Of a stretch of 64,000 nucleotides of DNA, positions 1 to 64,000 are shown piece by piece. The stretch lies in the NCBI GenBank assembly GCA_000165345.1, contig CM000429.1, forward strand, positions 640,001 to 704,000, read 5' to 3'. The notes below the pieces were generated by a model. It did no database searches. It worked only from the letters and a program-made list of their open reading frames with translations, and had not been told where the DNA came from. The first letter of the stretch is position 1. Each line of letters opens with the position of its first letter. The translations under genes were made by a program, and so were the position numbers.

Positions 1-309
1 CATTTCTAAGGTAAGAAATAAACTACTAACTCCTTATTACTCATGAAAAATTTATTTTCTATTAAATTACGCAGATATACCATAAATTTATCCTATTTTG
101 GTACAGATATGCAAAGAAAGTGTTTCATTATGGTCTGATACCAGGTACTTATTTATATACTTTGTGGAAAGAGGATGAATTCACACTAAATCCTATCAAG
201 TTAGCACGGGTTCTTATCTAAAACACCTAGAGGTCGTTTTTATTTCCTCTTCCATTTATTAATTATAGTTGTTATAATTCAATAATTTTTTTTTTTCTTC
301 TATTTTTTA

Positions 310-1521
310 TTAGTCCCCTTTCATACTATAAGGCTTATTGAATTTTCCTGGAACATAGTTTTCCCATCTATATGCTGGAAAAACATGTTTGTTCTTTTCG
401 TACCACTGTCTTTTAACTACTTTTCCTGCGTGAGACTAAACAATTGTGAAGAATAGTATTAAAATCATATTATGAAAATTAGGTAAAAGTATGATTTAAC
501 TTACTTCAGTAGTCTCTTTACTGACATCACTTTTTTCACGAATATCATCAAATACATTAAAGTGGAACAAGGGACCTTAAATTTGTCAAAAACATAGGCC
601 AGTTAAAGTTTCCTAATATTTGCTATAAAACCCAAGCTTACCTGATTTCCCTCTAGCCTTAGTCTTAATAAGCTCATGAAAGGTAATTGTATGTGGTAAA
701 ATTACGTCTTCTTTTATATACATTAGAGATGCACTTTAATGAACAAGTTTGAAGGGATAAGTTATAAAATTTGAAAATTTGTGAAAATTGACAGGAATTA
801 GCTATGGATTCTTATTATCAGTTCTAACTTACCTAGAAAGCCTTGAAAATTCTTTGAATTCTGATTTTAGCTTTATTCTACATTTCTCAAGAAATTCGCC
901 AATTGTAGTATTCCTTGGAACATGAACAGATCTTCTGTGGCCACTTCCATCCCAATATGAAAATACAACTTCAATTATCTCTTGTTTCAGTTTCTCTTCT
1001 TTTTCAAATTCCTCTTGTTTCAGTTTTTCTCTTGCTTTCGCTTCTTCAAGCTCTCTTTTTTTATCGGGAAGAAAGGATGTATCTATAGATGTATCTTTTC
1101 CTATTGTACTAAAGTCAAACTCTGAGTGTTTTTCTAAAGATTCTGTGGATTTGTTTTCTCCTGATAAAGAATCTTTTATAGCTGTTAAAGTAATTTCTTT
1201 GGATATAGTCTCTGATCGGTCCTCTTTATCAGGAATTTGGTCTGGTATATCGTCTCCTTGATTAAATTCGAATGATAAGGTATTGTATTTCATCTTTTTA
1301 GGTTTGGATTCCGGAATGATCTTTGTTTTCTTTGAAACATTTTCAGGCTTAATCCCCCTTCGAATATCACTTATATGCCTTTTATAAGTTTCCATAGAAA
1401 CAAGTCCCATAGTTCTTGACCTAAACTGCTCCTCATCCTCAGTAGACTTACTGTAAAACATCTCCTCTATACTTTTCATCGTTTGCTTCAACACTGCATC
1501 CAAGACTAATAAAAGCAGCAA
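310..1521 (-). CDS. XAP5/FAM50-family nuclear protein homolog, multi-exon. Minus-strand exons approx 833..1505(1521), 642..733, 505..575, 310..435. The N-terminal exon(s) upstream of 1521 are unresolved.
   Basis: ORF 829..1521 carries [11 protein letters not shown]...IGEFLEKC. Three downstream exons joined by GTAAGT/AG introns of 99, 66 and 69 nt encode [31 protein letters not shown] / [23 protein letters not shown] / [27 protein letters not shown]...stop, matching the conserved XAP5 C-terminus (compared with Arabidopsis XCT from memory). The track ORF ends at a TAA inside the donor AG|GTAAGT. Confidence 0.8.
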
Positions 1522-1759
1522 GTTACAAAACTATTAAAATAAATATTTAAAAAAACTATTAAGATTTCACATGAATTCCTATTTGTGAAAATTTCAATAA
1601 AAGTAGATGGACTATTAAAATACAAGTAAAAATAGAGCTTTGCCGCTTAATATAAAAAATGACGTGGAGGCAAACCTTCAAGGGATAAACTTAGAGAGTG
1701 AAGAAAAGAATAAGAGCAATAAAGAAAATAAGACCAAAAATATACGACAATACTTTCAT

Positions 1760-4015
1760 TTATGAATCAAGGGTCTTCTTAAATTGATTAAACCATTCGG
1801 ATAATTCTTGTTTAATGGATAAATTTTTGTAATCTCCTTGATCATTCTCAGAAATCGTAAGAGATTGTAGATCTCTGGAGATATTCTCTTCATCTACTAA
1901 TGTGAGAGGTCTCTCAAGACGAGCTAACATATTTTCCAAATAATCCGAACTGACTCCTCTGATACGTAGCCATGGATGATCAAGCAAAGTTTGAGCTCCA
2001 GGCCTCATCCTGGGGTCTAAGGCCAAAAATGAATATAAGAATAAGGAAAAATTGTGGGCCTCAAATTTGTTGATACAGTATTTATGAATAAGAACTGACT
2101 TCAGATCCCAATATTGAAGCTTGGAGATTTTGTGTAATTTATTATGTTTATTAAAAAATCTTTTTGAATGTTTTCCTGATTTGATCAAAGACTTAGGAAA
2201 TTCTCCAAGAAGCTCAATCATCTGAGCAAGATGATCATCGTCACCACTAAAATCTTCTGTTGCCTTGGGAGTGAAGAGAAGATCACCGGTTAGAAGTTCA
2301 AAGATTGTGCATCCTAAGCTCCAAATGTCAGCAGACCAATCGTAACCCGCGCCTACAATAACTTCAGGACTCCTATATTGCCTGGTCTGAATATCTTGAC
2401 TAAAATGCTTATTCATCCAGCAAGCATTCCCAAGATCTACAATGAAGTACTCTGCTTCATTTCTAGAAAACGTGTTAGGATTTACACTAATTTGTTTAAT
2501 AACATTGGAAACCTCCATAATTTTTTCCTCATTAACCTCAAAACGAAGAGCTTTCGAATCTGCCTTCGAGTTCTTTGAAAACTTATGATTTTCTTGTGAT
2601 AATAGTTCTGAACCTCCAACATAACTTTTGTTCCATTGAGTGAGAGGAAGTAAATGAGTATATCTTTGCTCGTCATTTGCAATATACTGCTGAGGATGGT
2701 AAACTTCATACAAGTGATGATGATAAGGTGGTTTTATTAAAGGAAACTGGTTTAAGTTATTCATGTTAGAATTGAAGCTAAAATTCTCCAATTTGCTCTG
2801 CTCAGTAGAGCTTTTTTCCAACTTCTTTGAATTAAAATTGATTTGATAATAACTTGAATGAGTTGGGTCTGAAGGCATTGGTTTCAGATGAAGCTTTAAA
2901 AATGGAGGAGTAGATAATCTTTTTCCTTTTTCAGAAGCTTCAGTATTTTTGGCCTCACCTGGTATACATTCAATAACGTCTTCCTCAGCGTTACTTGACT
3001 CGGTAGCCTGAGAACCTAACTTTTGCTTGTTTTTTCTCTGATTTTTCCTCTTTAACCTTCTTCTTTCTTTAGCGTTTAAACCATGATACTGGGTTGAATT
3101 TCCATTGCTGGAGTCATTGATATTACTATTATGAATAGAGTCAGTGGTTGTTGAATTTGTTATTTCAGTTGCTGTAGTAACGTCTTTAATATTATTATCA
3201 GAATTAGAACCATCCCGAATGTGGTGGTCGTCTGATTCTTTGATGTTTGAGGAATCAGCATCGTACTTTTCCTCAGTGTTGATAACTCTAAAATCAACCA
3301 TGGGAATAGAAGAGCTTGAAACAACTATGTTTTCTGGTTTAATATCAGTGTGTATTACACCACAAATACGATGCAAATAGTCCAATCCAATTAACGAATG
3401 GGCAGCAATCTTCCTGACTATATCAATTGGAACTCCTTTATAGTCATACAAGCTGATTAATTGCAAGATATTCGGCCCCAATACTTCAAATACCATACAA
3501 ACATGTTGGCCATTTGGACCTGAAACCTCAAAGTAATCAATAAAACCTACAACACCATTAAAGTTCCTTGAAAATGGACGAGTAAAATTCTCAATACAAC
3601 TTTCCAAATGTCTATTCAAAGATTCCCTCCACTCCTCTCCACTAGCATGGTTCTTAGTAGCCGTTAATATCTCCATTTCGTCATATGCAGCCTGTCGGTA
3701 CTCTTGGGCTCCTTTTTGGAACTTTAAAGCAAAATAAGTAGTAGGTGTGCTTAAAGTGTCAATAGCCAACCATACTGTTGAAAAATGGCCCCATCCTAAC
3801 TTCGAAACAATCAAATATCTACCATTATAAACCTCCCCAATCGATACTGGGTGGTAACCTCCAACTTTGTAATCCTCTTGTGATTCATTCCAACAATCTG
3901 CTGGAATGGTTGGCTCATCATAATCATGCTCAATATGCTGATTTTCTCCGCTCACTTTAAGATGTTGAGCTCCAAGATTTTGATTTGGATTACTCATTTT
4001 CCCCAAATTTTCCAT
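1760..4015 (-). CDS. Serine/arginine-rich protein kinase (SRPK-type CMGC kinase) with a long low-complexity spacer insert
   Basis: GWGHFSTVWLA glycine loop and HTDIKPENI catalytic loop; kinase domain split by an N/S/K-rich spacer, as in SRPK1/Sky1; C-terminal SPE...DWSADIWS...HPWL motifs. ATG at 4013..4015. Confidence 0.8.
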   Translation of the reverse strand: MENLGKMSNPNQNLGAQHLKVSGENQHIEHDYDEPTIPADCWNESQEDYKVGGYHPVSIGEVYNGRYLIVSKLGWGHFSTVWLAIDTLSTPTTYFALKFQKGAQEYRQAAYDEMEILTATKNHASGEEWRESLNRHLESCIENFTRPFSRNFNGVVGFIDYFEVSGPNGQHVCMVFEVLGPNILQLISLYDYKGVPIDIVRKIAAHSLIGLDYLHRICGVIHTDIKPENIVVSSSSIPMVDFRVINTEEKYDADSSNIKESDDHHIRDGSNSDNNIKDVTTATEITNSTTTDSIHNSNINDSSNGNSTQYHGLNAKERRRLKRKNQRKNKQKLGSQATESSNAEEDVIECIPGEAKNTEASEKGKRLSTPPFLKLHLKPMPSDPTHSSYYQINFNSKKLEKSSTEQSKLENFSFNSNMNNLNQFPLIKPPYHHHLYEVYHPQQYIANDEQRYTHLLPLTQWNKSYVGGSELLSQENHKFSKNSKADSKALRFEVNEEKIMEVSNVIKQISVNPNTFSRNEAEYFIVDLGNACWMNKHFSQDIQTRQYRSPEVIVGAGYDWSADIWSLGCTIFELLTGDLLFTPKATEDFSGDDDHLAQMIELLGEFPKSLIKSGKHSKRFFNKHNKLHKISKLQYWDLKSVLIHKYCINKFEAHNFSLFLYSFLALDPRMRPGAQTLLDHPWLRIRGVSSDYLENMLARLERPLTLVDEENISRDLQSLTISENDQGDYKNLSIKQELSEWFNQFKKTLDS

Positions 4016-4334
4016 TATTGTAAAAGTGTATTTACACTTATAAGGAATTAAAAATACTCAATTTTCTTTAAACTATTTAAAGTTTAGTAGTAAGTTTAAA
4101 ACATCCTAGATATGTACTTAGTAGATGATTTGATTAGCATAAACTTTCTTATCAATAAATTTCAGAATATCAAATCGCTTAGTACTTGAACCAAACTTTT
4201 TTTAATTTTATTTTTATTAATTTAATTATCTTATTCATTTACCCATGTCCACTTTTTTAGCGCCAAACGTGGTAACTTAAAACACCGGTATAGTAATAAT
4301 AAAAAGAAAAATAAAATTTTGGACGCAGTGAGGA

Positions 4335-4385
<51 letters not shown>

Positions 4386-4642
4386 ACAGACTTCATGTAA
4401 AATAATTAATTCAGCAATTTGTTGATTGTTATTTTTACTAATCAAAGACTATCCCGACATTACTTTCATTAACGATAGCATTTAAATATTTGTGCAGGTT
4501 AATATTCTGTGTGAATTGAGCAAATTAACACACTAAGTTTTTTTGATTTTTTAAGTTGGGTAATTGGTTGGTAATACTAAGATTTTCATTACTGTAATAT
4601 TGTCTTTTAAAGTTTAGTGAGTAATCTCTCATATTTTCAAAA

Positions 4643-5809
4643 ATGATGGAAAGTATCCTTATTCAAGGTCTGGTTGGTTCAATCATTGTTTATATGGTTT
4701 TTTCTAGAGGGAAAAATAACCTTCTTTTATTTCCAAGGCTTAATAAATTCAGATATATTATATCTATTTTATTATGCTCGTCAATAATAGCTTACACAAT
4801 TGTCTCAAAGCCACAAACATATTATGACATTATTCAAGTAGATAGATGGGCTCCTAGAACAGAACTAGTTCAAGCAATTAGAATTGCAAAGAAGAAGTAT
4901 CACCCCGATAAAAATAAGCTGGATGAAAAGTCAAACTATACTGAACTTTTCTATGAAATTCAAAAGATTGAAACTGTCTTCAGTTCTGAAACAAAGAGAA
5001 ATAATTATAATAAATATGGAGATTTTAGAGCTGATGGTAATATCGAAGACAGAAATATTATTCTATGCCTTATTTTAGGTGCTGCTTTTCATGTTTACTC
5101 CTGTTTATTTGGACTATTCTTATCATTCCCCTCCATATTCAGAAAATCAAGAGGATTATTCCCAGTATATTCCATTGCAGTTTTTTGTGCTGAACTACAT
5201 ATGAGACTTTCCGATGACCCCAATCCACTTTCATTTTTACCAGTTATTGGAGGATTACTTCCTTTTGAAAAGATTCGAGTGTTAAGATCTCTTTTTACAT
5301 GCGTTTTGATTATCTCCTTTGTCTATGCATCAAATTACTACCGAGATTATGATGAAATTCTTAATGGTATGCTTAAAGGAAATCTAATCACTAATAAAAG
5401 AATTATTGATTTGACTCAGTCACTCATTGTACAACTTCAGACTCATGGAATAGGCTCTACTTCTACATCTAGTGGTCAAAACAAGAACAAAAAGAAAAGT
5501 AATTCAACATCATCATCTAACGCCACTCCTCTTCCTCCAAAAATTAAAGTGGATAGCGATAATGAACAAGAAGATCCTCAATTAGAAGTAATTCAGCAAC
5601 TCAGTGAGCCACTTAAGGAACTTGCTTCTACAATGAACGAATCCCAGAAAAAGCAACTTCAGACAGTCTTAAACATCGCTTTTACTGCTAAGGGAAAGGA
5701 GAATAAGAAAGAAGGAGGTGGATTCCTCAGTCGAATTTTTGGGAGCAGTTTCTTTTGGATTATTTTGGTTGGTTACGTTTTTCAAATTATCAAGAACTAT
5801 CTTTCCTAA
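4643..5809 (+). CDS. Membrane-anchored J-domain (DnaJ/Hsp40) protein
   Basis: J-domain motif YYDIIQV...KKKYHPDKNK after an N-terminal hydrophobic helix, with several further hydrophobic segments and a Ser/Lys-rich tail. ATG ATG at 4643. Confidence 0.7.
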   Translation: MMESILIQGLVGSIIVYMVFSRGKNNLLLFPRLNKFRYIISILLCSSIIAYTIVSKPQTYYDIIQVDRWAPRTELVQAIRIAKKKYHPDKNKLDEKSNYTELFYEIQKIETVFSSETKRNNYNKYGDFRADGNIEDRNIILCLILGAAFHVYSCLFGLFLSFPSIFRKSRGLFPVYSIAVFCAELHMRLSDDPNPLSFLPVIGGLLPFEKIRVLRSLFTCVLIISFVYASNYYRDYDEILNGMLKGNLITNKRIIDLTQSLIVQLQTHGIGSTSTSSGQNKNKKKSNSTSSSNATPLPPKIKVDSDNEQEDPQLEVIQQLSEPLKELASTMNESQKKQLQTVLNIAFTAKGKENKKEGGGFLSRIFGSSFFWIILVGYVFQIIKNYLS

Positions 5810-6095
5810 GTTTTTTGACTTATATAGGTTTAATTATAGGCTTTAAATGAAAGCTATTTAATCATTAATTCTTCTTTCTATCTAAATTTATTTCTCTATT
5901 CATTTTTCCCCTATTGGATAGGGAATCCTTTTCCTATTGTATTTATTCCACAATGGTTAGGGCCTAGTCCAAATTTACCAATCACAAAAATTTAATACAC
6001 TTGGGCTTTCATTAACAAATCTGATATTTGTGAGCTTATTTGTTGATAAAGAACTTTAAAATAAATAAAAGTTAAAATAAATCACTGAAAAGAAT

Positions 6096-6824
6096 ATGAA
6101 ATTATCAGAAGGAGCATATAGAGCTAAATTGGCTGATATGGTTGGTAACTACAAGGATGTAATTAAAGTACTCACTGAATCTTCTGACTTTAGAGATAAC
6201 TCTCTTATATTGTTATTGGCTGGATCCCTAAGAAACAGAGTTACTTCGATTCGAAATTCTCTCAAATCTATTAAGAGCCAAGAAGAAAAGCTAAGAAAAG
6301 AAAAAAGTCTGAATAATGAATTTATTCAAGTTATTGAGGATATTAAACGAGATTTTGAGGAATCTATCCTCCTAGAAAGTGAAGATGTTATACGCATTAT
6401 TGATGATAACTTGTTAATGTATTCAGAAGAAGGTGCCCGAGCATTTTGTATTAAACTTAAAGGAGATCTAATGAGATATAAAGCTGAAATTCTCAAAGAT
6501 GAGGAAAAGAATCAATGTATTAAACAAGCTGTTGAGTTTTATGAAGATGCTCTTCAACGTGAAAGATCATTCCTAGAAAAATACCCATCAGATCCTTTAT
6601 ACCTAGCAACAATCCTTAATTATACAATACTTAAGTATGACTTATTAGGTAATCCAGAGGGAGCAATGAAATTTGCAAATAGAGCTATTCAAGCAGCAGA
6701 GAATTCCAGATCAGACTCTGAGCAGTTTTCTGAAAATACTGAAAAACTTCTCAAAATCTTAAGAGATAATGTGTCCCAGTGGGAACAAGGATGCAGTGGT
6801 CTGCTAACTAGTGCATTCTTTTAA
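6096..6824 (+). CDS. Divergent 14-3-3-like protein
   Basis: Matches 14-3-3 signature regions: KGDLMRYKAEI (compare KGDYYRYLAEV) and C-terminal LLKILRDNVSQW (compare LLRDNLTLW). Length 242 aa is typical. Confidence 0.65.
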   Translation: MKLSEGAYRAKLADMVGNYKDVIKVLTESSDFRDNSLILLLAGSLRNRVTSIRNSLKSIKSQEEKLRKEKSLNNEFIQVIEDIKRDFEESILLESEDVIRIIDDNLLMYSEEGARAFCIKLKGDLMRYKAEILKDEEKNQCIKQAVEFYEDALQRERSFLEKYPSDPLYLATILNYTILKYDLLGNPEGAMKFANRAIQAAENSRSDSEQFSENTEKLLKILRDNVSQWEQGCSGLLTSAFF

Positions 6825-7658
6825 ACATCTTTAGTACTGATTAAGCCTCTAAGTGTTTCATTAATATTAATGTTTTTCAAATCTTGATTCTTAGAAACTC
6901 CAGCCATCTGAGTTGAATTATTTAAAATTAAAAAGTAATTCGAATTTATTTTTTACACTTACTTTGGCAATCTCTGAAATCTCGTGAACTTTGGGTAAGT
7001 TATCAATAAAATCTACTTGGCCTTGAATAAGTCTAAGAAAATCCTCAATCTAATAATAAAGTTAGATGAGATCCAGAGAAGAATTGGTCATTTATGAGCA
7101 CTTACTAAATCATTCTTATCAATGTTAACAAATAAACAGGCCACATCTTTGGTAGTATCTGTAATTCCAAATGTCTTTAATGTTGCTGAAATCTGAAATG
7201 AAGTGTAAAAGTGTAAATTATAAAATTTAGAATAAACTTTTCTAACTTACATTTGTTGAAGGAGACATATTATAAATAACTTCTGTCTCAAAAGCTTTAG
7301 TTTTTGTTTTACTCTGAAACTTTTTTTTTAATAGACAAATTGAAAGGGAAATTAAAATGTGTTCCAAATTATATATCTGAAAATAGATGTTCAAAAAAAA
7401 AAAAAAAAAGATTTTACTAGTCAATTTGGGAAAAGATACATCTGGAAATGAACCTACCATTCTTGCGTTCATTAATATAACAAATTGTCTAGATTGATCT
7501 TGAGTCAATTCTAGTAATTTTGGATGATTCTTTTTCATAAGAATTTCCAAGAGCTCTTTAGAGTTGTGGATATCTCGTACTAGACAAATAGAAACAAATT
7601 CATCTTTAAGAGACTCGCCAAGAGTAAATCTTTGAAGTTTTTCTTGAATAGAGGCCAT
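6821..7658 (-). CDS. KEOPS/EKC complex subunit CGI121/TPRKB homolog, 5 exons: approx 7458..7658, 7251..7376, 7106..7192, 6963..7049, 6821..6907
   Basis: Exons 2-5 translate to FETEVIYNMSPSTN|ISATLKTFGITDTTKDVACLFVNIDKNDL|IEDFLRLIQGQVDFIDNLPKVHEISEIAK|...LRGLISTKDV*. This is colinear with human TPRKB ([25 protein letters not shown]...QVEGHQVSLKNLPEIMNITEVKK...ICRMSTKDVL). Introns begin with GTAAGT/GTAGGT and end with AG. Track ORF 7242..7658 is only exon 1, an in-frame 81-nt A17-containing intron and exon 2, ending at a TAG just past the exon-2 donor. Confidence 0.75.
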
Positions 7659-7933
7659 TTGGAATATCTACTTTCCTAATAGTAATATCTGAGTTTGAAA
7701 TATGCAATACTGACAAGTCTCGTATATGAAACTCAATTATATTTGGGTCCTATTCAACTACGATAAAATACCCTAAAACTCCTCAACGCACACACACAGC
7801 TTAAGTCTGAGCTATTTTCTCGTAATTTTTATTCTTATTTTTTCTTTTATTAGATTTAACTTTTTATTAGCATGACATTCCCCTTGTCAATATTTAATTA
7901 TTTACTTTTAAATAATTCCCACAAAACCCGTGG

Positions 7934-7944
7934 CCCGCCAAGGT
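7934..7944. promoter_or_regulatory. CCCGCCAAGGT 11-mer (E2F-like TTCCCGCCAA core), copy 1 upstream of RPL27; copy 2 at 9040..9050
   Basis: Identical GC-rich 11-mer on both sides of the RPL27 gene. A CACGTG box at about 7986 also lies in the RPL27 promoter. Confidence 0.35.
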
Positions 7945-8237
7945 GTAGACACAGACTGGTGGTTCAGGACTAAAATTACCGGGCACGTGTTAAATTGTCT
8001 CAAAGGTTTGATTGAGACAAAAAAGGAAAGAAAAATAAATAGGAATTGAATAGTAAGGAAGAATAAGTAAAGTAGCGAATTAAATAGTGTTTAACTTGGA
8101 TTAAATACTGTCAAAAAAACCAACTTTAAAAAATCAATTATAAAGAAAAAGACCGCAAGGTTGGAATAAAACAAAAGAATAAATAATTCTTTAGGTTAAT
8201 TTTTTCAGAGTTTAAACTAGGGAGAAATTTGTTAAAG

Positions 8238-8675
8238 ATGGCGAAATTAATGAAACAAGGTCGCGTGGTTGTATTGCTTAATGGCCGTTATGCAGGAAAG
8301 AAGGCCGTTGTCGTAAATACCTTTGAGTCTGGAACAAAAGACCGTCCATTCCCATTTGTCTTAGTAGCAGGTGTTGAGAAGGCTCCATTAAAGGTACATA
8401 AGAGATTATCTAAGGAAAAGCTCAAGAAGAAGTCTACAATTAAGCCATTCTTGAAGTCAATTAATATGAATCATGTGATGCCAACTCGTTATGTGGTCTC
8501 TGATTTTGACATTAAGCCACTTCTCCAGGGCATTGATATGCAGGAAGCTGACGGCAAGAAACAAGCATTGAGAGCTCTTCATCTTGCTTTCAATGACAAG
8601 CTCATCAATATCCAATCTGAAAAGGGTAAAGCACCAAAGGATTTGATTTTCTTAAGAAAGCCTTTAAGATTCTAA
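8238..8675 (+). CDS. RPL27: 60S ribosomal protein L27e
   Basis: KOW-like N-terminus MAKLMKQGRVVVLLNGRYAGKKAVVV, L27e family, about 145 aa. The track start at 8229 is TTG; the true ATG is at 8238. Confidence 0.9.
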   Translation: MAKLMKQGRVVVLLNGRYAGKKAVVVNTFESGTKDRPFPFVLVAGVEKAPLKVHKRLSKEKLKKKSTIKPFLKSINMNHVMPTRYVVSDFDIKPLLQGIDMQEADGKKQALRALHLAFNDKLINIQSEKGKAPKDLIFLRKPLRF

Positions 8676-9074
8676 ACTCTTTATAGACTAAGTCATCTTA
8701 ATATTTATTTTTGAAAAATATAATTGGTGTTTTTCTCAGCTAATTTGTCTGTTTGTTATTTTTTATTCTTATTTTATTTATTCAGAGCTACATTCCAAGA
8801 GAGTTTCCTCAACATTTTTATCATTTTTGAAAATACAAAATAGTCTGTAGATTATGCAATCCTCTTTGCGAATACAAGCTCTAGTCACTAAATATTAGAA
8901 ATGCTTCAAATCGCGAATAGATGTAATCATACTTTCACTAAAATCCTTCCAAATATTTAGATGCGGTACGTCAGTATTGCCAACTAACCCACAACTATTT
9001 AAACATTTTCTATATTCGAATTATATTAATAACAGAATTCCCGCCAAGGTACCTATGATGGCTTAATTTTTAAA

Positions 9075-9081
9075 GGCGCCA
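9075..9081. promoter_or_regulatory. GGCGCCA site upstream of the KDEL receptor; additional related GC-rich sites at 4256..4268 (TTTAGCGCCAAAC), 17385..17390, 21007..21013 and 61457..61468 (TGGCGCGCGCGC)
   Basis: Recurring GC-core motifs in AT-rich promoters. Confidence 0.35.
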
Positions 9082-9236
9082 GCAAATAACCCACATTTCA
9101 AAACAAAAGAATTAATTATTAATTAATAGGAACAAGGTTTTGAGATAATCCTTTTGGGATTATTTATTAAGATAGAAATCCGATTGAGAATCAAGTATAT
9201 AGGTTTTTGAGCAAGCTTGTTCAGGAAATTATAATT

Positions 9237-10091
9237 ATGGAGGTTGTAAATTCTGCAGTAACAATAATCAGTGATCCTGAGAAGTGTAGAACTTGGGTAT
9301 CCCAACACAAATCTTCAGTTAAAGCTTATATTTCTCTGGCAATATTCTGTGTGATTGTATTTTTTTTCCTTTCTGATGGAGATTTCTCATTTCTTTTAAC
9401 CTTATCATCCTTAACATCAGCCTTCAGCTTTGCAATGGTTTGCCTCAAGATAGAAATTACAAAATCTTGTGCAGGAGTGTCTCTTAGGATGATGGAAGCA
9501 TATGTAATTCTAATATTTGCAAGATTGTGTTCTATTATTCCATTTGAAGGATACTTACCTTACGATCGAAGCGGAGATTGGCTATACCAGACCTTAGAAG
9601 CAAGTTGTATGATTATAGCAGGTACCATTGTATACTTATGTAGATACAGATACAAAGAGACTTATGACCCAAATTCTGATGAATTCAATAGTATGTATTT
9701 GATTATCCCTGCATTCTTAATGGCTCTCGTATTCCATCCTTCTCTAAATTCATGGATGCCTGCAGATATTGCATGGACTTTTGCTCTATACCTTGAGAGT
9801 GTTGTTGTCCTCCCTCAGCTCTTTATGTTCCAGAAAGAACGCAAGGTCGTTCCTTTCACCAGTCACTTCCTTGCTATGCAGGCTGTAAGTAAAGTCCTGG
9901 CTTTCATATTTTGGATTTCTTCCTACACAGAACTTAACGACCCATCCAAAGTTCTTAAGAAACATGTTGGATACTGGGTTATTATAATGCAGATTGTGCA
10001 GCTTGCACTTATGGGAGACTTTGTTTATCATTATGCTAGATGTATAACCAGAGGTGTCCCAGTTCAGTTTATTCTGATGGAAAATGTTTAA
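9237..10091 (+). CDS. ER lumen protein-retaining receptor (KDEL receptor, ERD2) with an N-terminal extension of about 50 aa
   Basis: KSCAGVS, IAWTFALYLESVVVLPQLFMF and the overall 7-TM pattern match ERD2 (human: [31 protein letters not shown]). The track start at 9207 is TTG; the first ATG is at 9237. Confidence 0.8.
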   Translation: MEVVNSAVTIISDPEKCRTWVSQHKSSVKAYISLAIFCVIVFFFLSDGDFSFLLTLSSLTSAFSFAMVCLKIEITKSCAGVSLRMMEAYVILIFARLCSIIPFEGYLPYDRSGDWLYQTLEASCMIIAGTIVYLCRYRYKETYDPNSDEFNSMYLIIPAFLMALVFHPSLNSWMPADIAWTFALYLESVVVLPQLFMFQKERKVVPFTSHFLAMQAVSKVLAFIFWISSYTELNDPSKVLKKHVGYWVIIMQIVQLALMGDFVYHYARCITRGVPVQFILMENV

Positions 10092-10596
10092 TACTAATTC
10101 TTTTGAATTTCCACATATCTAATCATAATACTAGTCTCTAACATATAAGACTCATTTCTCTGGAGAAAGGTACATATATATTGGAGCAATTCATTATGGG
10201 ATTCACACTCCCTCTACCCAATATTATCAATAATACAGATAATCAACAATTAGTAGTAGCATTTCTAAATGGTCTACTAGCAGGAATATGTCATTAAATT
10301 TTCTAACAATCTATTAAATTATTGTGATTCTCTAAGATATTTGTGTTCCACTTATTTTATTAAAAACTAATATTTTTACTTGGAAGTATTTTCTTTTGCT
10401 ATTTCTTAACTCAGATATACCATTCCCTACGACTTGTGAAATATTTTACTAATACTTAACTAAAACTATACAAGATTTTTTCCCACTCAAGTTCTAATCA
10501 ATGCTTACTTTAAACACGTTTTTTTACACCTATATATACTTTAATATTTGTTTTCAATATTTTTATTTATTTGCATGCAAATTATATATCTAAAAA

Positions 10597-10604
10597 TGGC
10601 GCCA
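10597..10604. promoter_or_regulatory. TGGCGCCA E2F-like palindrome plus TTTGCATGCAAA (10570..10581) upstream of aldolase
   Basis: Both motifs lie 150-200 bp upstream of the aldolase ATG; another GCATGC is at about 10636. Confidence 0.45.
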
Positions 10605-10775
10605 CAATGGCTGGTATATAATATCCAGCCTGCGAGCATGCTTCAGATTTAAAGGAAAAAGGGAGAAACAGCACAAAATTTGTACTTGTTAGAATCGCAA
10701 ATAAATTTTGTTAAAAAAATTTGATAAAGTAGAAATTGGTGAAAAATCTCATTTTATTTGTTTCAAAAGAAAAAA

Positions 10776-11852
10776 ATGTCAATCTGTCAAGAAAGAGCAA
10801 AGGAATTAGCAGAAAATGCAAGGAAGATCGCAAGCCCAGGAAAGGGTATATTGGCAGCAGATGAATCCACTGGTACAATTAAGAAAAGATTTGATCAAGT
10901 TGGAATTGAGAATACTGAAGCAAACAGAGCAGCTTATAGAGAATTGCTTTTTAAAACTGAAGGTTTGAATCAATACATTTCTGGAGTTATCCTATACGAA
11001 GAAACTCTTTTCCAAAGTACAGCAAGTGGTGAGAAGATGACCGACTTATTAAAAAAGCAAGGAATCTTACCAGGAATCAAGGTTGATATGGGTTTGACTA
11101 CCTTACCACTTACTGACGGTGAAACTTCCACGACTGGTTTGGATGGATTAGGAGCCAGATGCAAGAAGTACTACGATGCTGGAGCTCGTTTTGCAAAATG
11201 GAGAGCAGTTCTCACTATTGACCAGGCTAAGGGAAAGCCAAGCTGCCTTTCAATTTCTGAAACTGCTCATACATTGGCTAGATATGCTGCAATCTGCCAA
11301 GAAAACGGTCTTGTTCCAATTGTAGAGCCAGAAATATTATCTGATGGATCACATGATATCGAGTTTTGTGCCAAGGTTACAGAAAAGGTTTTGGCCGAAG
11401 TTGTTAAAGCTCTTCATCTCCACCGCGTATTATTGGAAGGTTCACTATTGAAGCCAAATATGGTTACCCCAGGTTCTGACTGCCCAAAAAGAGCATCTTC
11501 TCAAGAAGTTGCTTTTTATACCGTTAGAACTTTAAAAAGAACTATTCCATCAGCAATGGCAGGAGTTATGTTCCTCTCAGGTGGTCAATCTGAGGAAGAA
11601 GCATCACTTAACTTATGTGAAATGAACAAGATCAAGGATTGCCCTTTATTCTTGTCCTTCTCATATGGTCGTGCCTTGCAAGCTTCAGTTTTGAAGGCAT
11701 GGAAAGGAGATGCATCCAATGTTCCAGCTGCTCAGAAGGCACTTTTAGAGAGAGCCAAGGCAAACTCAGAGGCTCAATTGGGAGTCTACAAGGGTGGTGT
11801 TGGTGGTTCTGCTGCTTCTGAAGGATTATTCGTCAAGTCTTATGTTTACTAG
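10776..11852 (+). CDS. Fructose-1,6-bisphosphate aldolase, class I
   Basis: [26 protein letters not shown] and the class I active-site region; about 358 aa. Track start 10758 is TTG; the ATG is at 10776 by frame. Confidence 0.95.
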
Positions 11853-11969
11853 ATGCATCTTCATTTAGTATCTTAGGTCGATAAACTTTACTTTATTTGG
11901 TTTTACTAGTAAAAATATTATTCTTAAAATCTAATCTAGTCTAATTATCTATTTATATAATATATCTCT

Positions 11970-14432
11970 CTAATATAGGCATAAGTGGCCGCATCCAGAA
12001 GGACAGATTGAATTTGAAAGGAACCACTCCTTTATATGTTTTGGATGTCCTCCATGTCTACAGCAAGGACATCCAACCCAGAGTCCTAGAACTGGTTCAC
12101 TGCAAACCACACAAATATTTTTGCTTGAATTACACTTCAAACATGAATGGAGATCTGTTCTTGGCTGGAAGTTCTTATCTAGTAGAGCTTTTTCTGACTT
12201 TATTTGTCTTTCACAATAAGATTTTGACTCGAAAAAAGAGTCCTTTTCATTTCCTTGTATAATACTTCCACAATAAAAGTTTGATTCTGATATATTTTCC
12301 CTCCCTAGATTTCTTATTTTCTTTATTTGGCTAGACTTAATCAGTTGTGAAGAGAGACAAAAAAGTCCAAGTTTTCTAAGGAGACTAATTAAGCTTAGAG
12401 TCAACTTTAACTGCAACAAAATAGTGGATTTTAAGATTGGTGAATCTGGAGGTGTTATGCAAGGTAATAAGTTATTTACAATTAAAAGACAAATTACAAC
12501 ATTGTTCATGTTGGATTGGAGATTTAGTTCATTCGAAATAGCTTCAATAGTTTCATTTAAAGAGCATTTTTTCTTAATTATATACATATATCTTTGTTCC
12601 TGAAGTATCTTAATGCCAAAAACTTCGAGAAAGAATTCAAAAATACACTCCACCTTTTCTTCTAAAGTCAATTTCTTCAAACTATCTCTATTAAATAAAA
12701 AACTTCTTGGGTCTTCTCCTCTGCCTGAAGAGATATAAACCATCCCATTCAGTTCGGAGATACTTTTGTCCTTATATACAATAATGCGTGGTCCCCATTT
12801 GACTTTCCAATTGTGAACCTTGGTAGAGCCTAAGCTTGAGAAGATTGAACTCCAGCTTGGAGTCAGTCCAAAAACACCAAGTCTGTGAATTATCCTTATC
12901 CAATCAGATTTCCTATTATTGAGTTCATGTATATGGAGCCTCCTTTCCAGCTCACACCTTGGATCTAATATTGATGCAAGGTCTCCAGGAAACTGAACAA
13001 GACCAATGTCAGGGAGAAATCCTGTGACTGAATAAAGAGAATACTTGAATAGCTCATTTCTTTCACTACAAAATTTGAAAATTGAGTCAGATTTATCCAT
13101 GAGTTCCCTTACTTTGGACTTGAAATCACTATTTTGTTTTTTGAGTTCTGTATTTGAATTGGAAGTTTCTCCAGAAACTGGATTATTGTAAATTTCAAAG
13201 TTTTTCTTAACGGTTTTCCTAAAGAACTCGTGTGATATATTGAAAACTACTCTTTGGGAAGCTTCAATAGAATCGTGGAAATTCGGAGTATAAAGACAAG
13301 AAGATGTTTTAATCTTCCTATTTGGTTTTGCTGCATCCTCCCATACAGATAGAATAAGTTTCTTATCAGCTCCACAGCTCATAATAGCATCAGATTCAAG
13401 CCAATCAAAGTCTCTAACTACATCAGTATGTCTAGAAAACCTTCGAATAGGCCGAATGGGATCCAGCAGGTCATAAACGTAGATTGCAGAGTCAATAGCT
13501 GAACAACAGAATGCAATTTGTGAAGGAAATCCTGGTCTCCACCTTGCCTTTCCTACAACAAACTGAGATTTAATGCTTGTTATTGAGGTAATTCCGTCCA
13601 TTTTACGTATATCCCATATTTGAACTCCGTTTCTACAACCAGTAGAAAATACATTATTATCATGTGGGTTCCAACGAATACAACTCAGACCTTTAGAGAG
13701 AGTTTGAGTTCTGTTGCACTGTGAGAACTTTGCTCTAAAGTCTAAGTGGGAAATAGTACCATCGTCAAAAGCTAGAAGAAGCTCATTATTTGCCCATATC
13801 CCATCAGATCCAAGATTCCTTGATTGCATATCTCGAATTGGGGACGAAGTTACGCAAGCTGACCAAATTGGAGTACACTGCTCTTCAGAAGAACTAATAT
13901 TAATCCCGGAACATTCTCTAAGCGCTTCACCATCCACTAATTTAATTTCCCCATTTTGAAAGCCTAATGCAAACAAGTTAGAGGAATCGCCCAGCCATTC
14001 CAAACAGCAACCTGCAACATTATGAGACCTAAATCTCGATGACATTTGCCAATGTCTGCCTTTGAGTCCTACATAAATATTTGCAGAACCGCTCAAAGTC
14101 AAACCTAGAAGAGTGTGAGAACCTCTAGACCACCCAATATCTACCAAATTAGTTCTGGAGATATTGTAAAAGCTTGAAATACGGTCAAAGTTTACAGTAC
14201 TAAGTTGTAAAAGAGATCTCCCTCCAACTGCAACACGATTTAGCATTGGTTCCAAGTTACTCATCCCTGAGTCATTTTCTCCTTCTTCCAAAAACTCTCC
14301 ATCAAGCCTTTGACTTAAGATCTCTGAAGACTTTGCCCAATGGCAGATCGAAAGACTACTTGGAATTGCAGAGAGTTGCTTAATGCAGTGGACTGCATGT
14401 TCGCTATTAGTTCCACCTTGATCATATTCCAT
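11970..14432 (-). CDS. WD40-repeat protein with a C-terminal GATOR2/SEA-type RING (WDR24/MIOS/WDR59-like)
   Basis: Beta-propeller repeats in the N-terminal half. C-terminal CxxC...CVVC...WVGCPCCRHGGHPKHIKEWF...CPSGCGHLCLY matches the MIOS/WDR24 C-terminal RING (C..C.HGGH..H...W....CP.GCGHLC). Confidence 0.6.
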   Translation of the reverse strand: MEYDQGGTNSEHAVHCIKQLSAIPSSLSICHWAKSSEILSQRLDGEFLEEGENDSGMSNLEPMLNRVAVGGRSLLQLSTVNFDRISSFYNISRTNLVDIGWSRGSHTLLGLTLSGSANIYVGLKGRHWQMSSRFRSHNVAGCCLEWLGDSSNLFALGFQNGEIKLVDGEALRECSGINISSSEEQCTPIWSACVTSSPIRDMQSRNLGSDGIWANNELLLAFDDGTISHLDFRAKFSQCNRTQTLSKGLSCIRWNPHDNNVFSTGCRNGVQIWDIRKMDGITSITSIKSQFVVGKARWRPGFPSQIAFCCSAIDSAIYVYDLLDPIRPIRRFSRHTDVVRDFDWLESDAIMSCGADKKLILSVWEDAAKPNRKIKTSSCLYTPNFHDSIEASQRVVFNISHEFFRKTVKKNFEIYNNPVSGETSNSNTELKKQNSDFKSKVRELMDKSDSIFKFCSERNELFKYSLYSVTGFLPDIGLVQFPGDLASILDPRCELERRLHIHELNNRKSDWIRIIHRLGVFGLTPSWSSIFSSLGSTKVHNWKVKWGPRIIVYKDKSISELNGMVYISSGRGEDPRSFLFNRDSLKKLTLEEKVECIFEFFLEVFGIKILQEQRYMYIIKKKCSLNETIEAISNELNLQSNMNNVVICLLIVNNLLPCITPPDSPILKSTILLQLKLTLSLISLLRKLGLFCLSSQLIKSSQIKKIRNLGRENISESNFYCGSIIQGNEKDSFFESKSYCERQIKSEKALLDKNFQPRTDLHSCLKCNSSKNICVVCSEPVLGLWVGCPCCRHGGHPKHIKEWFLSNSICPSGCGHLCLY

Positions 14433-15188
14433 TAATTCACTTTGTTGTCATTTTGCGGGACTATTACTTTTTTCTCATTTATTCCTCACTTTTCCCGTTT
14501 GTCAGCTTTAATATACTTCTGAATTCCCGCCATATTTAATTTATCCTCGTATTTTCGTAAAAAAAAATGCCAAATAAAATTTATGTGGAAATTATTTCAT
14601 AATCTTTCCACGCAGCGAAATCTCAAAGAAACTTTGTTTCCCGATTGATTTTGGTCGGAATTTTCCTTCTCCTTATTAAGGAACATTGTAATATTCAGAA
14701 ATAGTTTCTCTTCGTATTCTTGACTGTTTTAATCAATTTCTCTGCTGTGCATGCCCCCCATTATGCCTTTGGAAGCAACAGAATAGCTTGATATGGAGAA
14801 TTTTTCTCAAGCTTGATACATCCTTCCTAAAATAATACTTCCTTTCTGAACTAGTCCCAAATTTATTAATCTGGTGGATTTATGATTATATTTAACCTAA
14901 ATCTACCGAATATTGTTTTCTTTTATAAGATTTAAACAGCCCTATGGGAACATACCACTACACCTAGTAGTAATTATAACTTTATTTAATTTTGGAATTT
15001 TTGTGTAATTATTTTCTTTAAACAGATTATTTGCATTTATTCATAATTATCACAATTAACCAAAATAATGCCGGCAAAATAATTAAATATTAATATTCCC
15101 ACACACATTGAAATATGTTATATCAATAACTGGATTTCTATTTGAATTGTAAATACTTAATTTAGTGAAATCCTGAAAGCCTAATTTA

Positions 15189-16397
15189 ATGAGCTCAGAA
15201 ACTGCTTCAATTGAAATTGGAAAGTCTGCCATTGTAAGTTAACTTAATTCCAAATTAACATGGTAAATTATTTGAAATTGAAATTTAATTAAACTTTAAA
15301 TATACCATAATAGATTAACTCTGAAGCTATTGGGCATAAAATCAACTCTCTTGAAGATAAGTATTACAGTATAAAAAGGTACCATGAATCTCGTTTAAAA
15401 GTAAGTGCTAATTTATTTTTTCCAAGATATTATAAAATATACATAATAATTAGGACTTAAGCTCAGAAATCAAGGAGCTTTCAAAGCTTATAAACAAGGA
15501 ACAAAATGATATTCAAGAAATAAAATCTATAAAAGAAAAAAAGTTGAGAGAAGTCGAGTTGAAAATATCAAACCAAATTTTGGAATTACGGGAAATTAGA
15601 AATGAATCTGATACTTTAATTGAAAACAAAATTAAGGACCATTTACACAGGATGGAAACTTTAGAATTCAACAAATCATCAGAAATAGATATTCGAAGAG
15701 AAGATCAATTCGAGAAGATTTCAAGTTCATTAAATGACTTAACTCAAAAAGTTGAATATTTAAGGAAGAGAAGGTAAGTTAATTTTCCCAACTGGTTTGT
15801 TAGCATTCAAATCAGAATTACTTATGATATACTTTATTCTTGAACTTAAAATTTGTCCTTCCCAAACTCTTCTTCATCTAGAAAGAATATTCTTACATCA
15901 TTTAAAAAAGAACTTGCAAATGGTAAGTTTACAACTAATAATATGAAGATGGTATTTCGTTGGTATAATGTTTATTTGTAATATATGGATGTAGCAATTC
16001 TAAATCCATTTTCATGTAAATACTATCTATTTCTTGATTAATTATTTGGACAAATTTACTCTAATTATTTTCCTCCTTTAACAATAACAATAGAATCGGA
16101 GAATATATTAAAATCCATTCAAGAAGAATCTAACAGAAGGGAATACTCTGTCCAAAGCATGAAACAGTAAGTTTTAGAGTTTACTAAGATTTTAATGTAA
16201 TAATCAAAATATTGTCTTTATTTGAAAGACTATTAGACGACACAATGAATCACTTTCTGACGGAAATGGCAGCCTCAAGGACTAGTAGATTGGAAATGGA
16301 TAAGCAAATTATTGACCAATTAGAGCTTGCTTGTCAAGATACTGAAAATAAGTTAGCTAGGATGATAAGCTCAAATGAAAATCAAAAAGACAACTAA
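15189..16397 (+). CDS. Coiled-coil protein, multi-exon. Exons approx 15189..15233, 15314..15400, 15454..15773, 15882..15922, (16095..16167), 16230..16397.
   Basis: ATG at 15189, then consecutive GTAAGT donors and polypyrimidine-AG acceptors. Track ORF 15544..15777 sits inside exon 3 and ends at a TAA within the donor AG|GTAAGT; track ORF 16212..16397 sits inside the last exon. Reading frame is continuous through exon 5 if AGAAGGGAATAC is read correctly. A shorter isoform that skips exon 5 (acceptor ...ctattag|ACGAC) is also in frame. No homology recognised. Confidence 0.5.
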
Positions 16398-16412
16398 ATT
16401 ATTTCTCCTCTC

Positions 16413-17165
16413 TTACTGTGCAGATTCAATGATTTTCGCAAATGTTGGCTTCAATGAAGCTCCTCCAACAAGGAAACCATCAATATCGGCGCATTTGATT
16501 AATTCATTACAATTATCAGGAGTGACCGATCCTCCATAAATTATTCTTAAATTGGAAGATACCTGGGGATTATACATCCTTGTAACATATTCTCTAATAA
16601 ATGCATGAGCCTCTTGAGCTTGCCCAGGTGTTGCTACTACTCCTGTTCCGATAGCCCAAATTGGCTCGTAAGCTATTACTAAGTTAGACAAATCACTCAC
16701 ATCCTTTAAAGCTTCCGTTAACTGCTTCTGTATGACATCATTGGTCTTTCCTGTTTCTCTCTCACTTAATGACTCTCCAATACAAAGAACAATCTTCAGG
16801 CCATTCTCCAAACCCTTCTTTACCTTATTATTTACGATTTGATCAGTTTCTGAATAGTATTGTCTTCTTTCAGAATGGCCTACTAAAGAACAATCAACAT
16901 CCATATCTTTAAGCATTTCACAAGAAACTTCTCCCGTAAATGCTCCGTTTCCAGTACAAGAAATGTTCTGTGATCCAATCTTGAATACTCCTGGATGATC
17001 ATTACCGAAAAACTCTTTGACCAATGAAATATGTAGTGAAGTTGGGAATACGTAAACCTCTGAATTACTTGATTCCACTTGTTTGAAAGAATCAATCAGA
17101 GTCTTTAGAGATTCTTTTGTGCCATTGCACTTGAAGTTACCACCCACAAAGTACTTTCTAGACAT
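16413..17165 (-). CDS. TPI: Triosephosphate isomerase
   Basis: AYEPIWAIGTG, GGNFK and IIYGGSV motifs; 250 aa. Confidence 0.95.
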   Translation of the reverse strand: MSRKYFVGGNFKCNGTKESLKTLIDSFKQVESSNSEVYVFPTSLHISLVKEFFGNDHPGVFKIGSQNISCTGNGAFTGEVSCEMLKDMDVDCSLVGHSERRQYYSETDQIVNNKVKKGLENGLKIVLCIGESLSERETGKTNDVIQKQLTEALKDVSDLSNLVIAYEPIWAIGTGVVATPGQAQEAHAFIREYVTRMYNPQVSSNLRIIYGGSVTPDNCNELIKCADIDGFLVGGASLKPTFAKIIESAQ

Positions 17166-17972
17166 TCTATCTGAAGTTATTAATACTTGAACAATGTTAA
17201 GTTACTTGTACTAATTTCTTTTTATCTGAGATTTTAAAAATTACAATTTTTACCAATCTCACATATAACTTACAATATACCTAATTTAATTCCTAAATAT
17301 CCGCCCTATATTATTCTTCAATTTGAAATTCAATACCTCTTATATTTTTGTACTGGTCTCGAGCCCACATAATATCTTTAAATAGGCGCCTTTTTAGATC
17401 TCTCAGTTTAACATACTATGACCAAAAAATTAGGCATGTAAACATGCTGAATAAAGCCCGCCACTTTTCAATTTTAATATTTTAAGCTTTAAAAGAATTT
17501 ACTATGGTTGATACAAAGGTGATAAACTCAACATGAATTATCTTATTTCATTATTATATTCAACCCTTTTATCCTCGATAGTTTTAATAAGTTCCCTTAG
17601 GACTATCTGGAACAATATAGTTATGTAAGATCGATGCAAAAAAAAACTATTCTTGCAAACTCTTAATAAAGCTTAAATATTTAGCACACAACAGTCTTCT
17701 ATTTTCGTTATTTATACTTCTTTTTTACCCCAGCTCTGTTACTCGCCACCATTATTACCCCCTATCCTTCTTAACTAAACTTCAAATATAAACTTCTTTC
17801 TATCTACACATCTAATTAAACATTCACCCTCAAAACATTGTCATAGTCCCCGAAAAATTAATAATAATTCACTGTACTCTTTTACATTCACCAGTTTTTC
17901 CCCCAAGTAACTCCTTTGTTATAACTCCATTCTATCATTATTATTTGACATAAAGATATAGATTCAATATTG

Positions 17973-17984
17973 TTTGGCGCCAAA
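17973..17984. promoter_or_regulatory. Palindromic E2F-like site TTTGGCGCCAAA about 65 bp upstream of the CDF transporter ATG
   Basis: Perfect 12-bp GC-core palindrome in an otherwise AT-rich intergenic region. E2F-type GGCGCC motifs are known to be over-represented upstream of Cryptosporidium genes. Confidence 0.5.
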
Positions 17985-18045
17985 TTCTCGTAAATGCCAT
18001 TAAAAAGCAAAGTAAATAAAAAGAAGAGGGAATTAAATTATACCC

Positions 18046-19425
18046 ATGATGAAAGACTCAGGTCTGGAAAAGCCATTACTTAATGGGAATGGATTTAAAA
18101 TATTTGCAAGCACAGAGAGTGTTCAGAAGAGGTTAATATATGCAATCTTTTTCTGTCTAGTCTTTACATTGATAGAGGTTGTTGTGGGTATATTATCAAA
18201 CTCACTAGCACTAATATCAGATGCATCTCACCTCATTTCAGATATATGTAGCTATTTCATTTCTCTGCTTGGTATCCACCTTTCCAAAAGAAAGGCCACA
18301 AACACAATGTCATTTGGTTATAACAGAGCTGAAATATTAGGGGCTTTGTTAAGCATTCTACTAATATGGTTTATGACAATCATGCTTGTCTATGAGGCTA
18401 TTCAGAGAATGTTATATCCTGTGAATGTGGATGGGTTTTCTATGTTTATTACCGCTATTTTTGGTACTTTGTCCAACTTATTTATTAGCTTTGTGTTATC
18501 TGTTCACAATCATGGAATAGGTTCAATTGGAGTAGATTGTAGTCAACACAATCATTCACATGAACATATGCATGAACACGACTGTAAGCAAGCTCAAACT
18601 CATTTTCAGGATGATTCACTGTATTGCAAAGATCAACAACTAGCAGAAAATCAAGAACAAATCGGAGGAATTAACACTACTTTACTTGAATACCACCATA
18701 GAAGCCAAATGAGAACTAAAGATTTAGATCATGAACTTAATAATTATACTAATTTAATGAACTCTCCAGTTATAAGAAGAGTCAATTCTGGTTTAAAAGA
18801 GTGTTCAGGACGTCAAAATGACTATTCTCATCTCCATAGTAGTAATCACTATACAAGTAAACATTCCTCTGAACAAGAAAGCTTAGCGCTTAAGTCTGCT
18901 TATATCCATGTTTTAGGGGATATTTTACAGAACATCGGAGTAATGATTGCTGGATTACTTATTTTGTACAATCCAGCATGGACAATCGCCGATCCTCTAT
19001 GTACTATTCTATTCTCCTTCTTTGTCCTCGCAACAACCATCAAAATCCTAAAAGATTCCGCCAATGTTCTAATGGAAGGGACCCCTATAGGAATTGATTG
19101 TGAATCCATTCAAAACGACTTTCTCAAGCTTTCTTCAGTGCTTGAAGTTCACGATCTACATGTTTGGTCTGTATCTGTTGGAGTTCCTGCATTATCTTGT
19201 CATATTGTCGTAGCATCAGAAGATAATGCTAGATTTACATTAAGATATGCAACGGATCTCTGTCAAAAAAAATATGGAATATTTCACACCACCATTCAAA
19301 TTGACTATTCTCCAAATAAAGCCACTTGTGAAACAATACATCATCAAAAATGTTTAGTTGGCTCTAATAACCAAAATAAAAGTGAAATTCACCAAATAAT
19401 TCATCCCGTTGACTATTCTGCTTAG
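18046..19425 (+). CDS. Cation diffusion facilitator (ZnT/Zrc1-type zinc transporter) with a His-rich loop
   Basis: TM helices with the HxxxD motif (SHLISDICS), a histidine-rich loop HNHGIGS...HNHSHEHMHEHD, and a C-terminal CDF cytoplasmic domain (HDLHVWS). Confidence 0.85.
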   Translation: MMKDSGLEKPLLNGNGFKIFASTESVQKRLIYAIFFCLVFTLIEVVVGILSNSLALISDASHLISDICSYFISLLGIHLSKRKATNTMSFGYNRAEILGALLSILLIWFMTIMLVYEAIQRMLYPVNVDGFSMFITAIFGTLSNLFISFVLSVHNHGIGSIGVDCSQHNHSHEHMHEHDCKQAQTHFQDDSLYCKDQQLAENQEQIGGINTTLLEYHHRSQMRTKDLDHELNNYTNLMNSPVIRRVNSGLKECSGRQNDYSHLHSSNHYTSKHSSEQESLALKSAYIHVLGDILQNIGVMIAGLLILYNPAWTIADPLCTILFSFFVLATTIKILKDSANVLMEGTPIGIDCESIQNDFLKLSSVLEVHDLHVWSVSVGVPALSCHIVVASEDNARFTLRYATDLCQKKYGIFHTTIQIDYSPNKATCETIHHQKCLVGSNNQNKSEIHQIIHPVDYSA

Positions 19426-19535
19426 TTCTTTATTAATTTAGAATATAATATTAATATTAACTTTAAATTGTGCTTAACAATTAACTCCGATAAGTAATAC
19501 TAGAAAATTATTAGGTTATTATTTCAGTAAACATT

Positions 19536-20936
19536 CTATAAATTATCGGAACTATGTTCTCTGTATACTTGTTCTGCCAATTGAGATAGAGTTACACATT
19601 TAAATTTAGTGGATAATTCTGGAAGCATTAGCTTTAAAACTTCAATGTTAGCTGATCTGAAACTATTGGAAGGTATATGTAAGCAAACAATTGAACCAGG
19701 AGAAGCATTACTGGTACAAAACTGGGCAAGAAATTGGGGAAATCCCTGAAATGAAACATCATTTGGGTATACATCACACATTACAACGTTATATCCCCTA
19801 GATACTACCAGTTCGTATTGCTGTTTTGTAAGTCTCCCAAATGGTGGCCTAAACCACTTATATGTTCTCAATTGTTCATTTCGAGTTCCATCATTATAAA
19901 AAACTTCTGGAAGATCACTTAAAGTTTGTTGGGTTTTTAAAATTGTTGAAGCAGAAGTTGATGTAATCATAGAGGATGAGGATGAGGATGAGGATGAGGA
20001 TGAGGAAGAAGAAGAGGATGGTGATAATGTCATTTCTGAAGTTGAAGTTTGGCTTCCTGAAGAGCTTTTTTTACCATTCATGTACATTGGAGGAATAATA
20101 TATGAATTACTGGAAATATGTTCTGGACAATATTTACTAATTAAATGCTCACACTCTAACAAATGTTTGGTAAATACTGAAATTGGGAGCTTATGAGCAG
20201 GAATGTCCTTTGCTAAGTGGTTTCCTAATTCATGTCCTTCAGATATACATCTTTTTAAAAAATGGTCAGCATTTTTGATATATTTTGCATTCCTTTCTGT
20301 TACAAAAAAAGTGCATTTAATATTATAATCTGCAAGTAAAGTAAGAATATTCTCATTAGTTTCTGGATCCAAACCGGGAACATCATCTATTGTGAGAGCT
20401 ACAATCGGCTGTTCAGTTTCAAACCACCAAATAGCATCCATTAAGTAAGTACCAAAACTATTCATCATGGATCTTGAGATAAAAGACGACCTACCAAATC
20501 GTAAAAAAGTTCGAATTGCCCATCTAGTACCAGATTTATTCAAGGCCTCCCAAGCTGTTTTGCTGAACATATTTCCCGTCTTGCTCTTACTGGATGAAAT
20601 CGTGTTCATTATATATAATTGTGAATTTCTTCTATTTATCACTTCTTGAGGACCTAAAAAAATATTAATAAAATAAGGAATACATAAATAGATTAAAAGG
20701 GGAATTCAATTACTCTTCAACCAGAAGTTCCAGAATAACCCCAATTTTTTTTCTCTTGAAAACTTACCCAATTCATCATCTCCTAACCCACTAACCAAAC
20801 TATTGATTGCAGCATTTTCAAAGGCATCCTTCCCAACTATATCAGAATCGTCTGATAAATCAGATTGATAGGCATTTCCATCGGTCATCAAAAACCTTAA
20901 GATGCTTAACTTCTTCTTCTTTCTCCGTTTCCCCAT
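19536..20936 (-). CDS. Polysaccharide deacetylase (NodB/CE4 family), 2 exons approx 20768..20936 and 19536..20653
   Basis: NodB motifs ALTIDDVPG (TFDDGP-like) and GHELGNHL (HxxxxH), plus a poly-Ser run. Upstream mini-exon with ATG at 20934..20936 (MGKRRKKKK...GDDELG), donor TTGG|GTAAGT, 114-nt intron, acceptor tttttttag|GTCC. It joins the main ORF in frame. Track ORF 20706..20954 corresponds to exon 1. Confidence 0.75.
19963..20016 (-). repeat. Coding trinucleotide repeat (GAGGAT)n on the plus strand, equal to poly-Ser (S15+) in the deacetylase
   Basis: gaggatgaggatgaggatgaggatgaggatgaggaagaagaagaggatgg. Confidence 0.85.
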
Positions 20937-21182
20937 TTTATTTTTATTATTCAAATTTAATTAATGTTTTTTCAAAATACTCGTCACCAAGATTAACCGC
21001 CAAAAGTTGGCGCTCAGTTTTTTGCTGACATTAAGAGATACAAATAAATTCGAATAAAAAAAGATTTATAAGAACTCCGAGAAAGAAAAGAAAGGAGTAT
21101 TTTGAATTATTTTTCATTAGATGAGTGCAAAATACTGACCTGTGACTTTGAGTTTTGGAATTTGGAGTGAAACTCTTAAGAG

Positions 21183-32522
<11,340 letters not shown>

Positions 32523-32730
32523 ATTATTCAATTTGAAGAAAGATCACAAAAATGATGATGGAATAATAATATTATTTGTTATATAAATAGGTATCGTAAA
32601 TAATTCAAAAAGAATAAAAATTAAAGATCAAGTTAGAAAAAAGACTTTTTTAGTTGGATTTTAATAAGCTTTAGTTAAGTTTTCTAATTAATTTATTATT
32701 TTGAGAAATTAACAAATTTGAAATGTCTTT

Positions 32731-34997
32731 TCATCCCTTCAGATGATTATGATAGAAATCTTCATCAAATAAATTCATCTTTGGAATCTTATTATTATAA
32801 TTTGCAATAGACATTGCAGAAACACTTAATTGAAGATTTGTATTAGAATCAAACTCCAAAAGGATATCAGCTGGTTCCAATTGAATATCTTTCTCAGCAA
32901 GTTCTTGACATAATCTAGATATATCGTCAATTGTGATAATCCTAGAGGATATAATTGAATCTTTATACTGAATTCCATCACAGAAATCTCTTTTAATTTC
33001 TCGACACTCTTCAGGATCTTGAATTTGGCAAGGATCTAAAACATTTGTAATTCTTAGAACTTTTGAATCCAAATTACGTGTACCTAAAGAATAAGTATCT
33101 TCTAGAGTGAATAGTAGTTGTAATGCAGTTTCTTGTCCTAAATAAAAAGCATTATCTTTGGTAATTGCTCCATTTATGGTTGTATGGGAATTCAAATTAT
33201 TAATAGGATTTAATACTGAATTGTAAGGTGATTGAATATTTGTTCCCGATCCTCCAACTGCTGTTGAAGAAGATGATGATTGTAGTGCTTGAGAATAGTC
33301 ATTTGGTCTAGAGACTTTAATTTTGGATCCCATACAAGCAAAACCATCTAATTGAAGAGCTTTTTCAGTTTCTTCTACAGTTCTAAATTCAACAAAACCA
33401 TAATTACCTTTTTTTTGAGCAAACCAAACACACAATATAGGATTTTCATTGGGATTTAAACATAATCCTCTCAATGCCATTTCCTGCCAGACAATTTGTT
33501 GAAAGCTTGATTCAGTAAGACCTAGATTTATAGGTAGATTACCAAAATAAAGCCTTCTAAACCTTCTTGTATTATTCATTGTAGCTGGATCCATTGATGC
33601 TGTACTTCCAGTTTTTGCTACCCATTGGAATCCATCATAGAAGACGGGAGTGGGCTCTTTACCTTCGCTTTGAGCAAGTTTTTGAAATCCTCCAGCCTTT
33701 TTAATACATCTAAAAAGAAAGGTTTAAATGTTAAAATATTCAATAATGAATTAATAAAAAAAAAACAAACTTACTTTGCTTGCATTCTTCTTCTTCTTCT
33801 TTCCCTCTCTCTAGATCTTTCTCTTTCTTCAGAAAATGATCTATTAACATAATTTTCATGTCTGTCTCGGTACCTATTTAAATATCTGATATTATTCCAA
33901 TTTCTGTCTCCATGATTATAACTATCTCTTTCATAGTCGTTGTAGTGACTATTTCCATGATCATAGTTGTATCCATGACTTGGTCTATTTCCATATTCAC
34001 TGTTTTTGTTAATAGCATAATCATTATCGTAGCCTTGGTCATAGTAATTCTCATTTCTGTAATATTGTGATCTATTTCGAGAAGTTTTTGTATTCGAATT
34101 AGAGATATATTCCTCATCAGAACAAGAATATGATCTGGTTCTGGGGTTGGATTTGGATTTGTATTTATTTTGAGACTCAGATATATGCTTTGATCTTGAA
34201 GAATGCCTAGATCTTGAGACACTTCTACTTTTGCTTCTGTTACATTCTTTATCAAAATCTCTATCTCTTTGCCTAACTTTGTCTCTAATTTTATTTCTTC
34301 CATCATTTTTATTTTCGCTTTTATTCGTTTTAATACTTGGACTTCTACTTCTACTAGTACTTCTACTTGAATTTATGGGTCCAGGGACAGATTTAGAGTG
34401 AGAATAAGTTGTAATATTATTTAACTCATAATCTTCATCACCAACCCTTTGAGTTGTGGTAATTCTAGAATGATTTTTAACATTACTTCTAAGGTATTTA
34501 AATTCGGATCTTTCATGAGCTCTTCCTCTATTCTCTATTCTGTCTCCAGAGCTTGAAACGGATCTTAACTTTTGTGATCTTCTCGAGTGAGAAAAGTCTC
34601 TCTCATCTTGGCGTTGGTGGTTATAATGATGACGATGATAATAGCCATCGTTAAATTCTTCCGGACTGGATTCATAGTTTCTTTTTACTCTTTCTTTAGA
34701 CCTTCCTCTTTCTATTGATTTTCTTTGAACTTGTCTTGACCCTGCCCTTGGACATGACCTTGAATTCGATCTTGAATTTGATAGTGACATAGATTCAGAT
34801 CGATACCTATTTTCTGAGCTAGATTTTGACATTGATCTTGAACTTGACTTAAATTTTTGCCTTGTGTTCGTTTTGGCTGAAGAATATCTTCTTCTATCAT
34901 AGGAAGAGTTTGAGCTTGATCTAGATGCTTTAGAAGAATTAAAACCTCCTCCTTTGAAGGAAGATTCCCCTCTTCTTCGATGATCTCTGCTGCTCAT
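32731..34997 (-). CDS. Splicing factor U2AF large subunit (U2AF65), 2 exons approx 33775..34997 and 32731..33709
   Basis: N-terminal RS/SR-rich domain; exon 1 ends GCAAA|GTAAGT, so the track stop lies inside the donor. A 65-nt intron with acceptor ctttttag joins in frame to a ULM-like FYDGFQW motif. RRMs follow: RRLYFGNLP...NYGFVEFR...KVSRP resembles U2AF65 RRM1. Confidence 0.85.
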
Positions 34998-35259
34998 TTC
35001 AATTCTAACTTAATCTTTTCAAGCTTTAAGAAATTGAAGGAAAAAAATCTTGGAGAAAAAATTTGATGATGCTTACCACTTAAGTATATATGGATGGTAC
35101 AATTGGACTTATTCTCTTAATTAATTAATTTCAAGAAACTTTAATTTCAGCCTCTTTCCATATCATTTAAATAAAAAATAACAATAATTCCAATGCTTGC
35201 TATTAATTTTTACCACGCTCAAAAATATTTGGGCATATTAAAAAAAAATATAGAAAAAG

Positions 35260-35330
35260 TGCACTAACGGGGAATCGAACCCCGGTCGAAACGATGGCAA
35301 CGTTTCATCATACCACTAGACCATTAGTGC
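35260..35330 (-). tRNA. tRNA-Gly (anticodon GCC)
   Basis: Reverse complement GCACTAATGGTCTAGTGGTATGATGAAACGTTGCCATCGTTTCGACCGGGGTTCGATTCCCCGTTAGTGC(A). It has a 7-bp acceptor stem, anticodon stem AAACG/CGTTT, loop TTGCCAT and T-arm CGGGG-TTCGATT-CCCCG. It is followed on its strand by CTTTTT, a Pol III terminator. Ends may be off by 1 nt. Confidence 0.9.
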
Positions 35331-35663
35331 TCACGTGACATTTTGTCGAATGAGATAATTAATATTGTATTAGGTTTTTAAGGAGTATAAAGTGTAGAGT
35401 GAAGATTGTTGTGATAACGATAAATAATTAGTGGGAAATTAGGGGAGGTAAAATAAAAATAAAAAAAAATATATTTAGAGCAAGGAGAAAATATAATTGA
35501 ATAAAATAATTAGTATTTGAAAAAAGGTTGTAATTTTTACCTTATTTGTATTAAATTCTTGATTTTGATAATTTATTTGGAGAACAAAATCCAATAAATT
35601 AATGTGGAAATGTGTATTTGTTTATATTACTCAAAAAGTGAATTTTCATAGGTTAGTTTAAGA

Positions 35664-37496
35664 ATGAATAAGAACAATAATGTATGTCTTGGAAGAAGAG
35701 GAAGACCTAAAAAAAACCAGCCAAAGCCTTCTCTAATTGACTGTATTGAAGCTCTTTCGGAGATTGATAACTTTAGTTTTTTCCCAATATATAAAAGAGA
35801 ATTATCAAATAAAAACTTCAGTGAGATAAAGCAAATTTTTAAGTTGAACAATAATTTCAGTAGTTGGTACACTTTGAATAAATCTTCATCCATAATGGAT
35901 TGTCAGAGTGATTTTTTGAATGAAGATACCTTAAACTCTACATCCACTTCTGATAATTCGATCAAAGTTTCATTCAATAATGATTTGGAAGAAATGGTAC
36001 TAAATGTGAATTCAGGAATAAAAACAAAGTCAGATTTTATGCCATTTCTTTTCTTTACCAATGGCCATGTTTGGAAAATGGCATTTAGTCCTCCATCTCA
36101 TTCAATAAATAAGATTTTTCTTGCCATAGGTATTCATTCACATGAATCCCCCATTTCTCAAATAAACAAAAGATATAATGACAAAGGAATAATCCAAATT
36201 TGGAGTATTCCTTTTCAAAATCCAGAAAATGAGGCTGATAACTCTTTATTACCTCAACAAGTTTTTGAGATTTATCATAATGGTCAGTTTTGCAGATTTC
36301 TTGAATGGATTCCCCAAAGTGAGAAACCAGAAAAAGGATCAGCTGGACTCCTTTTTTGTGTTCTAGGAGATGGAGTTGCATATTTACTTTCTATTCCTTT
36401 GCTTAATAATATGATATTAAATCGATTCAATATTGATGATTTGGTTGTTTGGAAATATTCAAATCCATATTACACAATTTGTTCTGCTTCTATTCGTATT
36501 CCAGATGTTGAAGCAGAATACTTAAGAATTGTTGGAACTACTGTTGAAGGGATCTTATTAGTATGGACTTTTGAAGCAGAATCTAATTCTAAACAAAACT
36601 TGGTGCTTCTAAATCCTTCAGAACAAATTATCTTAGTATCCCAAAATATTCCACTCCTTTCAGCTTCTTGGTGTCCCATTTACTCCTCAAGTTTGATCGC
36701 CGTTTGTGATTACAATGGAAAAATCTCAATTGTTGATATTAGAAGAAGCAGTAATAATTTAATCAAGGAATTTGAATTACCAAATAGACCAATAACATGT
36801 ATTATTTGGAGTAGATTTGTTAATAATATCTACCTTTCTCATGGAATTGGAGCCATAGTTTTGTCAGTTGAGACAGGCGATTATACCCAATTCACTATTG
36901 AGGCATACAATAAGAAGAAAAAATATTCAAAATATGAGGAAGAACAAATTTCTCCTATTTTGGGTTCCAGATCCTGGACATGTAGTTCATTTCTTCATCA
37001 TGCAATATTTGGATTCAATGATGGATCAACAATTATTGGACCTTGCTTTGAATTTGAATCCAAGTCTTTCCAAGAAACGATTTTGATCAAGGCTTTGGTA
37101 ACAAATTTAAATGAAAATGAACCAATTCATATTGACGAGGTAGCTGATGATAATAATGTTGAAATGAACAATGAGTTATCTTCTATCGAATACAATGATC
37201 CCCACGATGTAAATAATAACTTAGATAATGAATTAGAGGCAGTCAATAATTTAAAGTTGTTTAATTCTATGAAGGAATTAATCACGAATAATTATAACCA
37301 AAGGGTAAATAGAATGAAACAAGGATCTATTAAGATCATATGGAATCATGAAAATAATAACTTGAATGCTGTTGACTTTCTTGAAGTTCAATGTATAACT
37401 TCCGTTGACCTATTTAATTATCCCAAATTAATAGACCAACCTTATGTTGCTATTGCTTATTTCGGAGGCCTTGTAGCTATCCATAAATTCAAATAA
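35664..37496 (+). CDS. Hypothetical protein with an N-terminal AT-hook (GRRGRPKK) and a possible beta-propeller region
   Basis: Long ORF with ATG at 35664 and an AT-hook motif at residues 10-17. No confident family assignment. Confidence 0.5.
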   Translation: MNKNNNVCLGRRGRPKKNQPKPSLIDCIEALSEIDNFSFFPIYKRELSNKNFSEIKQIFKLNNNFSSWYTLNKSSSIMDCQSDFLNEDTLNSTSTSDNSIKVSFNNDLEEMVLNVNSGIKTKSDFMPFLFFTNGHVWKMAFSPPSHSINKIFLAIGIHSHESPISQINKRYNDKGIIQIWSIPFQNPENEADNSLLPQQVFEIYHNGQFCRFLEWIPQSEKPEKGSAGLLFCVLGDGVAYLLSIPLLNNMILNRFNIDDLVVWKYSNPYYTICSASIRIPDVEAEYLRIVGTTVEGILLVWTFEAESNSKQNLVLLNPSEQIILVSQNIPLLSASWCPIYSSSLIAVCDYNGKISIVDIRRSSNNLIKEFELPNRPITCIIWSRFVNNIYLSHGIGAIVLSVETGDYTQFTIEAYNKKKKYSKYEEEQISPILGSRSWTCSSFLHHAIFGFNDGSTIIGPCFEFESKSFQETILIKALVTNLNENEPIHIDEVADDNNVEMNNELSSIEYNDPHDVNNNLDNELEAVNNLKLFNSMKELITNNYNQRVNRMKQGSIKIIWNHENNNLNAVDFLEVQCITSVDLFNYPKLIDQPYVAIAYFGGLVAIHKFK

Positions 37497-37501
37497 AGCC
37501 A

Positions 37502-40039
37502 TTAATTATTGAGTTGTAATAGTAAGAATTCCATTCCTTTATTTGGGTTGGATAAAATATATATTTTTAATGAATCGATGAACTGTTGCTTACTTTCATT
37601 AAACTCTGAGTAAAGTAATTCAAAAGCTAATGCAATCTTTTTAACGGTTTTCTGTATTTTCCTTCTTAAAATCATACATGGAACGTACTTTTTACTCTTT
37701 AAAACATTATTCACATTAATCAAGAATTGTACAAGCTGGTTAATTTTATAAGTTAATATATTTAGTCTTCTTCCAAGCTTGAGTAAGATTACAAAACTTA
37801 TAGAGATTGATTGAAATGACTGATCTATTTCTGAATTATTGGGATCTCTCTTATTTGGAGCTAGGGTCAATTTATGTAGCTTCTCAAGATACAACTTATG
37901 GCTTTTAATCATAAATGAAACAGAGTTATTGCTATTGAGATGATTTTTGAAGTCTTCCCATATTATTGGATATTGCATTGAGAAATAACCATAATAAATA
38001 TCCACAATAAATTGAATTGAAAAACGTATTTTTTGAGTTATATAAAGCAACGAATCAATCCATTTCATAATAATTAGACAATTATTATTACAGAATTTAA
38101 TATAATCAAAATCATCATTTGCCATTTTTTTTGCTTTTTGCTTACAAAGCAGAATTCCCTGTTTTTCTCGATTCATTAAAGTGAGAGTTTGGAATACTTG
38201 ATTTAAAAATAATGAACATCTCTTGACTTCTAATAAAAAACTAAAGATGTTTGAATACTCCTCCATGTTATTTTTGTCAAAGAATTGCAATATTAAATAA
38301 CTTGGGATACCACAAATCAACATTTGAGTATTTGATGGATTTATATTTGAAATTAAATTGGGATTTGTATTATTAATTCTGATTTTTAAGGAATAGAATG
38401 TTGGTAATTGACCTTTAATATAGTCTTTTGAGTTACTAACTTCAAATTCTAATAGAAACATTGACATAATTTTCCTCTTAATTTCCCTTTCATCATCTTT
38501 GATTCCTTTATTATATATAAGTTTAATTGAAAGATTTGCTTCAGTTGGATCAACATCTATATTTGGGAACTTTCTTTTTGAATCCAAACGTAGAGTTTTA
38601 ATTAATTGTTCAGTAGATGATTCTTCCAAAATTACAAGTTCACTTAAGCATGATAAAATATTAATTATTCGAATTCCTTGATAGCTTTCAAAGTTAACTT
38701 GATTTTTGATTAATTTAGTTATGATTGGATTTACAAAATCTACTTTATTCTCTTCATTTTCCTTAATAAATAATTCCTTATAGTAGGTCTTCAAACTTTT
38801 ATTTAGCTCTCTGAATGATTCTCCAATGTTACTTTGAAAAGTATATCTTCTCTGGATAACCTGAGGTTTATTATTATCATTACTCTTGAATAACATATTT
38901 ATAGGAAAAGCTTTTGATTGATCTTGAAGATTTAGATCACTAAATAGGTCCATAGAAGTATTTGGAAGAAGATTATCAACTTTAATTGTTCTCAATATAG
39001 AATCTAGTGTTGAAATTTCATTCTTTGGTTGGATTTCAAAAATATTTCCAATGTTATATAAATAACAAGTATTGTATTTATTATAATAATTTAAAATATC
39101 ATGTAGAATACATACTGAGTCATGAAATTCGATTGTGTCACTTCCTTTATTAGATGGAAATTTTTTGAGAGAGTTTGGAGTATTTGGAATAAACTTAATA
39201 AAAGTATCAATACATTTTCTTAATAAAGAAATCCATATATTCAATAAATATTCGTCAATGATTAAAATCGACTTTTCAATATTACCAAATAAAGTTTCAA
39301 GAATGAATATATTTAATTCAATCTTTTGGATTTCTGCATTCTTGATATTACTTAAATCAGTCAGGAATACTTTATTGATCAAAATATTGAAAAAAGAGCG
39401 AATATTTGACCAAATATTTAAATATGGATGTAGTAAACTGCTAAGATAAACGATCGTAATCGGAGTTGAACATACTGTTTGCTCGTTCATTACTCCAAAT
39501 TGAAATTCACGCAGTGGGTAAGCTGAATCAACTTCCCAAAATAGTTGCTCATCCCCCCATAAATCCTCCTGCATAATAAAACTTTCGATCACATCCATTC
39601 CTTGAACTTTTGCTCCGATTTGATTAAATTCAGAAGCTAACTCATTAAATGATACTTCGCAGTTATTAAGGTGGTGATATTGTAACTCACAAAGTTTTGA
39701 GTCCCATTTTTGCATTAATTCAATAATAAACTCGGAAACACAACTTCCTAACTCTTTCCAGACTTGGAACTGTTTACTGTTCTCTTTCTCGTTAAGCCGG
39801 ATCAATTCAAGATTGTTAACTATAACATTAAGCTGGAATCTTATTTCTTCAAACACACTTTCTTTAAAGCAGCAATTTCTCATTAACTCATTGTATGCGT
39901 TATTAGTGGAAAATAAGGAATTAATTATGTTATTTACTATCCAAAATTGAGAAAATCTTTGTGTGTCTGATGATGAGAATTCCTTTCTATTAATAATTTC
40001 AGAAGGAAGTCTAATAATTGAGCCATTTTCAATGCTCAT
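37502..40039 (-). CDS. Hypothetical 845-aa helical protein, weakly reminiscent of a gamma-tubulin complex (Spc97/98, GCP) component
   Basis: Long uninterrupted ORF. The GCP-like guess rests only on a C-terminal helical pattern. Confidence 0.45.
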   Translation of the reverse strand: MSIENGSIIRLPSEIINRKEFSSSDTQRFSQFWIVNNIINSLFSTNNAYNELMRNCCFKESVFEEIRFQLNVIVNNLELIRLNEKENSKQFQVWKELGSCVSEFIIELMQKWDSKLCELQYHHLNNCEVSFNELASEFNQIGAKVQGMDVIESFIMQEDLWGDEQLFWEVDSAYPLREFQFGVMNEQTVCSTPITIVYLSSLLHPYLNIWSNIRSFFNILINKVFLTDLSNIKNAEIQKIELNIFILETLFGNIEKSILIIDEYLLNIWISLLRKCIDTFIKFIPNTPNSLKKFPSNKGSDTIEFHDSVCILHDILNYYNKYNTCYLYNIGNIFEIQPKNEISTLDSILRTIKVDNLLPNTSMDLFSDLNLQDQSKAFPINMLFKSNDNNKPQVIQRRYTFQSNIGESFRELNKSLKTYYKELFIKENEENKVDFVNPIITKLIKNQVNFESYQGIRIINILSCLSELVILEESSTEQLIKTLRLDSKRKFPNIDVDPTEANLSIKLIYNKGIKDDEREIKRKIMSMFLLEFEVSNSKDYIKGQLPTFYSLKIRINNTNPNLISNINPSNTQMLICGIPSYLILQFFDKNNMEEYSNIFSFLLEVKRCSLFLNQVFQTLTLMNREKQGILLCKQKAKKMANDDFDYIKFCNNNCLIIMKWIDSLLYITQKIRFSIQFIVDIYYGYFSMQYPIIWEDFKNHLNSNNSVSFMIKSHKLYLEKLHKLTLAPNKRDPNNSEIDQSFQSISISFVILLKLGRRLNILTYKINQLVQFLINVNNVLKSKKYVPCMILRRKIQKTVKKIALAFELLYSEFNESKQQFIDSLKIYILSNPNKGMEFLLLQLNN

Positions 40040-40408
40040 TTTTTCTTATAAATTAATTTAATTACACATTATTGTGAGGTATTTTTATGTGGCGCAATTT
40101 TGCCCAACACCGTTACTAAAAACTGTCAAACACGTAATGCATGCAGTGACGGTATTAAAAAAAAAATTCATGAGGACAATAATAATAAAAAATTACTCAC
40201 AAAAATTTTGATTAATATAAGAATAATTTTTTTTAATAAAAAAATTAATTACTTCATTTAAAAAAAATTATTTTGAATTTTTATCTGGAAAAAAAATATT
40301 TACATATAATTAATGAACAATAACTAAATAAATATAAATTTATGACAGAAATCTCAAATAATTATTTCAAGCAATAATTAATTCAATTTTGATTTTACAA
40401 GTCGAAAA

Positions 40409-40426
40409 AATTGCATGCATGCAATT
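40409..40426. promoter_or_regulatory. Palindrome AATTGCATGCATGCAATT in the divergent promoter between the 845-aa gene and the WS/DGAT-like gene
   Basis: TGCATGCA core, an ApiAP2-type G-box-like motif described in Cryptosporidium promoters. A near-identical copy is at 59627..59643. Confidence 0.4.
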
Positions 40427-40647
40427 ATTATTCATGTGCGAGTAGTTTTGAGTCAAGCCCATTAAAAATTAATTGGAATTAATTATTTCCGAGGTAAATA
40501 AATTATTAAGAAATTAAATTGATAGAAAAAAATTATAGTTTTGAAAGAGAAAGTAATAATTATTTTAATTAAAAATTTAAAGAAAGGGGAGAGATAAACC
40601 CCAAATAACAGATTTCAAATATCAAAATAAATATATAAAAAAAAATA

Positions 40648-42900
40648 ATGGACCTCCATCCTCATATTAGAGCATTGGATGTAGTAGAGACATTTTGGGA
40701 AACATTCAACGAGCTTGGAAATGTCATAATTTTAAATCCAATAATTGTTAAGTCTTCTTTCCCTATAAGTGTTGATATGGTTAGAGATGCAACACAAAAA
40801 ATGATACAAAGGCATCAATCATTGAGAGTACGAATAATTTCAAAGATGACAAATAGTGAAGGAAAGAAGGCTTTAAAGAGATATTTTGTAGACCTTTGTG
40901 ACAGTGCAGAGGTAGTAATTAGAGAAGAATTTCTATCAACGCAAGAAAATCAAAATTTAGAATTTGAAAATGAACCAGTTTGGGAAAGTATGCTGGTCAA
41001 AGAGCAGAATGAATTTTTCGATAATGAAAATTCTCCATTATGGAGAATTAGAATGATGAGACTCGGAAAGTGCGGAAATACATACAGAACATGTTTTATT
41101 GGGAGCTTTCATCATGCAATAATGGACGGTCTAAGTCGTCAGTATTTCTGGACAGAATTATTAGGTTTATGCGCACTTTCTAATGAATTTCCAGATATAG
41201 CTATTCCAAAAAATAGGCCCACAGCCCTTCCAAAGAGTGTTTGCAAGTACTTTCCTTCTTCATTGAAGGTAAGGCTACTTAAACCATTTTACTCTTGGAG
41301 GGCAACAGCAGCACATGGAGTTTGTTTATATAGAAAGTTGGTGGCACCATTTGAAAATCCGTGTAGTCTTGAAATTTCACGAGACTTATATGCCGATTTT
41401 AAAAAGTCTCCTAGGACAAGCATTTTACCAATAAAAATTTCAAAGGAACTATTAAAGAAATTAATGACAAAATGTAAGGAAAGAAAGATTCAGTTAAATG
41501 GCGCAATAGAGGCAGTTTCAGCTTTAGGACTAATGGGGTTAATATACGAATTGAGAGAAAATAGAATGAATAGAAACTCTGGAGATATTTCCGAGTTGAA
41601 GGATGATGACAAATCACCGGAAAATCAACGCAATAGAGAACTATCGACTACATTAAATTTAAATTGCATGAATAATTGTGCTCCTTTCAATATTAGAGGA
41701 AGTGATTGCTTCATTCAAGGAGCTGAGGGCAATACAATAATTCCAATTAGAACAATGGTTGCAATTAACTGCAGAAGATGGGTAACAAAAGATAACCCTT
41801 CAGTACGCCCAGAAACAAGCAAAGATGTTGAAGCAGATTTAATGAACGTGTTAGAAGTAATGCAGAATAATAATAACAGTGGTACAACAACCACAACTAC
41901 TTTGACAGACAAAAATGATGAGATTGCTATTAAAAATGACTCAACTGAATGCTCAAATTTAAATTCCGGGGATGAAAATATATCTTCATTAGAAAATACT
42001 GAATTTAGTGAAGCTTATGCAAATAGATCAAGAAGCTATAAAAGCCATTCTAGGGAATTCTTTAATAATCTGAATAAAATAAATATATCATTAACAAAGC
42101 TGAATTCACAAAATGGAGAGAAGATTGGCCCATCGTGGCTTAAAAAAGCAGTTTCTAAAGTAATGAGCCCCAAAAATAAAAAATCTAAACAGATTAAAAC
42201 AGTTGGTTTAGGTTCCTATGCAGTGCTTATGGGATTGGACATGAAAGTTGAGAAGGACTGCATGTCAGATATTGATAAGATGTGGGAATTAGCAAACAAT
42301 ACAAACAAGAAAATACATTCAATAGTGGATTCAAAAGACCCATCAGCTGTAACATTTGAGTGGCATGTAATAAGTGGTAAGTTGCTTCATTAATTTAATG
42401 TATTTATTATGAATGAATATTAATTTTTATTAGGTTTTATACACGATTTAGCAAATTCTCCCACAAGGTCTGATAAAAATAGATTATTAATGCAGCTTGG
42501 TGACCCAACAATCAGACCTTCATCGTTTCTAGTTAGTAATGGAGGGTTATGGGATTCAAGCCCATTACAAGAACTAATTAAAAGGATTAATTCAATCACA
42601 ACTGAGCAGGAAGTAATGGTGGAGGTAGAGTCATCATACAGCTGTGTTGCACAGCATAACGTAAGTTTAATCAAAAGAAATTTGGTAAAAAGATAACTAG
42701 AAATTCACTTTATTTGATTTTTCTATTCGAAATATTAAAATTTATAGGCTGGTTTAAATATGTTTGCACATAATATTGTAACTGTTAATGGAGAACTATG
42801 TTGGAGTTTACAGTATCATAGTAATATTACAAGCAAAGAGGTAGCTCAAGCGTACTCAAACCATATTCAGAAGTATATAAATTTACTTGCAGAATCATAG
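40648..42900 (+). CDS. HHxxxDG acyltransferase, wax ester synthase/diacylglycerol acyltransferase (WS/DGAT, CAT/condensation-domain superfamily)-like, 3 exons approx 40648..42376, 42434..42660, 42748..42900
   Basis: SFHHAIMDG at about residue 150, the catalytic HHxxxDG position in bacterial and plant WS/DGAT. The C-terminal region has a SNGG..P motif (compare SNVPGP). Introns: G|GTAAGT...ttattag (57 nt) and AAC|GTAAGT...tttatag (87 nt). Track ORF 42490..42696 falls in exon 2 in the same frame. Confidence 0.55.
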
Positions 42901-42984
42901 AAATTAAATGAAAGTTAATGAGAATTAAACTGAGAAGAAGCCAAGAAATTAGTAAGTTGCAAGTTAAAATCAAAAAATTGGATT

Positions 42985-43001
42985 TGGCGCCGGCGCCAGC
43001 T
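42985..43001. promoter_or_regulatory. Tandem GGCGCC sites (TTTGGCGCCGGCGCCAGC) about 80 bp upstream of SAS10/UTP3
   Basis: Doubled GC-rich palindrome core in an AT-rich spacer. Confidence 0.45.
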
Positions 43002-43079
43002 CATTTGGAGGTCAAATTAAATGGCAATTTTTGACATAAGAGTACGAGAGGAATTATTTTTTTTTAAATAAAAAAAAAT

Positions 43080-45158
43080 ATGGCAGTGCAAGTAAGAAAT
43101 AAAAAGAAGGACAAGACCTTGTGGATTTCTGCGGAGGAAGAAGTAGATGATAGTACTAGCAATGATGAGTTGGAGGTAATGAATATCGATGATGACTATG
43201 ATTCTTCAGATGATAGTGAAGGAGAAGACCAATATGAAGAAGAAGGTGAAGAGGATGATAGTGATGAGGATGAAGATGAATCAAATACTAAGGACTGGGG
43301 GAACAAAAAACAGGATTTCTATGACGGAGGTTCTTCAAGTACAGATAGTGAGGGAGAGAACTGGTCTGATGTAGAAATGCAAGATGAGGAGGCACGAGGA
43401 ATTCAGGCAAGTAGAATGATGAGGTTGAGTAAGGAGGATTTTGGGATGGATGATATTATCGATCAGAGTAAATTGGAGGAGGATGATGAATCGGCAGAGA
43501 ATGAGGCAGCCTCATTTGGATTATCTATTAATGATGCAGAAACACTATTGGAAAGTTTAAGTAATTTATCGAATACGAAGCAGGAAAAAGAGTCGGATGT
43601 TTTAGCAGCATTGGGTAATGACGGATTGGATGGAATAGAGGGTTTGGATTCAGAACTAGCTCCAATATTAACAAGTATAAAGGAAAAAGTTACAGAAGTA
43701 AAAGAGAGAATGCAGGTATTATTAAATTTGGTAAAAACAAAGGAAGGTTCAGGCTTGGTGACAGAAAAAGGGATGGAGTACTTAGACTCGAAGAATACTT
43801 TGCTCTTGATGTATATTGGTTATTTATGTTATTATATGATGTTAAAGACTTCTCCTGATATTAACATTAAGGAGCATCCAATTTTGTTGAGACTGGTTAC
43901 TTTACGAACAATGATGGAAAAATTGAAGCCAATAGATGTCAAACTTCAACCGCAAATAGATAGAATTTTGGAGTTAGCAGAGAAATCATCTCAAGTGGAT
44001 AACTTCTTATCATCAGCTCCAAGGCCAGACAGATTCGTATTTGAAGATGAAGATAATGATAATAGTGACATTGAAGAAAATGAGATTTCTAAACATGATC
44101 TCGGGGATGAGTTTGATGAGTCTACAAATATCGATTCAGATGTAGAATTAACTGAAGAAGATTCGGATGGTGGAAAAGGCGTTTATAAAGCTCCAAAGAA
44201 TTTACCAGTTGAGTTCAACGATAAAAAGTTGAGTAAGACTGAGAAGATGATGAAGGAGTTAGAAAGAGAAAGACAGAGGTTATTAAGAACTGATATTATT
44301 CGCCAAATGAGATCTAGTATTCATGAAGGCCCTGAGGAAGTTGGAAGGGAAGAAGCTGAACAACTACCTCAGTTGGAGCGATTACAACGACAAATAAAAG
44401 AACGAATTAATTTTGAGGAGGATAATATGATGAGGTTACCAAAGACTAAGAAGGACAAAAGAGAAGAAAAGCTTTATAAGAGGTTAATGAGCCAAGTTGA
44501 GGGAGGTGTTAATACTTTGGACGATTTAGCTCAATTTGCAGAAAGAGCTACAGATATGGTAACTGATTCGAAAAAGAACTCACTTTCAAAGTATTTAACC
44601 AATGCTTCAAGGCTCAATAGGGAGATTACAAAAAGTAATTTGGCTCAACAAAATTCTGATAAGAGCATTACAGAAAAATTGTTAAAGAGGAAAAAAGCAC
44701 AAGCCGAATTGGCTCAAAAGAGCAAATATAAACCTGAGTATGATTCTAAAAGTGCCGATTACGATGATTCTGTGGATGAGTCTTATGCTGAAGCAGAAAA
44801 GGAGCTATTTAAGAATAATTCATATTTACAAGAAGTTCTCAAGTTGAATGAAGAGAAAAAAATGCAAAAACAAAAGAGGAAGCAAGAAATTGATAGTCGA
44901 AATATGCCAAATATTGATGATTTAGTAGATTCAGGATCCAGAAGAGCATCTACTAAAGAAATGATTAAGAATAAAGGTTTGACTAGAAAGAGAAAGAAGA
45001 TAGAAGGTAATGCAAGAGTACATAACAGACTCAAGTATAAGAAGGCATTGAAGAGACTTAAGGGAACTCAGAGAAGCATGAGAGATTATGAGAGCAGTTA
45101 CTCTGGAGAATCTACTGGATTAAAGGATAATGTTAAGAGATCAACAAATCTTAGTTAA
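43080..45158 (+). CDS. SAS10/UTP3 (U3 snoRNP, SSU processome) homolog
   Basis: Acidic N-terminus; a Sas10/Utp3/C1D domain (KNTLLLMYIGYLCYYMML...EHPILLRLVTLRTMMEKLKPIDVKLQPQIDRIL); and a Sas10 C-terminal domain (GLTRKRKKIEGNARVHNRLKYKKA). Confidence 0.75.
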   Translation: MAVQVRNKKKDKTLWISAEEEVDDSTSNDELEVMNIDDDYDSSDDSEGEDQYEEEGEEDDSDEDEDESNTKDWGNKKQDFYDGGSSSTDSEGENWSDVEMQDEEARGIQASRMMRLSKEDFGMDDIIDQSKLEEDDESAENEAASFGLSINDAETLLESLSNLSNTKQEKESDVLAALGNDGLDGIEGLDSELAPILTSIKEKVTEVKERMQVLLNLVKTKEGSGLVTEKGMEYLDSKNTLLLMYIGYLCYYMMLKTSPDINIKEHPILLRLVTLRTMMEKLKPIDVKLQPQIDRILELAEKSSQVDNFLSSAPRPDRFVFEDEDNDNSDIEENEISKHDLGDEFDESTNIDSDVELTEEDSDGGKGVYKAPKNLPVEFNDKKLSKTEKMMKELERERQRLLRTDIIRQMRSSIHEGPEEVGREEAEQLPQLERLQRQIKERINFEEDNMMRLPKTKKDKREEKLYKRLMSQVEGGVNTLDDLAQFAERATDMVTDSKKNSLSKYLTNASRLNREITKSNLAQQNSDKSITEKLLKRKKAQAELAQKSKYKPEYDSKSADYDDSVDESYAEAEKELFKNNSYLQEVLKLNEEKKMQKQKRKQEIDSRNMPNIDDLVDSGSRRASTKEMIKNKGLTRKRKKIEGNARVHNRLKYKKALKRLKGTQRSMRDYESSYSGESTGLKDNVKRSTNLS

Positions 45159-45544
45159 TTCAGAAAGAAAGGTGGGACTTTCAAGTATTAAAATGGCCGA
45201 ACTAACAGAACATTTTAAAGGTTTCATGTGAATATACACACATCTGCAACTCAAATTACTATCATTGAAATGAGTAATATTATTAAACCGCGTACTATTT
45301 TCGACTATTTCTTTAATAACAAATTTTGGAATTTCAATCATCCAAGATAAATACAAATTTCCGAAGAGTAAGATTTTCAAGCGAAGAATAGGAAAAAAAA
45401 ATCAACATAGGAAAAGAATAATAAGTAAATTCTAACCTAATTCAGTTTTTCATGAGGAAATGGAATAAATATCTTCAGAAATTGATTTTCAATCTCAGTA
45501 TCAATATTACCCTCATTTTATGATGCTTTTATTCATACTCAATC

Positions 45545-45554
45545 TTGGCGCCAA
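45545..45554. promoter_or_regulatory. TTGGCGCCAA palindrome upstream of UMP-CMP kinase
   Basis: Same motif class, about 410 bp upstream of the ATG. Confidence 0.35.
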
Positions 45555-45965
45555 CAGTATATTAAACTAAATATTTTATTTTACAATATACTATATACGT
45601 ATAAATGGAGATTAATAAAATAATTTACTATGGGGGATCTTGAAAAAATTAAATAACATTTACATGTAAATTAACTAAATAATTCTATAACTGGGTAAAA
45701 TTATTAAATTCAGGAATTTTCAATACTATTTATTTGATTGCACTATATTTTGGGAGTAACAAGGTAAATAGTTGCAAATATCCATTGTGAAGAGTTTGGT
45801 TAAAGCTAAAGTAAATCAGATTTTCATAATACAATTTATATATAAATATATAAATATATAGAATTTTTTCTATTGTTGGCTTCATTATTGTTTTTTTGAA
45901 TAAAGGCCAAGAGTCTAACATTTATTGGTTTCAGATCATATTATTAATTTTTTTTTGGAATAAGA

Positions 45966-46565
45966 ATGAGCCAAAATAAACCATTTGTACTTTTTTGTTT
46001 GGGTCCTCCTGGTAGTGGAAAGGGAACTCAATGTGCAAAGATTGTGGATGAGTTTTCATTTATCCATTTGAGCGCAGGCGATTGTTTAAGAGAAGCAATG
46101 TCTAGAAAGGATGAAACCAGCGAGTTAATTGACAGTTATATCAGAGAGGGATTAATTGTTCCTGTTGAGATTACTGTTGGTTTGTTAAAGAAGAAGATGC
46201 AAGAGTATGGTTGGAATGATAAATATTTTTTGATTGATGGTTTTCCTCGTAACCAAAATAATTTAGATGGTTGGTATAAGATTATTCCAGATACTGATGT
46301 TAATGTTATTGGTTGTTTATTTCTAAATTGCGATGATAATATTGTTGTTGAGCGTCTTTTACACAGGGGGGAGACAAGTGGACGTGTTGATGACAATAAG
46401 GAGACAATTGTAAAGAGACTCAGAGTTTATCATGAGGAAACAACCCCAATTATTGAGTATTTTAAAAATTCCAATAAGTGTTTTACTGTAGATACTACTG
46501 GTTCAATAGAATCTGTTTGGGAAGATTTGAAGAAATTATTCAGGGAAAAGATTATTTCGAGTTGA
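45966..46565 (+). CDS. UMP-CMP kinase / adenylate kinase family
   Basis: P-loop GPPGSGKGTQC, NMP-binding FLIDGFPRN, and VDDN...RL; 199 aa. Confidence 0.85.
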   Translation: MSQNKPFVLFCLGPPGSGKGTQCAKIVDEFSFIHLSAGDCLREAMSRKDETSELIDSYIREGLIVPVEITVGLLKKKMQEYGWNDKYFLIDGFPRNQNNLDGWYKIIPDTDVNVIGCLFLNCDDNIVVERLLHRGETSGRVDDNKETIVKRLRVYHEETTPIIEYFKNSNKCFTVDTTGSIESVWEDLKKLFREKIISS

Positions 46566-47134
46566 AATGGACGATTTTAACTATATCAAGAATAATATAT
46601 TTAAGTACAATTATTAATATTAAAATTTTAATGAACCATTTTTTTTTTTTGGAATATCAAAAATTTAATATTAATATATAATAGTTGTTAAAATATTCAA
46701 ATTCTTTTGAGATAGTTTAAATTTGAGATTGTTTATTAATTACAAGCATTTGAAAGTAAATAAATAAGGTATGCTGAGTTGACTATAAGCCTTAACTTCA
46801 AATTTTTGGCATACCAATTTCTTCATTATTAATACCAAATCAAAGAGAGAAAGAAGTAAAATATATGAAGGGTTATAACTTTAGAAATCTTGTAAATTAC
46901 TAATTAGGGTGTTTATTATACTCTTTATATTCTCGTTTAATTTGTTTTTTTTCTTTTTTTTTTTTTTTTTTAAATAAAAGGAGTTCATCATTTTTCTATA
47001 CATTTACATTAAATAATTTCCTAATCCTTTTTGTCTGGAAAAATATGTAAATGTATGTTTGGTGTTTCACTTCTTATTGTTTGTCTATCTTGTTTATGCC
47101 AATAGTCTATAAACAAGCTTTTCATTGTAATCTA

Positions 47135-48118
47135 CTAATTCTTTGTGATTTGATAAATAATATTAACTATTTCTTTACAAAGATAGTTATTAAGAGAGCA
47201 TATTTCTTTAAAAAATAGATTTTGGATATATTGACAGTCAAATTCATTGAATATAATATAAGTTTCAAGCTTTGCCCATAATATAAAACAAGGAATAATT
47301 GAAATGAGTGATTGCCCATTTTTAGTAGTTGGAAGAGGAGTATATTGCAGTAAATCGCAAATAGCTAGAGATGAATCAAATATTCGGATAATTTCTCCAT
47401 TTCTATATAAATGAAGAAATTCTTTTGATAAAATTGAATGATACTTTATTCTTGAGATATAAATATATAAAAGTTTACTAGGAGTATAATTAATACCAAA
47501 ACTTGTATTCACATGAGTAAGAATTTCTAATTGTCTTTTTAATATCTTATCAGGATTTAACCACTTTGCAGCATTACAAAATTGTCTAATACTTGGTACA
47601 ATCATATCAGATACTGTTTCAATAATATTTGAAGCCAATAAAAAACATGCAGCAGCAGTGGCAGCAAGTTCAGAGTTATTATATTGTACATGAGTTTCTA
47701 TTAGAAAAGTGTCAAAAATTCTGCATGAAAGATGAAATGTACATGATTGAAATTTTAGACGATTACTGTGTAAGCTTAGCCAATATATTATTTTAAATCT
47801 TTCATTACTTCCAATATTATGTTTCTGATCAAAATAAGGAATACTTTCAATGCTTTTGATATATGGAGATTTTATCGACATAACAAAATCATTAAAACTA
47901 TCCAAGTTTAGACCATTTATATCTTTTAATGACTGAAAATCAAAAATTTCTTCTGATATTATTCTCAAGTAATTCTCTTCATAGAGTGTTTTATAAAATC
48001 TTGAAATATTTGATGTGAGGTTTCTTCCAATTTTACTAACATTTTTTTTTCGGAAATTACTCAAGGAATTACTAGTTTCTTCATTTTCATCTTTTAATTT
48101 AGAGTAAATTTTTATCAT
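47135..48118 (-). CDS. Cyclin-like protein (cyclin box fold)
   Basis: FHLSCRIFDTFL...LAATAAACFLLASNIIE resembles cyclin-box helices. Confidence 0.55.
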   Translation of the reverse strand: MIKIYSKLKDENEETSNSLSNFRKKNVSKIGRNLTSNISRFYKTLYEENYLRIISEEIFDFQSLKDINGLNLDSFNDFVMSIKSPYIKSIESIPYFDQKHNIGSNERFKIIYWLSLHSNRLKFQSCTFHLSCRIFDTFLIETHVQYNNSELAATAAACFLLASNIIETVSDMIVPSIRQFCNAAKWLNPDKILKRQLEILTHVNTSFGINYTPSKLLYIYISRIKYHSILSKEFLHLYRNGEIIRIFDSSLAICDLLQYTPLPTTKNGQSLISIIPCFILWAKLETYIIFNEFDCQYIQNLFFKEICSLNNYLCKEIVNIIYQITKN

Positions 48119-49610
48119 ATTTCAAATTCGCCACTTCCCTGATTTTCATTACTTTTTTTTTTCTTGTATTCCTGGGTTATCCAATCTATTTAGATCTTAA
48201 TTCAAACATTTCTTTTTCCTTTTTCGGATATATATTAAATATTATTTCGACTAATTATTAATAAATTTTACCTGTAATAATTGTCAATATTTACACGTAG
48301 TGCATTACTTGTCATTACAAATTGTCCACACCGAAGATTTTCAAGTAAAGGTTTTTTTCCATAAATTTTATAATTCATTTTTTTTCATTGATCAAGTGTA
48401 AATAATTAATATTCCATTCCTATTTTTATTAAATTTACATCTGATTTGAATAAAGAAAATGATTAATTAATTTTTTTTTTAAATTCTTAATTACTTACGT
48501 GTATAATATTAATATAATACTTGTCTTTTTTTTTATATTGTATTTCCATTTCTATTTGAATTTGGTTTTAAAAAAATTTGGTCATATATTAACATACTCT
48601 TAATACTATAATATTTTTCTTCAAATAGAATAATTAATATTTATTCTCTCCTGAAGTTTTTTTTTCTGATTTTACTCCACGTAATTTTATCCACATTAAA
48701 ATTTTTATTGCATGTAAACACCGGTACTGGGGAAAAAATAATTAGAATATGCATGCAATTCTGTGTGTAAACAATAAAATAAAAAAAATTAGTTAGAATT
48801 ATTTAAAAAAAATAAAAGTTTAGTGAAATTTCAGCCTATGATGTATTGATAATAAGTGATATAAAGATGACTTAATTAATGATTCACTGTTTAAAGAGAA
48901 TCAGCTTATAATAATAAAAAAAAAAGAGGTGAAGGTAATACATGGAGAAAAGTTGAGAAGAGTATAGTATTGCCAATATTAAAATTCTAAATATAAGAAT
49001 AATAAACAATAGGAAAGAGAAGTTTATAAAAGAAAGAATGTAAGTAATTAAGTTAATATGATAAGTTATTTCGGAATATATTTATTTTTAATAAGCATTA
49101 TGAAGAGTTAAAAATATTAAAAAAAAAAAAATCAACAAAGTTCACATGAAGAGGATAGAAAAGTTTCTAATAAAAAGGGGATTTAAAGTGGGAGTATTAT
49201 TTAGAGAATATAATGCGAAGATAATAATAAAATGCCGAATAAATATAAAAGAAAGTTTCAAAATAATTACTATTTAAGAAGTGGCACAAACATGGAATAA
49301 GAATAGGAATATCTAAGCACACACTCAGAAGAAAAGATAATATCTATAAAAAAGTTTGTGTGTTTCAATGAATGGCTATAAACATCTTTATTATAAGAAT
49401 GATGCTTTTTAAAAAGCCGATATTTGCAAAACTAGTTTAATTAAGCAAACAAGTTTGGGCGGCAAGGCAAAAATGCGTCTCTAAAAAGCAAATTTAAATG
49501 TTGAAAACAAATAAAATTAGTAAAAAAAACAATAAGAGTACTAAATAAATTAGAGATTTGGATTTGGGAAAGAAGTACAAGTGTGAGCAGATTTCACTGC
49601 GATCTCTAAG

Positions 49611-52600
49611 ATGAAGAAGGGAATAACTTCTTTAATAGATTCAATCGTAGAGAAGAATCCATATGATTATTCACTATGGGAGAATATATTCACAGTGAAA
49701 TCAGAAAGTGAAGTTTTTGAAAGAGCTTTGGAGTTTTTTCCAACAAGTCCAATAGTTTGGAAAAGATATATTGAATATCTTCAATCTCAGAAAAATACAG
49801 ACGAAAAGGTTTTATTAGGTATTTATCAAAGATGTATTCACCAATGTTCTTGTATAATGATATGGAAGTTATTTATACCATTTGTTGATGAAAAGATTAA
49901 CAGTCTAAAGGATCGTTATCAAATTTATCAGTTGGCATTAGATACTGTTGGATCAGATCCTAGGAGTGGATTCATTTGGCAAAGAATGTATAAATTAAGA
50001 TTAATGGTTTACAATACTTTAATATCAAAAAATGAGGCAAGTTTATCAGGAAATACATTATTGTTGAATCCATTTGAGACAAGTACTATACCTATTATTA
50101 GTGAGCAAATTGAAGAATGTTTTGCATTGGGTGATAAAATTGCAACTATAGTAACTTTAAGACAATTCTTTATACAATGGTTAACTACTCCTGTTGGAAA
50201 TTTAGAAACTGCATTTATAGCATATTCCTTATTTGAGAACTCTATTTCAAGCTCAAGTACTACTGATGTTCCTAATATGAATACTGGCATTGTAATTGGT
50301 GGAGTTGTTCCAGTTTCTGAATCTGCTAGTAAATTAGTTACAAAAAATTTATTACAATCTGGAGAAAAATTAGTAAATATTTCAAAGATTGTTCACAAGA
50401 ATATGATGGTATTGGTTGATAATTTACATGAAGATATTCCAGCAAAACCATTGGATAAAAGTAATAGAAGTGAGTGGATGAGTAAGTTTATTCCTTGGAA
50501 GAGATATATTTTATTTGAGAAGAGCAATCCATTAGGATTAGATAAATCACACTATTTTAATAGGGTTTCCTATTCTTTTAGGAATTGTTTATTATACTTT
50601 TCATATCATCCAGAAGTTTGGTATGAATATTTTATTTTTGTTTGGAACTCTCATCCAGTTCAATTAACTGGTATGGAAATTGCAACTGAACTTTTGAGCT
50701 CAGCAATACAACGTTTTTTACCAAAAGATGAGATTTTAAAGTTGGTACTGGCTGAGGTTTATGAGCTTAGAAAAAAATTGGACAAGGTAATGCATTTATA
50801 TCATTCCATGATATATATTGAGAGTTCTGGAGAAGTTATTCAAATGGATGATTCTGGAGTACCAGTAACTGATGATAATAATGGCGATAATAATATAAAT
50901 ATGAGTAACACGAGTGTTGGTAATAATAACAATAGTAATAATAATAATAGCACTCAAAGTAATACTCAAAGTAATACTCAAAATAATACTCAAAATAATA
51001 ATCAAAATAATAATAATAATCATCATCATCATCTCAATTCCGGTATTGGAATAAATAATGATCAAAATAATCATCAGATTAATATACAAGAAGAGGCTAA
51101 TGATCACCATATTTCTATGGGAAAAAGTAGAAATAGTCAGCTTTTTGTAAATGTTGGTGAAGGAATAGGGGGAGAGACATTTGGAGTTAATAATGGTAAT
51201 TCTAACAATGTTATTGGCTCAAGATCATCTGTTGCGATGATTGATGATAATTCCAATAGTTTAGGAGGATCTAATACAACAGATTTTCATATTGGTGATA
51301 GGAATGATGGTATTAGTATTAGCAAGCAATACTCTCAAATGATAACTAGTGGCTTATCACATAAACAATATAATCCAGGAGTATCAGCTGTGGTAATTAT
51401 TGAGTATTTGAACTTTATACTACGAAGTACTAATGATAAAGTCATATGGAGGGAAGTATTTTTGGATTATGTTAAAAGATCTCCAAGGATTTATGATATT
51501 AAATGGATTTGTTATTCTCAGGCTTTAAATGAATGGAGGTTATATAATAATCTTGATGGAGCTTATCAAATCTTTTATTTTGGAATGTATTATAGGCACT
51601 TATTTCTGGATGTATCATTTATGTCATGTTTTGTATCTTTTCTATTAGATACTGGTAAACTTCAACAAGCAAGGAATACATTGCAATCATCTATTTATGA
51701 GATTTACAAAGAAACTGGTAAAGTTCCAAAACAACTTTGGTTACAATGGTTTCATTTAGAAAGAATGAGTGGGTCTTCTATTTATTCTTTGAATTATTTA
51801 AATAGGATTTATCAGCTTCAAAAAGATGGGAAAAATGTTGAAATTGATATGTTATTAAGTAAAAGACAACAAGAAGCTTGGCATGCCATTTTAGGAGCTC
51901 CTGAGTTTGCTGAGTTGAATAAGGAGTATATTGGAAATGATAATATTGACCCCAAGACTAAAGTATATGGTCATTCATATATTGTTAATCCATTTGATGA
52001 TGATAACTTCATAGGAGGATTATCATCAAGTAATGTAAATGATAGTAATAATAATGATAATAATAATAATATCAATAGTTCATCTAATTTATTATTACAG
52101 AATCAAAGAGGAGCAAATTCAGTATTAACAACAGGAGCAATAGGAAATTCAAGACGAAGTTTGGAAGTTAATAGTGGTAATAAGTTCATATTAACTTGTC
52201 CGAGCAAATTTAGAACAGCTTTTGAATGTTTTAGATTTGGTTCTATTTACCCAAATAGTTCTTGGACTGAGTTTTATTTATTTGATGGAGAGGAAGGACG
52301 TAATAATTATTTGGGAGGAGGTATTGGTATATCTTCTCAATCAGAGGATGAGAGAATATGTTTAGGGAATTGTAATATTTGCTCAAAGCCATCTTCAACA
52401 TCATCATCATCAGTAAGTAATGGAAATTCAAATACTTGTATATGTAATTGTCATAACAAAATAAAAGGTACAGCAAGTATCTTATCAAGATCAGTTCTAG
52501 AAGAAGGTAAATCTGATTCATCTAATGATTATAATTGTGTTTCTGAAGGTAGAATTGCTGGTACGTATCATAATGAACAAAGTACTGGTATTGCTACTAA

Positions 52601-53969
52601 TAATGGTATTAGTAGTATTAATACCAGTAATACAAGTACTACTACTACTACTACTAATAATAATAATAATAATAATAATAATATTAATAATAATATTAAT
52701 AGTAGTAATATTGATTTAGATGATGATTTTGAGAGTTTTCTGCTTGAAAGACCTTTTGAATTCAGGCTTATACAAAATAGAATAGGAAGAAGAAGGATTT
52801 GTAGTGGAAATGAAGGAAGAGAAAGAAGAAGAAATCAAGGATTAGTTGGTGTTAATTCTAATAATTGTAGAGATTTTAATAACAATAATACAAGAATGAC
52901 AGACGAAGATTGGGAAGATTTTGAAAATCGTAACAATTATGATGATGATTATTATAATTCAGATTTAGATAGCATTGAAGAAGGTCTAGATGATGAAGAG
53001 ATGGAATATTACTATTTAAATAATAAAATATCAGACTTTACTCATATTAATGAGTTTAAATGGTCTAGAGTAGGAAGAAGTTTATGTTCAAAGCCTGATA
53101 CTTCTAGTATGGTTAAATTTAGATTTGAGACTTATCCGATAAAAAATAATTCAATAACAGGAGTTAAAACACAATTACAGAGTCAAATGTTGAAATGTAC
53201 TTTAAATAATGTTAATAATGGAGATATATTAAAGAATATTGAAGATATGCGAGATTTTAATTATTATATGGAAAATACTAATAAATCATTTAATACTTTA
53301 TTACCTAAAGGAATTGTTGATTTTGTTGCTTTACTTCCCCCTAGTAATATTCCAACAAGTTCTATCAGAAATATTCTTGGAATTACTCAAGAAGTTGTTG
53401 ATCTTTTAATTACCAATCTTCAGACTTGTTTACTTCCTCAGAAAATTGATATCTATAAATATTCCTCAATGTCTTCTTTGGCATATTTATGTAATCAGAA
53501 TAATATTAAAAATAATGAACATAATAATATTCAAAATGATAATAATAATAATAATAATAATAGTAATATTAATAATAGTAATAATAGCAATAATGGTAAT
53601 AATAATATTAGCTCCAATAATATTAACAATACTTCAGATTTTGGTATACCACGTAAATCATCATTTAACAACGGCCTTTCGGATCAAATGAATACTAATA
53701 CATCATTAAATGATAATCAAAATTTCAGTAATATACAATATTCATCCAACTCTAATCTTGATATTAATAAATTACAAGAAATCATCCAAAAATCAATTCC
53801 TTGGATTTCTAATAATAATATCAATATGAACATGAATACAGGTAATGATTTGTTAAATAATACAAATAATGATAATAATACTTTCTTTACACCTTGTAAT
53901 GTACCAAATCCTAACAGATTCTCAAATAAACCCAAAAATTCAAACTCAAAAGTACAAATACAACTTTAA
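49611..53969 (+). CDS. Cleavage stimulation factor 77 kDa (CstF77/Rna14/Suppressor-of-forked) homolog with large low-complexity insertions
   Basis: N-terminal HAT repeats. WMSKFIPWKRYILFEKSNPLGLD...HPEVWYEY matches CstF77 (MWKKYIQWEKSNPL...HPDIWYEAAQY). Long N/Q/S-rich inserts and a Cys-rich segment (CLGNCNICSK...CICNCHNK). Confidence 0.7.
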   Translation: MKKGITSLIDSIVEKNPYDYSLWENIFTVKSESEVFERALEFFPTSPIVWKRYIEYLQSQKNTDEKVLLGIYQRCIHQCSCIMIWKLFIPFVDEKINSLKDRYQIYQLALDTVGSDPRSGFIWQRMYKLRLMVYNTLISKNEASLSGNTLLLNPFETSTIPIISEQIEECFALGDKIATIVTLRQFFIQWLTTPVGNLETAFIAYSLFENSISSSSTTDVPNMNTGIVIGGVVPVSESASKLVTKNLLQSGEKLVNISKIVHKNMMVLVDNLHEDIPAKPLDKSNRSEWMSKFIPWKRYILFEKSNPLGLDKSHYFNRVSYSFRNCLLYFSYHPEVWYEYFIFVWNSHPVQLTGMEIATELLSSAIQRFLPKDEILKLVLAEVYELRKKLDKVMHLYHSMIYIESSGEVIQMDDSGVPVTDDNNGDNNINMSNTSVGNNNNSNNNNSTQSNTQSNTQNNTQNNNQNNNNNHHHHLNSGIGINNDQNNHQINIQEEANDHHISMGKSRNSQLFVNVGEGIGGETFGVNNGNSNNVIGSRSSVAMIDDNSNSLGGSNTTDFHIGDRNDGISISKQYSQMITSGLSHKQYNPGVSAVVIIEYLNFILRSTNDKVIWREVFLDYVKRSPRIYDIKWICYSQALNEWRLYNNLDGAYQIFYFGMYYRHLFLDVSFMSCFVSFLLDTGKLQQARNTLQSSIYEIYKETGKVPKQLWLQWFHLERMSGSSIYSLNYLNRIYQLQKDGKNVEIDMLLSKRQQEAWHAILGAPEFAELNKEYIGNDNIDPKTKVYGHSYIVNPFDDDNFIGGLSSSNVNDSNNNDNNNNINSSSNLLLQNQRGANSVLTTGAIGNSRRSLEVNSGNKFILTCPSKFRTAFECFRFGSIYPNSSWTEFYLFDGEEGRNNYLGGGIGISSQSEDERICLGNCNICSKPSSTSSSSVSNGNSNTCICNCHNKIKGTASILSRSVLEEGKSDSSNDYNCVSEGRIAGTYHNEQSTGIATNNGISSINTSNTSTTTTTTNNNNNNNNNINNNINSSNIDLDDDFESFLLERPFEFRLIQNRIGRRRICSGNEGRERRRNQGLVGVNSNNCRDFNNNNTRMTDEDWEDFENRNNYDDDYYNSDLDSIEEGLDDEEMEYYYLNNKISDFTHINEFKWSRVGRSLCSKPDTSSMVKFRFETYPIKNNSITGVKTQLQSQMLKCTLNNVNNGDILKNIEDMRDFNYYMENTNKSFNTLLPKGIVDFVALLPPSNIPTSSIRNILGITQEVVDLLITNLQTCLLPQKIDIYKYSSMSSLAYLCNQNNIKNNEHNNIQNDNNNNNNNSNINNSNNSNNGNNNISSNNINNTSDFGIPRKSSFNNGLSDQMNTNTSLNDNQNFSNIQYSSNSNLDINKLQEIIQKSIPWISNNNINMNMNTGNDLLNNTNNDNNTFFTPCNVPNPNRFSNKPKNSNSKVQIQL

Positions 53970-54029
53970 TAATTAATTTTAATTGTTATTTTAACTATAA
54001 ATATAAATATAAATATTTCTAAGTTTCAT

Positions 54030-54120
54030 ATTTTTTCTTTCTTTCTTTCCTTCCTTCCTTCCTTCTTTCTCTCTTCCCCACTCACTGACTCTTTCTTTCT
54101 TTGTTTTTTTTTCTCCCTAT
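54030..54120. repeat. Polypyrimidine (TTCC/TTTC)n tract in the convergent 3' intergenic region
   Basis: ttctttctttccttccttccttccttctttctctcttcccc. Confidence 0.8.
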
Positions 54121-54171
54121 ATTGCTATTTATTCATAATCCCCTATTCATTAGTCCATGTTTATTACAAAT

Positions 54172-59031
<4,860 letters not shown>

Positions 59032-59626
59032 TTTTTTTTTCTCCTTCTTTCCTTATCTGAATATCTTTAAATATTCTGTTCTACATATTACTTATTTTAT
59101 TGCCAAAATATTACTATACAAAAATATATTATTTTTTCTCTTTTATTTTCTTGACCTTTTTTTCTTTGTTATTTTCTTGTGGATCTGCATACCTGCATTA
59201 CCCCCCATCTATATATACGGTCTGTCGTTACAGGTTTAAAATTCATTAAATATATATATATTTTTTTGTAACTCTTATAATAATGAATTTTAATATTAAT
59301 AATTCAAATTTTAACTCGATTTTTTCTTTTTTTTTATTGTTTATTCATTTTTTACCTTTTTAATTATTTTTTGTATTTTTGTCAACATAAAATTAATACC
59401 ATTATTTTTTTTATCCACATGAATTTGAAGATGTAAAAAAGAAATTAAAAATTGACTGATAAAAAGTCATTAAAACTTAAATAAGTAAAAATAATTAGCA
59501 ATCCATTAGTAACCATACAATTTAAGTAAATTGAAATTTATCACCAATATTAATTTTTTTTTTGACATACATTCTATCTATATGCCGGGAATTTATAGTC
59601 ATCCACATGAAATTAGTTTCAACGCA

Positions 59627-59643
59627 AATTGCATGCATGCAAT
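59627..59643. promoter_or_regulatory. Palindrome ATTGCATGCATGCAAT, second copy
   Basis: 16-bp perfect palindrome about 600 bp upstream of the PH-repeat gene start and about 90 bp past the stop of the 456-aa gene. Confidence 0.35.
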
Positions 59644-59722
59644 AATGACGTGTCAAAACAATAAAAATCAGAAGATATGATAGTAATAGAAATAATTTAA
59701 ATTAAGCTAAATCTAAAATATT

Positions 59723-61093
59723 TTAATTCAAAATTGCAGACTTAAAGCTATCAGTGATGTTTTGAATCAGATTTGTGGAATCTTGAGTGAAATTAATACA
59801 AGGTTTTAGAATATTCTTTGTAATTTCAGCCGATCTGGGTGATTTTCTATCGTTTGAAGAGTATCTTTTAATTGTAAAATTGCGACCTAATTCAGGTTTA
59901 TGTTGTAATTGGTTTTTTGAAAATGTATTATTTATGTTAGGAAGATTGTCTTTTGAATATTTGGTTGTGTTGAGTGGGGTAGAACCAGAAGATAGTTGAT
60001 TAGCATAGTTTAGATTATTATTAAACTGTGGATATTTCCCTTTATTAGCATGATTAGTAAAATTAAAATTTGGAGAATGCGGTGGGAATATAGTTAAAAC
60101 TGGATTTGAATTAACAGGAGATTGAATAGTAGAAAATAATACGGGATTTGCATGGGTAAAATCAATAATATTGTTCCCAATTACCACATTATTCCCTATT
60201 TGTTTATGAAAGTGATTAGAACTTCCATAACTTTGTTGAGTAAAGTCTCTTGATATTTGCTTTTGTTTGGTGAATTCTGAGATATTAGAAGTCTTTCTTT
60301 CTAAAGATGGGTTACTAATTGGTCCATTATTGAATGATGCATTTTGCTTTCTAGTATAGAATTGCTTCTTTTCTGGAATCAGTTCAAAATAAAGTTCTTC
60401 TCTATTTAGAGTTAATCCATTATTCAATTGTTTTCCCAATGTATTACTTGAAATATTCTCTTTATCATTAACTTCAGGCTTATTTAATGAACTAGATGGT
60501 GCTACCAGATTATCTTTAGTAACATTTATTTCTATTTTTTGATTAGAAATTACTGTTTTCTGTTTCTCATTACCTTTGAAATTCTTGACTTTGTAAAAGG
60601 AATAGTAAAATATTTTATCTTTTTTTGATTCAATAATATTCACTACAGAATTTATTCCATGAAAATATCTAATAAGGTTTTGTTGGAATTCCAACATAGT
60701 ATTCTCATCCAATGATAATAGCTCAGATTCATTTTCTAATTCAGTGCTTTCACAAGATCTAGATTTATCCATAATTGCTTCTTGCCTATTATTACTTTGT
60801 TTAAAGTTGGAAATTAACTTATCCATTGCAAATCTTTGTTTTTTATATTCAATCAATTTCATAGTGTGAAATAACATACAAATGGATTGAGTTTGCCTTG
60901 CTAATGCATAAAATCCATCCAACATATATTTATTGTATTTCTTTTTTTGTAAAGATAGTTCCCTTTCAAGCTGACTTTTATACTTCCAATTGTAAAGGCA
61001 GTTCCTAATTTGTCTTTCTTTTATTTGTTTTAGTAGCATTTCTGTTCCATATATGGATACAATAAGATCTTCAATACAAAACTCAGAATCCAT
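59723..61093 (-). CDS. Hypothetical protein (456 aa), N/S-rich C-terminal half
   Basis: Long ORF with ATG at 61091..61093. No recognisable domain. Confidence 0.4.
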   Translation of the reverse strand: MDSEFCIEDLIVSIYGTEMLLKQIKERQIRNCLYNWKYKSQLERELSLQKKKYNKYMLDGFYALARQTQSICMLFHTMKLIEYKKQRFAMDKLISNFKQSNNRQEAIMDKSRSCESTELENESELLSLDENTMLEFQQNLIRYFHGINSVVNIIESKKDKIFYYSFYKVKNFKGNEKQKTVISNQKIEINVTKDNLVAPSSSLNKPEVNDKENISSNTLGKQLNNGLTLNREELYFELIPEKKQFYTRKQNASFNNGPISNPSLERKTSNISEFTKQKQISRDFTQQSYGSSNHFHKQIGNNVVIGNNIIDFTHANPVLFSTIQSPVNSNPVLTIFPPHSPNFNFTNHANKGKYPQFNNNLNYANQLSSGSTPLNTTKYSKDNLPNINNTFSKNQLQHKPELGRNFTIKRYSSNDRKSPRSAEITKNILKPCINFTQDSTNLIQNITDSFKSAILN

Positions 61094-61482
61094 TTTTTTT
61101 TGTTTATTATATTTCCTTCCTTTTTATTTACTCTAAATAATTATTCCAAAATAAAATTTCTTGAGGTAAATAAACAATTCACACGGAATATCCTTTTTTT
61201 AAAATAATAATAATAATATTGACTGTAATAACTCTGCCAACTCTTATAATTAACCTATAAAAATGCTTCGTTTCCCTTTGTATTGCTTCTCTGAACTCAG
61301 TATATGAAGATCTGTAACCCAAGTTCACTAAATAAAAAAGATTTCCTTCTTCCTACTATTCCCTCTCTATTATATTTCATTTACAAAAAAAAAAAAGGAA
61401 AAAAACATGCCAAAGTGTGGGGTACCGTAAAAAAAACATGCGAAGAACATGCAAGCTGGCGCGCGCGCTAAAATGTATAAAA

Positions 61483-63708
61483 TTAATTAGAGCTAATTAT
61501 TGCTATGGGATCTAGATACTTAATAAGGAAAGATTGTAAAGACGGAAATTTTGATGTGATTTGATCAAAACATGTTCCTTCTGAAAGCTCCTTCCAATCT
61601 TCAATAGAATTTATATCCTTCCAGTAATCCAAATCGAGTAAAAAAGAGCATTTTCCCAAAAGTAAAGTAGCTTCTTCATCTAAAGCTTCAAAATTATTGG
61701 AAAGAATTCGATTATTGAGATTCTGCCCAATCATACTAAGTATCTTAGTGTATTTTATAGAGTTTATCGATGACTCGGCACATCCTAGCTTTGTAAGTTT
61801 GAAATCCGAGATAATTTGTTTGTGTAACATCTCTAAATTAGTAATCATAGATTCAGAATTAGAATTCCCAAAAATATTGTCAACTTTTGAAATTTCTCCA
61901 TTTCTGAGCCCTCTATATTTTAAAATTAATTGATTAAATTCAAAATTTGAATTTCCAATACTTTCTCCTGTAGCTTCATTTTCTGTGTTATTTATATTGT
62001 TCAAGTATTCTTGTGATTCATTGTTATATGGGGAAGAGAGGTCTATTTTGAGAGGAATATCCTGATAGTTTACAAGAAGATAAAGAGTATTCTGAGAGTA
62101 AGTAGTAAAATAAATCTTATTTGATTGGTTTGAATGATCCAAAATATTTTTACATATTAGCTGATGACCATTTTCTGTAATGTATATTATAAAGATGTGT
62201 TTATTTGTACATAAAATACATTTATGAGTAATACCAGGTTGAAGAGAAGATTTTTGATATAGGAAAATATCTTGAGCTTGAGGACTTGATACCAGTTGAA
62301 TATTCTGTTCAAGGTTGCAAATATCACTAAAACAATTGTTATCGTTTTTACTTGCAAATGATGAAATATTCATAATTTCATGTAATAAGGACATATTAAA
62401 TGATGGCTTATGTGTCCAACTCAACAAAGGGTTTGTAGCTTCACTAGTTTCAGGTAACAAACTTGATGTTGGTGTAAGTTGTAAAAGTTTTAAGGAATTA
62501 TTGGATTTATAGATGAAGAAAAGAGCAAATTTATGAAAATCACCCAAAGATATTTCAAGGTGAATCTTCATTGTTGATATACTATTTTCATGATTTCTTG
62601 TATCGGTATTTTCAAAGCAAGGTATTGCTATCAGATTTGAAGGATAAAAGTCACCAATTTGATTAAAGTTTAAAGTCCAACAAAGTTCTACTACTCCAAA
62701 AGAGTCGTGCCTAAAAAGAATAAGTATTTTTGTTTTTTTACCATTAAGAGTATTAGGAATTTCTGCTGTTATAAAACACATAAATGATACATTCCATTTG
62801 ATATAACTTGATGGGAATGAAAATATGAGAATATCCTCATTAAATGTTGTTTTACGTAGCTTTTTAACACCTTTTCTACGATCAAAGGGAGTTCTTATGG
62901 GAGCTTCAGAAGGTCTAGTATATTCAGAATAATCATCAAAATCCTCAGTATTTTCAGCTATTTTAGCAGTTCTTGGTTTAGATCTTTGAATTCTCTCACT
63001 ACTATTCCATGCTGATTTAAGTAATCCAACAATACTTTTCAGGTGACTTTTAGATTCTTTTTCAAATTCTGGACAGAAAATTGAAGAATCAGAATTTTGA
63101 TTCTCAGATTGAAAAATATTTTCATTAAATTTTGCAATATCCCACCAATTAGATGACATTGAAAAACCCAAAACTTGAGCAATTTCTCCAGATACTGTTA
63201 TTCTAAGAGTATGAAGTTTTAAAGTACTAGTAGAAATAACAAATTGAAATTCTCCATCTCCAGTTCTAATTGCAAGAGAAACAGAATGATCATTTTGATC
63301 TTTTAATAAAGCCTGATCTTCAGTATCTTGGTCCTCCTCCAGCTCTAAATTATACACTTTAGGTTCTACTGAAATGTTTATACCTTGTGAATGCATTTCA
63401 GTAAAAGATTTAATATCGTGACAGTAAACCCACATATATCTTCTAGTCCAAGCAACTAAAACATAAACCATATCATTGTATTTAAAAAATCCAAGTTGGG
63501 AGACTAATAAGGAATCTCCATTCGGTATAAACCTTAATAAGTCTTTTGGAACGTTAATATTCCACTCTAACAAAAATTCATCGTTTGTACTCCAACAACT
63601 ACATTTCCACTGAAAAGCAACTTCTGAGTTATCATTCAAATCCTCCACTTTTTCTAATGATATACATATTCCTTGGTTTGGGTCTCCTCTTACTGGTTCT
63701 TGCTTCAT
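61483..63708 (-). CDS. Hypothetical protein (about 741 aa)
   Basis: Track ORF 61483..63747 begins at a non-ATG codon. The first ATG (MKQEP...) is near 63706..63708. Confidence 0.4.
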   Translation of the reverse strand: MKQEPVRGDPNQGICISLEKVEDLNDNSEVAFQWKCSCWSTNDEFLLEWNINVPKDLLRFIPNGDSLLVSQLGFFKYNDMVYVLVAWTRRYMWVYCHDIKSFTEMHSQGINISVEPKVYNLELEEDQDTEDQALLKDQNDHSVSLAIRTGDGEFQFVISTSTLKLHTLRITVSGEIAQVLGFSMSSNWWDIAKFNENIFQSENQNSDSSIFCPEFEKESKSHLKSIVGLLKSAWNSSERIQRSKPRTAKIAENTEDFDDYSEYTRPSEAPIRTPFDRRKGVKKLRKTTFNEDILIFSFPSSYIKWNVSFMCFITAEIPNTLNGKKTKILILFRHDSFGVVELCWTLNFNQIGDFYPSNLIAIPCFENTDTRNHENSISTMKIHLEISLGDFHKFALFFIYKSNNSLKLLQLTPTSSLLPETSEATNPLLSWTHKPSFNMSLLHEIMNISSFASKNDNNCFSDICNLEQNIQLVSSPQAQDIFLYQKSSLQPGITHKCILCTNKHIFIIYITENGHQLICKNILDHSNQSNKIYFTTYSQNTLYLLVNYQDIPLKIDLSSPYNNESQEYLNNINNTENEATGESIGNSNFEFNQLILKYRGLRNGEISKVDNIFGNSNSESMITNLEMLHKQIISDFKLTKLGCAESSINSIKYTKILSMIGQNLNNRILSNNFEALDEEATLLLGKCSFLLDLDYWKDINSIEDWKELSEGTCFDQITSKFPSLQSFLIKYLDPIAIISSN

Positions 63709-63922
63709 TTTACTTGTATTATTTGTTTCTATTTGCAATTCTCGCACACTATAATTTTAAGCTTCTACCAAATAGTGGCTCCAAGAGGAAATGGTAAAAT
63801 TTAGTTGCAATGTATTTCTGTATTTCTATGAACCTCTTTTCTCAGCCACTTTTGAACTTTCTTTTTTTTCATTCAATTCTTTTTTACTTTAATATGCTAA
63901 TAAAGTATTCATTGTCTAAACT

Positions 63923-63933
63923 TTTGGCGCCAA
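63923..63933. promoter_or_regulatory. TTTGGCGCCAA palindrome upstream of the last (minus-strand) gene
   Basis: Same motif class, about 200 bp upstream of the gene start. Confidence 0.4.
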
Positions 63934-64000
63934 CACATGTTGTATTTTAACGGCTTGTACATGTAATAGTGGGTTTTATAGTGTAAGATTTACGTAATAA

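What the first reader, a model, noticed from the sequence alone, without database searches (positions are those of the whole stretch)
11970..14432. WD40 protein with a GATOR2/SEA-complex-type C-terminal RING
The C-terminal C..C...C..C.HGGH..H...W....CP.GCGHLC.Y arrangement is characteristic of MIOS/WDR24/WDR59 (yeast Sea2-4). Those proteins act upstream of TORC1. A GATOR2-like subunit here raises the question of what it regulates if the parasite lacks TORC1 and Rag GTPases; it may be a vacuole or coat-related role inherited from the SEA ancestor.
Basis: partly seen in the sequence, partly recalled or inferred. Interest (0 to 1): 0.55.

Follow-up and report, generated by a model that had tools for sequence, protein, structure and literature searches.

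The report
Cryptosporidium WDR24/Sea2 (GATOR2 subunit) ortholog
This gene encodes the Cryptosporidium version of WDR24, a subunit of the nutrient-sensing GATOR2 complex; it is kept under strong purifying selection even though TOR kinase, the pathway's usual target, has not been found in this parasite, so its job here is an open but modest question.

Summary
Window 11970-14432 (minus strand) is one uninterrupted 820-aa ORF in a Cryptosporidium genome (99% identical to the C. hominis protein). It has an N-terminal seven-blade WD40 propeller, an alpha-solenoid and a C-terminal zinc-binding RING. The Cys/His pattern is invariant across eight Cryptosporidium species.

The closest relatives outside the genus are from the chromerid Vitrella and from dinoflagellates, so inheritance looks vertical. 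dN/dS against C. ubiquitum is 0.085 overall and 0.01 in the RING, so the gene is functional.

Published surveys found no TOR-complex subunits in C. parvum. I could not test whether MIOS, WDR59, Seh1, GATOR1 or Rag GTPases exist in this genome. A TORC1-independent role at a lysosome-like membrane is the best inference; such a role is documented for fly and human WDR24. NCBI already names the C. felis ortholog "WDR24-like". New member of a known kind; moderate interest.

The parts
11970..14432 (-). Complete intron-less ORF, 820 aa plus stop: the Cryptosporidium WDR24/Sea2 ortholog
   Evidence: ORF listing. It is 99% identical over 100% of its length to the 820-aa C. hominis protein P0001. Full-length collinear profile-profile alignment with the WDR24 family, E 2.8e-68. 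dN/dS 0.085 against C. ubiquitum.
14256..14432 (-). N-terminal 59 residues. Mostly low-confidence, with one conserved strand (residues 26-32) that may close the propeller.
   Evidence: AF2 model: pLDDT 33-66, strand E26-32. The segment HCIKQLSAIPS.LS.CHW is conserved within the genus. The propeller-closing role is an inference.
13323..14255 (-). Seven-blade WD40 beta-propeller (residues 60-370)
12906..13322 (-). Residues 371-509: two predicted strands (377-384 and 392-400), possibly the partial blade that WDR24-family proteins donate to Seh1/Sec13. These are followed by a variable, low-complexity linker and then a conserved block at residues 450-478.
   Evidence: AF2 strands at low confidence, pLDDT 41-51. 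Y381, P383, S400, H401 and S450...L478 are invariant in the genus. The region aligns to the family profile. The blade-insert function is inferred from the GATOR2 and SEAC structures and was not tested.
12297..12905 (-). Alpha-solenoid (residues 510-712)
   Evidence: AF2 helices 511-712, pLDDT 83-92 for residues 580-690. Profile positions 640-814 align to yeast Rtc1/Sea2 residues 1173-1335 at E 8.7e-11. hhalign covers this region.
12144..12296 (-). Start of the C-terminal zinc-binding domain (residues 713-763), with conserved cysteines C721 and C740 upstream of the RING
   Evidence: C721 and C740 are invariant in the genus and present in at least 90% of the sequences of the 69-sequence alignment A3 (nearly invariant columns). 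A role as extra zinc ligands is inferred.
11973..12143 (-). SEA/GATOR2-type RING (residues 764-820) with 13 conserved Cys/His positions, W803 and the CPSGCGH motif
   Evidence: Pfam zf-RING_16 (PF17120) scores 25.9-27.1 bits, just under the gathering cut-off of 27.4. PDB RING-profile hits: WDR24 7e-12, WDR59 7.5e-11. Invariant in the genus. dN/dS 0.010, the most constrained part of the gene.

Best explanation
The gene encodes the Cryptosporidium ortholog of WDR24 (yeast Sea2/Rtc1). WDR24 is one of the three propeller / alpha-solenoid / RING subunits of the GATOR2 (SEACAT) protocoatomer-like complex. The gene was inherited vertically from the myzozoan ancestor and is kept under strong purifying selection. 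All of this is shown.

The following is inferred. TOR-complex subunits have not been detected in Cryptosporidium, so the protein most likely no longer works as an activator of TORC1. It more likely keeps the TORC1-independent side of WDR24 function. In that role it would be a membrane-associated scaffold, built through its zinc-bound C-terminal domain and a Sec13-type partner, with or without ubiquitin-ligase activity. It would sit on a lysosome- or vacuole-like or other endomembrane compartment and support acidification, trafficking or autophagy-related turnover.
For: Identity:
- Human WDR24 is the best PDB match by single sequence (E 5.9e-23, both propeller and RING) and by genus profile (1.6e-26).
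- In the same profile search WDR59 scores 1e-12 (RING only), Rtc1/Sea2 8.7e-11 and MIOS 1.6e-4.
- hhalign of the genus profile against 61 diverse relatives gives probability 100 and E 2.8e-68, with profile columns 60-823 of 825 aligned to 18-702 of 710.
- That reference set is itself the WDR24 family: its profile hits human WDR24 at 1.5e-245 over the full length.
- NCBI names the C. felis ortholog 'GATOR complex protein WDR24-like'.

Vertical descent:
- The nearest relative outside the genus is from Vitrella brassicaformis (261 bits). Dinoflagellate sequences are among the hits.
- A neighbour-joining tree places Cryptosporidium next to Vitrella.
- Gene order is conserved in C. ubiquitum and C. 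serpentis.

Functional constraint: dN/dS is 0.085 overall, 0.010 in the RING and 0.057 in the propeller.

No TOR: no TOR-complex subunit was detected in C. parvum (PMC3236823). [quoted passage not shown] Possible partner: Sec13 is present in Cryptosporidium (PMC6062611; PMC2951903 Table 2).
Against: - No localisation, interaction or phenotype data exist for this protein. No paper in the library links Cryptosporidium or apicomplexans with WDR24.
- I could not search the Cryptosporidium genome for MIOS, WDR59, Seh1, NPRL2/3, DEPDC5, Rag GTPases or TOR. The 'TOR-less' context therefore rests mainly on a 2011 survey, and a canonical or semi-canonical module is not excluded.
- Seh1, the WDR24 partner in human GATOR2, was not detected in C. 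hominis in a 2010 HMM screen, so the partner is uncertain.
- The orthology call rests on best-hit ranking and profile alignment. I did not build a maximum-likelihood tree with WDR59 and MIOS outgroups.
- The RING alone does not separate WDR24 from WDR59 (48.3 against 45.0 bits).
- The AF2 model is only moderate: mean pLDDT 72, pTM 0.52, and the blade-insert region is below 50.
Confidence: 0.6

Rival explanations
1. Residual nutrient-sensing module. Cryptosporidium keeps more of the SEA/GATOR-Rag machinery than is recognised: other GATOR2 subunits, GATOR1 and/or Rag GTPases. WDR24 would then still antagonise a GATOR1-like GAP, and the output would go to an effector other than TOR.
For: - GATOR1 subunits have been reported in 'several apicomplexans' (PMC12290439).
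- C. parvum and C. muris are among the species abbreviations of the paper that defined the Npr2/Npr3 longin-DENN families (PMC3521125). Which family their sequences belong to is not readable.
- The very strong constraint on the RING (dN/dS 0.010) fits a conserved partner or substrate interface.
Against: - RAG and GATOR1 are reported lost in P. falciparum (PMC5745459) and not identified in T. gondii or Plasmodium.
- Nothing related to SEA, Rag or TOR lies in the 64-kb window.
- I have no direct evidence for any partner in Cryptosporidium.
Confidence: 0.17
2. Canonical function. A divergent TOR kinase and TORC1 do exist in Cryptosporidium but were missed by older surveys, and this protein is an ordinary GATOR2 subunit upstream of TORC1.
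For: - The explicit absence call for C. parvum dates from 2011.
- T. gondii has a TOR-like kinase gene of unusual size, which shows that divergent TOR homologs can persist in the phylum.
Against: [quoted passage not shown]
- Later reviews treat obligate intracellular apicomplexans as lacking TOR.
- No later paper in the library reports a Cryptosporidium TOR.
Confidence: 0.1
3. Not a SEA/GATOR protein at all, but a generic WD40-RING E3 ligase (COP1- or RFWD3-like) or a HOPS/CORVET Vps11/18/8/41-type tether subunit.
For: - COP1/RFWD2 WD40 domains and the synoviolin RING give weak hits.
- HOPS/CORVET subunits share the propeller / solenoid / RING layout (PMC4678705).
Against: - COP1 matches only the propeller, at about 1e-6.
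- No Vps11, Vps18, Vps8 or Vps41 chain matches the RING even at E<=10, nor the whole protein at E<=1.
- There is no Pfam clathrin/Vps repeat hit.
- The full-length collinear alignment to WDR24 has E 2.8e-68.
Confidence: 0.02
4. An evolutionary relic: a gene left over after loss of the TOR pathway, decaying and without function.
For: - The middle of the protein (residues 400-510) is variable and carries indels between species.
- Identity to the C. serpentis ortholog is only 38-44%, depending on the measure.
Against: - The reading frame is intact in eight species.
- dN/dS is 0.085 at dS 0.94, and 0.010 in the RING.
- Every zinc ligand is invariant and synteny is kept.
Confidence: 0.02

Closest known systems
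Human WDR24 (GATOR2 subunit; PDB 7UHY chain C)
   Different: Overall identity is only about 17% in the structural alignment. The Cryptosporidium protein has a lineage-specific variable insert at roughly residues 400-510. The human protein acts with MIOS, WDR59, SEH1L and SEC13 upstream of GATOR1, Rag and mTORC1. TOR-complex subunits were not detected in C. parvum, and the other partners could not be checked.
Yeast Sea2 / Rtc1 (SEACAT subunit; PDB 8ADL chain A)
   Same: The WDR24 ortholog in fungi. It matches over the solenoid and RING (profile positions 640-814 against residues 1173-1335, E 8.7e-11). It is the next Foldseek match after the WDR24 chains (3.7e-20).
   Different: Sea2 is much longer (1341 aa), with large disordered inserts. 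It is vacuole-associated and regulates TORC1 through SEACIT. Its RING is more divergent from the Cryptosporidium RING (1.1e-5) than the human one is.
WDR59 / Sea3 and MIOS / Sea4 (paralogous GATOR2/SEACAT subunits)
   Same: They share the SEA-type C-terminal RING: WDR59 7.5e-11, Sea4 1.1e-4, MIOS 2.5e-4. They also share the propeller-plus-helical architecture.
   Different: Only the RING of WDR59 matches the genus profile (50.1 bits, against 95.8 for WDR24). No RWD domain, the WDR59/Sea3 hallmark, is detected. MIOS and Sea4 match weakly and rank below WDR24 and Sea2 in the fold search.
Drosophila Wdr24, in its TORC1-independent lysosomal role
   Same: It provides a documented function for this family that does not need TORC1: lysosome acidification and autophagic flux (PMC4864241). 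That is the kind of role a WDR24 ortholog could keep in an organism without TOR.
   Different: In flies the protein still also activates TORC1 and works with Mio and Seh1. Nothing comparable has been tested in Cryptosporidium.
Vitrella brassicaformis CEL93371.1 (uncharacterised protein)
   Same: The closest relative outside Cryptosporidium: 261 bits, 30% identity over 385 aa of the propeller, and shared C-terminal motifs. It groups as sister in the NJ tree.
   Different: It comes from a free-living photosynthetic chromerid. It is 1124 aa long with long inserts, and its annotated C-terminus breaks off inside the RING, probably a gene-model error.

Membership tests
WDR24 / Sea2 (GATOR2-SEACAT subunit) | N-terminal seven-blade WD40 beta-propeller | tested here: met
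WDR24 / Sea2 (GATOR2-SEACAT subunit) | Alpha-solenoid between the propeller and the C-terminal domain | tested here: met
   Helices at 511-712, pLDDT 83-92 for residues 580-690. The region aligns to Rtc1/Sea2 residues 1173-1335 and to the family profile.
WDR24 / Sea2 (GATOR2-SEACAT subunit) | C-terminal SEA-type RING/zinc-finger domain with the C..C / C..C / C..C.HGGH..H / W / CP.GC.H.C ligand pattern at the extreme C-terminus | tested here: met
   The pattern is present and invariant in the genus. It is also found at or near the C-terminus of most of the 150 best relatives. PDB RING hits: WDR24 7e-12, WDR59 7.5e-11. Pfam PF17120 scores 25.9-27.1 bits, just below its cut-off of 27.4.
WDR24 / Sea2 (GATOR2-SEACAT subunit) | Closer to WDR24/Sea2 than to the paralogs WDR59/Sea3 and MIOS/Sea4 (orthology) | tested here: met
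   Forward direction only. Profile bit scores are 95.8 (WDR24), 50.1 (WDR59) and 22.9 (MIOS). Foldseek ranks WDR24, then Sea2, then MIOS/Sea4. The full-length hhalign to a WDR24-family profile has E 2.8e-68. No RWD domain is found. I could not run a reverse best-hit search against a Cryptosporidium proteome or an ML tree with paralog outgroups.
WDR24 / Sea2 (GATOR2-SEACAT subunit) | Partial beta-blade after the propeller that completes the open propeller of Seh1 (or Sec13) | tested here: inconclusive
   Two strands are predicted at 377-384 and 392-400 with genus-invariant residues (Y381, P383, S400, H401), but pLDDT is only 41-51. No complex prediction was possible. The feature itself is taken from my own knowledge of the 7UHY and 8ADL structures.
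WDR24 / Sea2 (GATOR2-SEACAT subunit) | Assembles with MIOS/Sea4, WDR59/Sea3, Seh1 and Sec13 | not testable with these tools
   No tool allowed a search of the Cryptosporidium proteome. From the literature, Sec13 is present in Cryptosporidium and Seh1 was not detected in C. hominis in 2010.
WDR24 / Sea2 (GATOR2-SEACAT subunit) | Acts upstream of GATOR1, Rag GTPases and TORC1 | not testable with these tools
   The literature reports no TOR-complex subunits in C. parvum. RAG and GATOR1 are reported lost in P. falciparum and not identified in T. gondii. If that also holds for Cryptosporidium, this functional criterion cannot be met even though the structural criteria are.
HOPS/CORVET RING subunits (Vps11, Vps18, Vps8, Vps41) | RING-H2 and clathrin-heavy-chain-type solenoid recognisably related to the Vps class-C proteins | tested here: not met
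COP1 / RFWD-type WD40 E3 ligases | N-terminal RING, coiled coil and C-terminal WD40 substrate receptor | tested here: not met
   The domain order is the reverse here, with the propeller at the N-terminus and the RING at the extreme C-terminus. COP1 matches only through the generic WD40 fold, at E about 1e-6.

The most novel reading that the evidence does not exclude
WDR24 is the only surviving SEA/GATOR component in a lineage that has lost TOR, the Rag GTPases, GATOR1 and the other GATOR2 subunits. It would then work on its own, or with Sec13 as a homo-oligomeric mini-coat or E3 ligase, on a parasite-specific membrane compartment. That would expose an ancestral function of the SEA protocoatomer that does not depend on TOR.
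Probability: 0.2. Interest if true: 0.65.

Novelty: new member of a known kind. Interest (0 to 1): 0.4.

Why it matters
GATOR2 is studied almost entirely as an amino-acid-sensing hub that switches on TORC1. What it does apart from TORC1 is poorly understood; a lysosome-acidification role has been reported in flies and human cells.

Apicomplexans are described as having lost the TORC1 nutrient-sensing axis. [quoted passage not shown] A clear WDR24 ortholog under strong constraint in Cryptosporidium qualifies that picture.

It also offers a natural background for asking what a GATOR2 subunit does when TOR is absent, and Cryptosporidium can now be manipulated genetically. If partners such as MIOS, WDR59, GATOR1 or Rag also turn out to be present, the result would point to a TOR-independent nutrient-sensing module in an important diarrhoeal pathogen.

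If the protein simply tethers or scaffolds a vacuolar membrane, the finding is a useful annotation and little more.

Tried and rejected
1. Word-indexed homolog searches with the whole protein, the genus alignment and a RING-only alignment. They returned only the eight Cryptosporidium orthologs and one unnamed 91-aa fragment.

2. First AlphaFold2 run on the nine-sequence, genus-only alignment. Mean pLDDT was 44.6, so I discarded it. The second run on 69 sequences was usable.

3. The AlphaFold-database fold search (afdb50) would have given organism names and possibly Cryptosporidium paralogs. The library was not available.

4. Looking for apicomplexan orthologs among the 150 best exhaustive-search hits. 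Among those that carried a name were Vitrella, three dinoflagellates, animals (sponge, acanthocephalan, nematode), a fungus (Neoconidiobolus), an ichthyosporean, amoebozoans, a rhizarian and Mantamonas. None was Toxoplasma, Plasmodium or Eimeria. This is not proof of absence: only 30 of the 150 could be looked up, about a third of those carry no name, and more divergent orthologs would score below the list cut-off.

5. Literature route to Rag, GATOR1, Seh1 and TOR status in Cryptosporidium.
   - Table 1 of Tatebe & Shiozaki lists C. parvum, but its symbols are not held as text.
   - The supplements of the two most relevant surveys are not held.
   - The original SEA-complex paper, which has a comparative-genomics figure, is not held.

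6. I guessed the gene identifier as cgd1_3030. This comes from my own memory that aldolase is cgd1_3020 and TIM is cgd1_3040, and it is unverified. No paper contains that identifier.

7. HOPS/CORVET, COP1-type and pseudogene readings were considered and rejected; see the rival explanations.

8. The PDB chains named 'Nucleoporin SEH1' and 'SEC13 homolog' (entries 9dx0-9dx2) match the RING. I take them to be engineered fusions carrying a WDR24/WDR59 C-terminus, because the match lies at residues 510-630 of chains of 570-633 residues, which from my own knowledge is far longer than natural SEH1L or SEC13. I did not treat them as evidence of similarity to Seh1 or Sec13.
Full report
**What is there.** Window 11970-14432 on the minus strand is a single uninterrupted ORF of 820 codons from ATG to stop. 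The window is AT-rich (24-36% G+C) and intron-poor. The protein is 99% identical over its full length to an 820-aa Cryptosporidium hominis protein. Orthologs were found in C. ubiquitum, C. canis, C. ryanae, C. bovis, C. felis, C. serpentis and one unnamed assembly. So the window is Cryptosporidium, either C. parvum/hominis or something very close.

The last 57 residues read C764..C767......C774..C777..........C788.CC791.H793GGH796..H799...W803......C810PSGC814GH816LC818LY820. Every one of these Cys/His positions, W803 and the PSGCGH motif is invariant in all eight orthologs. Their identity to the window protein falls to 38% by BLASTP or 44% in the MAFFT alignment.

**What it is.** Four independent lines of evidence agree.

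- Single sequence against all PDB chains. The best hit is human WDR24, the GATOR2 subunit (7uhy_C, E 5.9e-23). It has two separate matched stretches: the propeller (residues 221-379 against 182-343) and the RING (764-820 against 733-789, 49% identical). WDR59 follows at 4.9e-13 through the RING only, yeast Rtc1/Sea2 at 4e-5 and MIOS at 0.05.
- Genus profile against PDB. WDR24 scores 1.6e-26 (95.8 bits), WDR59 1e-12 (50.1 bits, RING only), Rtc1/Sea2 8.7e-11 (solenoid plus RING), MIOS 1.6e-4 and Sea4 1e-2.
- Exhaustive profile search of 1.84 billion representatives. It gave 1,909 hits at E<=1e-3. From the best 150 I aligned 61 full-length proteins that carry the C-terminal RING (alignment A2). 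The A2 profile hits human WDR24 at 1.5e-245 over its whole length, against 5e-70 for WDR59, so A2 is the WDR24 family. The Cryptosporidium profile aligns to A2 with probability 100 and E 2.8e-68. The alignment is collinear, from profile column 60 to 823 of 825 against 18 to 702 of 710.

A RING-only profile of the last 61 residues matches WDR24 (7e-12) and WDR59 (7.5e-11). Much weaker matches are synoviolin (9e-6), Sea2 (1.1e-5), Sea4 (1.1e-4) and MIOS (2.5e-4). No Vps11, Vps18, Vps8 or Vps41 chain appears even at E<=10, so the RING is of the SEA/GATOR2 class and not the HOPS/CORVET class.

The RING alone cannot tell WDR24 from WDR59. The propeller, the solenoid and the lack of an RWD domain do. 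Pfam's model for this RING (PF17120) scores 25.9-27.1 bits against a cut-off of 27.4. That probably explains why most Cryptosporidium orthologs are named only 'WD40 repeat protein'. NCBI does name the C. felis ortholog 'GATOR complex protein WDR24-like'.

On the second test, van Dam et al. detected no TOR-complex subunit in C. parvum, P. falciparum or T. parva (PMC3236823). Tatebe & Shiozaki report that P. falciparum has lost RAG, GATOR1 and TORC1 (PMC5745459). [quoted passage not shown] So a complete canonical pathway is not documented. The Rag and GATOR1 status of Cryptosporidium itself could be neither read nor tested.

**Origin and constraint.** The nearest relative outside the genus is from the free-living chromerid Vitrella brassicaformis (261 bits; 30% identity over 385 residues of the propeller). 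Dinoflagellate sequences (Noctiluca, Polykrikos, Amoebophrya) are also among the hits. A neighbour-joining tree on 617 trimmed columns puts the Cryptosporidium clade as sister to Vitrella, next to a group that includes Polykrikos. This tree has no bootstrap and is only indicative. The pattern is what vertical inheritance within Myzozoa predicts.

The gene order ZnT transporter - TIM - small gene - WDR24 - aldolase - KDEL receptor - L27e is conserved in C. ubiquitum and in the distant C. serpentis.

Nei-Gojobori dN/dS against C. ubiquitum is 0.085 at dS 0.94. By region it is 0.010 in the RING, 0.057 in the propeller and 0.105 in the solenoid. The gene is therefore functional and not a decaying remnant, and the RING is its most constrained part.

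**How it most likely works.** Shown: the protein has all the structural hallmarks of WDR24/Sea2 and is maintained by selection.

Inferred from the solved GATOR2 and SEAC structures (my own knowledge of 7UHY and 8ADL): in those complexes the zinc-bound C-terminal domains make the junctions between subunits. A partial blade after the propeller plugs into Seh1 or Sec13. The Cryptosporidium protein keeps the ligand set and has conserved strands at the right place (377-400), although those are predicted with low confidence.

Sec13 is present in Cryptosporidium (PMC6062611; PMC2951903 Table 2). Seh1 was not detected in C. hominis, T. gondii, P. berghei or T. parva in that 2010 screen.

TOR has not been found in this genus. 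[quoted passage not shown] The most likely function is therefore a membrane-associated scaffold, possibly with E3 activity, on an endolysosomal or vacuole-like compartment.

My probabilities:
- about 0.9 or more for the identity;
- about 0.5-0.6 for the TORC1-independent membrane role;
- about 0.17 for a residual GATOR/Rag-type module feeding a non-TOR effector;
- about 0.1 for an overlooked canonical TOR pathway.

**What could not be done.** None of the tools allowed a search of the Cryptosporidium proteome or genome for MIOS, WDR59, Seh1, NPRL2/3, DEPDC5, Rag GTPases or TOR. The word-indexed protein search was too insensitive, the AlphaFold-database fold library was unavailable and the relevant supplements are not held. 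Nothing related lies in the 64-kb window. Its other ORFs are XAP5, a protein kinase, DnaJ, 14-3-3, KDEL receptor, aldolase, TIM, a ZnT transporter, a polysaccharide deacetylase, UTP20, a gamma-tubulin complex protein, Sas10, adenylate kinase, a cyclin, a Suf/HAT-repeat protein and others.

Among the 30 best hits I was able to look up, those with names included no Toxoplasma, Plasmodium or Eimeria protein. That fits the published statement that GATOR was not identified there, but it does not prove absence.

**Verdict.** This is a new member of a known family, and one species already carries the name in NCBI. No paper in the library links Cryptosporidium or apicomplexans with WDR24. The interesting part is the context: a strongly constrained GATOR2 subunit in a parasite reported to lack TOR. 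That is a mild surprise and a tractable question rather than a new kind of system. Interest 0.4.

Noticed in passing
window 40648-42393 (+): A 581-aa ORF matches the Pfam Condensation domain (PF00668, 36.5 bits against a cut-off of 30.6, residues 31-175). This is an NRPS-type C-domain-like fold, unusual as a stand-alone protein in Cryptosporidium. It has no sequence match to any PDB chain at E<=0.01.
   Followed up: partly
window 14433-16412 (+), especially 15454-15774 and 16188-16394: The 2-kb gap between the WDR24 gene and TIM has no long ORF. It does contain stop-free, coiled-coil-like segments in different frames. The orthologous loci in C. ubiquitum and C. serpentis carry a called gene of 157-240 aa with no Pfam hit at this position. 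It is probably a small multi-exon gene.
   Followed up: partly
window 10758-11852 (+) and 16413-17165 (-): Two glycolytic genes, class-I aldolase and triosephosphate isomerase, flank the WDR24 gene. The order ZnT - TIM - small gene - WDR24 - aldolase - KDEL receptor - L27e is conserved in C. ubiquitum and C. serpentis.
   Followed up: partly
window 11973-12143 (-), and orthologs P0005 and P0008: Pfam zf-RING_16 (PF17120) scores 25.4-27.1 bits on the Cryptosporidium RINGs, always just under the gathering threshold of 27.4. Annotation pipelines that apply that threshold would therefore miss the domain, which probably explains the generic 'WD40 repeat protein' names.
   Followed up: yes
protein P0009 (Vitrella brassicaformis CEL93371.1), C-terminus: The annotated Vitrella ortholog breaks off inside the RING: it reads ...CAVCGKAVTGLWLSCPRTLIGGHPSHILPLVSS... 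and lacks the CP.GCGH ending. The likely cause is a mis-predicted last intron or exon in the public gene model.
   Followed up: no
window 19536-20642 (-): A 368-aa ORF carries a polysaccharide deacetylase domain (PF01522, E 3.7e-16).
   Followed up: no
window 42000-56000: GC skew is +0.14 to +0.33 between 42 and 54 kb and flips to -0.41 at 54-56 kb, with matching AT skew. The switch coincides with the change of coding strand between the long ORFs at 49611-53969 (+) and 54172-59031 (-).
   Followed up: no
window 35259-35330 (-): A single tRNA-Gly(GCC) gene, the only tRNA in the window.
   Followed up: no
PDB entries 9dx0, 9dx1, 9dx2: Chains deposited as 'Nucleoporin SEH1' and 'SEC13 homolog' (570-633 residues) match the WDR24/WDR59-type RING at their C-terminal ends. 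They look like engineered fusion constructs, so their molecule names can mislead automated annotation.
   Followed up: no

What the first reader, a model, noticed from the sequence alone, without database searches (positions are those of the whole stretch)
17973..17984. GGCGCC-core (E2F-like) palindromes recur upstream of at least nine genes in the window
TTTGGCGCCAAA-type sites occur 60-400 bp upstream of the CDF transporter, aldolase (10597..10604), KDEL receptor (9075..9081), SAS10 (tandem, 42985..43001), UMP-CMP kinase (45545..45554), the last gene (63923..63933), the SRPK/DnaJ promoter (4256..4268), the TPI/CDF region (17385..17390) and the UTP20-like gene (21007..21013). In a roughly 70% AT sequence, such GC palindromes are strongly non-random and fit a shared E2F/DP-type regulon.
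Basis: partly seen in the sequence, partly recalled or inferred. Interest (0 to 1): 0.5.

Follow-up and report, generated by a model that had tools for sequence, protein, structure and literature searches.

The report
Known E2F-like promoter motif of Cryptosporidium
The recurring GGCGCC palindromes are real, far above chance and conserved upstream of the same genes across Cryptosporidium species, but they are the E2F-like promoter motif already published as the commonest upstream motif in this parasite.

Summary
The window is Cryptosporidium parvum chromosome 1, 29.7% GC. It holds 8 exact GGCGCC (0.36 expected), and all 8 lie outside coding sequence, 70-419 bp upstream of a start codon. An unbiased 6-mer scan of the intergenic DNA ranks TGGCGC and GGCGCC first. 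Syntenic loci from C. meleagridis, C. ubiquitum, C. felis, C. bovis, C. ryanae and C. muris carry such sites in the same promoter-bearing intergenic regions. In C. muris there are 16 observed against 1.0 expected in spacers, and 0 in 34.5 kb of coding sequence.

This is the published C. parvum "E2F" motif (5'-TGGCGCCA-3'; Bankier 2003, Mullapudi 2007, Oberstaller 2013), and it is the top motif in sporozoite open chromatin (Xiao 2025). Its frequency (12 of 17 promoter-bearing spacers here) and the unrelated genes it precedes fit a near-general promoter element better than a specific regulon. Binding by E2F/DP remains inferred, not shown. Novelty: already known. The cross-genus footprint is supporting evidence, not a discovery.

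The parts
17973..17984 (.). Perfect 12-bp palindrome TTTGGCGCCAAA, a double TTTSSCGC E2F consensus, about 70 bp upstream of the CDF transporter ATG (18046)
   Evidence: GGCGCC sits at -71 in C. meleagridis and -72 in C. felis.
17385..17390 (.). GGCGCC 220 bp upstream of the TPI ATG (17165, minus strand), in the divergent TPI/CDF spacer
   Evidence: It sits at the same distance (-222) in C. meleagridis and C. felis, and a GCGCC lies at -120 in C. muris.
17301..17305 (.). CCGCC half-site 136 bp upstream of TPI
17457..17462 (.). CCCGCC (GGCGGG-type E2F variant) in the TPI/CDF spacer
   Evidence: Conserved in C. meleagridis (CCCGCC) and as CCGCC in C. felis.
10597..10604 (.). TGGCGCCA about 178 bp upstream of the aldolase ATG (10776)
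   Evidence: GGCGCC sits at -175 in C. meleagridis, -171 in C. felis and -301 in C. bovis, and GGCGGG at -119 in C. muris. The aldolase upstream region was in the glycolysis set of Mullapudi 2007, which shares a GGCG-core motif.
9075..9081 (.). GGCGCCA 162 bp upstream of the KDEL-receptor ATG (9237)
   Evidence: GGCGCC is retained in C. meleagridis and C. bovis, and C. felis has a GCGCC half-site.
9038..9047 (+). TTCCCGCCAA, a classical asymmetric E2F-type site 35 bp 5' of the 9075 site
   Evidence: CCGCCAA is kept in the same orientation in C. meleagridis, C. bovis and C. muris; C. felis has CCCGCCTAAG.
42983..42998 (.). Tandem TTTGGCGCCGGCGCCA, 82-97 bp upstream of the SAS10/UTP3 ATG (43080)
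   Evidence: The tandem is kept in C. ubiquitum. C. felis has GGCGCTGGCGCC, C. ryanae GGCGCCAGCGC, and C. muris GGCGC plus GGCGG.
45545..45554 (.). TTGGCGCCAA 419 bp upstream of the UMP-CMP kinase ATG (45966)
   Evidence: GGCGCC sits at -430 in C. ubiquitum and -312 in C. felis. C. ryanae has a GGCGGG/CCCGCC pair and C. muris a CCGCC. No hidden upstream exon was found.
63923..63933 (.). TTTGGCGCCAA 218 bp upstream of the ATG (63708) of the minus-strand gene 61483-63708. It could also serve a gene beyond the window end.
4256..4267 (.). TTTAGCGCCAAA, a half-site with one mismatch to the 12-mer palindrome, in the divergent SRPK/DnaJ spacer
   Evidence: The orthologous spacer has a full GGCGCC in C. 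felis and C. muris.
20997..21013 (.). Paired half-sites CCGCCAAAAGTTGGCGC in the divergent deacetylase/UTP20 spacer, 174-186 bp upstream of the UTP20 ATG
   Evidence: The pair, with 12-13 bp spacing, is kept in C. meleagridis, C. felis (CCGCC..GGCGCC) and C. muris (CCCGCC..CCGCC).
7934..7939 (.). CCCGCC in the divergent CGI-121/RPL27e spacer
   Evidence: An E2F-like word is present in this spacer in all five species.
14524..14533 (.). TTCCCGCCAT 94 bp upstream of the WD40-RING gene ATG (14432, minus strand)
   Evidence: The site is identical in C. meleagridis. C. felis has GGCGCC, C. muris GGCGC, and C. bovis has none.
40091..40095 (.). GGCGC half-site (TGGCGCAA) 52 bp upstream of the GCP-family gene ATG (40039, minus strand)
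   Evidence: It is kept in C. ubiquitum and C. ryanae. C. felis has GGCGCC and C. muris GGCGG.
49458..49462 (.). GGCGG 153 bp upstream of the HAT-repeat gene ATG (49611). This is the weakest assignment.
   Evidence: It is not conserved in C. ubiquitum or C. muris.
61458..61468 (.). GGCGCGCGCGC (overlapping SGCGCS cores), 365 bp upstream of the ATG of gene 59723-61093 (minus strand)

Best explanation
The GGCGCC-core palindromes, with their GGCGC, GGCGG and CCCGCC variants, are double-stranded-DNA promoter elements of Cryptosporidium parvum. They are the published 'E2F' upstream motif. The most likely mechanism is that each site is bound by a heterodimer of one of the parasite's E2F proteins (cgd1_1560, cgd6_1430) and one of its DP proteins (cgd7_3650, cgd8_1850). 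Each winged-helix domain would contact one half of the symmetric GCGC core, and the T-rich and A-rich flanks would add affinity. Binding would mark or open the promoter and drive transcription of the adjacent gene, or of both genes in divergent spacers. Because the sites precede most genes whatever their function, the element behaves as a general promoter element of the compact genome and not as a cell-cycle regulon.

Shown here: the sites exist, are highly non-random, are confined to promoter-bearing intergenic DNA, fit the E2F consensus, and are kept by selection across the genus. Taken from the literature: the genome encodes E2F and DP proteins, and the motif dominates open chromatin. Inferred: that E2F/DP is the binder, and that binding activates transcription.
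For: - **Enrichment.** There are 8 GGCGCC against 0.36 expected. TGGCGC (15 against 0.44) and GGCGCC (8 against 0.11) are the two most over-represented of 2003 6-mers in the window's intergenic DNA. TTTSSCGC has 6 matches against 0.78 expected, and 5 of them are TTTGGCGC.
- **Location.** 8 of 8 GGCGCC are intergenic. E2F-like 5-mers show 27 observed against 2.7 expected in intergenic DNA, and 5 against 5.8 in coding sequence. No site falls in the 8 convergent 3'-3' spacers, while 7 of 8 divergent and 5 of 9 tandem spacers have at least one. All sites lie 52-419 bp upstream of an ATG.
- **Specificity.** Among all 16 all-G/C 5-mers, GCGCC/GGCGC is 57 intergenic to 5 coding across seven loci, CCGCC/GGCGG is 30 to 7, and the controls GGCCC (7 to 32) and GCCCC (6 to 23) go the other way.
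- **Flanks.** T at -1 and A at +1 occur in 11 of 16 half-sites, which gives TGGCGCCA.
- **Selection.** The same promoter spacers carry E2F-like sites in C. meleagridis, C. ubiquitum, C. felis, C. bovis, C. ryanae and C. muris, although the flanking sequence is largely unalignable at the C. muris distance. In C. muris the spacers hold 16 observed against 1.03 expected, and 34.5 kb of coding sequence holds 0 against 4.4 expected. Presence or absence agrees between C. parvum and C. muris in 19 of 21 spacers (Fisher P = 3e-4).
- **A DNA-level element.** The core is palindromic, and asymmetric variants occur in either orientation relative to the gene.
- **Literature.** E2F 5'-TGGCGCCA-3' is the most over-represented upstream motif in C. 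parvum (PMC3734150). A GGCG-core motif lies upstream of the glycolytic genes, including aldolase cgd1_3020 and TPI cgd1_3040 of this window (PMC1779779). Two E2F and two DP genes are retained, uniquely among Apicomplexa (PMC12246861). [quoted passage not shown] Protein-binding microarrays found no ApiAP2 domain that binds this motif (PMC4117751).
Against: - No direct evidence (EMSA, protein-binding microarray, ChIP or CUT&RUN) that Cryptosporidium E2F/DP binds these sites was found in the papers searched. The 2025 review says most regulatory components lack functional validation.
- pRb and most E2F partner proteins are absent from C. parvum (PMC3734150), so regulation cannot follow the classical model.
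- Published E2F expression profiles do not track those of some motif-bearing gene sets, for example ribosomal proteins.
- Half-sites such as GGCGC or GGCGG alone are short, and some (49458, for example) are not conserved and may be chance.
- Coding regions were defined from ORFs and from other records' gene calls, not from transcripts. Transcription start sites are unknown here, so some sites could lie in 5' UTRs.
Confidence: 0.8

Rival explanations
1. The element is a real, selected promoter element, but it is bound by a factor other than E2F/DP. Candidates are an uncharacterised zinc-finger, Myb/SANT or ApiAP2 protein, or a general-transcription-machinery component that recognises the GC-rich palindrome in AT-rich DNA.
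For: Binding by E2F/DP has never been shown directly. The motif precedes most genes and not a cell-cycle set. pRb and most E2F partners are missing. E2F expression does not correlate with some motif-bearing clusters.
Against: The sites fit the E2F consensus TTTSSCGC and its symmetric SGCGCS core closely, and they also include the classical asymmetric TTCCCGCCAA form. According to the papers read, Cryptosporidium is the only apicomplexan genus that retains E2F/DP, and an equivalent dominant motif is not reported for the others. The ApiAP2 domains tested on protein-binding microarrays bind TGCAT, CACACA and G-box, not this motif.
Confidence: 0.12
2. The sites act mainly as chromatin or architectural signals, for example nucleosome-excluding boundaries, delimiters of transcription units or polycistrons, or replication-origin marks. 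They would not be classical activator sites for the adjacent gene.
For: The motif sits in open-chromatin peaks at the 5' ends of both mono- and polycistronic units and in inter-ORF spacers of polycistrons. Some tandem spacers lack any site in all species examined, such as DnaJ to 14-3-3, as expected if sites mark unit boundaries. More than half of the ATAC peaks are annotated as bidirectional promoters.
Against: This is not exclusive of E2F/DP binding, because a bound factor would create the open chromatin. A 6-bp GC core is too short to exclude nucleosomes on its own. Distances to the ATG are conserved among the closer species: -70, -71 and -72 for CDF, and -220, -222 and -222 for TPI. That fits a promoter-proximal role.
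Confidence: 0.06
3. The pattern is a compositional or mutational by-product with no function, for example CpG-containing words surviving in spacers, or chance clustering of GC words in AT-rich DNA.
For: The words are short, and the coding-versus-intergenic comparison rests on ORF-based annotation.
Against: Intergenic DNA is less GC-rich than coding DNA (25.9% against 30.7%), yet it holds nearly all copies. Dinucleotide-preserving shuffles and first-order Markov models give 0.1-0.4 expected against 8 observed. Other all-G/C words, with or without CpG, do not share the bias. Sites persist in orthologous spacers out to C. muris while the surrounding sequence has diverged beyond alignment.
Confidence: 0.01

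Closest known systems
Published Cryptosporidium parvum 'E2F' upstream motif family (Bankier 2003; Mullapudi 2007 PMC1779779; Oberstaller 2013 PMC3734150, motifs 3 and 4; Xiao 2025 bioRxiv 10.1101/2025.01.17.633476)
   Same: Same organism, same sequence (5'-TGGCGCCA-3', core [C/G]GCGC[G/C], variant GGCGGG) and same upstream location. Two of the window's genes, aldolase cgd1_3020 and TPI cgd1_3040, were in the 2007 glycolysis set that shares a GGCG-core motif. It is reported as the most abundant upstream motif and the top motif in open chromatin.
   Different: Nothing essential. The only addition here is a locus-level footprint across seven Cryptosporidium species out to C. muris, with depletion of the words from coding sequence. 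The 2007 paper compared only C. hominis, whose spacers are 95% identical.
Canonical E2F/DP binding sites of animals and plants (TTTSSCGC; symmetric CGCGCG-type core contacted by E2F and DP winged-helix domains; Zheng et al. 1999 as cited in PMC3734150)
   Same: The consensus fits (TTTGGCGC, TTCCCGCC). The core is palindromic with T-rich and A-rich flanks, the sites are promoter-proximal and work in either orientation, and paired sites occur.
   Different: The targets are not a cell-cycle or DNA-synthesis set but most genes of a compact genome. pRb-family repressors and most partner proteins are absent from C. parvum. The GGCGCC core is strongly preferred over the CGCGCG and GGCGGG forms common elsewhere. 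Binding is not demonstrated.
ApiAP2 motif TGCATGCA ('AP2_1') of apicomplexan promoters
   Same: It is also a short GC-containing palindrome confined to intergenic DNA in this window: 7 copies, all intergenic, 0.46 expected. It sometimes lies beside an E2F-like site (10572 against 10598, 40138 against 40091).
   Different: The sequence and the binding protein family differ (AP2 domains, shown by protein-binding microarray). It is found across Apicomplexa, whereas the E2F-like motif is linked to the genus that retains E2F/DP.

Membership tests
E2F/DP transcription-factor binding site | Sequence matches the E2F consensus (TTTSSCGC; symmetric SGCGCS core with T/A flanks) | tested here: met
   TTTSSCGC has 6 matches against 0.78 expected, and 5 are TTTGGCGC. 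The 12-mer TTTGGCGCCAAA is at 17973. T at -1 and A at +1 occur in 11 of 16 half-sites. TTCCCGCCAA is at 9038.
E2F/DP transcription-factor binding site | Located in promoter or upstream regions, not in coding or 3' regions | tested here: met
   8 of 8 GGCGCC are intergenic. No site falls in the 8 convergent spacers. All sites lie 52-419 bp upstream of an ATG.
E2F/DP transcription-factor binding site | Maintained by selection (conserved in orthologous promoters) | tested here: met
   The same spacers carry sites in six other Cryptosporidium species. In C. muris the spacers hold 16 observed against 1.03 expected, and coding sequence holds 0.
E2F/DP transcription-factor binding site | Cognate E2F and DP proteins are encoded by the organism | not testable with these tools
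   The genes are not in the window, and no Pfam E2F_TDP hit appeared among the window proteins scanned (gene tables). The literature lists cgd1_1560, cgd6_1430 (E2F) and cgd7_3650, cgd8_1850 (DP) (PMC12246861).
E2F/DP transcription-factor binding site | Physical binding of E2F/DP to the site (EMSA, protein-binding microarray, ChIP) | not testable with these tools
   No such experiment for Cryptosporidium was found in the papers searched. The only experimental support found is ATAC-seq motif enrichment, and that is indirect.
Classical E2F regulon (cell-cycle and DNA-synthesis genes under pRb control) | Target genes form a coherent cell-cycle or S-phase set with shared expression | tested here: not met
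   The targets include aldolase, TPI, the KDEL receptor, a CDF transporter, SAS10/UTP3, UTP20, RPL27e and UMP-CMP kinase. 12 of 17 promoter-bearing spacers carry a site. cgd1_3050 and cgd1_3070 are in different expression clusters. pRb is absent according to PMC3734150.
Published C. parvum E2F-like upstream motif family (Oberstaller 2013, motifs 3 and 4) | Core [C/G]GCGC[G/C] or GGCGGG, over-represented in C. parvum upstream regions | tested here: met
   The window matches C. parvum records exactly over 4753 bp and carries a protein 100% identical to an NCBI C. parvum protein. The cores are found and enriched.

The most novel reading that the evidence does not exclude
The E2F-like element may be the principal promoter-defining signal of the whole genus and not a regulon marker. 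In that reading it is kept at nearly every promoter-bearing spacer from intestinal species (C. parvum) to gastric species (C. muris), often at conserved distances and in conserved pair architectures. Examples are the tandem GGCGCCGGCGCC at SAS10 and CCGCC-N7-GGCGC at UTP20, both small-subunit processome genes. It would also be purged from coding sequence, and spacers that lack it (for example DnaJ to 14-3-3 in all five species) would mark co-transcribed gene pairs. The genus-wide footprint and the coding depletion are not reported in the papers I read, but they extend published ideas only incrementally.
Probability: 0.4. Interest if true: 0.35.

Novelty: already known. Interest (0 to 1): 0.15.

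Why it matters
Cryptosporidium is a major cause of childhood diarrhoea, and its gene regulation is poorly understood. According to the papers read, it is the only apicomplexan genus that kept E2F/DP factors, and this motif is the most common signal in its promoters. The window gives a clean, locus-level illustration that the motif is under selection across the genus. That supports choosing these sites (the CDF, aldolase and SAS10 promoters) for reporter mutagenesis or ChIP. It does not open a new question. The open question, whether E2F/DP actually binds the motif and what binding does, is already recognised in the field.

Tried and rejected
- **TGACAT as a companion element.** A T-run followed by TGACAT(A/T)AAGA lies near three E2F-like sites and is conserved in alignments A1 and A3. 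TGACAT itself is not enriched in intergenic DNA (8 of 34 copies), so I did not pursue it as a motif.
- **Hidden upstream exon for UMP-CMP kinase.** This might have explained the distant (-419) site. tblastn with the longer C. muris and C. ryanae proteins found no N-terminal homology upstream of 45966.
- **Link between site-free tandem spacers and published polycistrons.** No supplementary tables are held for Xiao 2025.
- **Bankier 2003 (PMC403770).** The paper is not held, so its priority is cited only through PMC3734150 and PMC12246861.
- **Direct binding evidence.** Literature searches for ChIP, EMSA or protein-binding microarray data on Cryptosporidium E2F found none. PMC11337648 only uses the E2F gene's promoter as a tool. 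PMC5146892 held no relevant text.
- **RNA-gene explanation.** tRNA and Rfam scans found only one tRNA-Gly, unrelated to the sites.
- **C. felis word counts.** These loci are 42-45% GC with very GC-rich coding stretches, so the counts were set aside as uninformative.
- **DNA-contact residues of the E2F and DP proteins.** I did not check them. The genes lie outside the window, and a search seeded with a non-Cryptosporidium E2F would return mainly animal proteins.

Full report
**What the window is.** The window is 29.7% GC and densely packed with mostly intron-free ORFs. The triosephosphate isomerase ORF is encoded identically in two NCBI assemblies (GCA_015245375.1 CP044422.1 and GCA_031892065.1 CP029780.1). 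The 4753 bp fetched from each matches window 14413-19165 exactly, spacers included. The SAS10-like protein is 100% identical to an NCBI "nuclear protein [Cryptosporidium parvum]". The aldolase is 99% identical to that of C. meleagridis. Published tables give aldolase as cgd1_3020, TPI as cgd1_3040, the CDF transporter as cgd1_3050 and the DRIM/UTP20 gene as cgd1_3070. The window is therefore C. parvum chromosome 1.

**Checking the observation.** TTTGGCGCCAAA occupies 17973-17984, about 70 bp upstream of the ATG at 18046. GGCGCC occurs 8 times (9075, 10598, 17385, 17976, 42986, 42992, 45547, 63926). Dinucleotide-preserving shuffles give 0.36 expected and never more than 2. All 8 copies lie outside coding sequence, which covers 77-80% of the window. 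The binomial P is 3e-6, or about 1.5e-5 if the tandem pair counts once.

The SRPK/DnaJ site (TTTAGCGCCAAA, 4256-4267) and the UTP20 site (TTGGCGC, 21007-21013) are half-sites.
- TTCCCGCCAA at 9038
- CCCGCC at 7934 and 17457
- TTCCCGCCAT at 14524
- CCGCC at 17301 and 20997
- GGCGC at 40091
- GGCGG at 49458
- GGCGCGCGCGC at 61458

**Is it more than composition?** Intergenic DNA is less GC-rich than coding DNA (25.9% against 30.7%), so the bias runs against composition.
- An unbiased scan of all 2003 reverse-complement-collapsed 6-mers, against a first-order Markov model of the intergenic DNA itself, puts TGGCGC/GCGCCA first (15 observed, 0.44 expected) and GGCGCC second (8 against 0.11). The next non-homopolymer words are TGCATG/GCATGC and CACACA, the published ApiAP2 motifs.
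- Among the 16 possible all-G/C 5-mers summed over seven low-GC loci, GCGCC/GGCGC is 57 intergenic to 5 coding and CCGCC/GGCGG is 30 to 7. The controls GGCCC (7 to 32), GCCCC (6 to 23) and CGGCC (4 to 19) are mostly coding.
- The canonical E2F consensus TTTSSCGC has 6 matches against 0.78 expected, and 5 are TTTGGCGC.
- The flanks prefer T at -1 and A at +1, which gives TGGCGCCA.

**Where the sites sit.** Sorting spacers by the orientation of the flanking genes gives this pattern.

| Spacer type | Spacers with at least one E2F-like word |
|---|---|
| Divergent | 7 of 8 |
| Tandem | 5 of 9 |
| Convergent (3'-3') | 0 of 8 |

The convergent spacers total only 1.5 kb, so that contrast has little power on its own. 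All 20 site clusters lie 52-419 bp upstream of a start codon. The median is 170 bp, against 268 bp for intergenic positions in general. Asymmetric variants occur in either orientation relative to the gene, as expected for a duplex-DNA element bound by a dimer.

**Phylogenetic footprint.** Using the aldolase and SAS10 orthologues, I fetched the syntenic 21-22 kb from six species:
- C. meleagridis, C. felis, C. bovis and C. muris around aldolase
- C. ubiquitum, C. felis, C. ryanae and C. muris around SAS10

Gene order is identical in all of them. E2F-like words recur in the same promoter-bearing spacers:
- **SRPK/DnaJ:** full GGCGCC in C. felis and C. muris.
- **CGI-121/RPL27e:** a site in all five species.
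- **KDEL receptor:** CCGCCAA in C. meleagridis, C. bovis and C. muris (CCCGCCTAAG in C. felis), with a nearby GGCGCC in C. meleagridis and C. bovis and a GCGCC half-site in C. felis.
- **Aldolase:** GGCGCC or GGCGGG in all five.
- **WD40-RING:** four of five.
- **TPI:** -220, -222 and -222 in C. parvum, C. meleagridis and C. felis.
- **CDF:** -70, -71 and -72 in the same three species.
- **Deacetylase/UTP20:** paired sites 12-13 bp apart in four species.
- **GCP:** all five.
- **SAS10:** the tandem is kept or slightly degraded in all five.
- **UMP-CMP kinase:** all five.

Alignments show the core as an island. At the C. muris distance the flanks no longer align. In C. muris the spacers hold 16 E2F-like 5-mers against 1.03 expected, and 34.5 kb of coding sequence holds none against 4.4 expected. 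Across all species the coding total is 12 against about 30 expected. This suggests spurious sites are avoided in genes, although the species are not independent samples. Presence or absence agrees between C. parvum and C. muris in 19 of 21 spacers (Fisher P = 3e-4). That figure is partly confounded by spacer type.

**What is already known.** This motif is well documented.
- Oberstaller et al. 2013 report E2F (5'-TGGCGCCA-3'; core [C/G]GCGC[G/C], variant GGCGGG) as the most over-represented upstream motif in C. parvum. They credit Bankier et al. 2003 with first noticing it and note its link to glycolysis and DNA-replication genes.
- Mullapudi et al. 2007 found a GGCG-core motif upstream of all the glycolytic genes they examined. 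The paper's gene table (Table 1) includes the aldolase and TPI of this window.
- Oberstaller et al. 2014 state that the motif lies upstream of 161 of 200 co-expression clusters. None of the ApiAP2 domains they tested accounts for it.
- Xiao et al. 2025 find it to be the single most prominent motif in sporozoite ATAC-seq peaks, and common in the spacers of polycistrons.
- The 2025 review lists two E2F and two DP genes, says the genus is the only apicomplexan one to retain them, and stresses that most such components lack experimental validation.
- My searches found no ChIP, EMSA or protein-binding microarray data for Cryptosporidium E2F/DP.

**Mechanism.** The best-supported reading is that these are E2F/DP heterodimer sites acting as promoter elements.
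- Shown here: non-randomness, confinement to promoter-bearing spacers, fit to the consensus, and purifying selection across the genus.
- Taken from the literature: the factors exist, and the motif marks open chromatin.
- Inferred: that E2F/DP is the binder, and that binding activates transcription.

Most promoter-bearing spacers in the window have a site. The genes are functionally unrelated. Two of them fall in different published expression clusters. pRb is absent. The element therefore behaves as a near-general promoter signal.

The rivals are an unidentified binder (about 0.12), a mainly architectural role (about 0.06) and a compositional artefact. The last is refuted.

**Verdict.** The finding is already known. 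The cross-genus footprint and the coding depletion corroborate it and may be modestly new in detail, but they do not change the picture. Interest is low.

Noticed in passing
window 10572-10579, 40138-40145, 40412-40423, 48750-48757, 59630-59641: TGCATGCA, the published ApiAP2 'AP2_1' motif, occurs 7 times against 0.46 expected, and every copy is intergenic. Two pairs overlap in tandem (40412/40416 and 59630/59634). The copy at 10572 lies 26 bp 5' of the aldolase GGCGCC, and the copy at 40138 lies 47 bp from the GGCGC at 40091.
   Followed up: partly
window 35259-35330 (minus strand): A tRNA-Gly(GCC) gene (ARAGORN, and Rfam RF00005 at 61.9 bits) lies in the divergent spacer 34998-35663. This is the one divergent spacer of the window with no E2F-like word.
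   Followed up: partly
window 17946-17958, 21026-21040, 43032-43044: A T-run followed by TGACAT(A/T)AAGA lies next to the E2F-like sites of the CDF, UTP20 and SAS10 promoters. It is conserved in the C. parvum, C. ubiquitum and C. felis alignments. It may be a transcription-start or initiator-like element, but TGACAT alone is not enriched in intergenic DNA (8 of 34 copies).
   Followed up: partly
window 5810-6095 (also 1480-1759 and 59032-59722): These tandem spacers have no E2F-like word. The DnaJ to 14-3-3 spacer lacks one in all five species examined. These gene pairs might be co-transcribed, in line with the polycistrons reported for C. parvum, but no transcript data could be consulted.
   Followed up: no
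window 61458-61468: GGCGCGCGCGC is an alternating GC run containing overlapping SGCGCS cores. It lies only 15-25 bp beyond the stop codon of gene 61483-63708 (minus strand) and 365 bp upstream of the next gene's ATG, which is an unusual position compared with the other sites.
   Followed up: no
coding sequence of the window and of loci L006, L008, L010, L011, L013, L014: E2F-like 5-mers (GGCGC, GCGCC, GGCGG, CCGCC) appear depleted in coding sequence. C. muris has 0 observed against 4.4 expected, and all loci together have 12 against about 30. This suggests selection against spurious sites inside genes. The species are not independent, and the model is only first-order.
   Followed up: partly
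L012:16440-20264 (C. felis, HAT-repeat gene) and L007 and L012 overall: The C. felis loci are 42-45% GC, against 28-34% in the other species. The HAT-repeat gene has extremely GC-rich, repeat-like coding stretches and is split into two gene calls in that record.
   Followed up: no
window 32731-33594 and 33771-34997 (minus strand): These two adjacent ORFs (an RRM-containing ORF and a Ser/Arg-rich ORF) correspond to a single 774-residue gene call in C. ubiquitum. In the window they are probably one gene with a 176-bp intron.
   Followed up: no

What the first reader, a model, noticed from the sequence alone, without database searches (positions are those of the whole stretch)
19536..20936. NodB-family polysaccharide deacetylase with a spliced upstream N-terminal exon
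A CE4 deacetylase (motifs TIDDVPG and HELGNH) typical of bacteria and fungi sits in a protist genome. The track ORF 20706..20954 is not a separate small gene: it has a perfect GTAAGT donor and a poly-T/AG acceptor that joins it in frame onto the deacetylase ORF, giving a basic, unusual N-terminus (MGKRRKKKK...). The enzyme could act on oocyst or cyst-wall polysaccharide. The gene also contains an expandable poly-Ser codon repeat.
Basis: partly seen in the sequence, partly recalled or inferred. Interest (0 to 1): 0.6.

Follow-up and report, generated by a model that had tools for sequence, protein, structure and literature searches.

The report
Two-exon Cryptosporidium NodB/CE4 deacetylase gene
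This is a real two-exon Cryptosporidium gene for a sugar-deacetylase-type enzyme; sister-species annotations already show it this way, and it was inherited from the common ancestor shared with gregarines and chromerids, not recently taken from bacteria, so it is largely ordinary.

Summary
On the minus strand, ATG 20936, exon 1 to 20768, a 114-nt GTAAGT...T7AG intron (20767..20654) and exon 2 from 20653 to the stop at 19536 give a 428-aa protein. It has a Pfam NodB/CE4 domain and a confident NodB fold. Splicing is supported by comparison with other Cryptosporidium species. The phase-1 intron is present in all seven where exon 1 can be read, and five share the G|GTAAGT donor. The two exons lie in different frames in four species. 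Public models of C. meleagridis, chipmunk genotype I and C. felis already carry the same MGKRRKKKK...PQEV junction.

Three points need correcting:
- HELGNH is not the metal motif. The metal site is H202-LAK-D206, an Asp-His-Asp variant that marks a large subfamily.
- The gene is not a bacterial or fungal intruder. Its nearest relatives are an archigregarine and the chromerids Vitrella and Chromera, within a wider protist clade.
- No signal peptide or membrane segment exists in either N-terminal version, so an oocyst-wall role is unsupported.

The poly-Ser tract is a genuine polymorphic microsatellite, with 12, 14 or 16 Ser among isolates. Substrate and location remain unknown. Interest is modest.

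The parts
20768..20936 (-). Exon 1 (169 nt, 56 codons plus 1 base). It encodes MGKRRKKKK..., with net charge +8 over residues 1-16 and -9 over residues 17-57. The tail is predicted disordered.
   Evidence: Exon 1 is 169 nt with no indels in four species, and its substitutions are biased to third codon positions. In the model of the C. meleagridis ortholog, residues 1-53 have pLDDT below 50.
20654..20767 (-). Phase-1 spliceosomal intron of 114 nt, GTAAGT...TTTTTTTAG. It contains the stop codon (20706..20708) that ends the upstream ORF.
   Evidence: The intron is 112, 112, 108 and 85 nt in C. meleagridis, chipmunk genotype I, C. ubiquitum and C. felis, and 161 nt in C. ryanae from the conserved GTAAGT donor (83 nt in its deposited model). 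The donor is conserved in C. bovis, and C. muris has a 70-nt GTAATA intron at the equivalent place. The intron carries indels and is less conserved than the exons in all comparisons except C. meleagridis.
19536..20653 (-). Exon 2, ending at the TAG stop (19536..19538). It encodes residues 57 (split codon) to 428.
   Evidence: The sequence upstream of the internal ATG (..NRRNSQLYI) is conserved as protein in the eight orthologues whose models cover it, and more loosely in C. muris.
20607..20609 (-). Internal ATG (Met72), the start used by unspliced gene models. It is probably not the true start.
   Evidence: The C. canis model starts here, but its contig ends 135 nt upstream of that start.
20115..20417 (-). 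N-terminal half of the NodB/CE4 domain (residues 136-236). It holds motif 1 TIDD (20382..20393) and motif 2 H202-LAK-D206 (20205..20219).
   Evidence: Pfam match, PDB alignments, residue counts, pLDDT 91-98.
19869..20105 (-). Low-complexity, disordered insertion between CE4 motifs 2 and 3 (residues 240-318). Its length varies greatly across the genus.
   Evidence: pLDDT is below 50 in the models. In the alignment the insertion is only a few residues in C. muris and well over 100 residues in C. ryanae and C. bovis.
19971..20018 (-). Ser16 codon microsatellite (TCC TCT TCT TCT (TCCTCA)5 TCC TCT), polymorphic between isolates.
   Evidence: TRF. Ten Logan genomic contigs have 12, 14 or 16 Ser while the rest of the gene is 100% identical.
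19569..19865 (-). C-terminal half of the NodB/CE4 domain (residues 320-418). It holds motif 3 RPPFG (19836..19850), motif 4 YPND (19758..19769) and motif 5 LH382 (19677..19682).
20990..21050 (-). Conserved upstream block in the 246-bp divergent intergenic region shared with the UTP20 gene. It contains an E2F-like dyad, GCGCCAA..TTGGCGG. Coordinates are approximate.
   Evidence: The block is conserved in C. meleagridis, chipmunk genotype I, C. ubiquitum, C. felis and C. ryanae. TTTGGCGG occurs once in the window, which is not significant on its own.

Best explanation
A single two-exon gene (minus strand 20936..19536) encodes a 428-aa member of the CE4/NodB deacetylase superfamily. It belongs to a protist clade of a large subfamily in which the usual Asp-His-His metal site is Asp-His-Asp.

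Shown:
- The intron, by comparison with other species.
- The NodB fold.
- Strict conservation of the catalytic base (D146), the metal ligands (D147, H202, D206), R325, D355 and the catalytic acid (H382).
- Conserved synteny across the genus.
- Nearest relatives in an archigregarine and in chromerids.

Inferred:
- It is an active, metal-dependent hydrolase that removes an acetyl group from a sugar. Water activated by D146 and the metal attacks the acetyl group, and H382 protonates the leaving group.
- It has no signal peptide or membrane segment, where bacterial and fungal relatives carry an N-terminal anchor. It therefore most likely works on the cytosolic side and not in the secretory pathway or oocyst wall.
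- The disordered exon-1 tail (+8 polybasic, then acidic) probably acts in targeting, either to acidic membranes or to the nucleus.

The substrate is unknown. The poly-Ser tract lies in a disordered surface loop between the two halves of the barrel and varies freely as a microsatellite.
For: Gene structure:
- The splice is in frame.
- The G|GTAAGT donor lies at the same codon position in the window, C. meleagridis, chipmunk genotype I and C. ubiquitum. It is homologous in C. felis, C. ryanae and C. bovis, and C. muris has a phase-1 intron at the equivalent place.
- Exon 1 and exon 2 are in different frames in C. meleagridis, chipmunk genotype I, C. felis and C. ryanae, so they can only be joined by splicing.
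- The read-through tails after the donor differ in frame and stop position.
- Exon 1 has no indels and its changes are biased to third positions. The intron has indels.
- Deposited models of three species carry the same junction.

Enzyme:
- Pfam PF01522.
- PDB matches by sequence.
- AF2 model with pLDDT 78 and pTM 0.75. The best PDB fold match is Bc1960 (4l1g), with target TM-score 0.84 and rmsd 2.1 A.
- D146, D147, H202, D206, R325, D355 and H382 are invariant in all 11 Cryptosporidium sequences and nearly so in relatives.

Topology:
- The maximum 19-residue Kyte-Doolittle hydropathy is 0.89 in this protein and 0.85-1.3 in its Cryptosporidium orthologues. Most bacterial and fungal relatives reach 1.9 or more at the N-terminus.
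- The longest uncharged run in either N-terminus is 5 residues or fewer.

Ancestry:
-.
- Synteny UTP20 | deacetylase | cation-efflux transporter in all seven species whose contigs reach upstream, with the TIM gene beyond where the fetched locus extends that far.

Precedent for soluble intracellular CE4 enzymes in a eukaryote: A. fumigatus Cod4 and Cod7 (PMC6957412).
Against: - No transcript evidence could be reached with these tools. All isolate contigs retrieved are genomic.
- The second canonical metal-binding His is an Asp. No solved structure among the top matches has this, so activity and metal preference are untested.
- CE4 pseudoenzymes exist, for example BA3943.
- The absence of a signal peptide rests on hydropathy only, not on a trained predictor. 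Apicomplexan secretory signals can be recessed.
- The polybasic tail is absent in C. muris and begins MP instead of MG in C. bovis and C. ryanae, so its role is not universal in the genus.
Confidence: 0.72

Rival explanations
1. The upstream ORF (20706..20954) is an independent small gene or a uORF, and the deacetylase is translated from the internal ATG at 20609 without splicing.
For: C. bovis is annotated this way, with a separate 102-aa gene at L007 1502-1810. Prokaryote-style gene calls on Logan contigs also split it into 76 aa plus 353-357 aa. In this window the intron length is a multiple of 3.
Against: In four species the two exons are in different frames. The donor and acceptor are conserved, while the ORF tail after the donor is not. 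Protein conservation continues upstream of Met72. The C. bovis upstream ORF has the same GTAAGT donor and an AG acceptor that restore ...DEKEMIKKRNS.
Confidence: 0.04
2. The gene was acquired recently by Cryptosporidium through horizontal transfer from a bacterium or fungus.
For: The first word-indexed search returned only Cryptosporidium, bacteria and one fungus. The HxxxD subfamily is very large in bacteria and common in fungi.
Against: The exhaustive profile search finds higher-scoring relatives in Selenidium, Vitrella and Chromera (153-185 bits against about 108 for bacteria) and in other protists. The clade signatures R-P-P and H-x-P-S-x-x-FR are shared with these sequences and not with bacteria or fungi. 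The sister group of Cryptosporidium is free of bacteria and fungi in 499 of 500 NJ bootstraps. Synteny is conserved across the whole genus, including C. muris. An ancient bacterium-to-eukaryote transfer at the base of the protist clade is not excluded.
Confidence: 0.04
3. It is a secreted enzyme that deacetylates an oocyst-wall or glycocalyx polysaccharide.
For: Most characterised eukaryotic CE4 enzymes act on wall chitin. Bacterial and fungal relatives of this subfamily are anchored with the catalytic domain outside the cytoplasm, as inferred from a positively charged tail followed by a TM segment.
Against: There is no signal peptide or TM segment in either N-terminal version. The segment corresponding to the anchor is hydrophilic in Cryptosporidium, Vitrella and Chromera. 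No paper in the searchable library links this enzyme to Cryptosporidium walls. To my knowledge, no chitin synthase is known in Cryptosporidium (not tested here).
Confidence: 0.12
4. It is a catalytically dead CE4 pseudoenzyme that only binds a glycan or a protein.
For: One canonical metal-binding His is replaced. CE4 pseudoenzymes such as BA3943 are documented and appear among the fold matches. A. fumigatus Cod7 showed no activity.
Against: The replacement residue is a metal-competent Asp that is invariant in Cryptosporidium, in 20 of 20 fungal sequences and in 28 of 29 bacterial sequences. The catalytic base, catalytic acid, Arg and motif-4 Asp are also invariant. That pattern fits a working active site.
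Confidence: 0.13

Closest known systems
Bacillus cereus peptidoglycan GlcNAc deacetylases Bc1960 and Bc1974 (PDB 4l1g, 5o6y)
   Same: They are the best sequence and fold matches. The NodB barrel matches with target TM-score 0.84 and rmsd 2.1 A. Motifs 1, 3 and 5 align residue for residue.
   Different: Identity over the structural alignment is only about 18%. Their motif 2 is H-T-Y-S-H where this protein has H-L-A-K-D. They have no loop insertion comparable to the insert of about 80 residues here, no polybasic tail, and a bacterial wall substrate that Cryptosporidium does not have.
NodB homology domain proteins of Vitrella brassicaformis (A0A0G4H6H2), Chromera velia (Cvel_27923) and Selenidium serpulae
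   Same: They share the protist-type signatures: the W.aL...G.RW helix before the domain, HxxxD, R-P-P and H-x-P-S-x-x-FR. Vitrella and Chromera have no TM segment. They are the highest-scoring named non-Cryptosporidium hits.
   Different: Identity over trimmed columns is 39%. They lack the MGKRRKKKK tail and the poly-Ser insert. None is characterised, and the Selenidium sequence is probably partial.
Bacterial and fungal ~240-aa membrane-anchored 'chitin deacetylase family' proteins with HxxxD (for example P0011 Gemmatimonadetes, P0012 Acaryochloris, P0038 Collybia)
   Same: They share the Asp-His-Asp site, GHELGNH, YPxD and about 30-35% identity over the whole domain.
   Different: They have an N-terminal TM anchor, RPGxG in place of RPPFG, and LHD in place of LHIPS..FR. 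None passes an NCBIfam equivalog cut-off, so their function is also unknown.
Aspergillus fumigatus Cod4 and Cod7 (PMC6957412)
   Same: They are eukaryotic CE4 proteins predicted to be soluble, with no signal peptide or TM. This is a precedent for intracellular CE4 enzymes.
   Different: They belong to the HpPgdA-like branch with a canonical His-His-Asp triad and are not close in sequence.
Encephalitozoon cuniculi ECU11_0510 (PDB 2vyo)
   Same: It is a CE4-fold protein of an intracellular parasite and a fold match at E 3.2e-6.
   Different: Identity is only 12%. From my own knowledge, it lacks detectable deacetylase activity and sits at the spore wall-membrane interface (not tested here).

Membership tests
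CE4 / NodB homology domain (Pfam PF01522) | Profile match above the curated threshold | tested here: met
   59 bits against a 23.1 cut-off, E 5.8e-16. Only the N-terminal half is matched, because the domain is split by the insert. The C-terminal half aligns to PDB chains.
CE4 / NodB homology domain (Pfam PF01522) | Distorted (beta/alpha) barrel NodB fold | tested here: met
   AF2 model with pLDDT 78 and pTM 0.75. There are 48 PDB matches at E<=1e-3; the 47 listed in the output are all CE4-type deacetylases or esterases. The best has target TM-score 0.84.
CE4 / NodB homology domain (Pfam PF01522) | Motif 1 T(F/I)DD: catalytic base Asp plus metal-binding Asp | tested here: met
   T144-I-D146-D147, invariant in all aligned sequences.
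CE4 / NodB homology domain (Pfam PF01522) | Motif 2 H(S/T)xxH: two metal-binding His | tested here: not met
   The motif here is H202-L-A-K-D206. The second His is Asp in 11 of 11 Cryptosporidium sequences and in 34 of 42 other relatives. Canonical enzymes have HTYSH or HSYSH at this place. This is a subfamily variant, not a loss of the site.
CE4 / NodB homology domain (Pfam PF01522) | Motif 3 RxP(Y/F) | tested here: met
   R325-P-P-F-G aligns to RPPYG of Bc1974.
CE4 / NodB homology domain (Pfam PF01522) | Motif 4 DxxD(W/Y) | tested here: inconclusive
   The sequence is Y-P-N-D355-V-S-F. D355 is invariant in Cryptosporidium and present in 39 of 42 relatives. However, the HMMER alignment to Bc1974 is shifted and gapped here, and the model coordinates could not be inspected.
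CE4 / NodB homology domain (Pfam PF01522) | Motif 5 LxH / (I/V)xLH: catalytic acid His | tested here: met
   L381-H382. His is present in 11 of 11 Cryptosporidium sequences and 41 of 42 relatives.
CE4 / NodB homology domain (Pfam PF01522) | Metal-dependent deacetylase or esterase activity | not testable with these tools
   This needs recombinant protein, metal analysis and substrate assays.
HxxxD subfamily, bacterial/fungal membrane-anchored type | N-terminal TM anchor, RPGxG, LHD | tested here: not met
   The maximum KD19 is 0.89 with no TM segment. The protein has RPPFG and LHIPS.
HxxxD subfamily, protist type (Vitrella, Chromera, Selenidium and others) | HxxxD plus R-(P/A)-P plus H-x-P-(S/E/D)-x-x-FR, and clustering with these sequences | tested here: met
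   Motif table. The sister group is free of bacteria and fungi in 499 of 500 NJ bootstraps, and the closest partners are P0293 and Selenidium. Profile scores are 153-224 bits against about 108 for bacteria.
Spliceosomal GT-AG intron | GT donor, polypyrimidine-AG acceptor, and conserved position and phase across species | tested here: met
   The intron is phase 1 in all seven species where exon 1 can be read, with lengths of 70 to 161 nt.
Spliceosomal GT-AG intron | Removal of the intron in mature mRNA | not testable with these tools
   No transcript-derived contig was retrievable. The spliced protein of this exact sequence is not in the collection.

The most novel reading that the evidence does not exclude
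Cryptosporidium, gregarines and chromerids keep a CE4 enzyme with an Asp-His-Asp metal centre that has lost the membrane anchor of its bacterial and fungal relatives. It would therefore work on the cytosolic or nuclear side on a so far unrecognised acetylated glycan or glycoconjugate. In intestinal Cryptosporidium species the disordered polybasic exon-1 tail would be the targeting device. This would define an uncharacterised, biochemically distinct CE4 branch and an unknown step in apicomplexan sugar metabolism.
Probability: 0.25. Interest if true: 0.55.

Novelty: new member of a known kind. Interest (0 to 1): 0.3.

Why it matters
- Gene models. The two-exon model should replace the split or truncated models still deposited for C. 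bovis (two genes), C. ubiquitum (late start) and C. canis (contig end).
- Evolutionary history. The gene is a vertically inherited protist CE4, not a Cryptosporidium-specific bacterial acquisition. That removes it from lists of horizontal-transfer drug-target candidates argued on 'bacterial-type' grounds.
- Uncharacterised subfamily. The Asp-His-Asp CE4 subfamily has thousands of members in bacteria, fungi and protists and no characterised representative that I could find. A biochemical study of any member would be informative.
- Typing marker. The (TCCTCA)n tract varies among isolates inside an otherwise invariant gene, so it could serve as a microsatellite marker.

Tried and rejected
- N-myristoylation of Gly2. 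Rejected because C. bovis and C. ryanae start MPK/MPR and residue 6 is Lys.
- Signal peptide in LSILRFLM. Rejected because the stretch is only 8 residues with an internal Arg, is preceded by 8 positive charges and is followed by an acidic run.
- First NJ tree with only bacteria, fungi and one canonical outgroup. Cryptosporidium fell next to the outgroup as a long branch and the result was uninformative. It resolved only after protist sequences were added.
- An earlier Biopython bootstrap run timed out.
- Finding the gene's C. parvum identifier. Aldolase is cgd1_3020, which I recalled and which is consistent with paper titles. TIM as cgd1_3040 is from my own recollection only. These place the window on chromosome 1, but cgd1_3050/3060/3070 could not be mapped to products from the held supplements. 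I therefore do not use those expression values.
- NCBIfam gave no family above its cut-off.
- The AFDB fold library was unavailable.
- The spliced protein could not be submitted for structure prediction. I modelled the exon-2 product and the full-length C. meleagridis ortholog instead.
- Literature searches for Cryptosporidium with polysaccharide, oligosaccharide or chitin deacetylase, or with NodB, found nothing relevant.
- Whether Toxoplasma or Plasmodium lack the gene could not be established. Only 20 of the top 150 exhaustive hits could be named.
Full report
**1. What is in the sequence.**

The window is AT-rich (30% G+C). On the minus strand there is a 368-codon ORF at 19536..20642 and, upstream of it, an 82-codon ORF at 20706..20954. 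An ATG lies at 20936. A GTAAGT begins at 20767, and a T-rich tract ending in AG finishes at 20654. Removing these 114 nt joins the two ORFs in frame into a 1287-nt CDS of 428 codons, beginning MGKRRKKKKLSILRFLMTDG....

**2. Is the splice real?**

No transcript data were reachable, so I tested it by comparison. I fetched the orthologous loci of C. meleagridis, chipmunk genotype I, C. ubiquitum, C. felis, C. canis, C. ryanae, C. bovis and C. muris. The gene order UTP20, deacetylase, cation-efflux transporter is the same in the seven whose contigs reach upstream. The TIM gene follows where the fetched locus extends that far.

- The G|GTAAGT donor sits 169 nt after the ATG in four species. It is at the homologous place in C. 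felis (175 nt), C. ryanae (271 nt) and C. bovis.
- Intron lengths from this donor are 114, 112, 112, 108, 85 and 161 nt in the window, C. meleagridis, chipmunk genotype I, C. ubiquitum, C. felis and C. ryanae, all phase 1. The deposited C. ryanae model uses a downstream GTGAGT donor instead, giving an 83-nt intron.
- In C. meleagridis, chipmunk genotype I, C. felis and C. ryanae the two exons are in different reading frames. Only splicing can join them.
- The peptide that read-through past the donor would produce differs in frame and in stop position between species.
- Exon 1 is 169 nt without a single indel in four species, and about half of its substitutions fall at third codon positions. 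The intron accumulates indels.
- C. muris has a shorter, non-basic exon 1 (MGKYLS..., 28 codons) and a 70-nt intron at the same place.

The deposited proteins of C. meleagridis (422 aa), chipmunk genotype I (426 aa) and C. felis (479 aa) already contain the same N-terminus and the same ...(G/S)PQEV junction. The splice is therefore well supported but not new. Three deposited models are incomplete:
- C. bovis annotates exon 1 as a separate 102-aa gene.
- C. ubiquitum starts at an internal Met, although MGKKRKKKK lies in frame just upstream.
- C. canis is cut by a contig end.

**3. What the protein is.**

Pfam gives PF01522 at 59 bits against a cut-off of 23.1. The best solved relatives by sequence are the Bacillus cereus peptidoglycan deacetylases Bc1974 and Bc1960, at E about 1e-13.

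An AlphaFold2 model of the exon-2 product has pLDDT 78 and pTM 0.75. It superposes on Bc1960 with a target TM-score of 0.84 at 2.1 A. The 47 listed matches at E of 1e-3 or better are all CE4-type enzymes. The two halves of the barrel, residues about 136-236 and 320-418, are separated by a disordered insert (pLDDT below 50) that contains the poly-Ser run. In the full-length model of the 95%-identical C. meleagridis ortholog, the exon-1 product (residues 1-53) is also disordered, and helices start at residue 58.

**4. Catalytic residues.**

Aligned to Bc1974, motif 1 is TIDD (D146 base, D147 metal ligand). Motif 3 is RPPFG, motif 5 is LH382, and a conserved Asp (D355, YPND) lies in the motif-4 region.

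In this protein motif 2 reads H202-L-A-K-D206. The Asp at position 206 occurs in:
- 11 of 11 Cryptosporidium sequences;
- 20 of 20 fungal and 28 of 29 bacterial relatives sampled;
- nearly all protist relatives.

The more distant canonical sequences keep His at this position. H197 is replaced by N, M or S in fungi.

This is therefore an Asp-His-Asp variant of the CE4 metal site and the hallmark of a large subfamily. No NCBIfam equivalog claims that subfamily, and no top PDB entry represents it. The invariance of every catalytic position argues for an active enzyme, but this is inference.

**5. Where the gene comes from.**

The first word-indexed search found only Cryptosporidium, bacteria at about 40% local identity, and one mushroom. 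Follow-up searches showed the subfamily to be very large in bacteria and common in ascomycetes and basidiomycetes. With those sequences alone, the position of Cryptosporidium was unresolved, a long branch.

An exhaustive HMM search with a Cryptosporidium profile against 1.84 billion representatives changed the picture. Between the Cryptosporidium hit (672 bits) and the bacterial level (about 108 bits) lie these sequences:

| Sequence | Source | Score (bits) |
|---|---|---|
| P0293 | unnamed eukaryote-like | 224 |
| P0294 | Vitrella brassicaformis | 185 |
| P0296 | Selenidium serpulae | 162 |
| P0297 | Chromera velia | 153 |

Below these lie a foraminiferan (Nonionella), a cryptophyte (Hemiselmis), MMETSP transcripts and a labyrinthulid (Hondaea).

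These sequences share with Cryptosporidium the signatures R-P-P and H-x-P-(S/E)-x-x-FR, where bacteria, fungi and a dictyostelid have RPGxG and LHD. In an NJ analysis of 77 sequences over 222 columns:
- Cryptosporidium is monophyletic in 499 of 500 bootstraps;
- its sister group contains no bacterium or fungus in 499 of 500;
- the commonest partners are P0293 and Selenidium.

The gene is therefore an old protist gene inherited through the apicomplexan-chromerid lineage. A much older transfer between bacteria and eukaryotes is not excluded. Whether coccidia and haemosporidia have lost the gene could not be determined here.

**6. Topology and likely mode of action.**

Most bacterial and fungal members have an N-terminal hydrophobic anchor, with 19-residue hydropathy between 1.9 and 3.0. 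In several fungal models a polybasic tail precedes it. By the positive-inside rule this would place the catalytic domain outside the cytoplasm.

In Cryptosporidium the maximum hydropathy is 0.85-1.3. The segment aligned with the anchor is hydrophilic (SKSKTGNMFSKTAWEALNKSG). Neither the spliced nor the internal-ATG N-terminus has an uncharged run longer than five residues. Vitrella and Chromera also lack a TM segment.

I therefore infer a protein that stays on the cytosolic side. The exon-1 tail, with charge +8 followed by -9, is a possible membrane-binding or nuclear-import signal. Soluble intracellular CE4 proteins have a fungal precedent in Cod4 and Cod7 (PMC6957412).

The oocyst-wall idea has no support from these data. 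No paper in the searchable library discusses this enzyme in Cryptosporidium. The substrate remains unknown.

**7. The poly-Ser repeat.**

The run is 16 Ser codons at 19971..20018, and TRF reports a period-6 array. Ten genomic contigs from public sequencing runs carry the identical 76-aa upstream ORF. They have 12, 14 or 16 Ser codons and differ by whole TCCTCA units. Every other base of the gene is identical to the window. Between species the whole insert varies from a few residues (C. muris) to well over 100 (C. ryanae, C. bovis). The tract is a true microsatellite in a structurally tolerant loop.

**8. Verdict.**

The protein is a CE4-fold enzyme of an uncharacterised Asp-His-Asp subfamily.

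The remaining points of interest are the variant metal site, the loss of the membrane anchor in the alveolate members, and the unknown substrate. I rate interest at 0.3.

Noticed in passing
L007 1502-1810 and 2001-3404 (C. bovis); L003 553-600 (C. ubiquitum); L006 2001-3871 (C. ryanae): Several deposited gene models of the ortholog look wrong. C. bovis splits exon 1 off as a separate 102-aa gene. C. ubiquitum starts at Met17, although MGKKRKKKK lies in frame upstream. C. ryanae uses a downstream GTGAGT donor instead of the conserved GTAAGT, which adds about 26 residues.
   Followed up: partly
window about 20990..21050 (minus strand), between ATG 20936 (-) and the UTP20 ATG 21183 (+): A promoter-region block (TATCTCTTAATGTCA...AAAAACTGAGCGCCAA..TTGGCGGTTAATC...) is conserved from C. 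meleagridis to C. ryanae and contains an E2F-like dyad. C. muris has GGCGGGAA-type sites instead. TTTGGCGG occurs once in the window, which is not significant by itself.
   Followed up: partly
window 21183..32522 (+), the 3779-aa UTP20-like ORF: The neighbouring giant ORF contains a long DQ/NQ dipeptide repeat (...EQDQDQDQDQDQDQDQDQNQNQNQNQNQDQNHNQDQNQ...). This is probably another length-variable codon repeat.
   Followed up: no
proteins P0180, P0190, P0230, P0235, P0244, P0252 (fungal relatives): Several fungal members of the same CE4 subfamily carry a polybasic stretch (..KLRRRARRSRL..) just before their TM anchor. It superficially resembles the Cryptosporidium MGKRRKKKKLSILRFLM tail, which has no TM after it. 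Common origin or convergence was not resolved.
   Followed up: no
proteins P0298, P0311, P0357 (unnamed, GC-rich, from metagenomes or transcriptomes): Some protist-type relatives contain two tandem copies of the whole CE4 domain in one polypeptide.
   Followed up: no
window 18046..19425 (+): The convergent neighbour is a cation-efflux (CDF/ZnT-type) transporter with a His-rich loop (HNHSHEHMHEHD). Its stop lies only about 110 nt from the deacetylase stop, so the two 3' ends must be tightly packed.
   Followed up: no

What the first reader, a model, noticed from the sequence alone, without database searches (positions are those of the whole stretch)
40648..42900. Bacterial-type WS/DGAT-like (HHxxxDG) acyltransferase encoded with spliceosomal introns
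The protein carries the catalytic HHxxxDG motif (SFHHAIMDG) at the position typical of wax-ester synthase/acyl-CoA:diacylglycerol acyltransferases and related CAT/condensation-domain enzymes. Its C-terminal region shows WS/DGAT-like motifs. Neutral-lipid synthesis in apicomplexans is usually attributed to MBOAT-type DGAT1. A WS/DGAT-family enzyme would be an unexpected lipid or wax-ester route, or a horizontally acquired gene that has since gained two canonical GTAAGT introns.
Basis: partly seen in the sequence, partly recalled or inferred. Interest (0 to 1): 0.7.

Follow-up and report, generated by a model that had tools for sequence, protein, structure and literature searches.

The report
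Stand-alone condensation-family enzyme of Cryptosporidium females

Summary
Joining 40648-42376, 42434-42660 and 42748-42900 removes two GTAAGT..AG introns. The result is a 702-aa protein with HHAIMDG at residues 155-161. [quoted passage not shown]

The family assignment does not hold. Pfam gives only Condensation (PF00668, 37.1 bits against a cut-off of 30.6). No WS/DGAT model matches. Orthologs match Condensation, PapA_C and AATase.

Recent horizontal transfer is not supported.
- Orthologs form one clade in Cryptosporidium, coccidia, Rhytidocystis, Cardiosporidium and Chromera.
- Both introns sit at identical positions in C. muris.
- Base composition is native.

Published RNA-seq shows the transcript at the detection floor in asexual stages and about 230-fold higher in female gametes, alongside CpFAS1 and CpPKS1.

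My best reading is a thioester-dependent acyl transferase that serves oocyst-related lipid synthesis. That function is inferred, not shown. I rate it a new member of a known kind, of moderate interest.

The parts
40648..42376 (+). Exon 1 (aa 1-576 plus the first base of codon 577). It encodes the N-lobe, the inter-lobe linker and most of the C-lobe, including the two clade-specific insertions.
   Evidence: ORF and splice reconstruction. The product is identical to QOY43312.1.
40810..40827 (+). RHQSLR (aa 55-60), which resembles the NRPS C-domain core motif C2 (RHExLRT).
   Evidence: Read directly from the sequence. It aligns with RHplLR in relatives and with AzeD and McyB. The C2 motif itself is named from established knowledge.
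41110..41130 (+). The catalytic-type motif HHAIMDG (aa 155-161). The second His (H156) and D160 are the HxxxD pair.
   Evidence: It lies inside the Pfam Condensation match, aa 31-175. It is invariant in the myzozoan orthologs. Model pLDDT here is about 90.
41560..41727 (+). Insertion 1 (about aa 305-360). It is low in complexity, predicted disordered, and absent from the ~500-aa relatives.
   Evidence: Alignment A4, gap in the hhalign alignment, pLDDT below 50 for residues 310-359.
41881..42192 (+). Insertion 2 (about aa 412-515). It is rich in Asn, Ser and Thr and predicted disordered. An insertion is present at this site in all myzozoan orthologs, with variable sequence and length.
   Evidence: pLDDT is below 50 for residues 412-515.
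42377..42433 (+). Intron 1 (57 nt, GTAAGT..TAG, phase 1).
   Evidence: The position is identical in C. muris, where the intron is 74 nt.
42434..42660 (+). Exon 2 (aa 577-652). It contains the conserved RPSSFLVSNGGLWD strand and loop.
   Evidence: It is conserved as far as Chromera.
42535..42546 (+). SNGG (aa 611-614), the C-lobe motif that aligns with SNLG or SNIG in the stand-alone C-family relatives and in AzeD.
   Evidence: N612 and G614 are nearly invariant in alignment A4.
42661..42747 (+). Intron 2 (87 nt, GTAAGT..TAG, phase 0).
   Evidence: The position is identical in C. muris, where the intron is 81 nt.
42748..42900 (+). Exon 3 (aa 653-702 plus the TAG stop). It encodes the last beta-strands and the C-terminal helix of the C-lobe (AGLNMFAHNIVTVNGELCWSLQYHSN...).
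   Evidence: pLDDT is 80-93. It aligns to the C-terminus of AzeD and of the relatives.
40040..40647 (.). Divergent intergenic and promoter region shared with the GCP gene on the minus strand (cgd1_3110). It holds three of the seven TGCATGCA sites in the window (40138, 40412, 40416).
   Evidence: 7 sites against 0.46 expected. No function was tested.

Best explanation
The locus is C. parvum cgd1_3120, a single-copy, three-exon gene. It encodes a cytosolic-looking protein with no obvious signal peptide (my reading of the N-terminus). The protein is a stand-alone member of the NRPS condensation (C) domain family, in the branch that also holds PapA5-like, AzeD-like and AATase-like proteins.

Shown:
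- Two CAT-like lobes form the usual V-shaped pseudo-dimer (a predicted model, not an experimental structure).
- The intact HHxxxDG motif is well modelled (pLDDT about 90). From the fold family it should sit at the lobe interface, but I did not inspect coordinates.
- Two disordered, clade-specific insertions lie in the C-lobe.
- The gene is vertically inherited in oocyst-forming apicomplexans and in chromerids.
- In C. parvum it is transcribed essentially only in female gametes, with some transcript in sporozoites.

Inferred mechanism:
- H156 acts as general base or transition-state stabiliser. A hydroxyl group (less likely an amine) of a lipophilic acceptor attacks an acyl thioester and forms an ester.
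- The donor would be acyl-CoA or an acyl chain on a carrier-protein domain of the megasynthases CpFAS1 or CpPKS1.
- This is what PapA5 does with mycocerosyl-ACP and phthiocerol.
- The likely biological role is making storage or oocyst-wall ('acid-fast') lipids during macrogamete maturation.

My confidence is about 0.9 for the family and fold assignment and about 0.35 for the specific acyl-transfer and oocyst-lipid role.
For: Family:
- Pfam Condensation scores 37.1 bits against a gathering threshold of 30.6. All 7 Cryptosporidium orthologs match it.
- Myzozoan orthologs match Condensation, PapA_C and AATase.
- The myzozoan profile aligns to the ~500-aa stand-alone relatives over the full template length: hhalign probability 100, E 1.8e-64, 471 columns. 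Those relatives carry AATase, PapA_C and Condensation.
- A mixed profile hits AzeD (8s6l) at E 4e-31 over both lobes.

Fold:
- The AF2 model has pTM 0.71 and core pLDDT of 80-94.

Conservation:
- HHxxxDG, RRW and SNxG are kept in all intact orthologs.

Ancestry:
- Orthologs in other myzozoans. The clade has 200/200 bootstrap support.
- Introns and synteny are conserved in C. muris.

Expression (Tandel 2019, PMC6877471, supplementary files 4 and 5):
- cgd1_3120: asexual 0.96 log2CPM (the floor), female 8.82 in vitro and 9.24 in vivo, logFC 7.86.
- cgd1_3120 bulk samples: sporozoite about 6.6, 24 h about -0.7, 48 h about 8.4.
- CpFAS1 logFC 6.70 and CpPKS1 logFC 3.92 in the same comparison.

Plausible substrates and products:
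- The CpFAS1 reductase domain releases very-long-chain acyl chains, speculated to be fatty alcohols (PMC2995488).
- Oocyst walls contain acid-fast lipids, attributed to a PKS (PMC3760245).
Against: - No biochemical or genetic data exist for this gene or its Toxoplasma ortholog in the searchable literature.
- The closest solved relative, AzeD, is a dehydratase and not an acyltransferase. The authors say the activities of other stand-alone C proteins are unknown.
- With the myzozoan-only profile, links to solved structures are weak: the best is McyB at E 3e-4, with AzeD at 0.41. The PapA5/AzeD affinity therefore rests on intermediate sequences and on a predicted structure.
- The gene does not sit next to FAS or PKS genes. 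Its neighbours are housekeeping genes.
- Co-expression with FAS1 and PKS1 is shared with hundreds of female-specific genes.
Confidence: 0.55

Rival explanations
1. One reading: a bacterial-type WS/DGAT (wax ester synthase / acyl-CoA:DAG acyltransferase), acquired horizontally and later invaded by introns.
For: - HHxxxDG lies in the N-terminal third, with a PLW-type motif upstream and an SNxG motif near the C-terminus.
- Outer relatives of the wider family sit on bacterial contigs.
Against: - There is no PF03007 or PF06974 match at E<=10 for the window protein.
- Only 1 of 7 orthologs touches WS_DGAT_cat, at E 0.25. None of 9 other myzozoan orthologs does at E<=1.
- The gene forms a myzozoan-wide clade, with conserved introns and synteny and native GC content.
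Confidence: 0.05
2. A trans-acting chain-release or amide-forming condensation enzyme in the strict NRPS sense (like VibH or the enacyloxin C protein). It would couple a carrier-protein-bound acyl or polyketide chain from CpPKS1 or CpFAS1 to an amine or hydroxyl nucleophile, giving a specialised metabolite rather than a bulk lipid.
For: - The only Pfam match above threshold is Condensation. C2-like RHQSLR and C3 HHxxxDG motifs are present.
- Co-expression with the megasynthases.
- About a third of bacterial stand-alone C proteins lie near NRPS or PKS genes.
Against: - Both Cryptosporidium megasynthases end in a reductase release domain, so no trans release enzyme is obviously required (abstract of PMC6568194; PMC2995488).
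- There is no NRPS and no PKS neighbour in the window.
- This overlaps with the best explanation and differs mainly in donor and product.
Confidence: 0.2
3. A non-acyltransferase use of the C fold: a dehydratase or isomerase like AzeD, the CmodAA domains or E domains, or a catalytically inert scaffold or regulator (compare plant CER2-like proteins).
For: - The best structural and sequence neighbour, AzeD, is a dehydratase.
- Several animal relatives have lost the second His, for example Nematostella THFLICDG. This shows the wider family tolerates non-canonical chemistry.
Against: - The myzozoan clade keeps the full HHxxxDG invariantly, whereas AzeD has PHxxxDG.
- No substrate for a dehydration step is evident.
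Confidence: 0.15
4. A short-chain alcohol acetyltransferase (AATase or TRI3-like) that uses acetyl-CoA.
For: - AATase (PF07247) is matched by one Cryptosporidium ortholog at E 4e-5, by Chromera and a relative above the gathering threshold, and by most of the 500-aa relatives.
Against: - The window protein itself has no AATase match.
- The AATase matches cover only the HHxxxDG region in the myzozoan proteins.
Confidence: 0.05

Closest known systems
AzeD (PDB 8S6L), P. aeruginosa, founding member of the 'C_standalone' clade of condensation-family proteins
   Same: - A free-standing two-lobe C fold.
- The best sequence-profile hit through the mixed family alignment, covering both lobes.
- Shared RHplLR, xHxxxDG and SNxG motifs.
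   Different: - AzeD is a bacterial, 433-461-aa dehydratase with PHxxxDG.
- The Cryptosporidium protein keeps HHxxxDG, carries two long disordered insertions, is eukaryotic with introns, and has no known pathway.
- The direct profile match from the myzozoan-only alignment is insignificant (E 0.41).
PapA5 (PDB 1Q9J), M. tuberculosis phthiocerol dimycocerosyl transferase, and the Pfam PapA_C family
   Same: - PapA_C is matched by the 500-aa relatives and weakly by myzozoan orthologs.
- It is an attractive functional analogy: transfer of megasynthase-made acyl chains onto lipid alcohols for an acid-fast coat.
   Different: - No PapA_C match for the window protein.
- Only 13% identity in the structural alignment.
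- No evidence for ACP-dependent transfer.
- A different kingdom, and the insertions.
NRPS condensation, epimerisation and cyclisation domains (Pfam PF00668)
   Same: - The only Pfam model above its curated threshold.
- C2- and C3-type motifs.
   Different: - It is not part of a multidomain synthetase.
- No adjacent carrier or adenylation domains.
- The Pfam match covers only the N-lobe, aa 31-175.
WS/DGAT (AtfA-type; PDB 6CHJ, 7NXG; Pfam PF03007 and PF06974)
   Same: - The same superfamily fold, with HHxxxDG in the N-terminal domain.
- The chemistry (an acyl thioester plus a fatty alcohol or DAG gives an ester) is a plausible model for what this protein does.
   Different: - No Pfam match.
- Weaker profile hits than the C-family proteins.
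Fungal AATase, TRI3 and MEL acyltransferases (PF07247; PDB 3FP0, 8JOS)
   Same: - AATase matches in relatives and in some orthologs.
   Different: - The window protein does not match PF07247.
- These enzymes use acetyl- or acyl-CoA on secondary-metabolite alcohols, and no such pathway is known in Cryptosporidium.

Membership tests
WS/DGAT (wax ester synthase / acyl-CoA:diacylglycerol acyltransferase) | HHxxxDG motif in the N-terminal catalytic domain | tested here: met
   HHAIMDG at aa 155-161. This does not discriminate, because the motif is shared with C domains, PapA5 and AATases.
WS/DGAT (wax ester synthase / acyl-CoA:diacylglycerol acyltransferase) | Significant match to Pfam WS_DGAT_cat (PF03007) | tested here: not met
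   No hit at E<=10 for the window protein. One of 7 Cryptosporidium orthologs hits at E 0.25. None of 9 other myzozoan orthologs hits at E<=1.
WS/DGAT (wax ester synthase / acyl-CoA:diacylglycerol acyltransferase) | Match to the C-terminal WS/DGAT domain (PF06974, formerly DUF1298) | tested here: not met
   It is absent from all Pfam scans.
WS/DGAT (wax ester synthase / acyl-CoA:diacylglycerol acyltransferase) | WS/DGAT structures are the nearest structural neighbours | tested here: not met
   [not shown]
WS/DGAT (wax ester synthase / acyl-CoA:diacylglycerol acyltransferase) | Wax-ester or TAG synthase activity | not testable with these tools
   This needs an enzyme assay.
Condensation-domain family (Pfam PF00668; NRPS C-type HxxxD enzymes) | Pfam PF00668 score above the gathering threshold | tested here: met
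   37.1 bits against 30.6, E 2e-9, aa 31-175 on profile positions 30-158. All 7 Cryptosporidium orthologs match the family at the listing cutoff E<=10, best E 1.3e-9; per-member scores against the gathering threshold were shown only for P0001 (37.7 bits).
Condensation-domain family (Pfam PF00668; NRPS C-type HxxxD enzymes) | Core motifs C2 (RHExLRT-like) and C3 (HHxxxDG) | tested here: met
   RHQSLRVRI at aa 55-63 and FHHAIMDGLS at aa 154-163, aligned to the same motifs of McyB and AzeD. The motif definitions come from established knowledge.
Condensation-domain family (Pfam PF00668; NRPS C-type HxxxD enzymes) | Two CAT-like lobes forming a V-shaped pseudo-dimer | tested here: met
   [not shown]
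Condensation-domain family (Pfam PF00668; NRPS C-type HxxxD enzymes) | Embedded in, or encoded next to, carrier-protein-containing synthetase modules | tested here: not met
   No other domains are present in the protein. The neighbours are GCP, Sas10/Utp3, adenylate kinase, cyclin and UTP20. It therefore belongs to the stand-alone subclass.
Stand-alone C proteins (PapA5-like, AzeD-like; Pfam PapA_C PF16911) | Full-length homology to free-standing ~450-530-aa proteins that carry Condensation and PapA_C | tested here: met
   hhalign A5 against A6: probability 100, E 1.8e-64, template columns 38-511 of 516.
Stand-alone C proteins (PapA5-like, AzeD-like; Pfam PapA_C PF16911) | Direct PapA_C (PF16911) match above threshold | tested here: not met
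   No hit for the window protein. Orthologs hit below the gathering threshold only, E 5.6e-6 to 0.04.
Stand-alone C proteins (PapA5-like, AzeD-like; Pfam PapA_C PF16911) | AzeD and PapA5 are the nearest solved structures | tested here: met
   [not shown]
Stand-alone C proteins (PapA5-like, AzeD-like; Pfam PapA_C PF16911) | Acyl transfer from a PKS or FAS carrier protein to a lipid alcohol (the PapA5 reaction) | not testable with these tools
   There is only circumstantial co-expression with CpFAS1 and CpPKS1.
AATase (alcohol acetyltransferase, PF07247) | Pfam PF07247 match above threshold | tested here: inconclusive
   No hit for the window protein. One of 7 Cryptosporidium orthologs hits at E 4.2e-5. 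Chromera P0012 scores 29.8 bits (threshold 22), but only over the HHxxxDG region.

The most novel reading that the evidence does not exclude
cgd1_3120 and its orthologs (TGME49_248440 and the Eimeria, Cyclospora and Cystoisospora genes) would be the apicomplexan counterpart of mycobacterial PapA5. On this reading, a female-gamete-specific stand-alone condensation enzyme takes the very-long-chain or polyhydroxy products of the type I FAS and PKS megasynthases and esterifies them into the acid-fast, waxy lipids of the oocyst wall. It would be the missing coupling step of that pathway and a transmission-blocking target shared by oocyst-forming parasites.
Probability: 0.2. Interest if true: 0.75.

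Novelty: new member of a known kind. Interest (0 to 1): 0.42.

Why it matters
- How coccidia and Cryptosporidium build the lipid layer that makes oocysts environmentally resistant is unresolved. The megasynthases have been implicated, but no enzyme that joins their products to acceptors is known.
- This gene has the PapA5-type fold and an intact catalytic motif. It is strictly female-specific and co-regulated with CpFAS1. Named orthologs come from oocyst-forming lineages and chromerids; none of the named top hits is from Plasmodium or piroplasms, though their absence was not formally tested.
- It is therefore a concrete candidate that current C. parvum genetics can test.
- The analysis also corrects a tempting mis-assignment (WS/DGAT acquired by horizontal transfer).
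- It shows that OrthoMCL-style grouping missed the Eimeria and Toxoplasma orthologs, and that the T. gondii ME49 model is probably split.

Tried and rejected
I used the 98%-identical P0001 instead.
- AF2 with only 7 Cryptosporidium sequences gave pLDDT 32 and was unusable. It was replaced by a 19-sequence alignment.
- NCBIfam gave no hit.
- A single-sequence PDB search gave only McyB at E 0.06.
- Homologous-protein run with alignments returned only close relatives of the first row. Several distant relatives could therefore not be used for folding.
A structure-based check for Plasmodium homologs was not possible.
- The first tree script timed out. The second produced NaN distances and a meaningless comb tree, and its '200/200' must be ignored. 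One search, with Poisson distances, is the valid one. It is only a neighbour-joining tree without WS/DGAT sequences.
- Literature searches by accession, locus tag and phrase found nothing on this gene or on TGME49_248440.
- The 2026 Toxoplasma sporulation paper has no held supplements.
- I considered a gene cluster with lipid or PKS genes and rejected it. The neighbours are housekeeping genes.
Full report
**1. The observation**

The window is AT-rich (29.7% GC). An ATG at 40648 opens a 581-codon ORF that runs into a stop just after a GTAAGT at 42377. Joining 40648-42376, 42434-42660 and 42748-42900 removes two introns of 57 and 87 nt. Both are GTAAGT..AG, 16-18% GC, and carry stop codons. The result is an in-frame 2109-nt CDS of 702 aa.

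HHAIMDG lies at residues 155-161 (nt 41110-41130). An exact-sequence look-up finds this 702-aa protein as QOY43312.1, WKS76217.1 and WRK30708.1, [quoted passage not shown]. The original Iowa II record EAK88335.1 / XP_628128.1, "peptide synthase like condensation domain", is the 581-aa unspliced ORF.

A published expression table names the gene cgd1_3120. Its listed neighbours are cgd1_3130 Sas10/Utp3, cgd1_3140 adenylate kinase and cgd1_3150 cyclin. These match the window's neighbours.

**2. Which family**

Pfam gives one significant match: Condensation (PF00668), 37.1 bits against a gathering threshold of 30.6, E 2e-9, covering aa 31-175. Nothing is reported for WS_DGAT_cat or the WS/DGAT C-terminal domain, even at E<=10. 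NCBIfam gives nothing.

- Across 7 Cryptosporidium orthologs, all match Condensation. One matches AATase (E 4e-5) and one touches WS_DGAT_cat at a meaningless E of 0.25.
- Nine further orthologs from other apicomplexans and Chromera match Condensation, PapA_C and AATase, and never WS/DGAT.
- By inspection the protein also has an NRPS C2-type RHQSLR motif (aa 55-60) upstream of the C3 HHxxxDG motif.
It is a superfamily feature.

**3. Distant relatives**

A profile of the Cryptosporidium proteins, searched against 1.84 billion representatives, found 181 proteins at E<=1e-3.

- The top tier (E 1e-83 to 1e-35) is Rhytidocystis, Chromera velia (two paralogs), Cystoisospora, Cardiosporidium, Eimeria, Cyclospora, and Toxoplasma/Hammondia TGME49_248440.
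- The next tier (E 1e-20 to 1e-10) is free-standing proteins of about 500 aa. They come from cnidarians, hemichordates and unnamed metagenomic contigs. Their Pfam matches are AATase, PapA_C and Condensation.
- Profile-profile comparison of the myzozoan set with these 500-aa proteins gives probability 100 and E 1.8e-64 over essentially the whole template.

Both lobes are therefore homologous. The myzozoan proteins differ by two long low-complexity insertions in the C-lobe (C. parvum aa ~305-360 and ~385/412-515).

A mixed profile hits PDB 8s6l at E 4e-31 over both lobes. It then hits NRPS C domains (about 1e-14), WS/DGAT 6chj (1e-7) and PapA5 1q9j (2e-6). 8S6L is AzeD, a P. aeruginosa stand-alone C-family dehydratase that founds a "C_standalone" clade (bioRxiv 10.64898/2026.07.17.738954).

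Caveat: with the myzozoan-only profile the PDB links are weak. McyB scores 3e-4, AzeD 0.41 and WS/DGAT 0.52. The placement therefore depends on the intermediate sequences.

**4. Structure**

- A first AF2 run with a shallow alignment failed (pLDDT 32).
- With 19 sequences the model reached pTM 0.71. pLDDT is 80-94 in the core and below 50 in the linker (204-248) and in the two insertions.
- Foldseek agrees: 8s6l is first, and no WS/DGAT appears in the top 50.

The old 581-aa gene model would lack the SNGG strand and the last sheet strands, which are predicted with high confidence. The introns are therefore structurally necessary.

**5. Origin**

- A neighbour-joining tree on 430 well-occupied columns recovers the myzozoan proteins as one clade in 200/200 bootstraps. 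They sit beside the eukaryotic or unnamed 500-aa proteins, with bacterial-context relatives and NRPS C domains outside.
- In C. muris, a gastric species whose protein is 60% identical, both introns are at the same CDS positions and phases but have different lengths and sequences. The flanking GCP and Sas10/Utp3 genes are syntenic.
- CDS GC (34%) and GC3 (27%) fall within the range of the neighbouring genes.

Nothing supports a recent bacterial acquisition. An ancient one, before the apicomplexan-chromerid ancestor, cannot be tested here. None of the named top hits is from Plasmodium or piroplasms, and the clade-specific motifs occur only in the taxa listed plus a few unnamed fragments. Absence from those lineages is not proven.

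**6. Expression, from the literature**

The data come from Tandel et al. 2019 (PMC6877471). The sorted-cell values below are log2CPM.

| Gene | Asexual | Female in vitro | Female in vivo | logFC |
|---|---|---|---|---|
| cgd1_3120 | 0.96 (floor) | 8.82 | 9.24 | 7.86 |
| CpFAS1 (cgd3_2180) | 4.58 | 11.28 | 11.17 | 6.70 |
| CpPKS1 (cgd4_2900) | 5.54 | 9.46 | 5.97 | 3.92 |

In bulk samples cgd1_3120 is about 6.6 in sporozoites, about -0.7 at 24 h and about 8.4 at 48 h.

The same paper's cross-species table lists cgd1_3120 under a Cryptosporidium-only ortholog group. The wider conservation shown here was therefore not recognised.

**7. Mechanism**

Shown:
- an intact, invariant HHxxxDG in a confidently modelled C-type fold;
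- stand-alone architecture;
- female-specific transcription.

Inferred from the family (NRPS C domains, PapA5, AATase and WS/DGAT all use the second His of HHxxxDG to promote nucleophilic attack on a thioester):
- H156 and D160 catalyse transfer of an acyl group from acyl-CoA or acyl-ACP to a hydroxyl or amine.

Further inferred from context:
- the donor or the acceptor derives from CpFAS1 or CpPKS1. Their reductase domains are thought to release very-long-chain aldehydes or alcohols (PMC2995488).
- the products contribute to oocyst lipids. Oocyst walls are acid-fast and contain unusual triglycerides attributed to a PKS (PMC3760245). That paper does not mention this gene.

In this sense the protein may work like a wax or ester synthase without being a WS/DGAT.

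**8. Rivals**

- A trans-acting NRPS-style coupling enzyme making a specialised metabolite.
- A non-acyltransferase use of the fold, as in AzeD, CmodAA or E domains, or an inert CER2-like scaffold.
- A short-chain AATase.

The last is refuted as a membership claim. The others cannot be separated without biochemistry.

**9. Novelty and score**

The gene and its Pfam domain are already annotated, so the feature is not a discovery. New here are:
- the reassignment from "WS/DGAT-like" to the stand-alone C / PapA5 / AzeD branch;
- recognition of a conserved myzozoan clade with lineage-specific insertions;
- the link to female-specific expression, which gives a testable oocyst-lipid hypothesis.

I rate it a new member of a known kind, interest about 0.4.

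**10. What led nowhere**

- Alignment-seeded word searches returned only close relatives.
- afdb50 was unavailable.
- One tree run timed out, and one gave NaN distances. Its output, including its bootstrap figure, is invalid.
- Searches for the gene by accession or phrase found no paper.
- One Toxoplasma paper had no held supplements.

Noticed in passing
L002 228-1211 and 2001-6143 (T. gondii ME49 chromosome record CM002047.1): The Toxoplasma ortholog TGME49_248440 is annotated as starting at 'MDGLSRQNFW', which is inside the HHxxxDG motif. In-frame DNA just upstream reads '...PGPLWRLRLF...YRTKILGIFHHSVMDGLSRQ'. The separately called 327-aa gene upstream encodes the family's N-terminus (RRLDPTDLFWQAYHNIGNLMI...RHQALRCSI...EQKISFDTKGG). 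The two models look like one gene split by a missed intron.
   Followed up: partly
window 40138-40145, 40412-40423 (also 10572, 48750, 59630-59641): The palindromic octamer TGCATGCA occurs 7 times in the window against 0.46 expected. Three copies lie in the 608-bp divergent intergenic region between the GCP gene and cgd1_3120. It may be a cis-regulatory motif; no function was tested.
   Followed up: no
window 42984-42991 (also 17974-17983, 45545-45554, 63924-63933): TTGGCGCC (an E2F-like GGCGCC core) occurs 7 times against 0.10 expected. The copies checked fall between ORFs; one is 90 bp upstream of the Sas10/Utp3 gene, just downstream of cgd1_3120.
   Followed up: no
Alignment A4, columns ~380-395 (proteins P0022, P0049, P0028, P0051, P0024): Several of the ~500-aa animal or metagenomic relatives have lost one of the two histidines of HHxxxDG: Nematostella THFLICDG, P0049 THYLVCDC, P0028 EHCAISDG, P0051 FHPAVVDG, P0024 SHAIIDG. 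All myzozoan orthologs keep HH. Many of these relatives also have a hydrophobic N-terminal segment that the Cryptosporidium protein lacks.
   Followed up: no
Tandel et al. 2019 supplementary file 6: cgd1_3120 is listed under ortholog group OG5_194957 with no Eimeria or Plasmodium partner. Clear orthologs nevertheless exist in Eimeria, Cyclospora, Cystoisospora and Toxoplasma. The long divergent insertions probably break ortholog clustering.
   Followed up: partly
P0017 (C. muris fragment) and P0003 (C. canis), alignment A1: Some database entries are intron read-throughs. P0017 translates straight through C. muris intron 2, which happens to be open. The C. canis model retains intron 1 as a 20-aa insertion. 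Several species' models (C. xiaoi, C. ryanae, older C. hominis and C. parvum) stop at the end of exon 1.
   Followed up: partly
P0019 (Cyclospora cayetanensis OEH76940.1): The Cyclospora model lacks the HHxxxDG segment and part of the C-lobe, although the flanking conserved blocks are present. This is probably a gene-model or assembly defect rather than true loss.
   Followed up: no
window 21183-32522 (+): A 3779-aa intronless ORF whose only Pfam match is the UTP20 domain (E 8e-41). It is a very large nucleolar pre-rRNA processing protein. The window also holds a Sas10/Utp3 gene.
   Followed up: no
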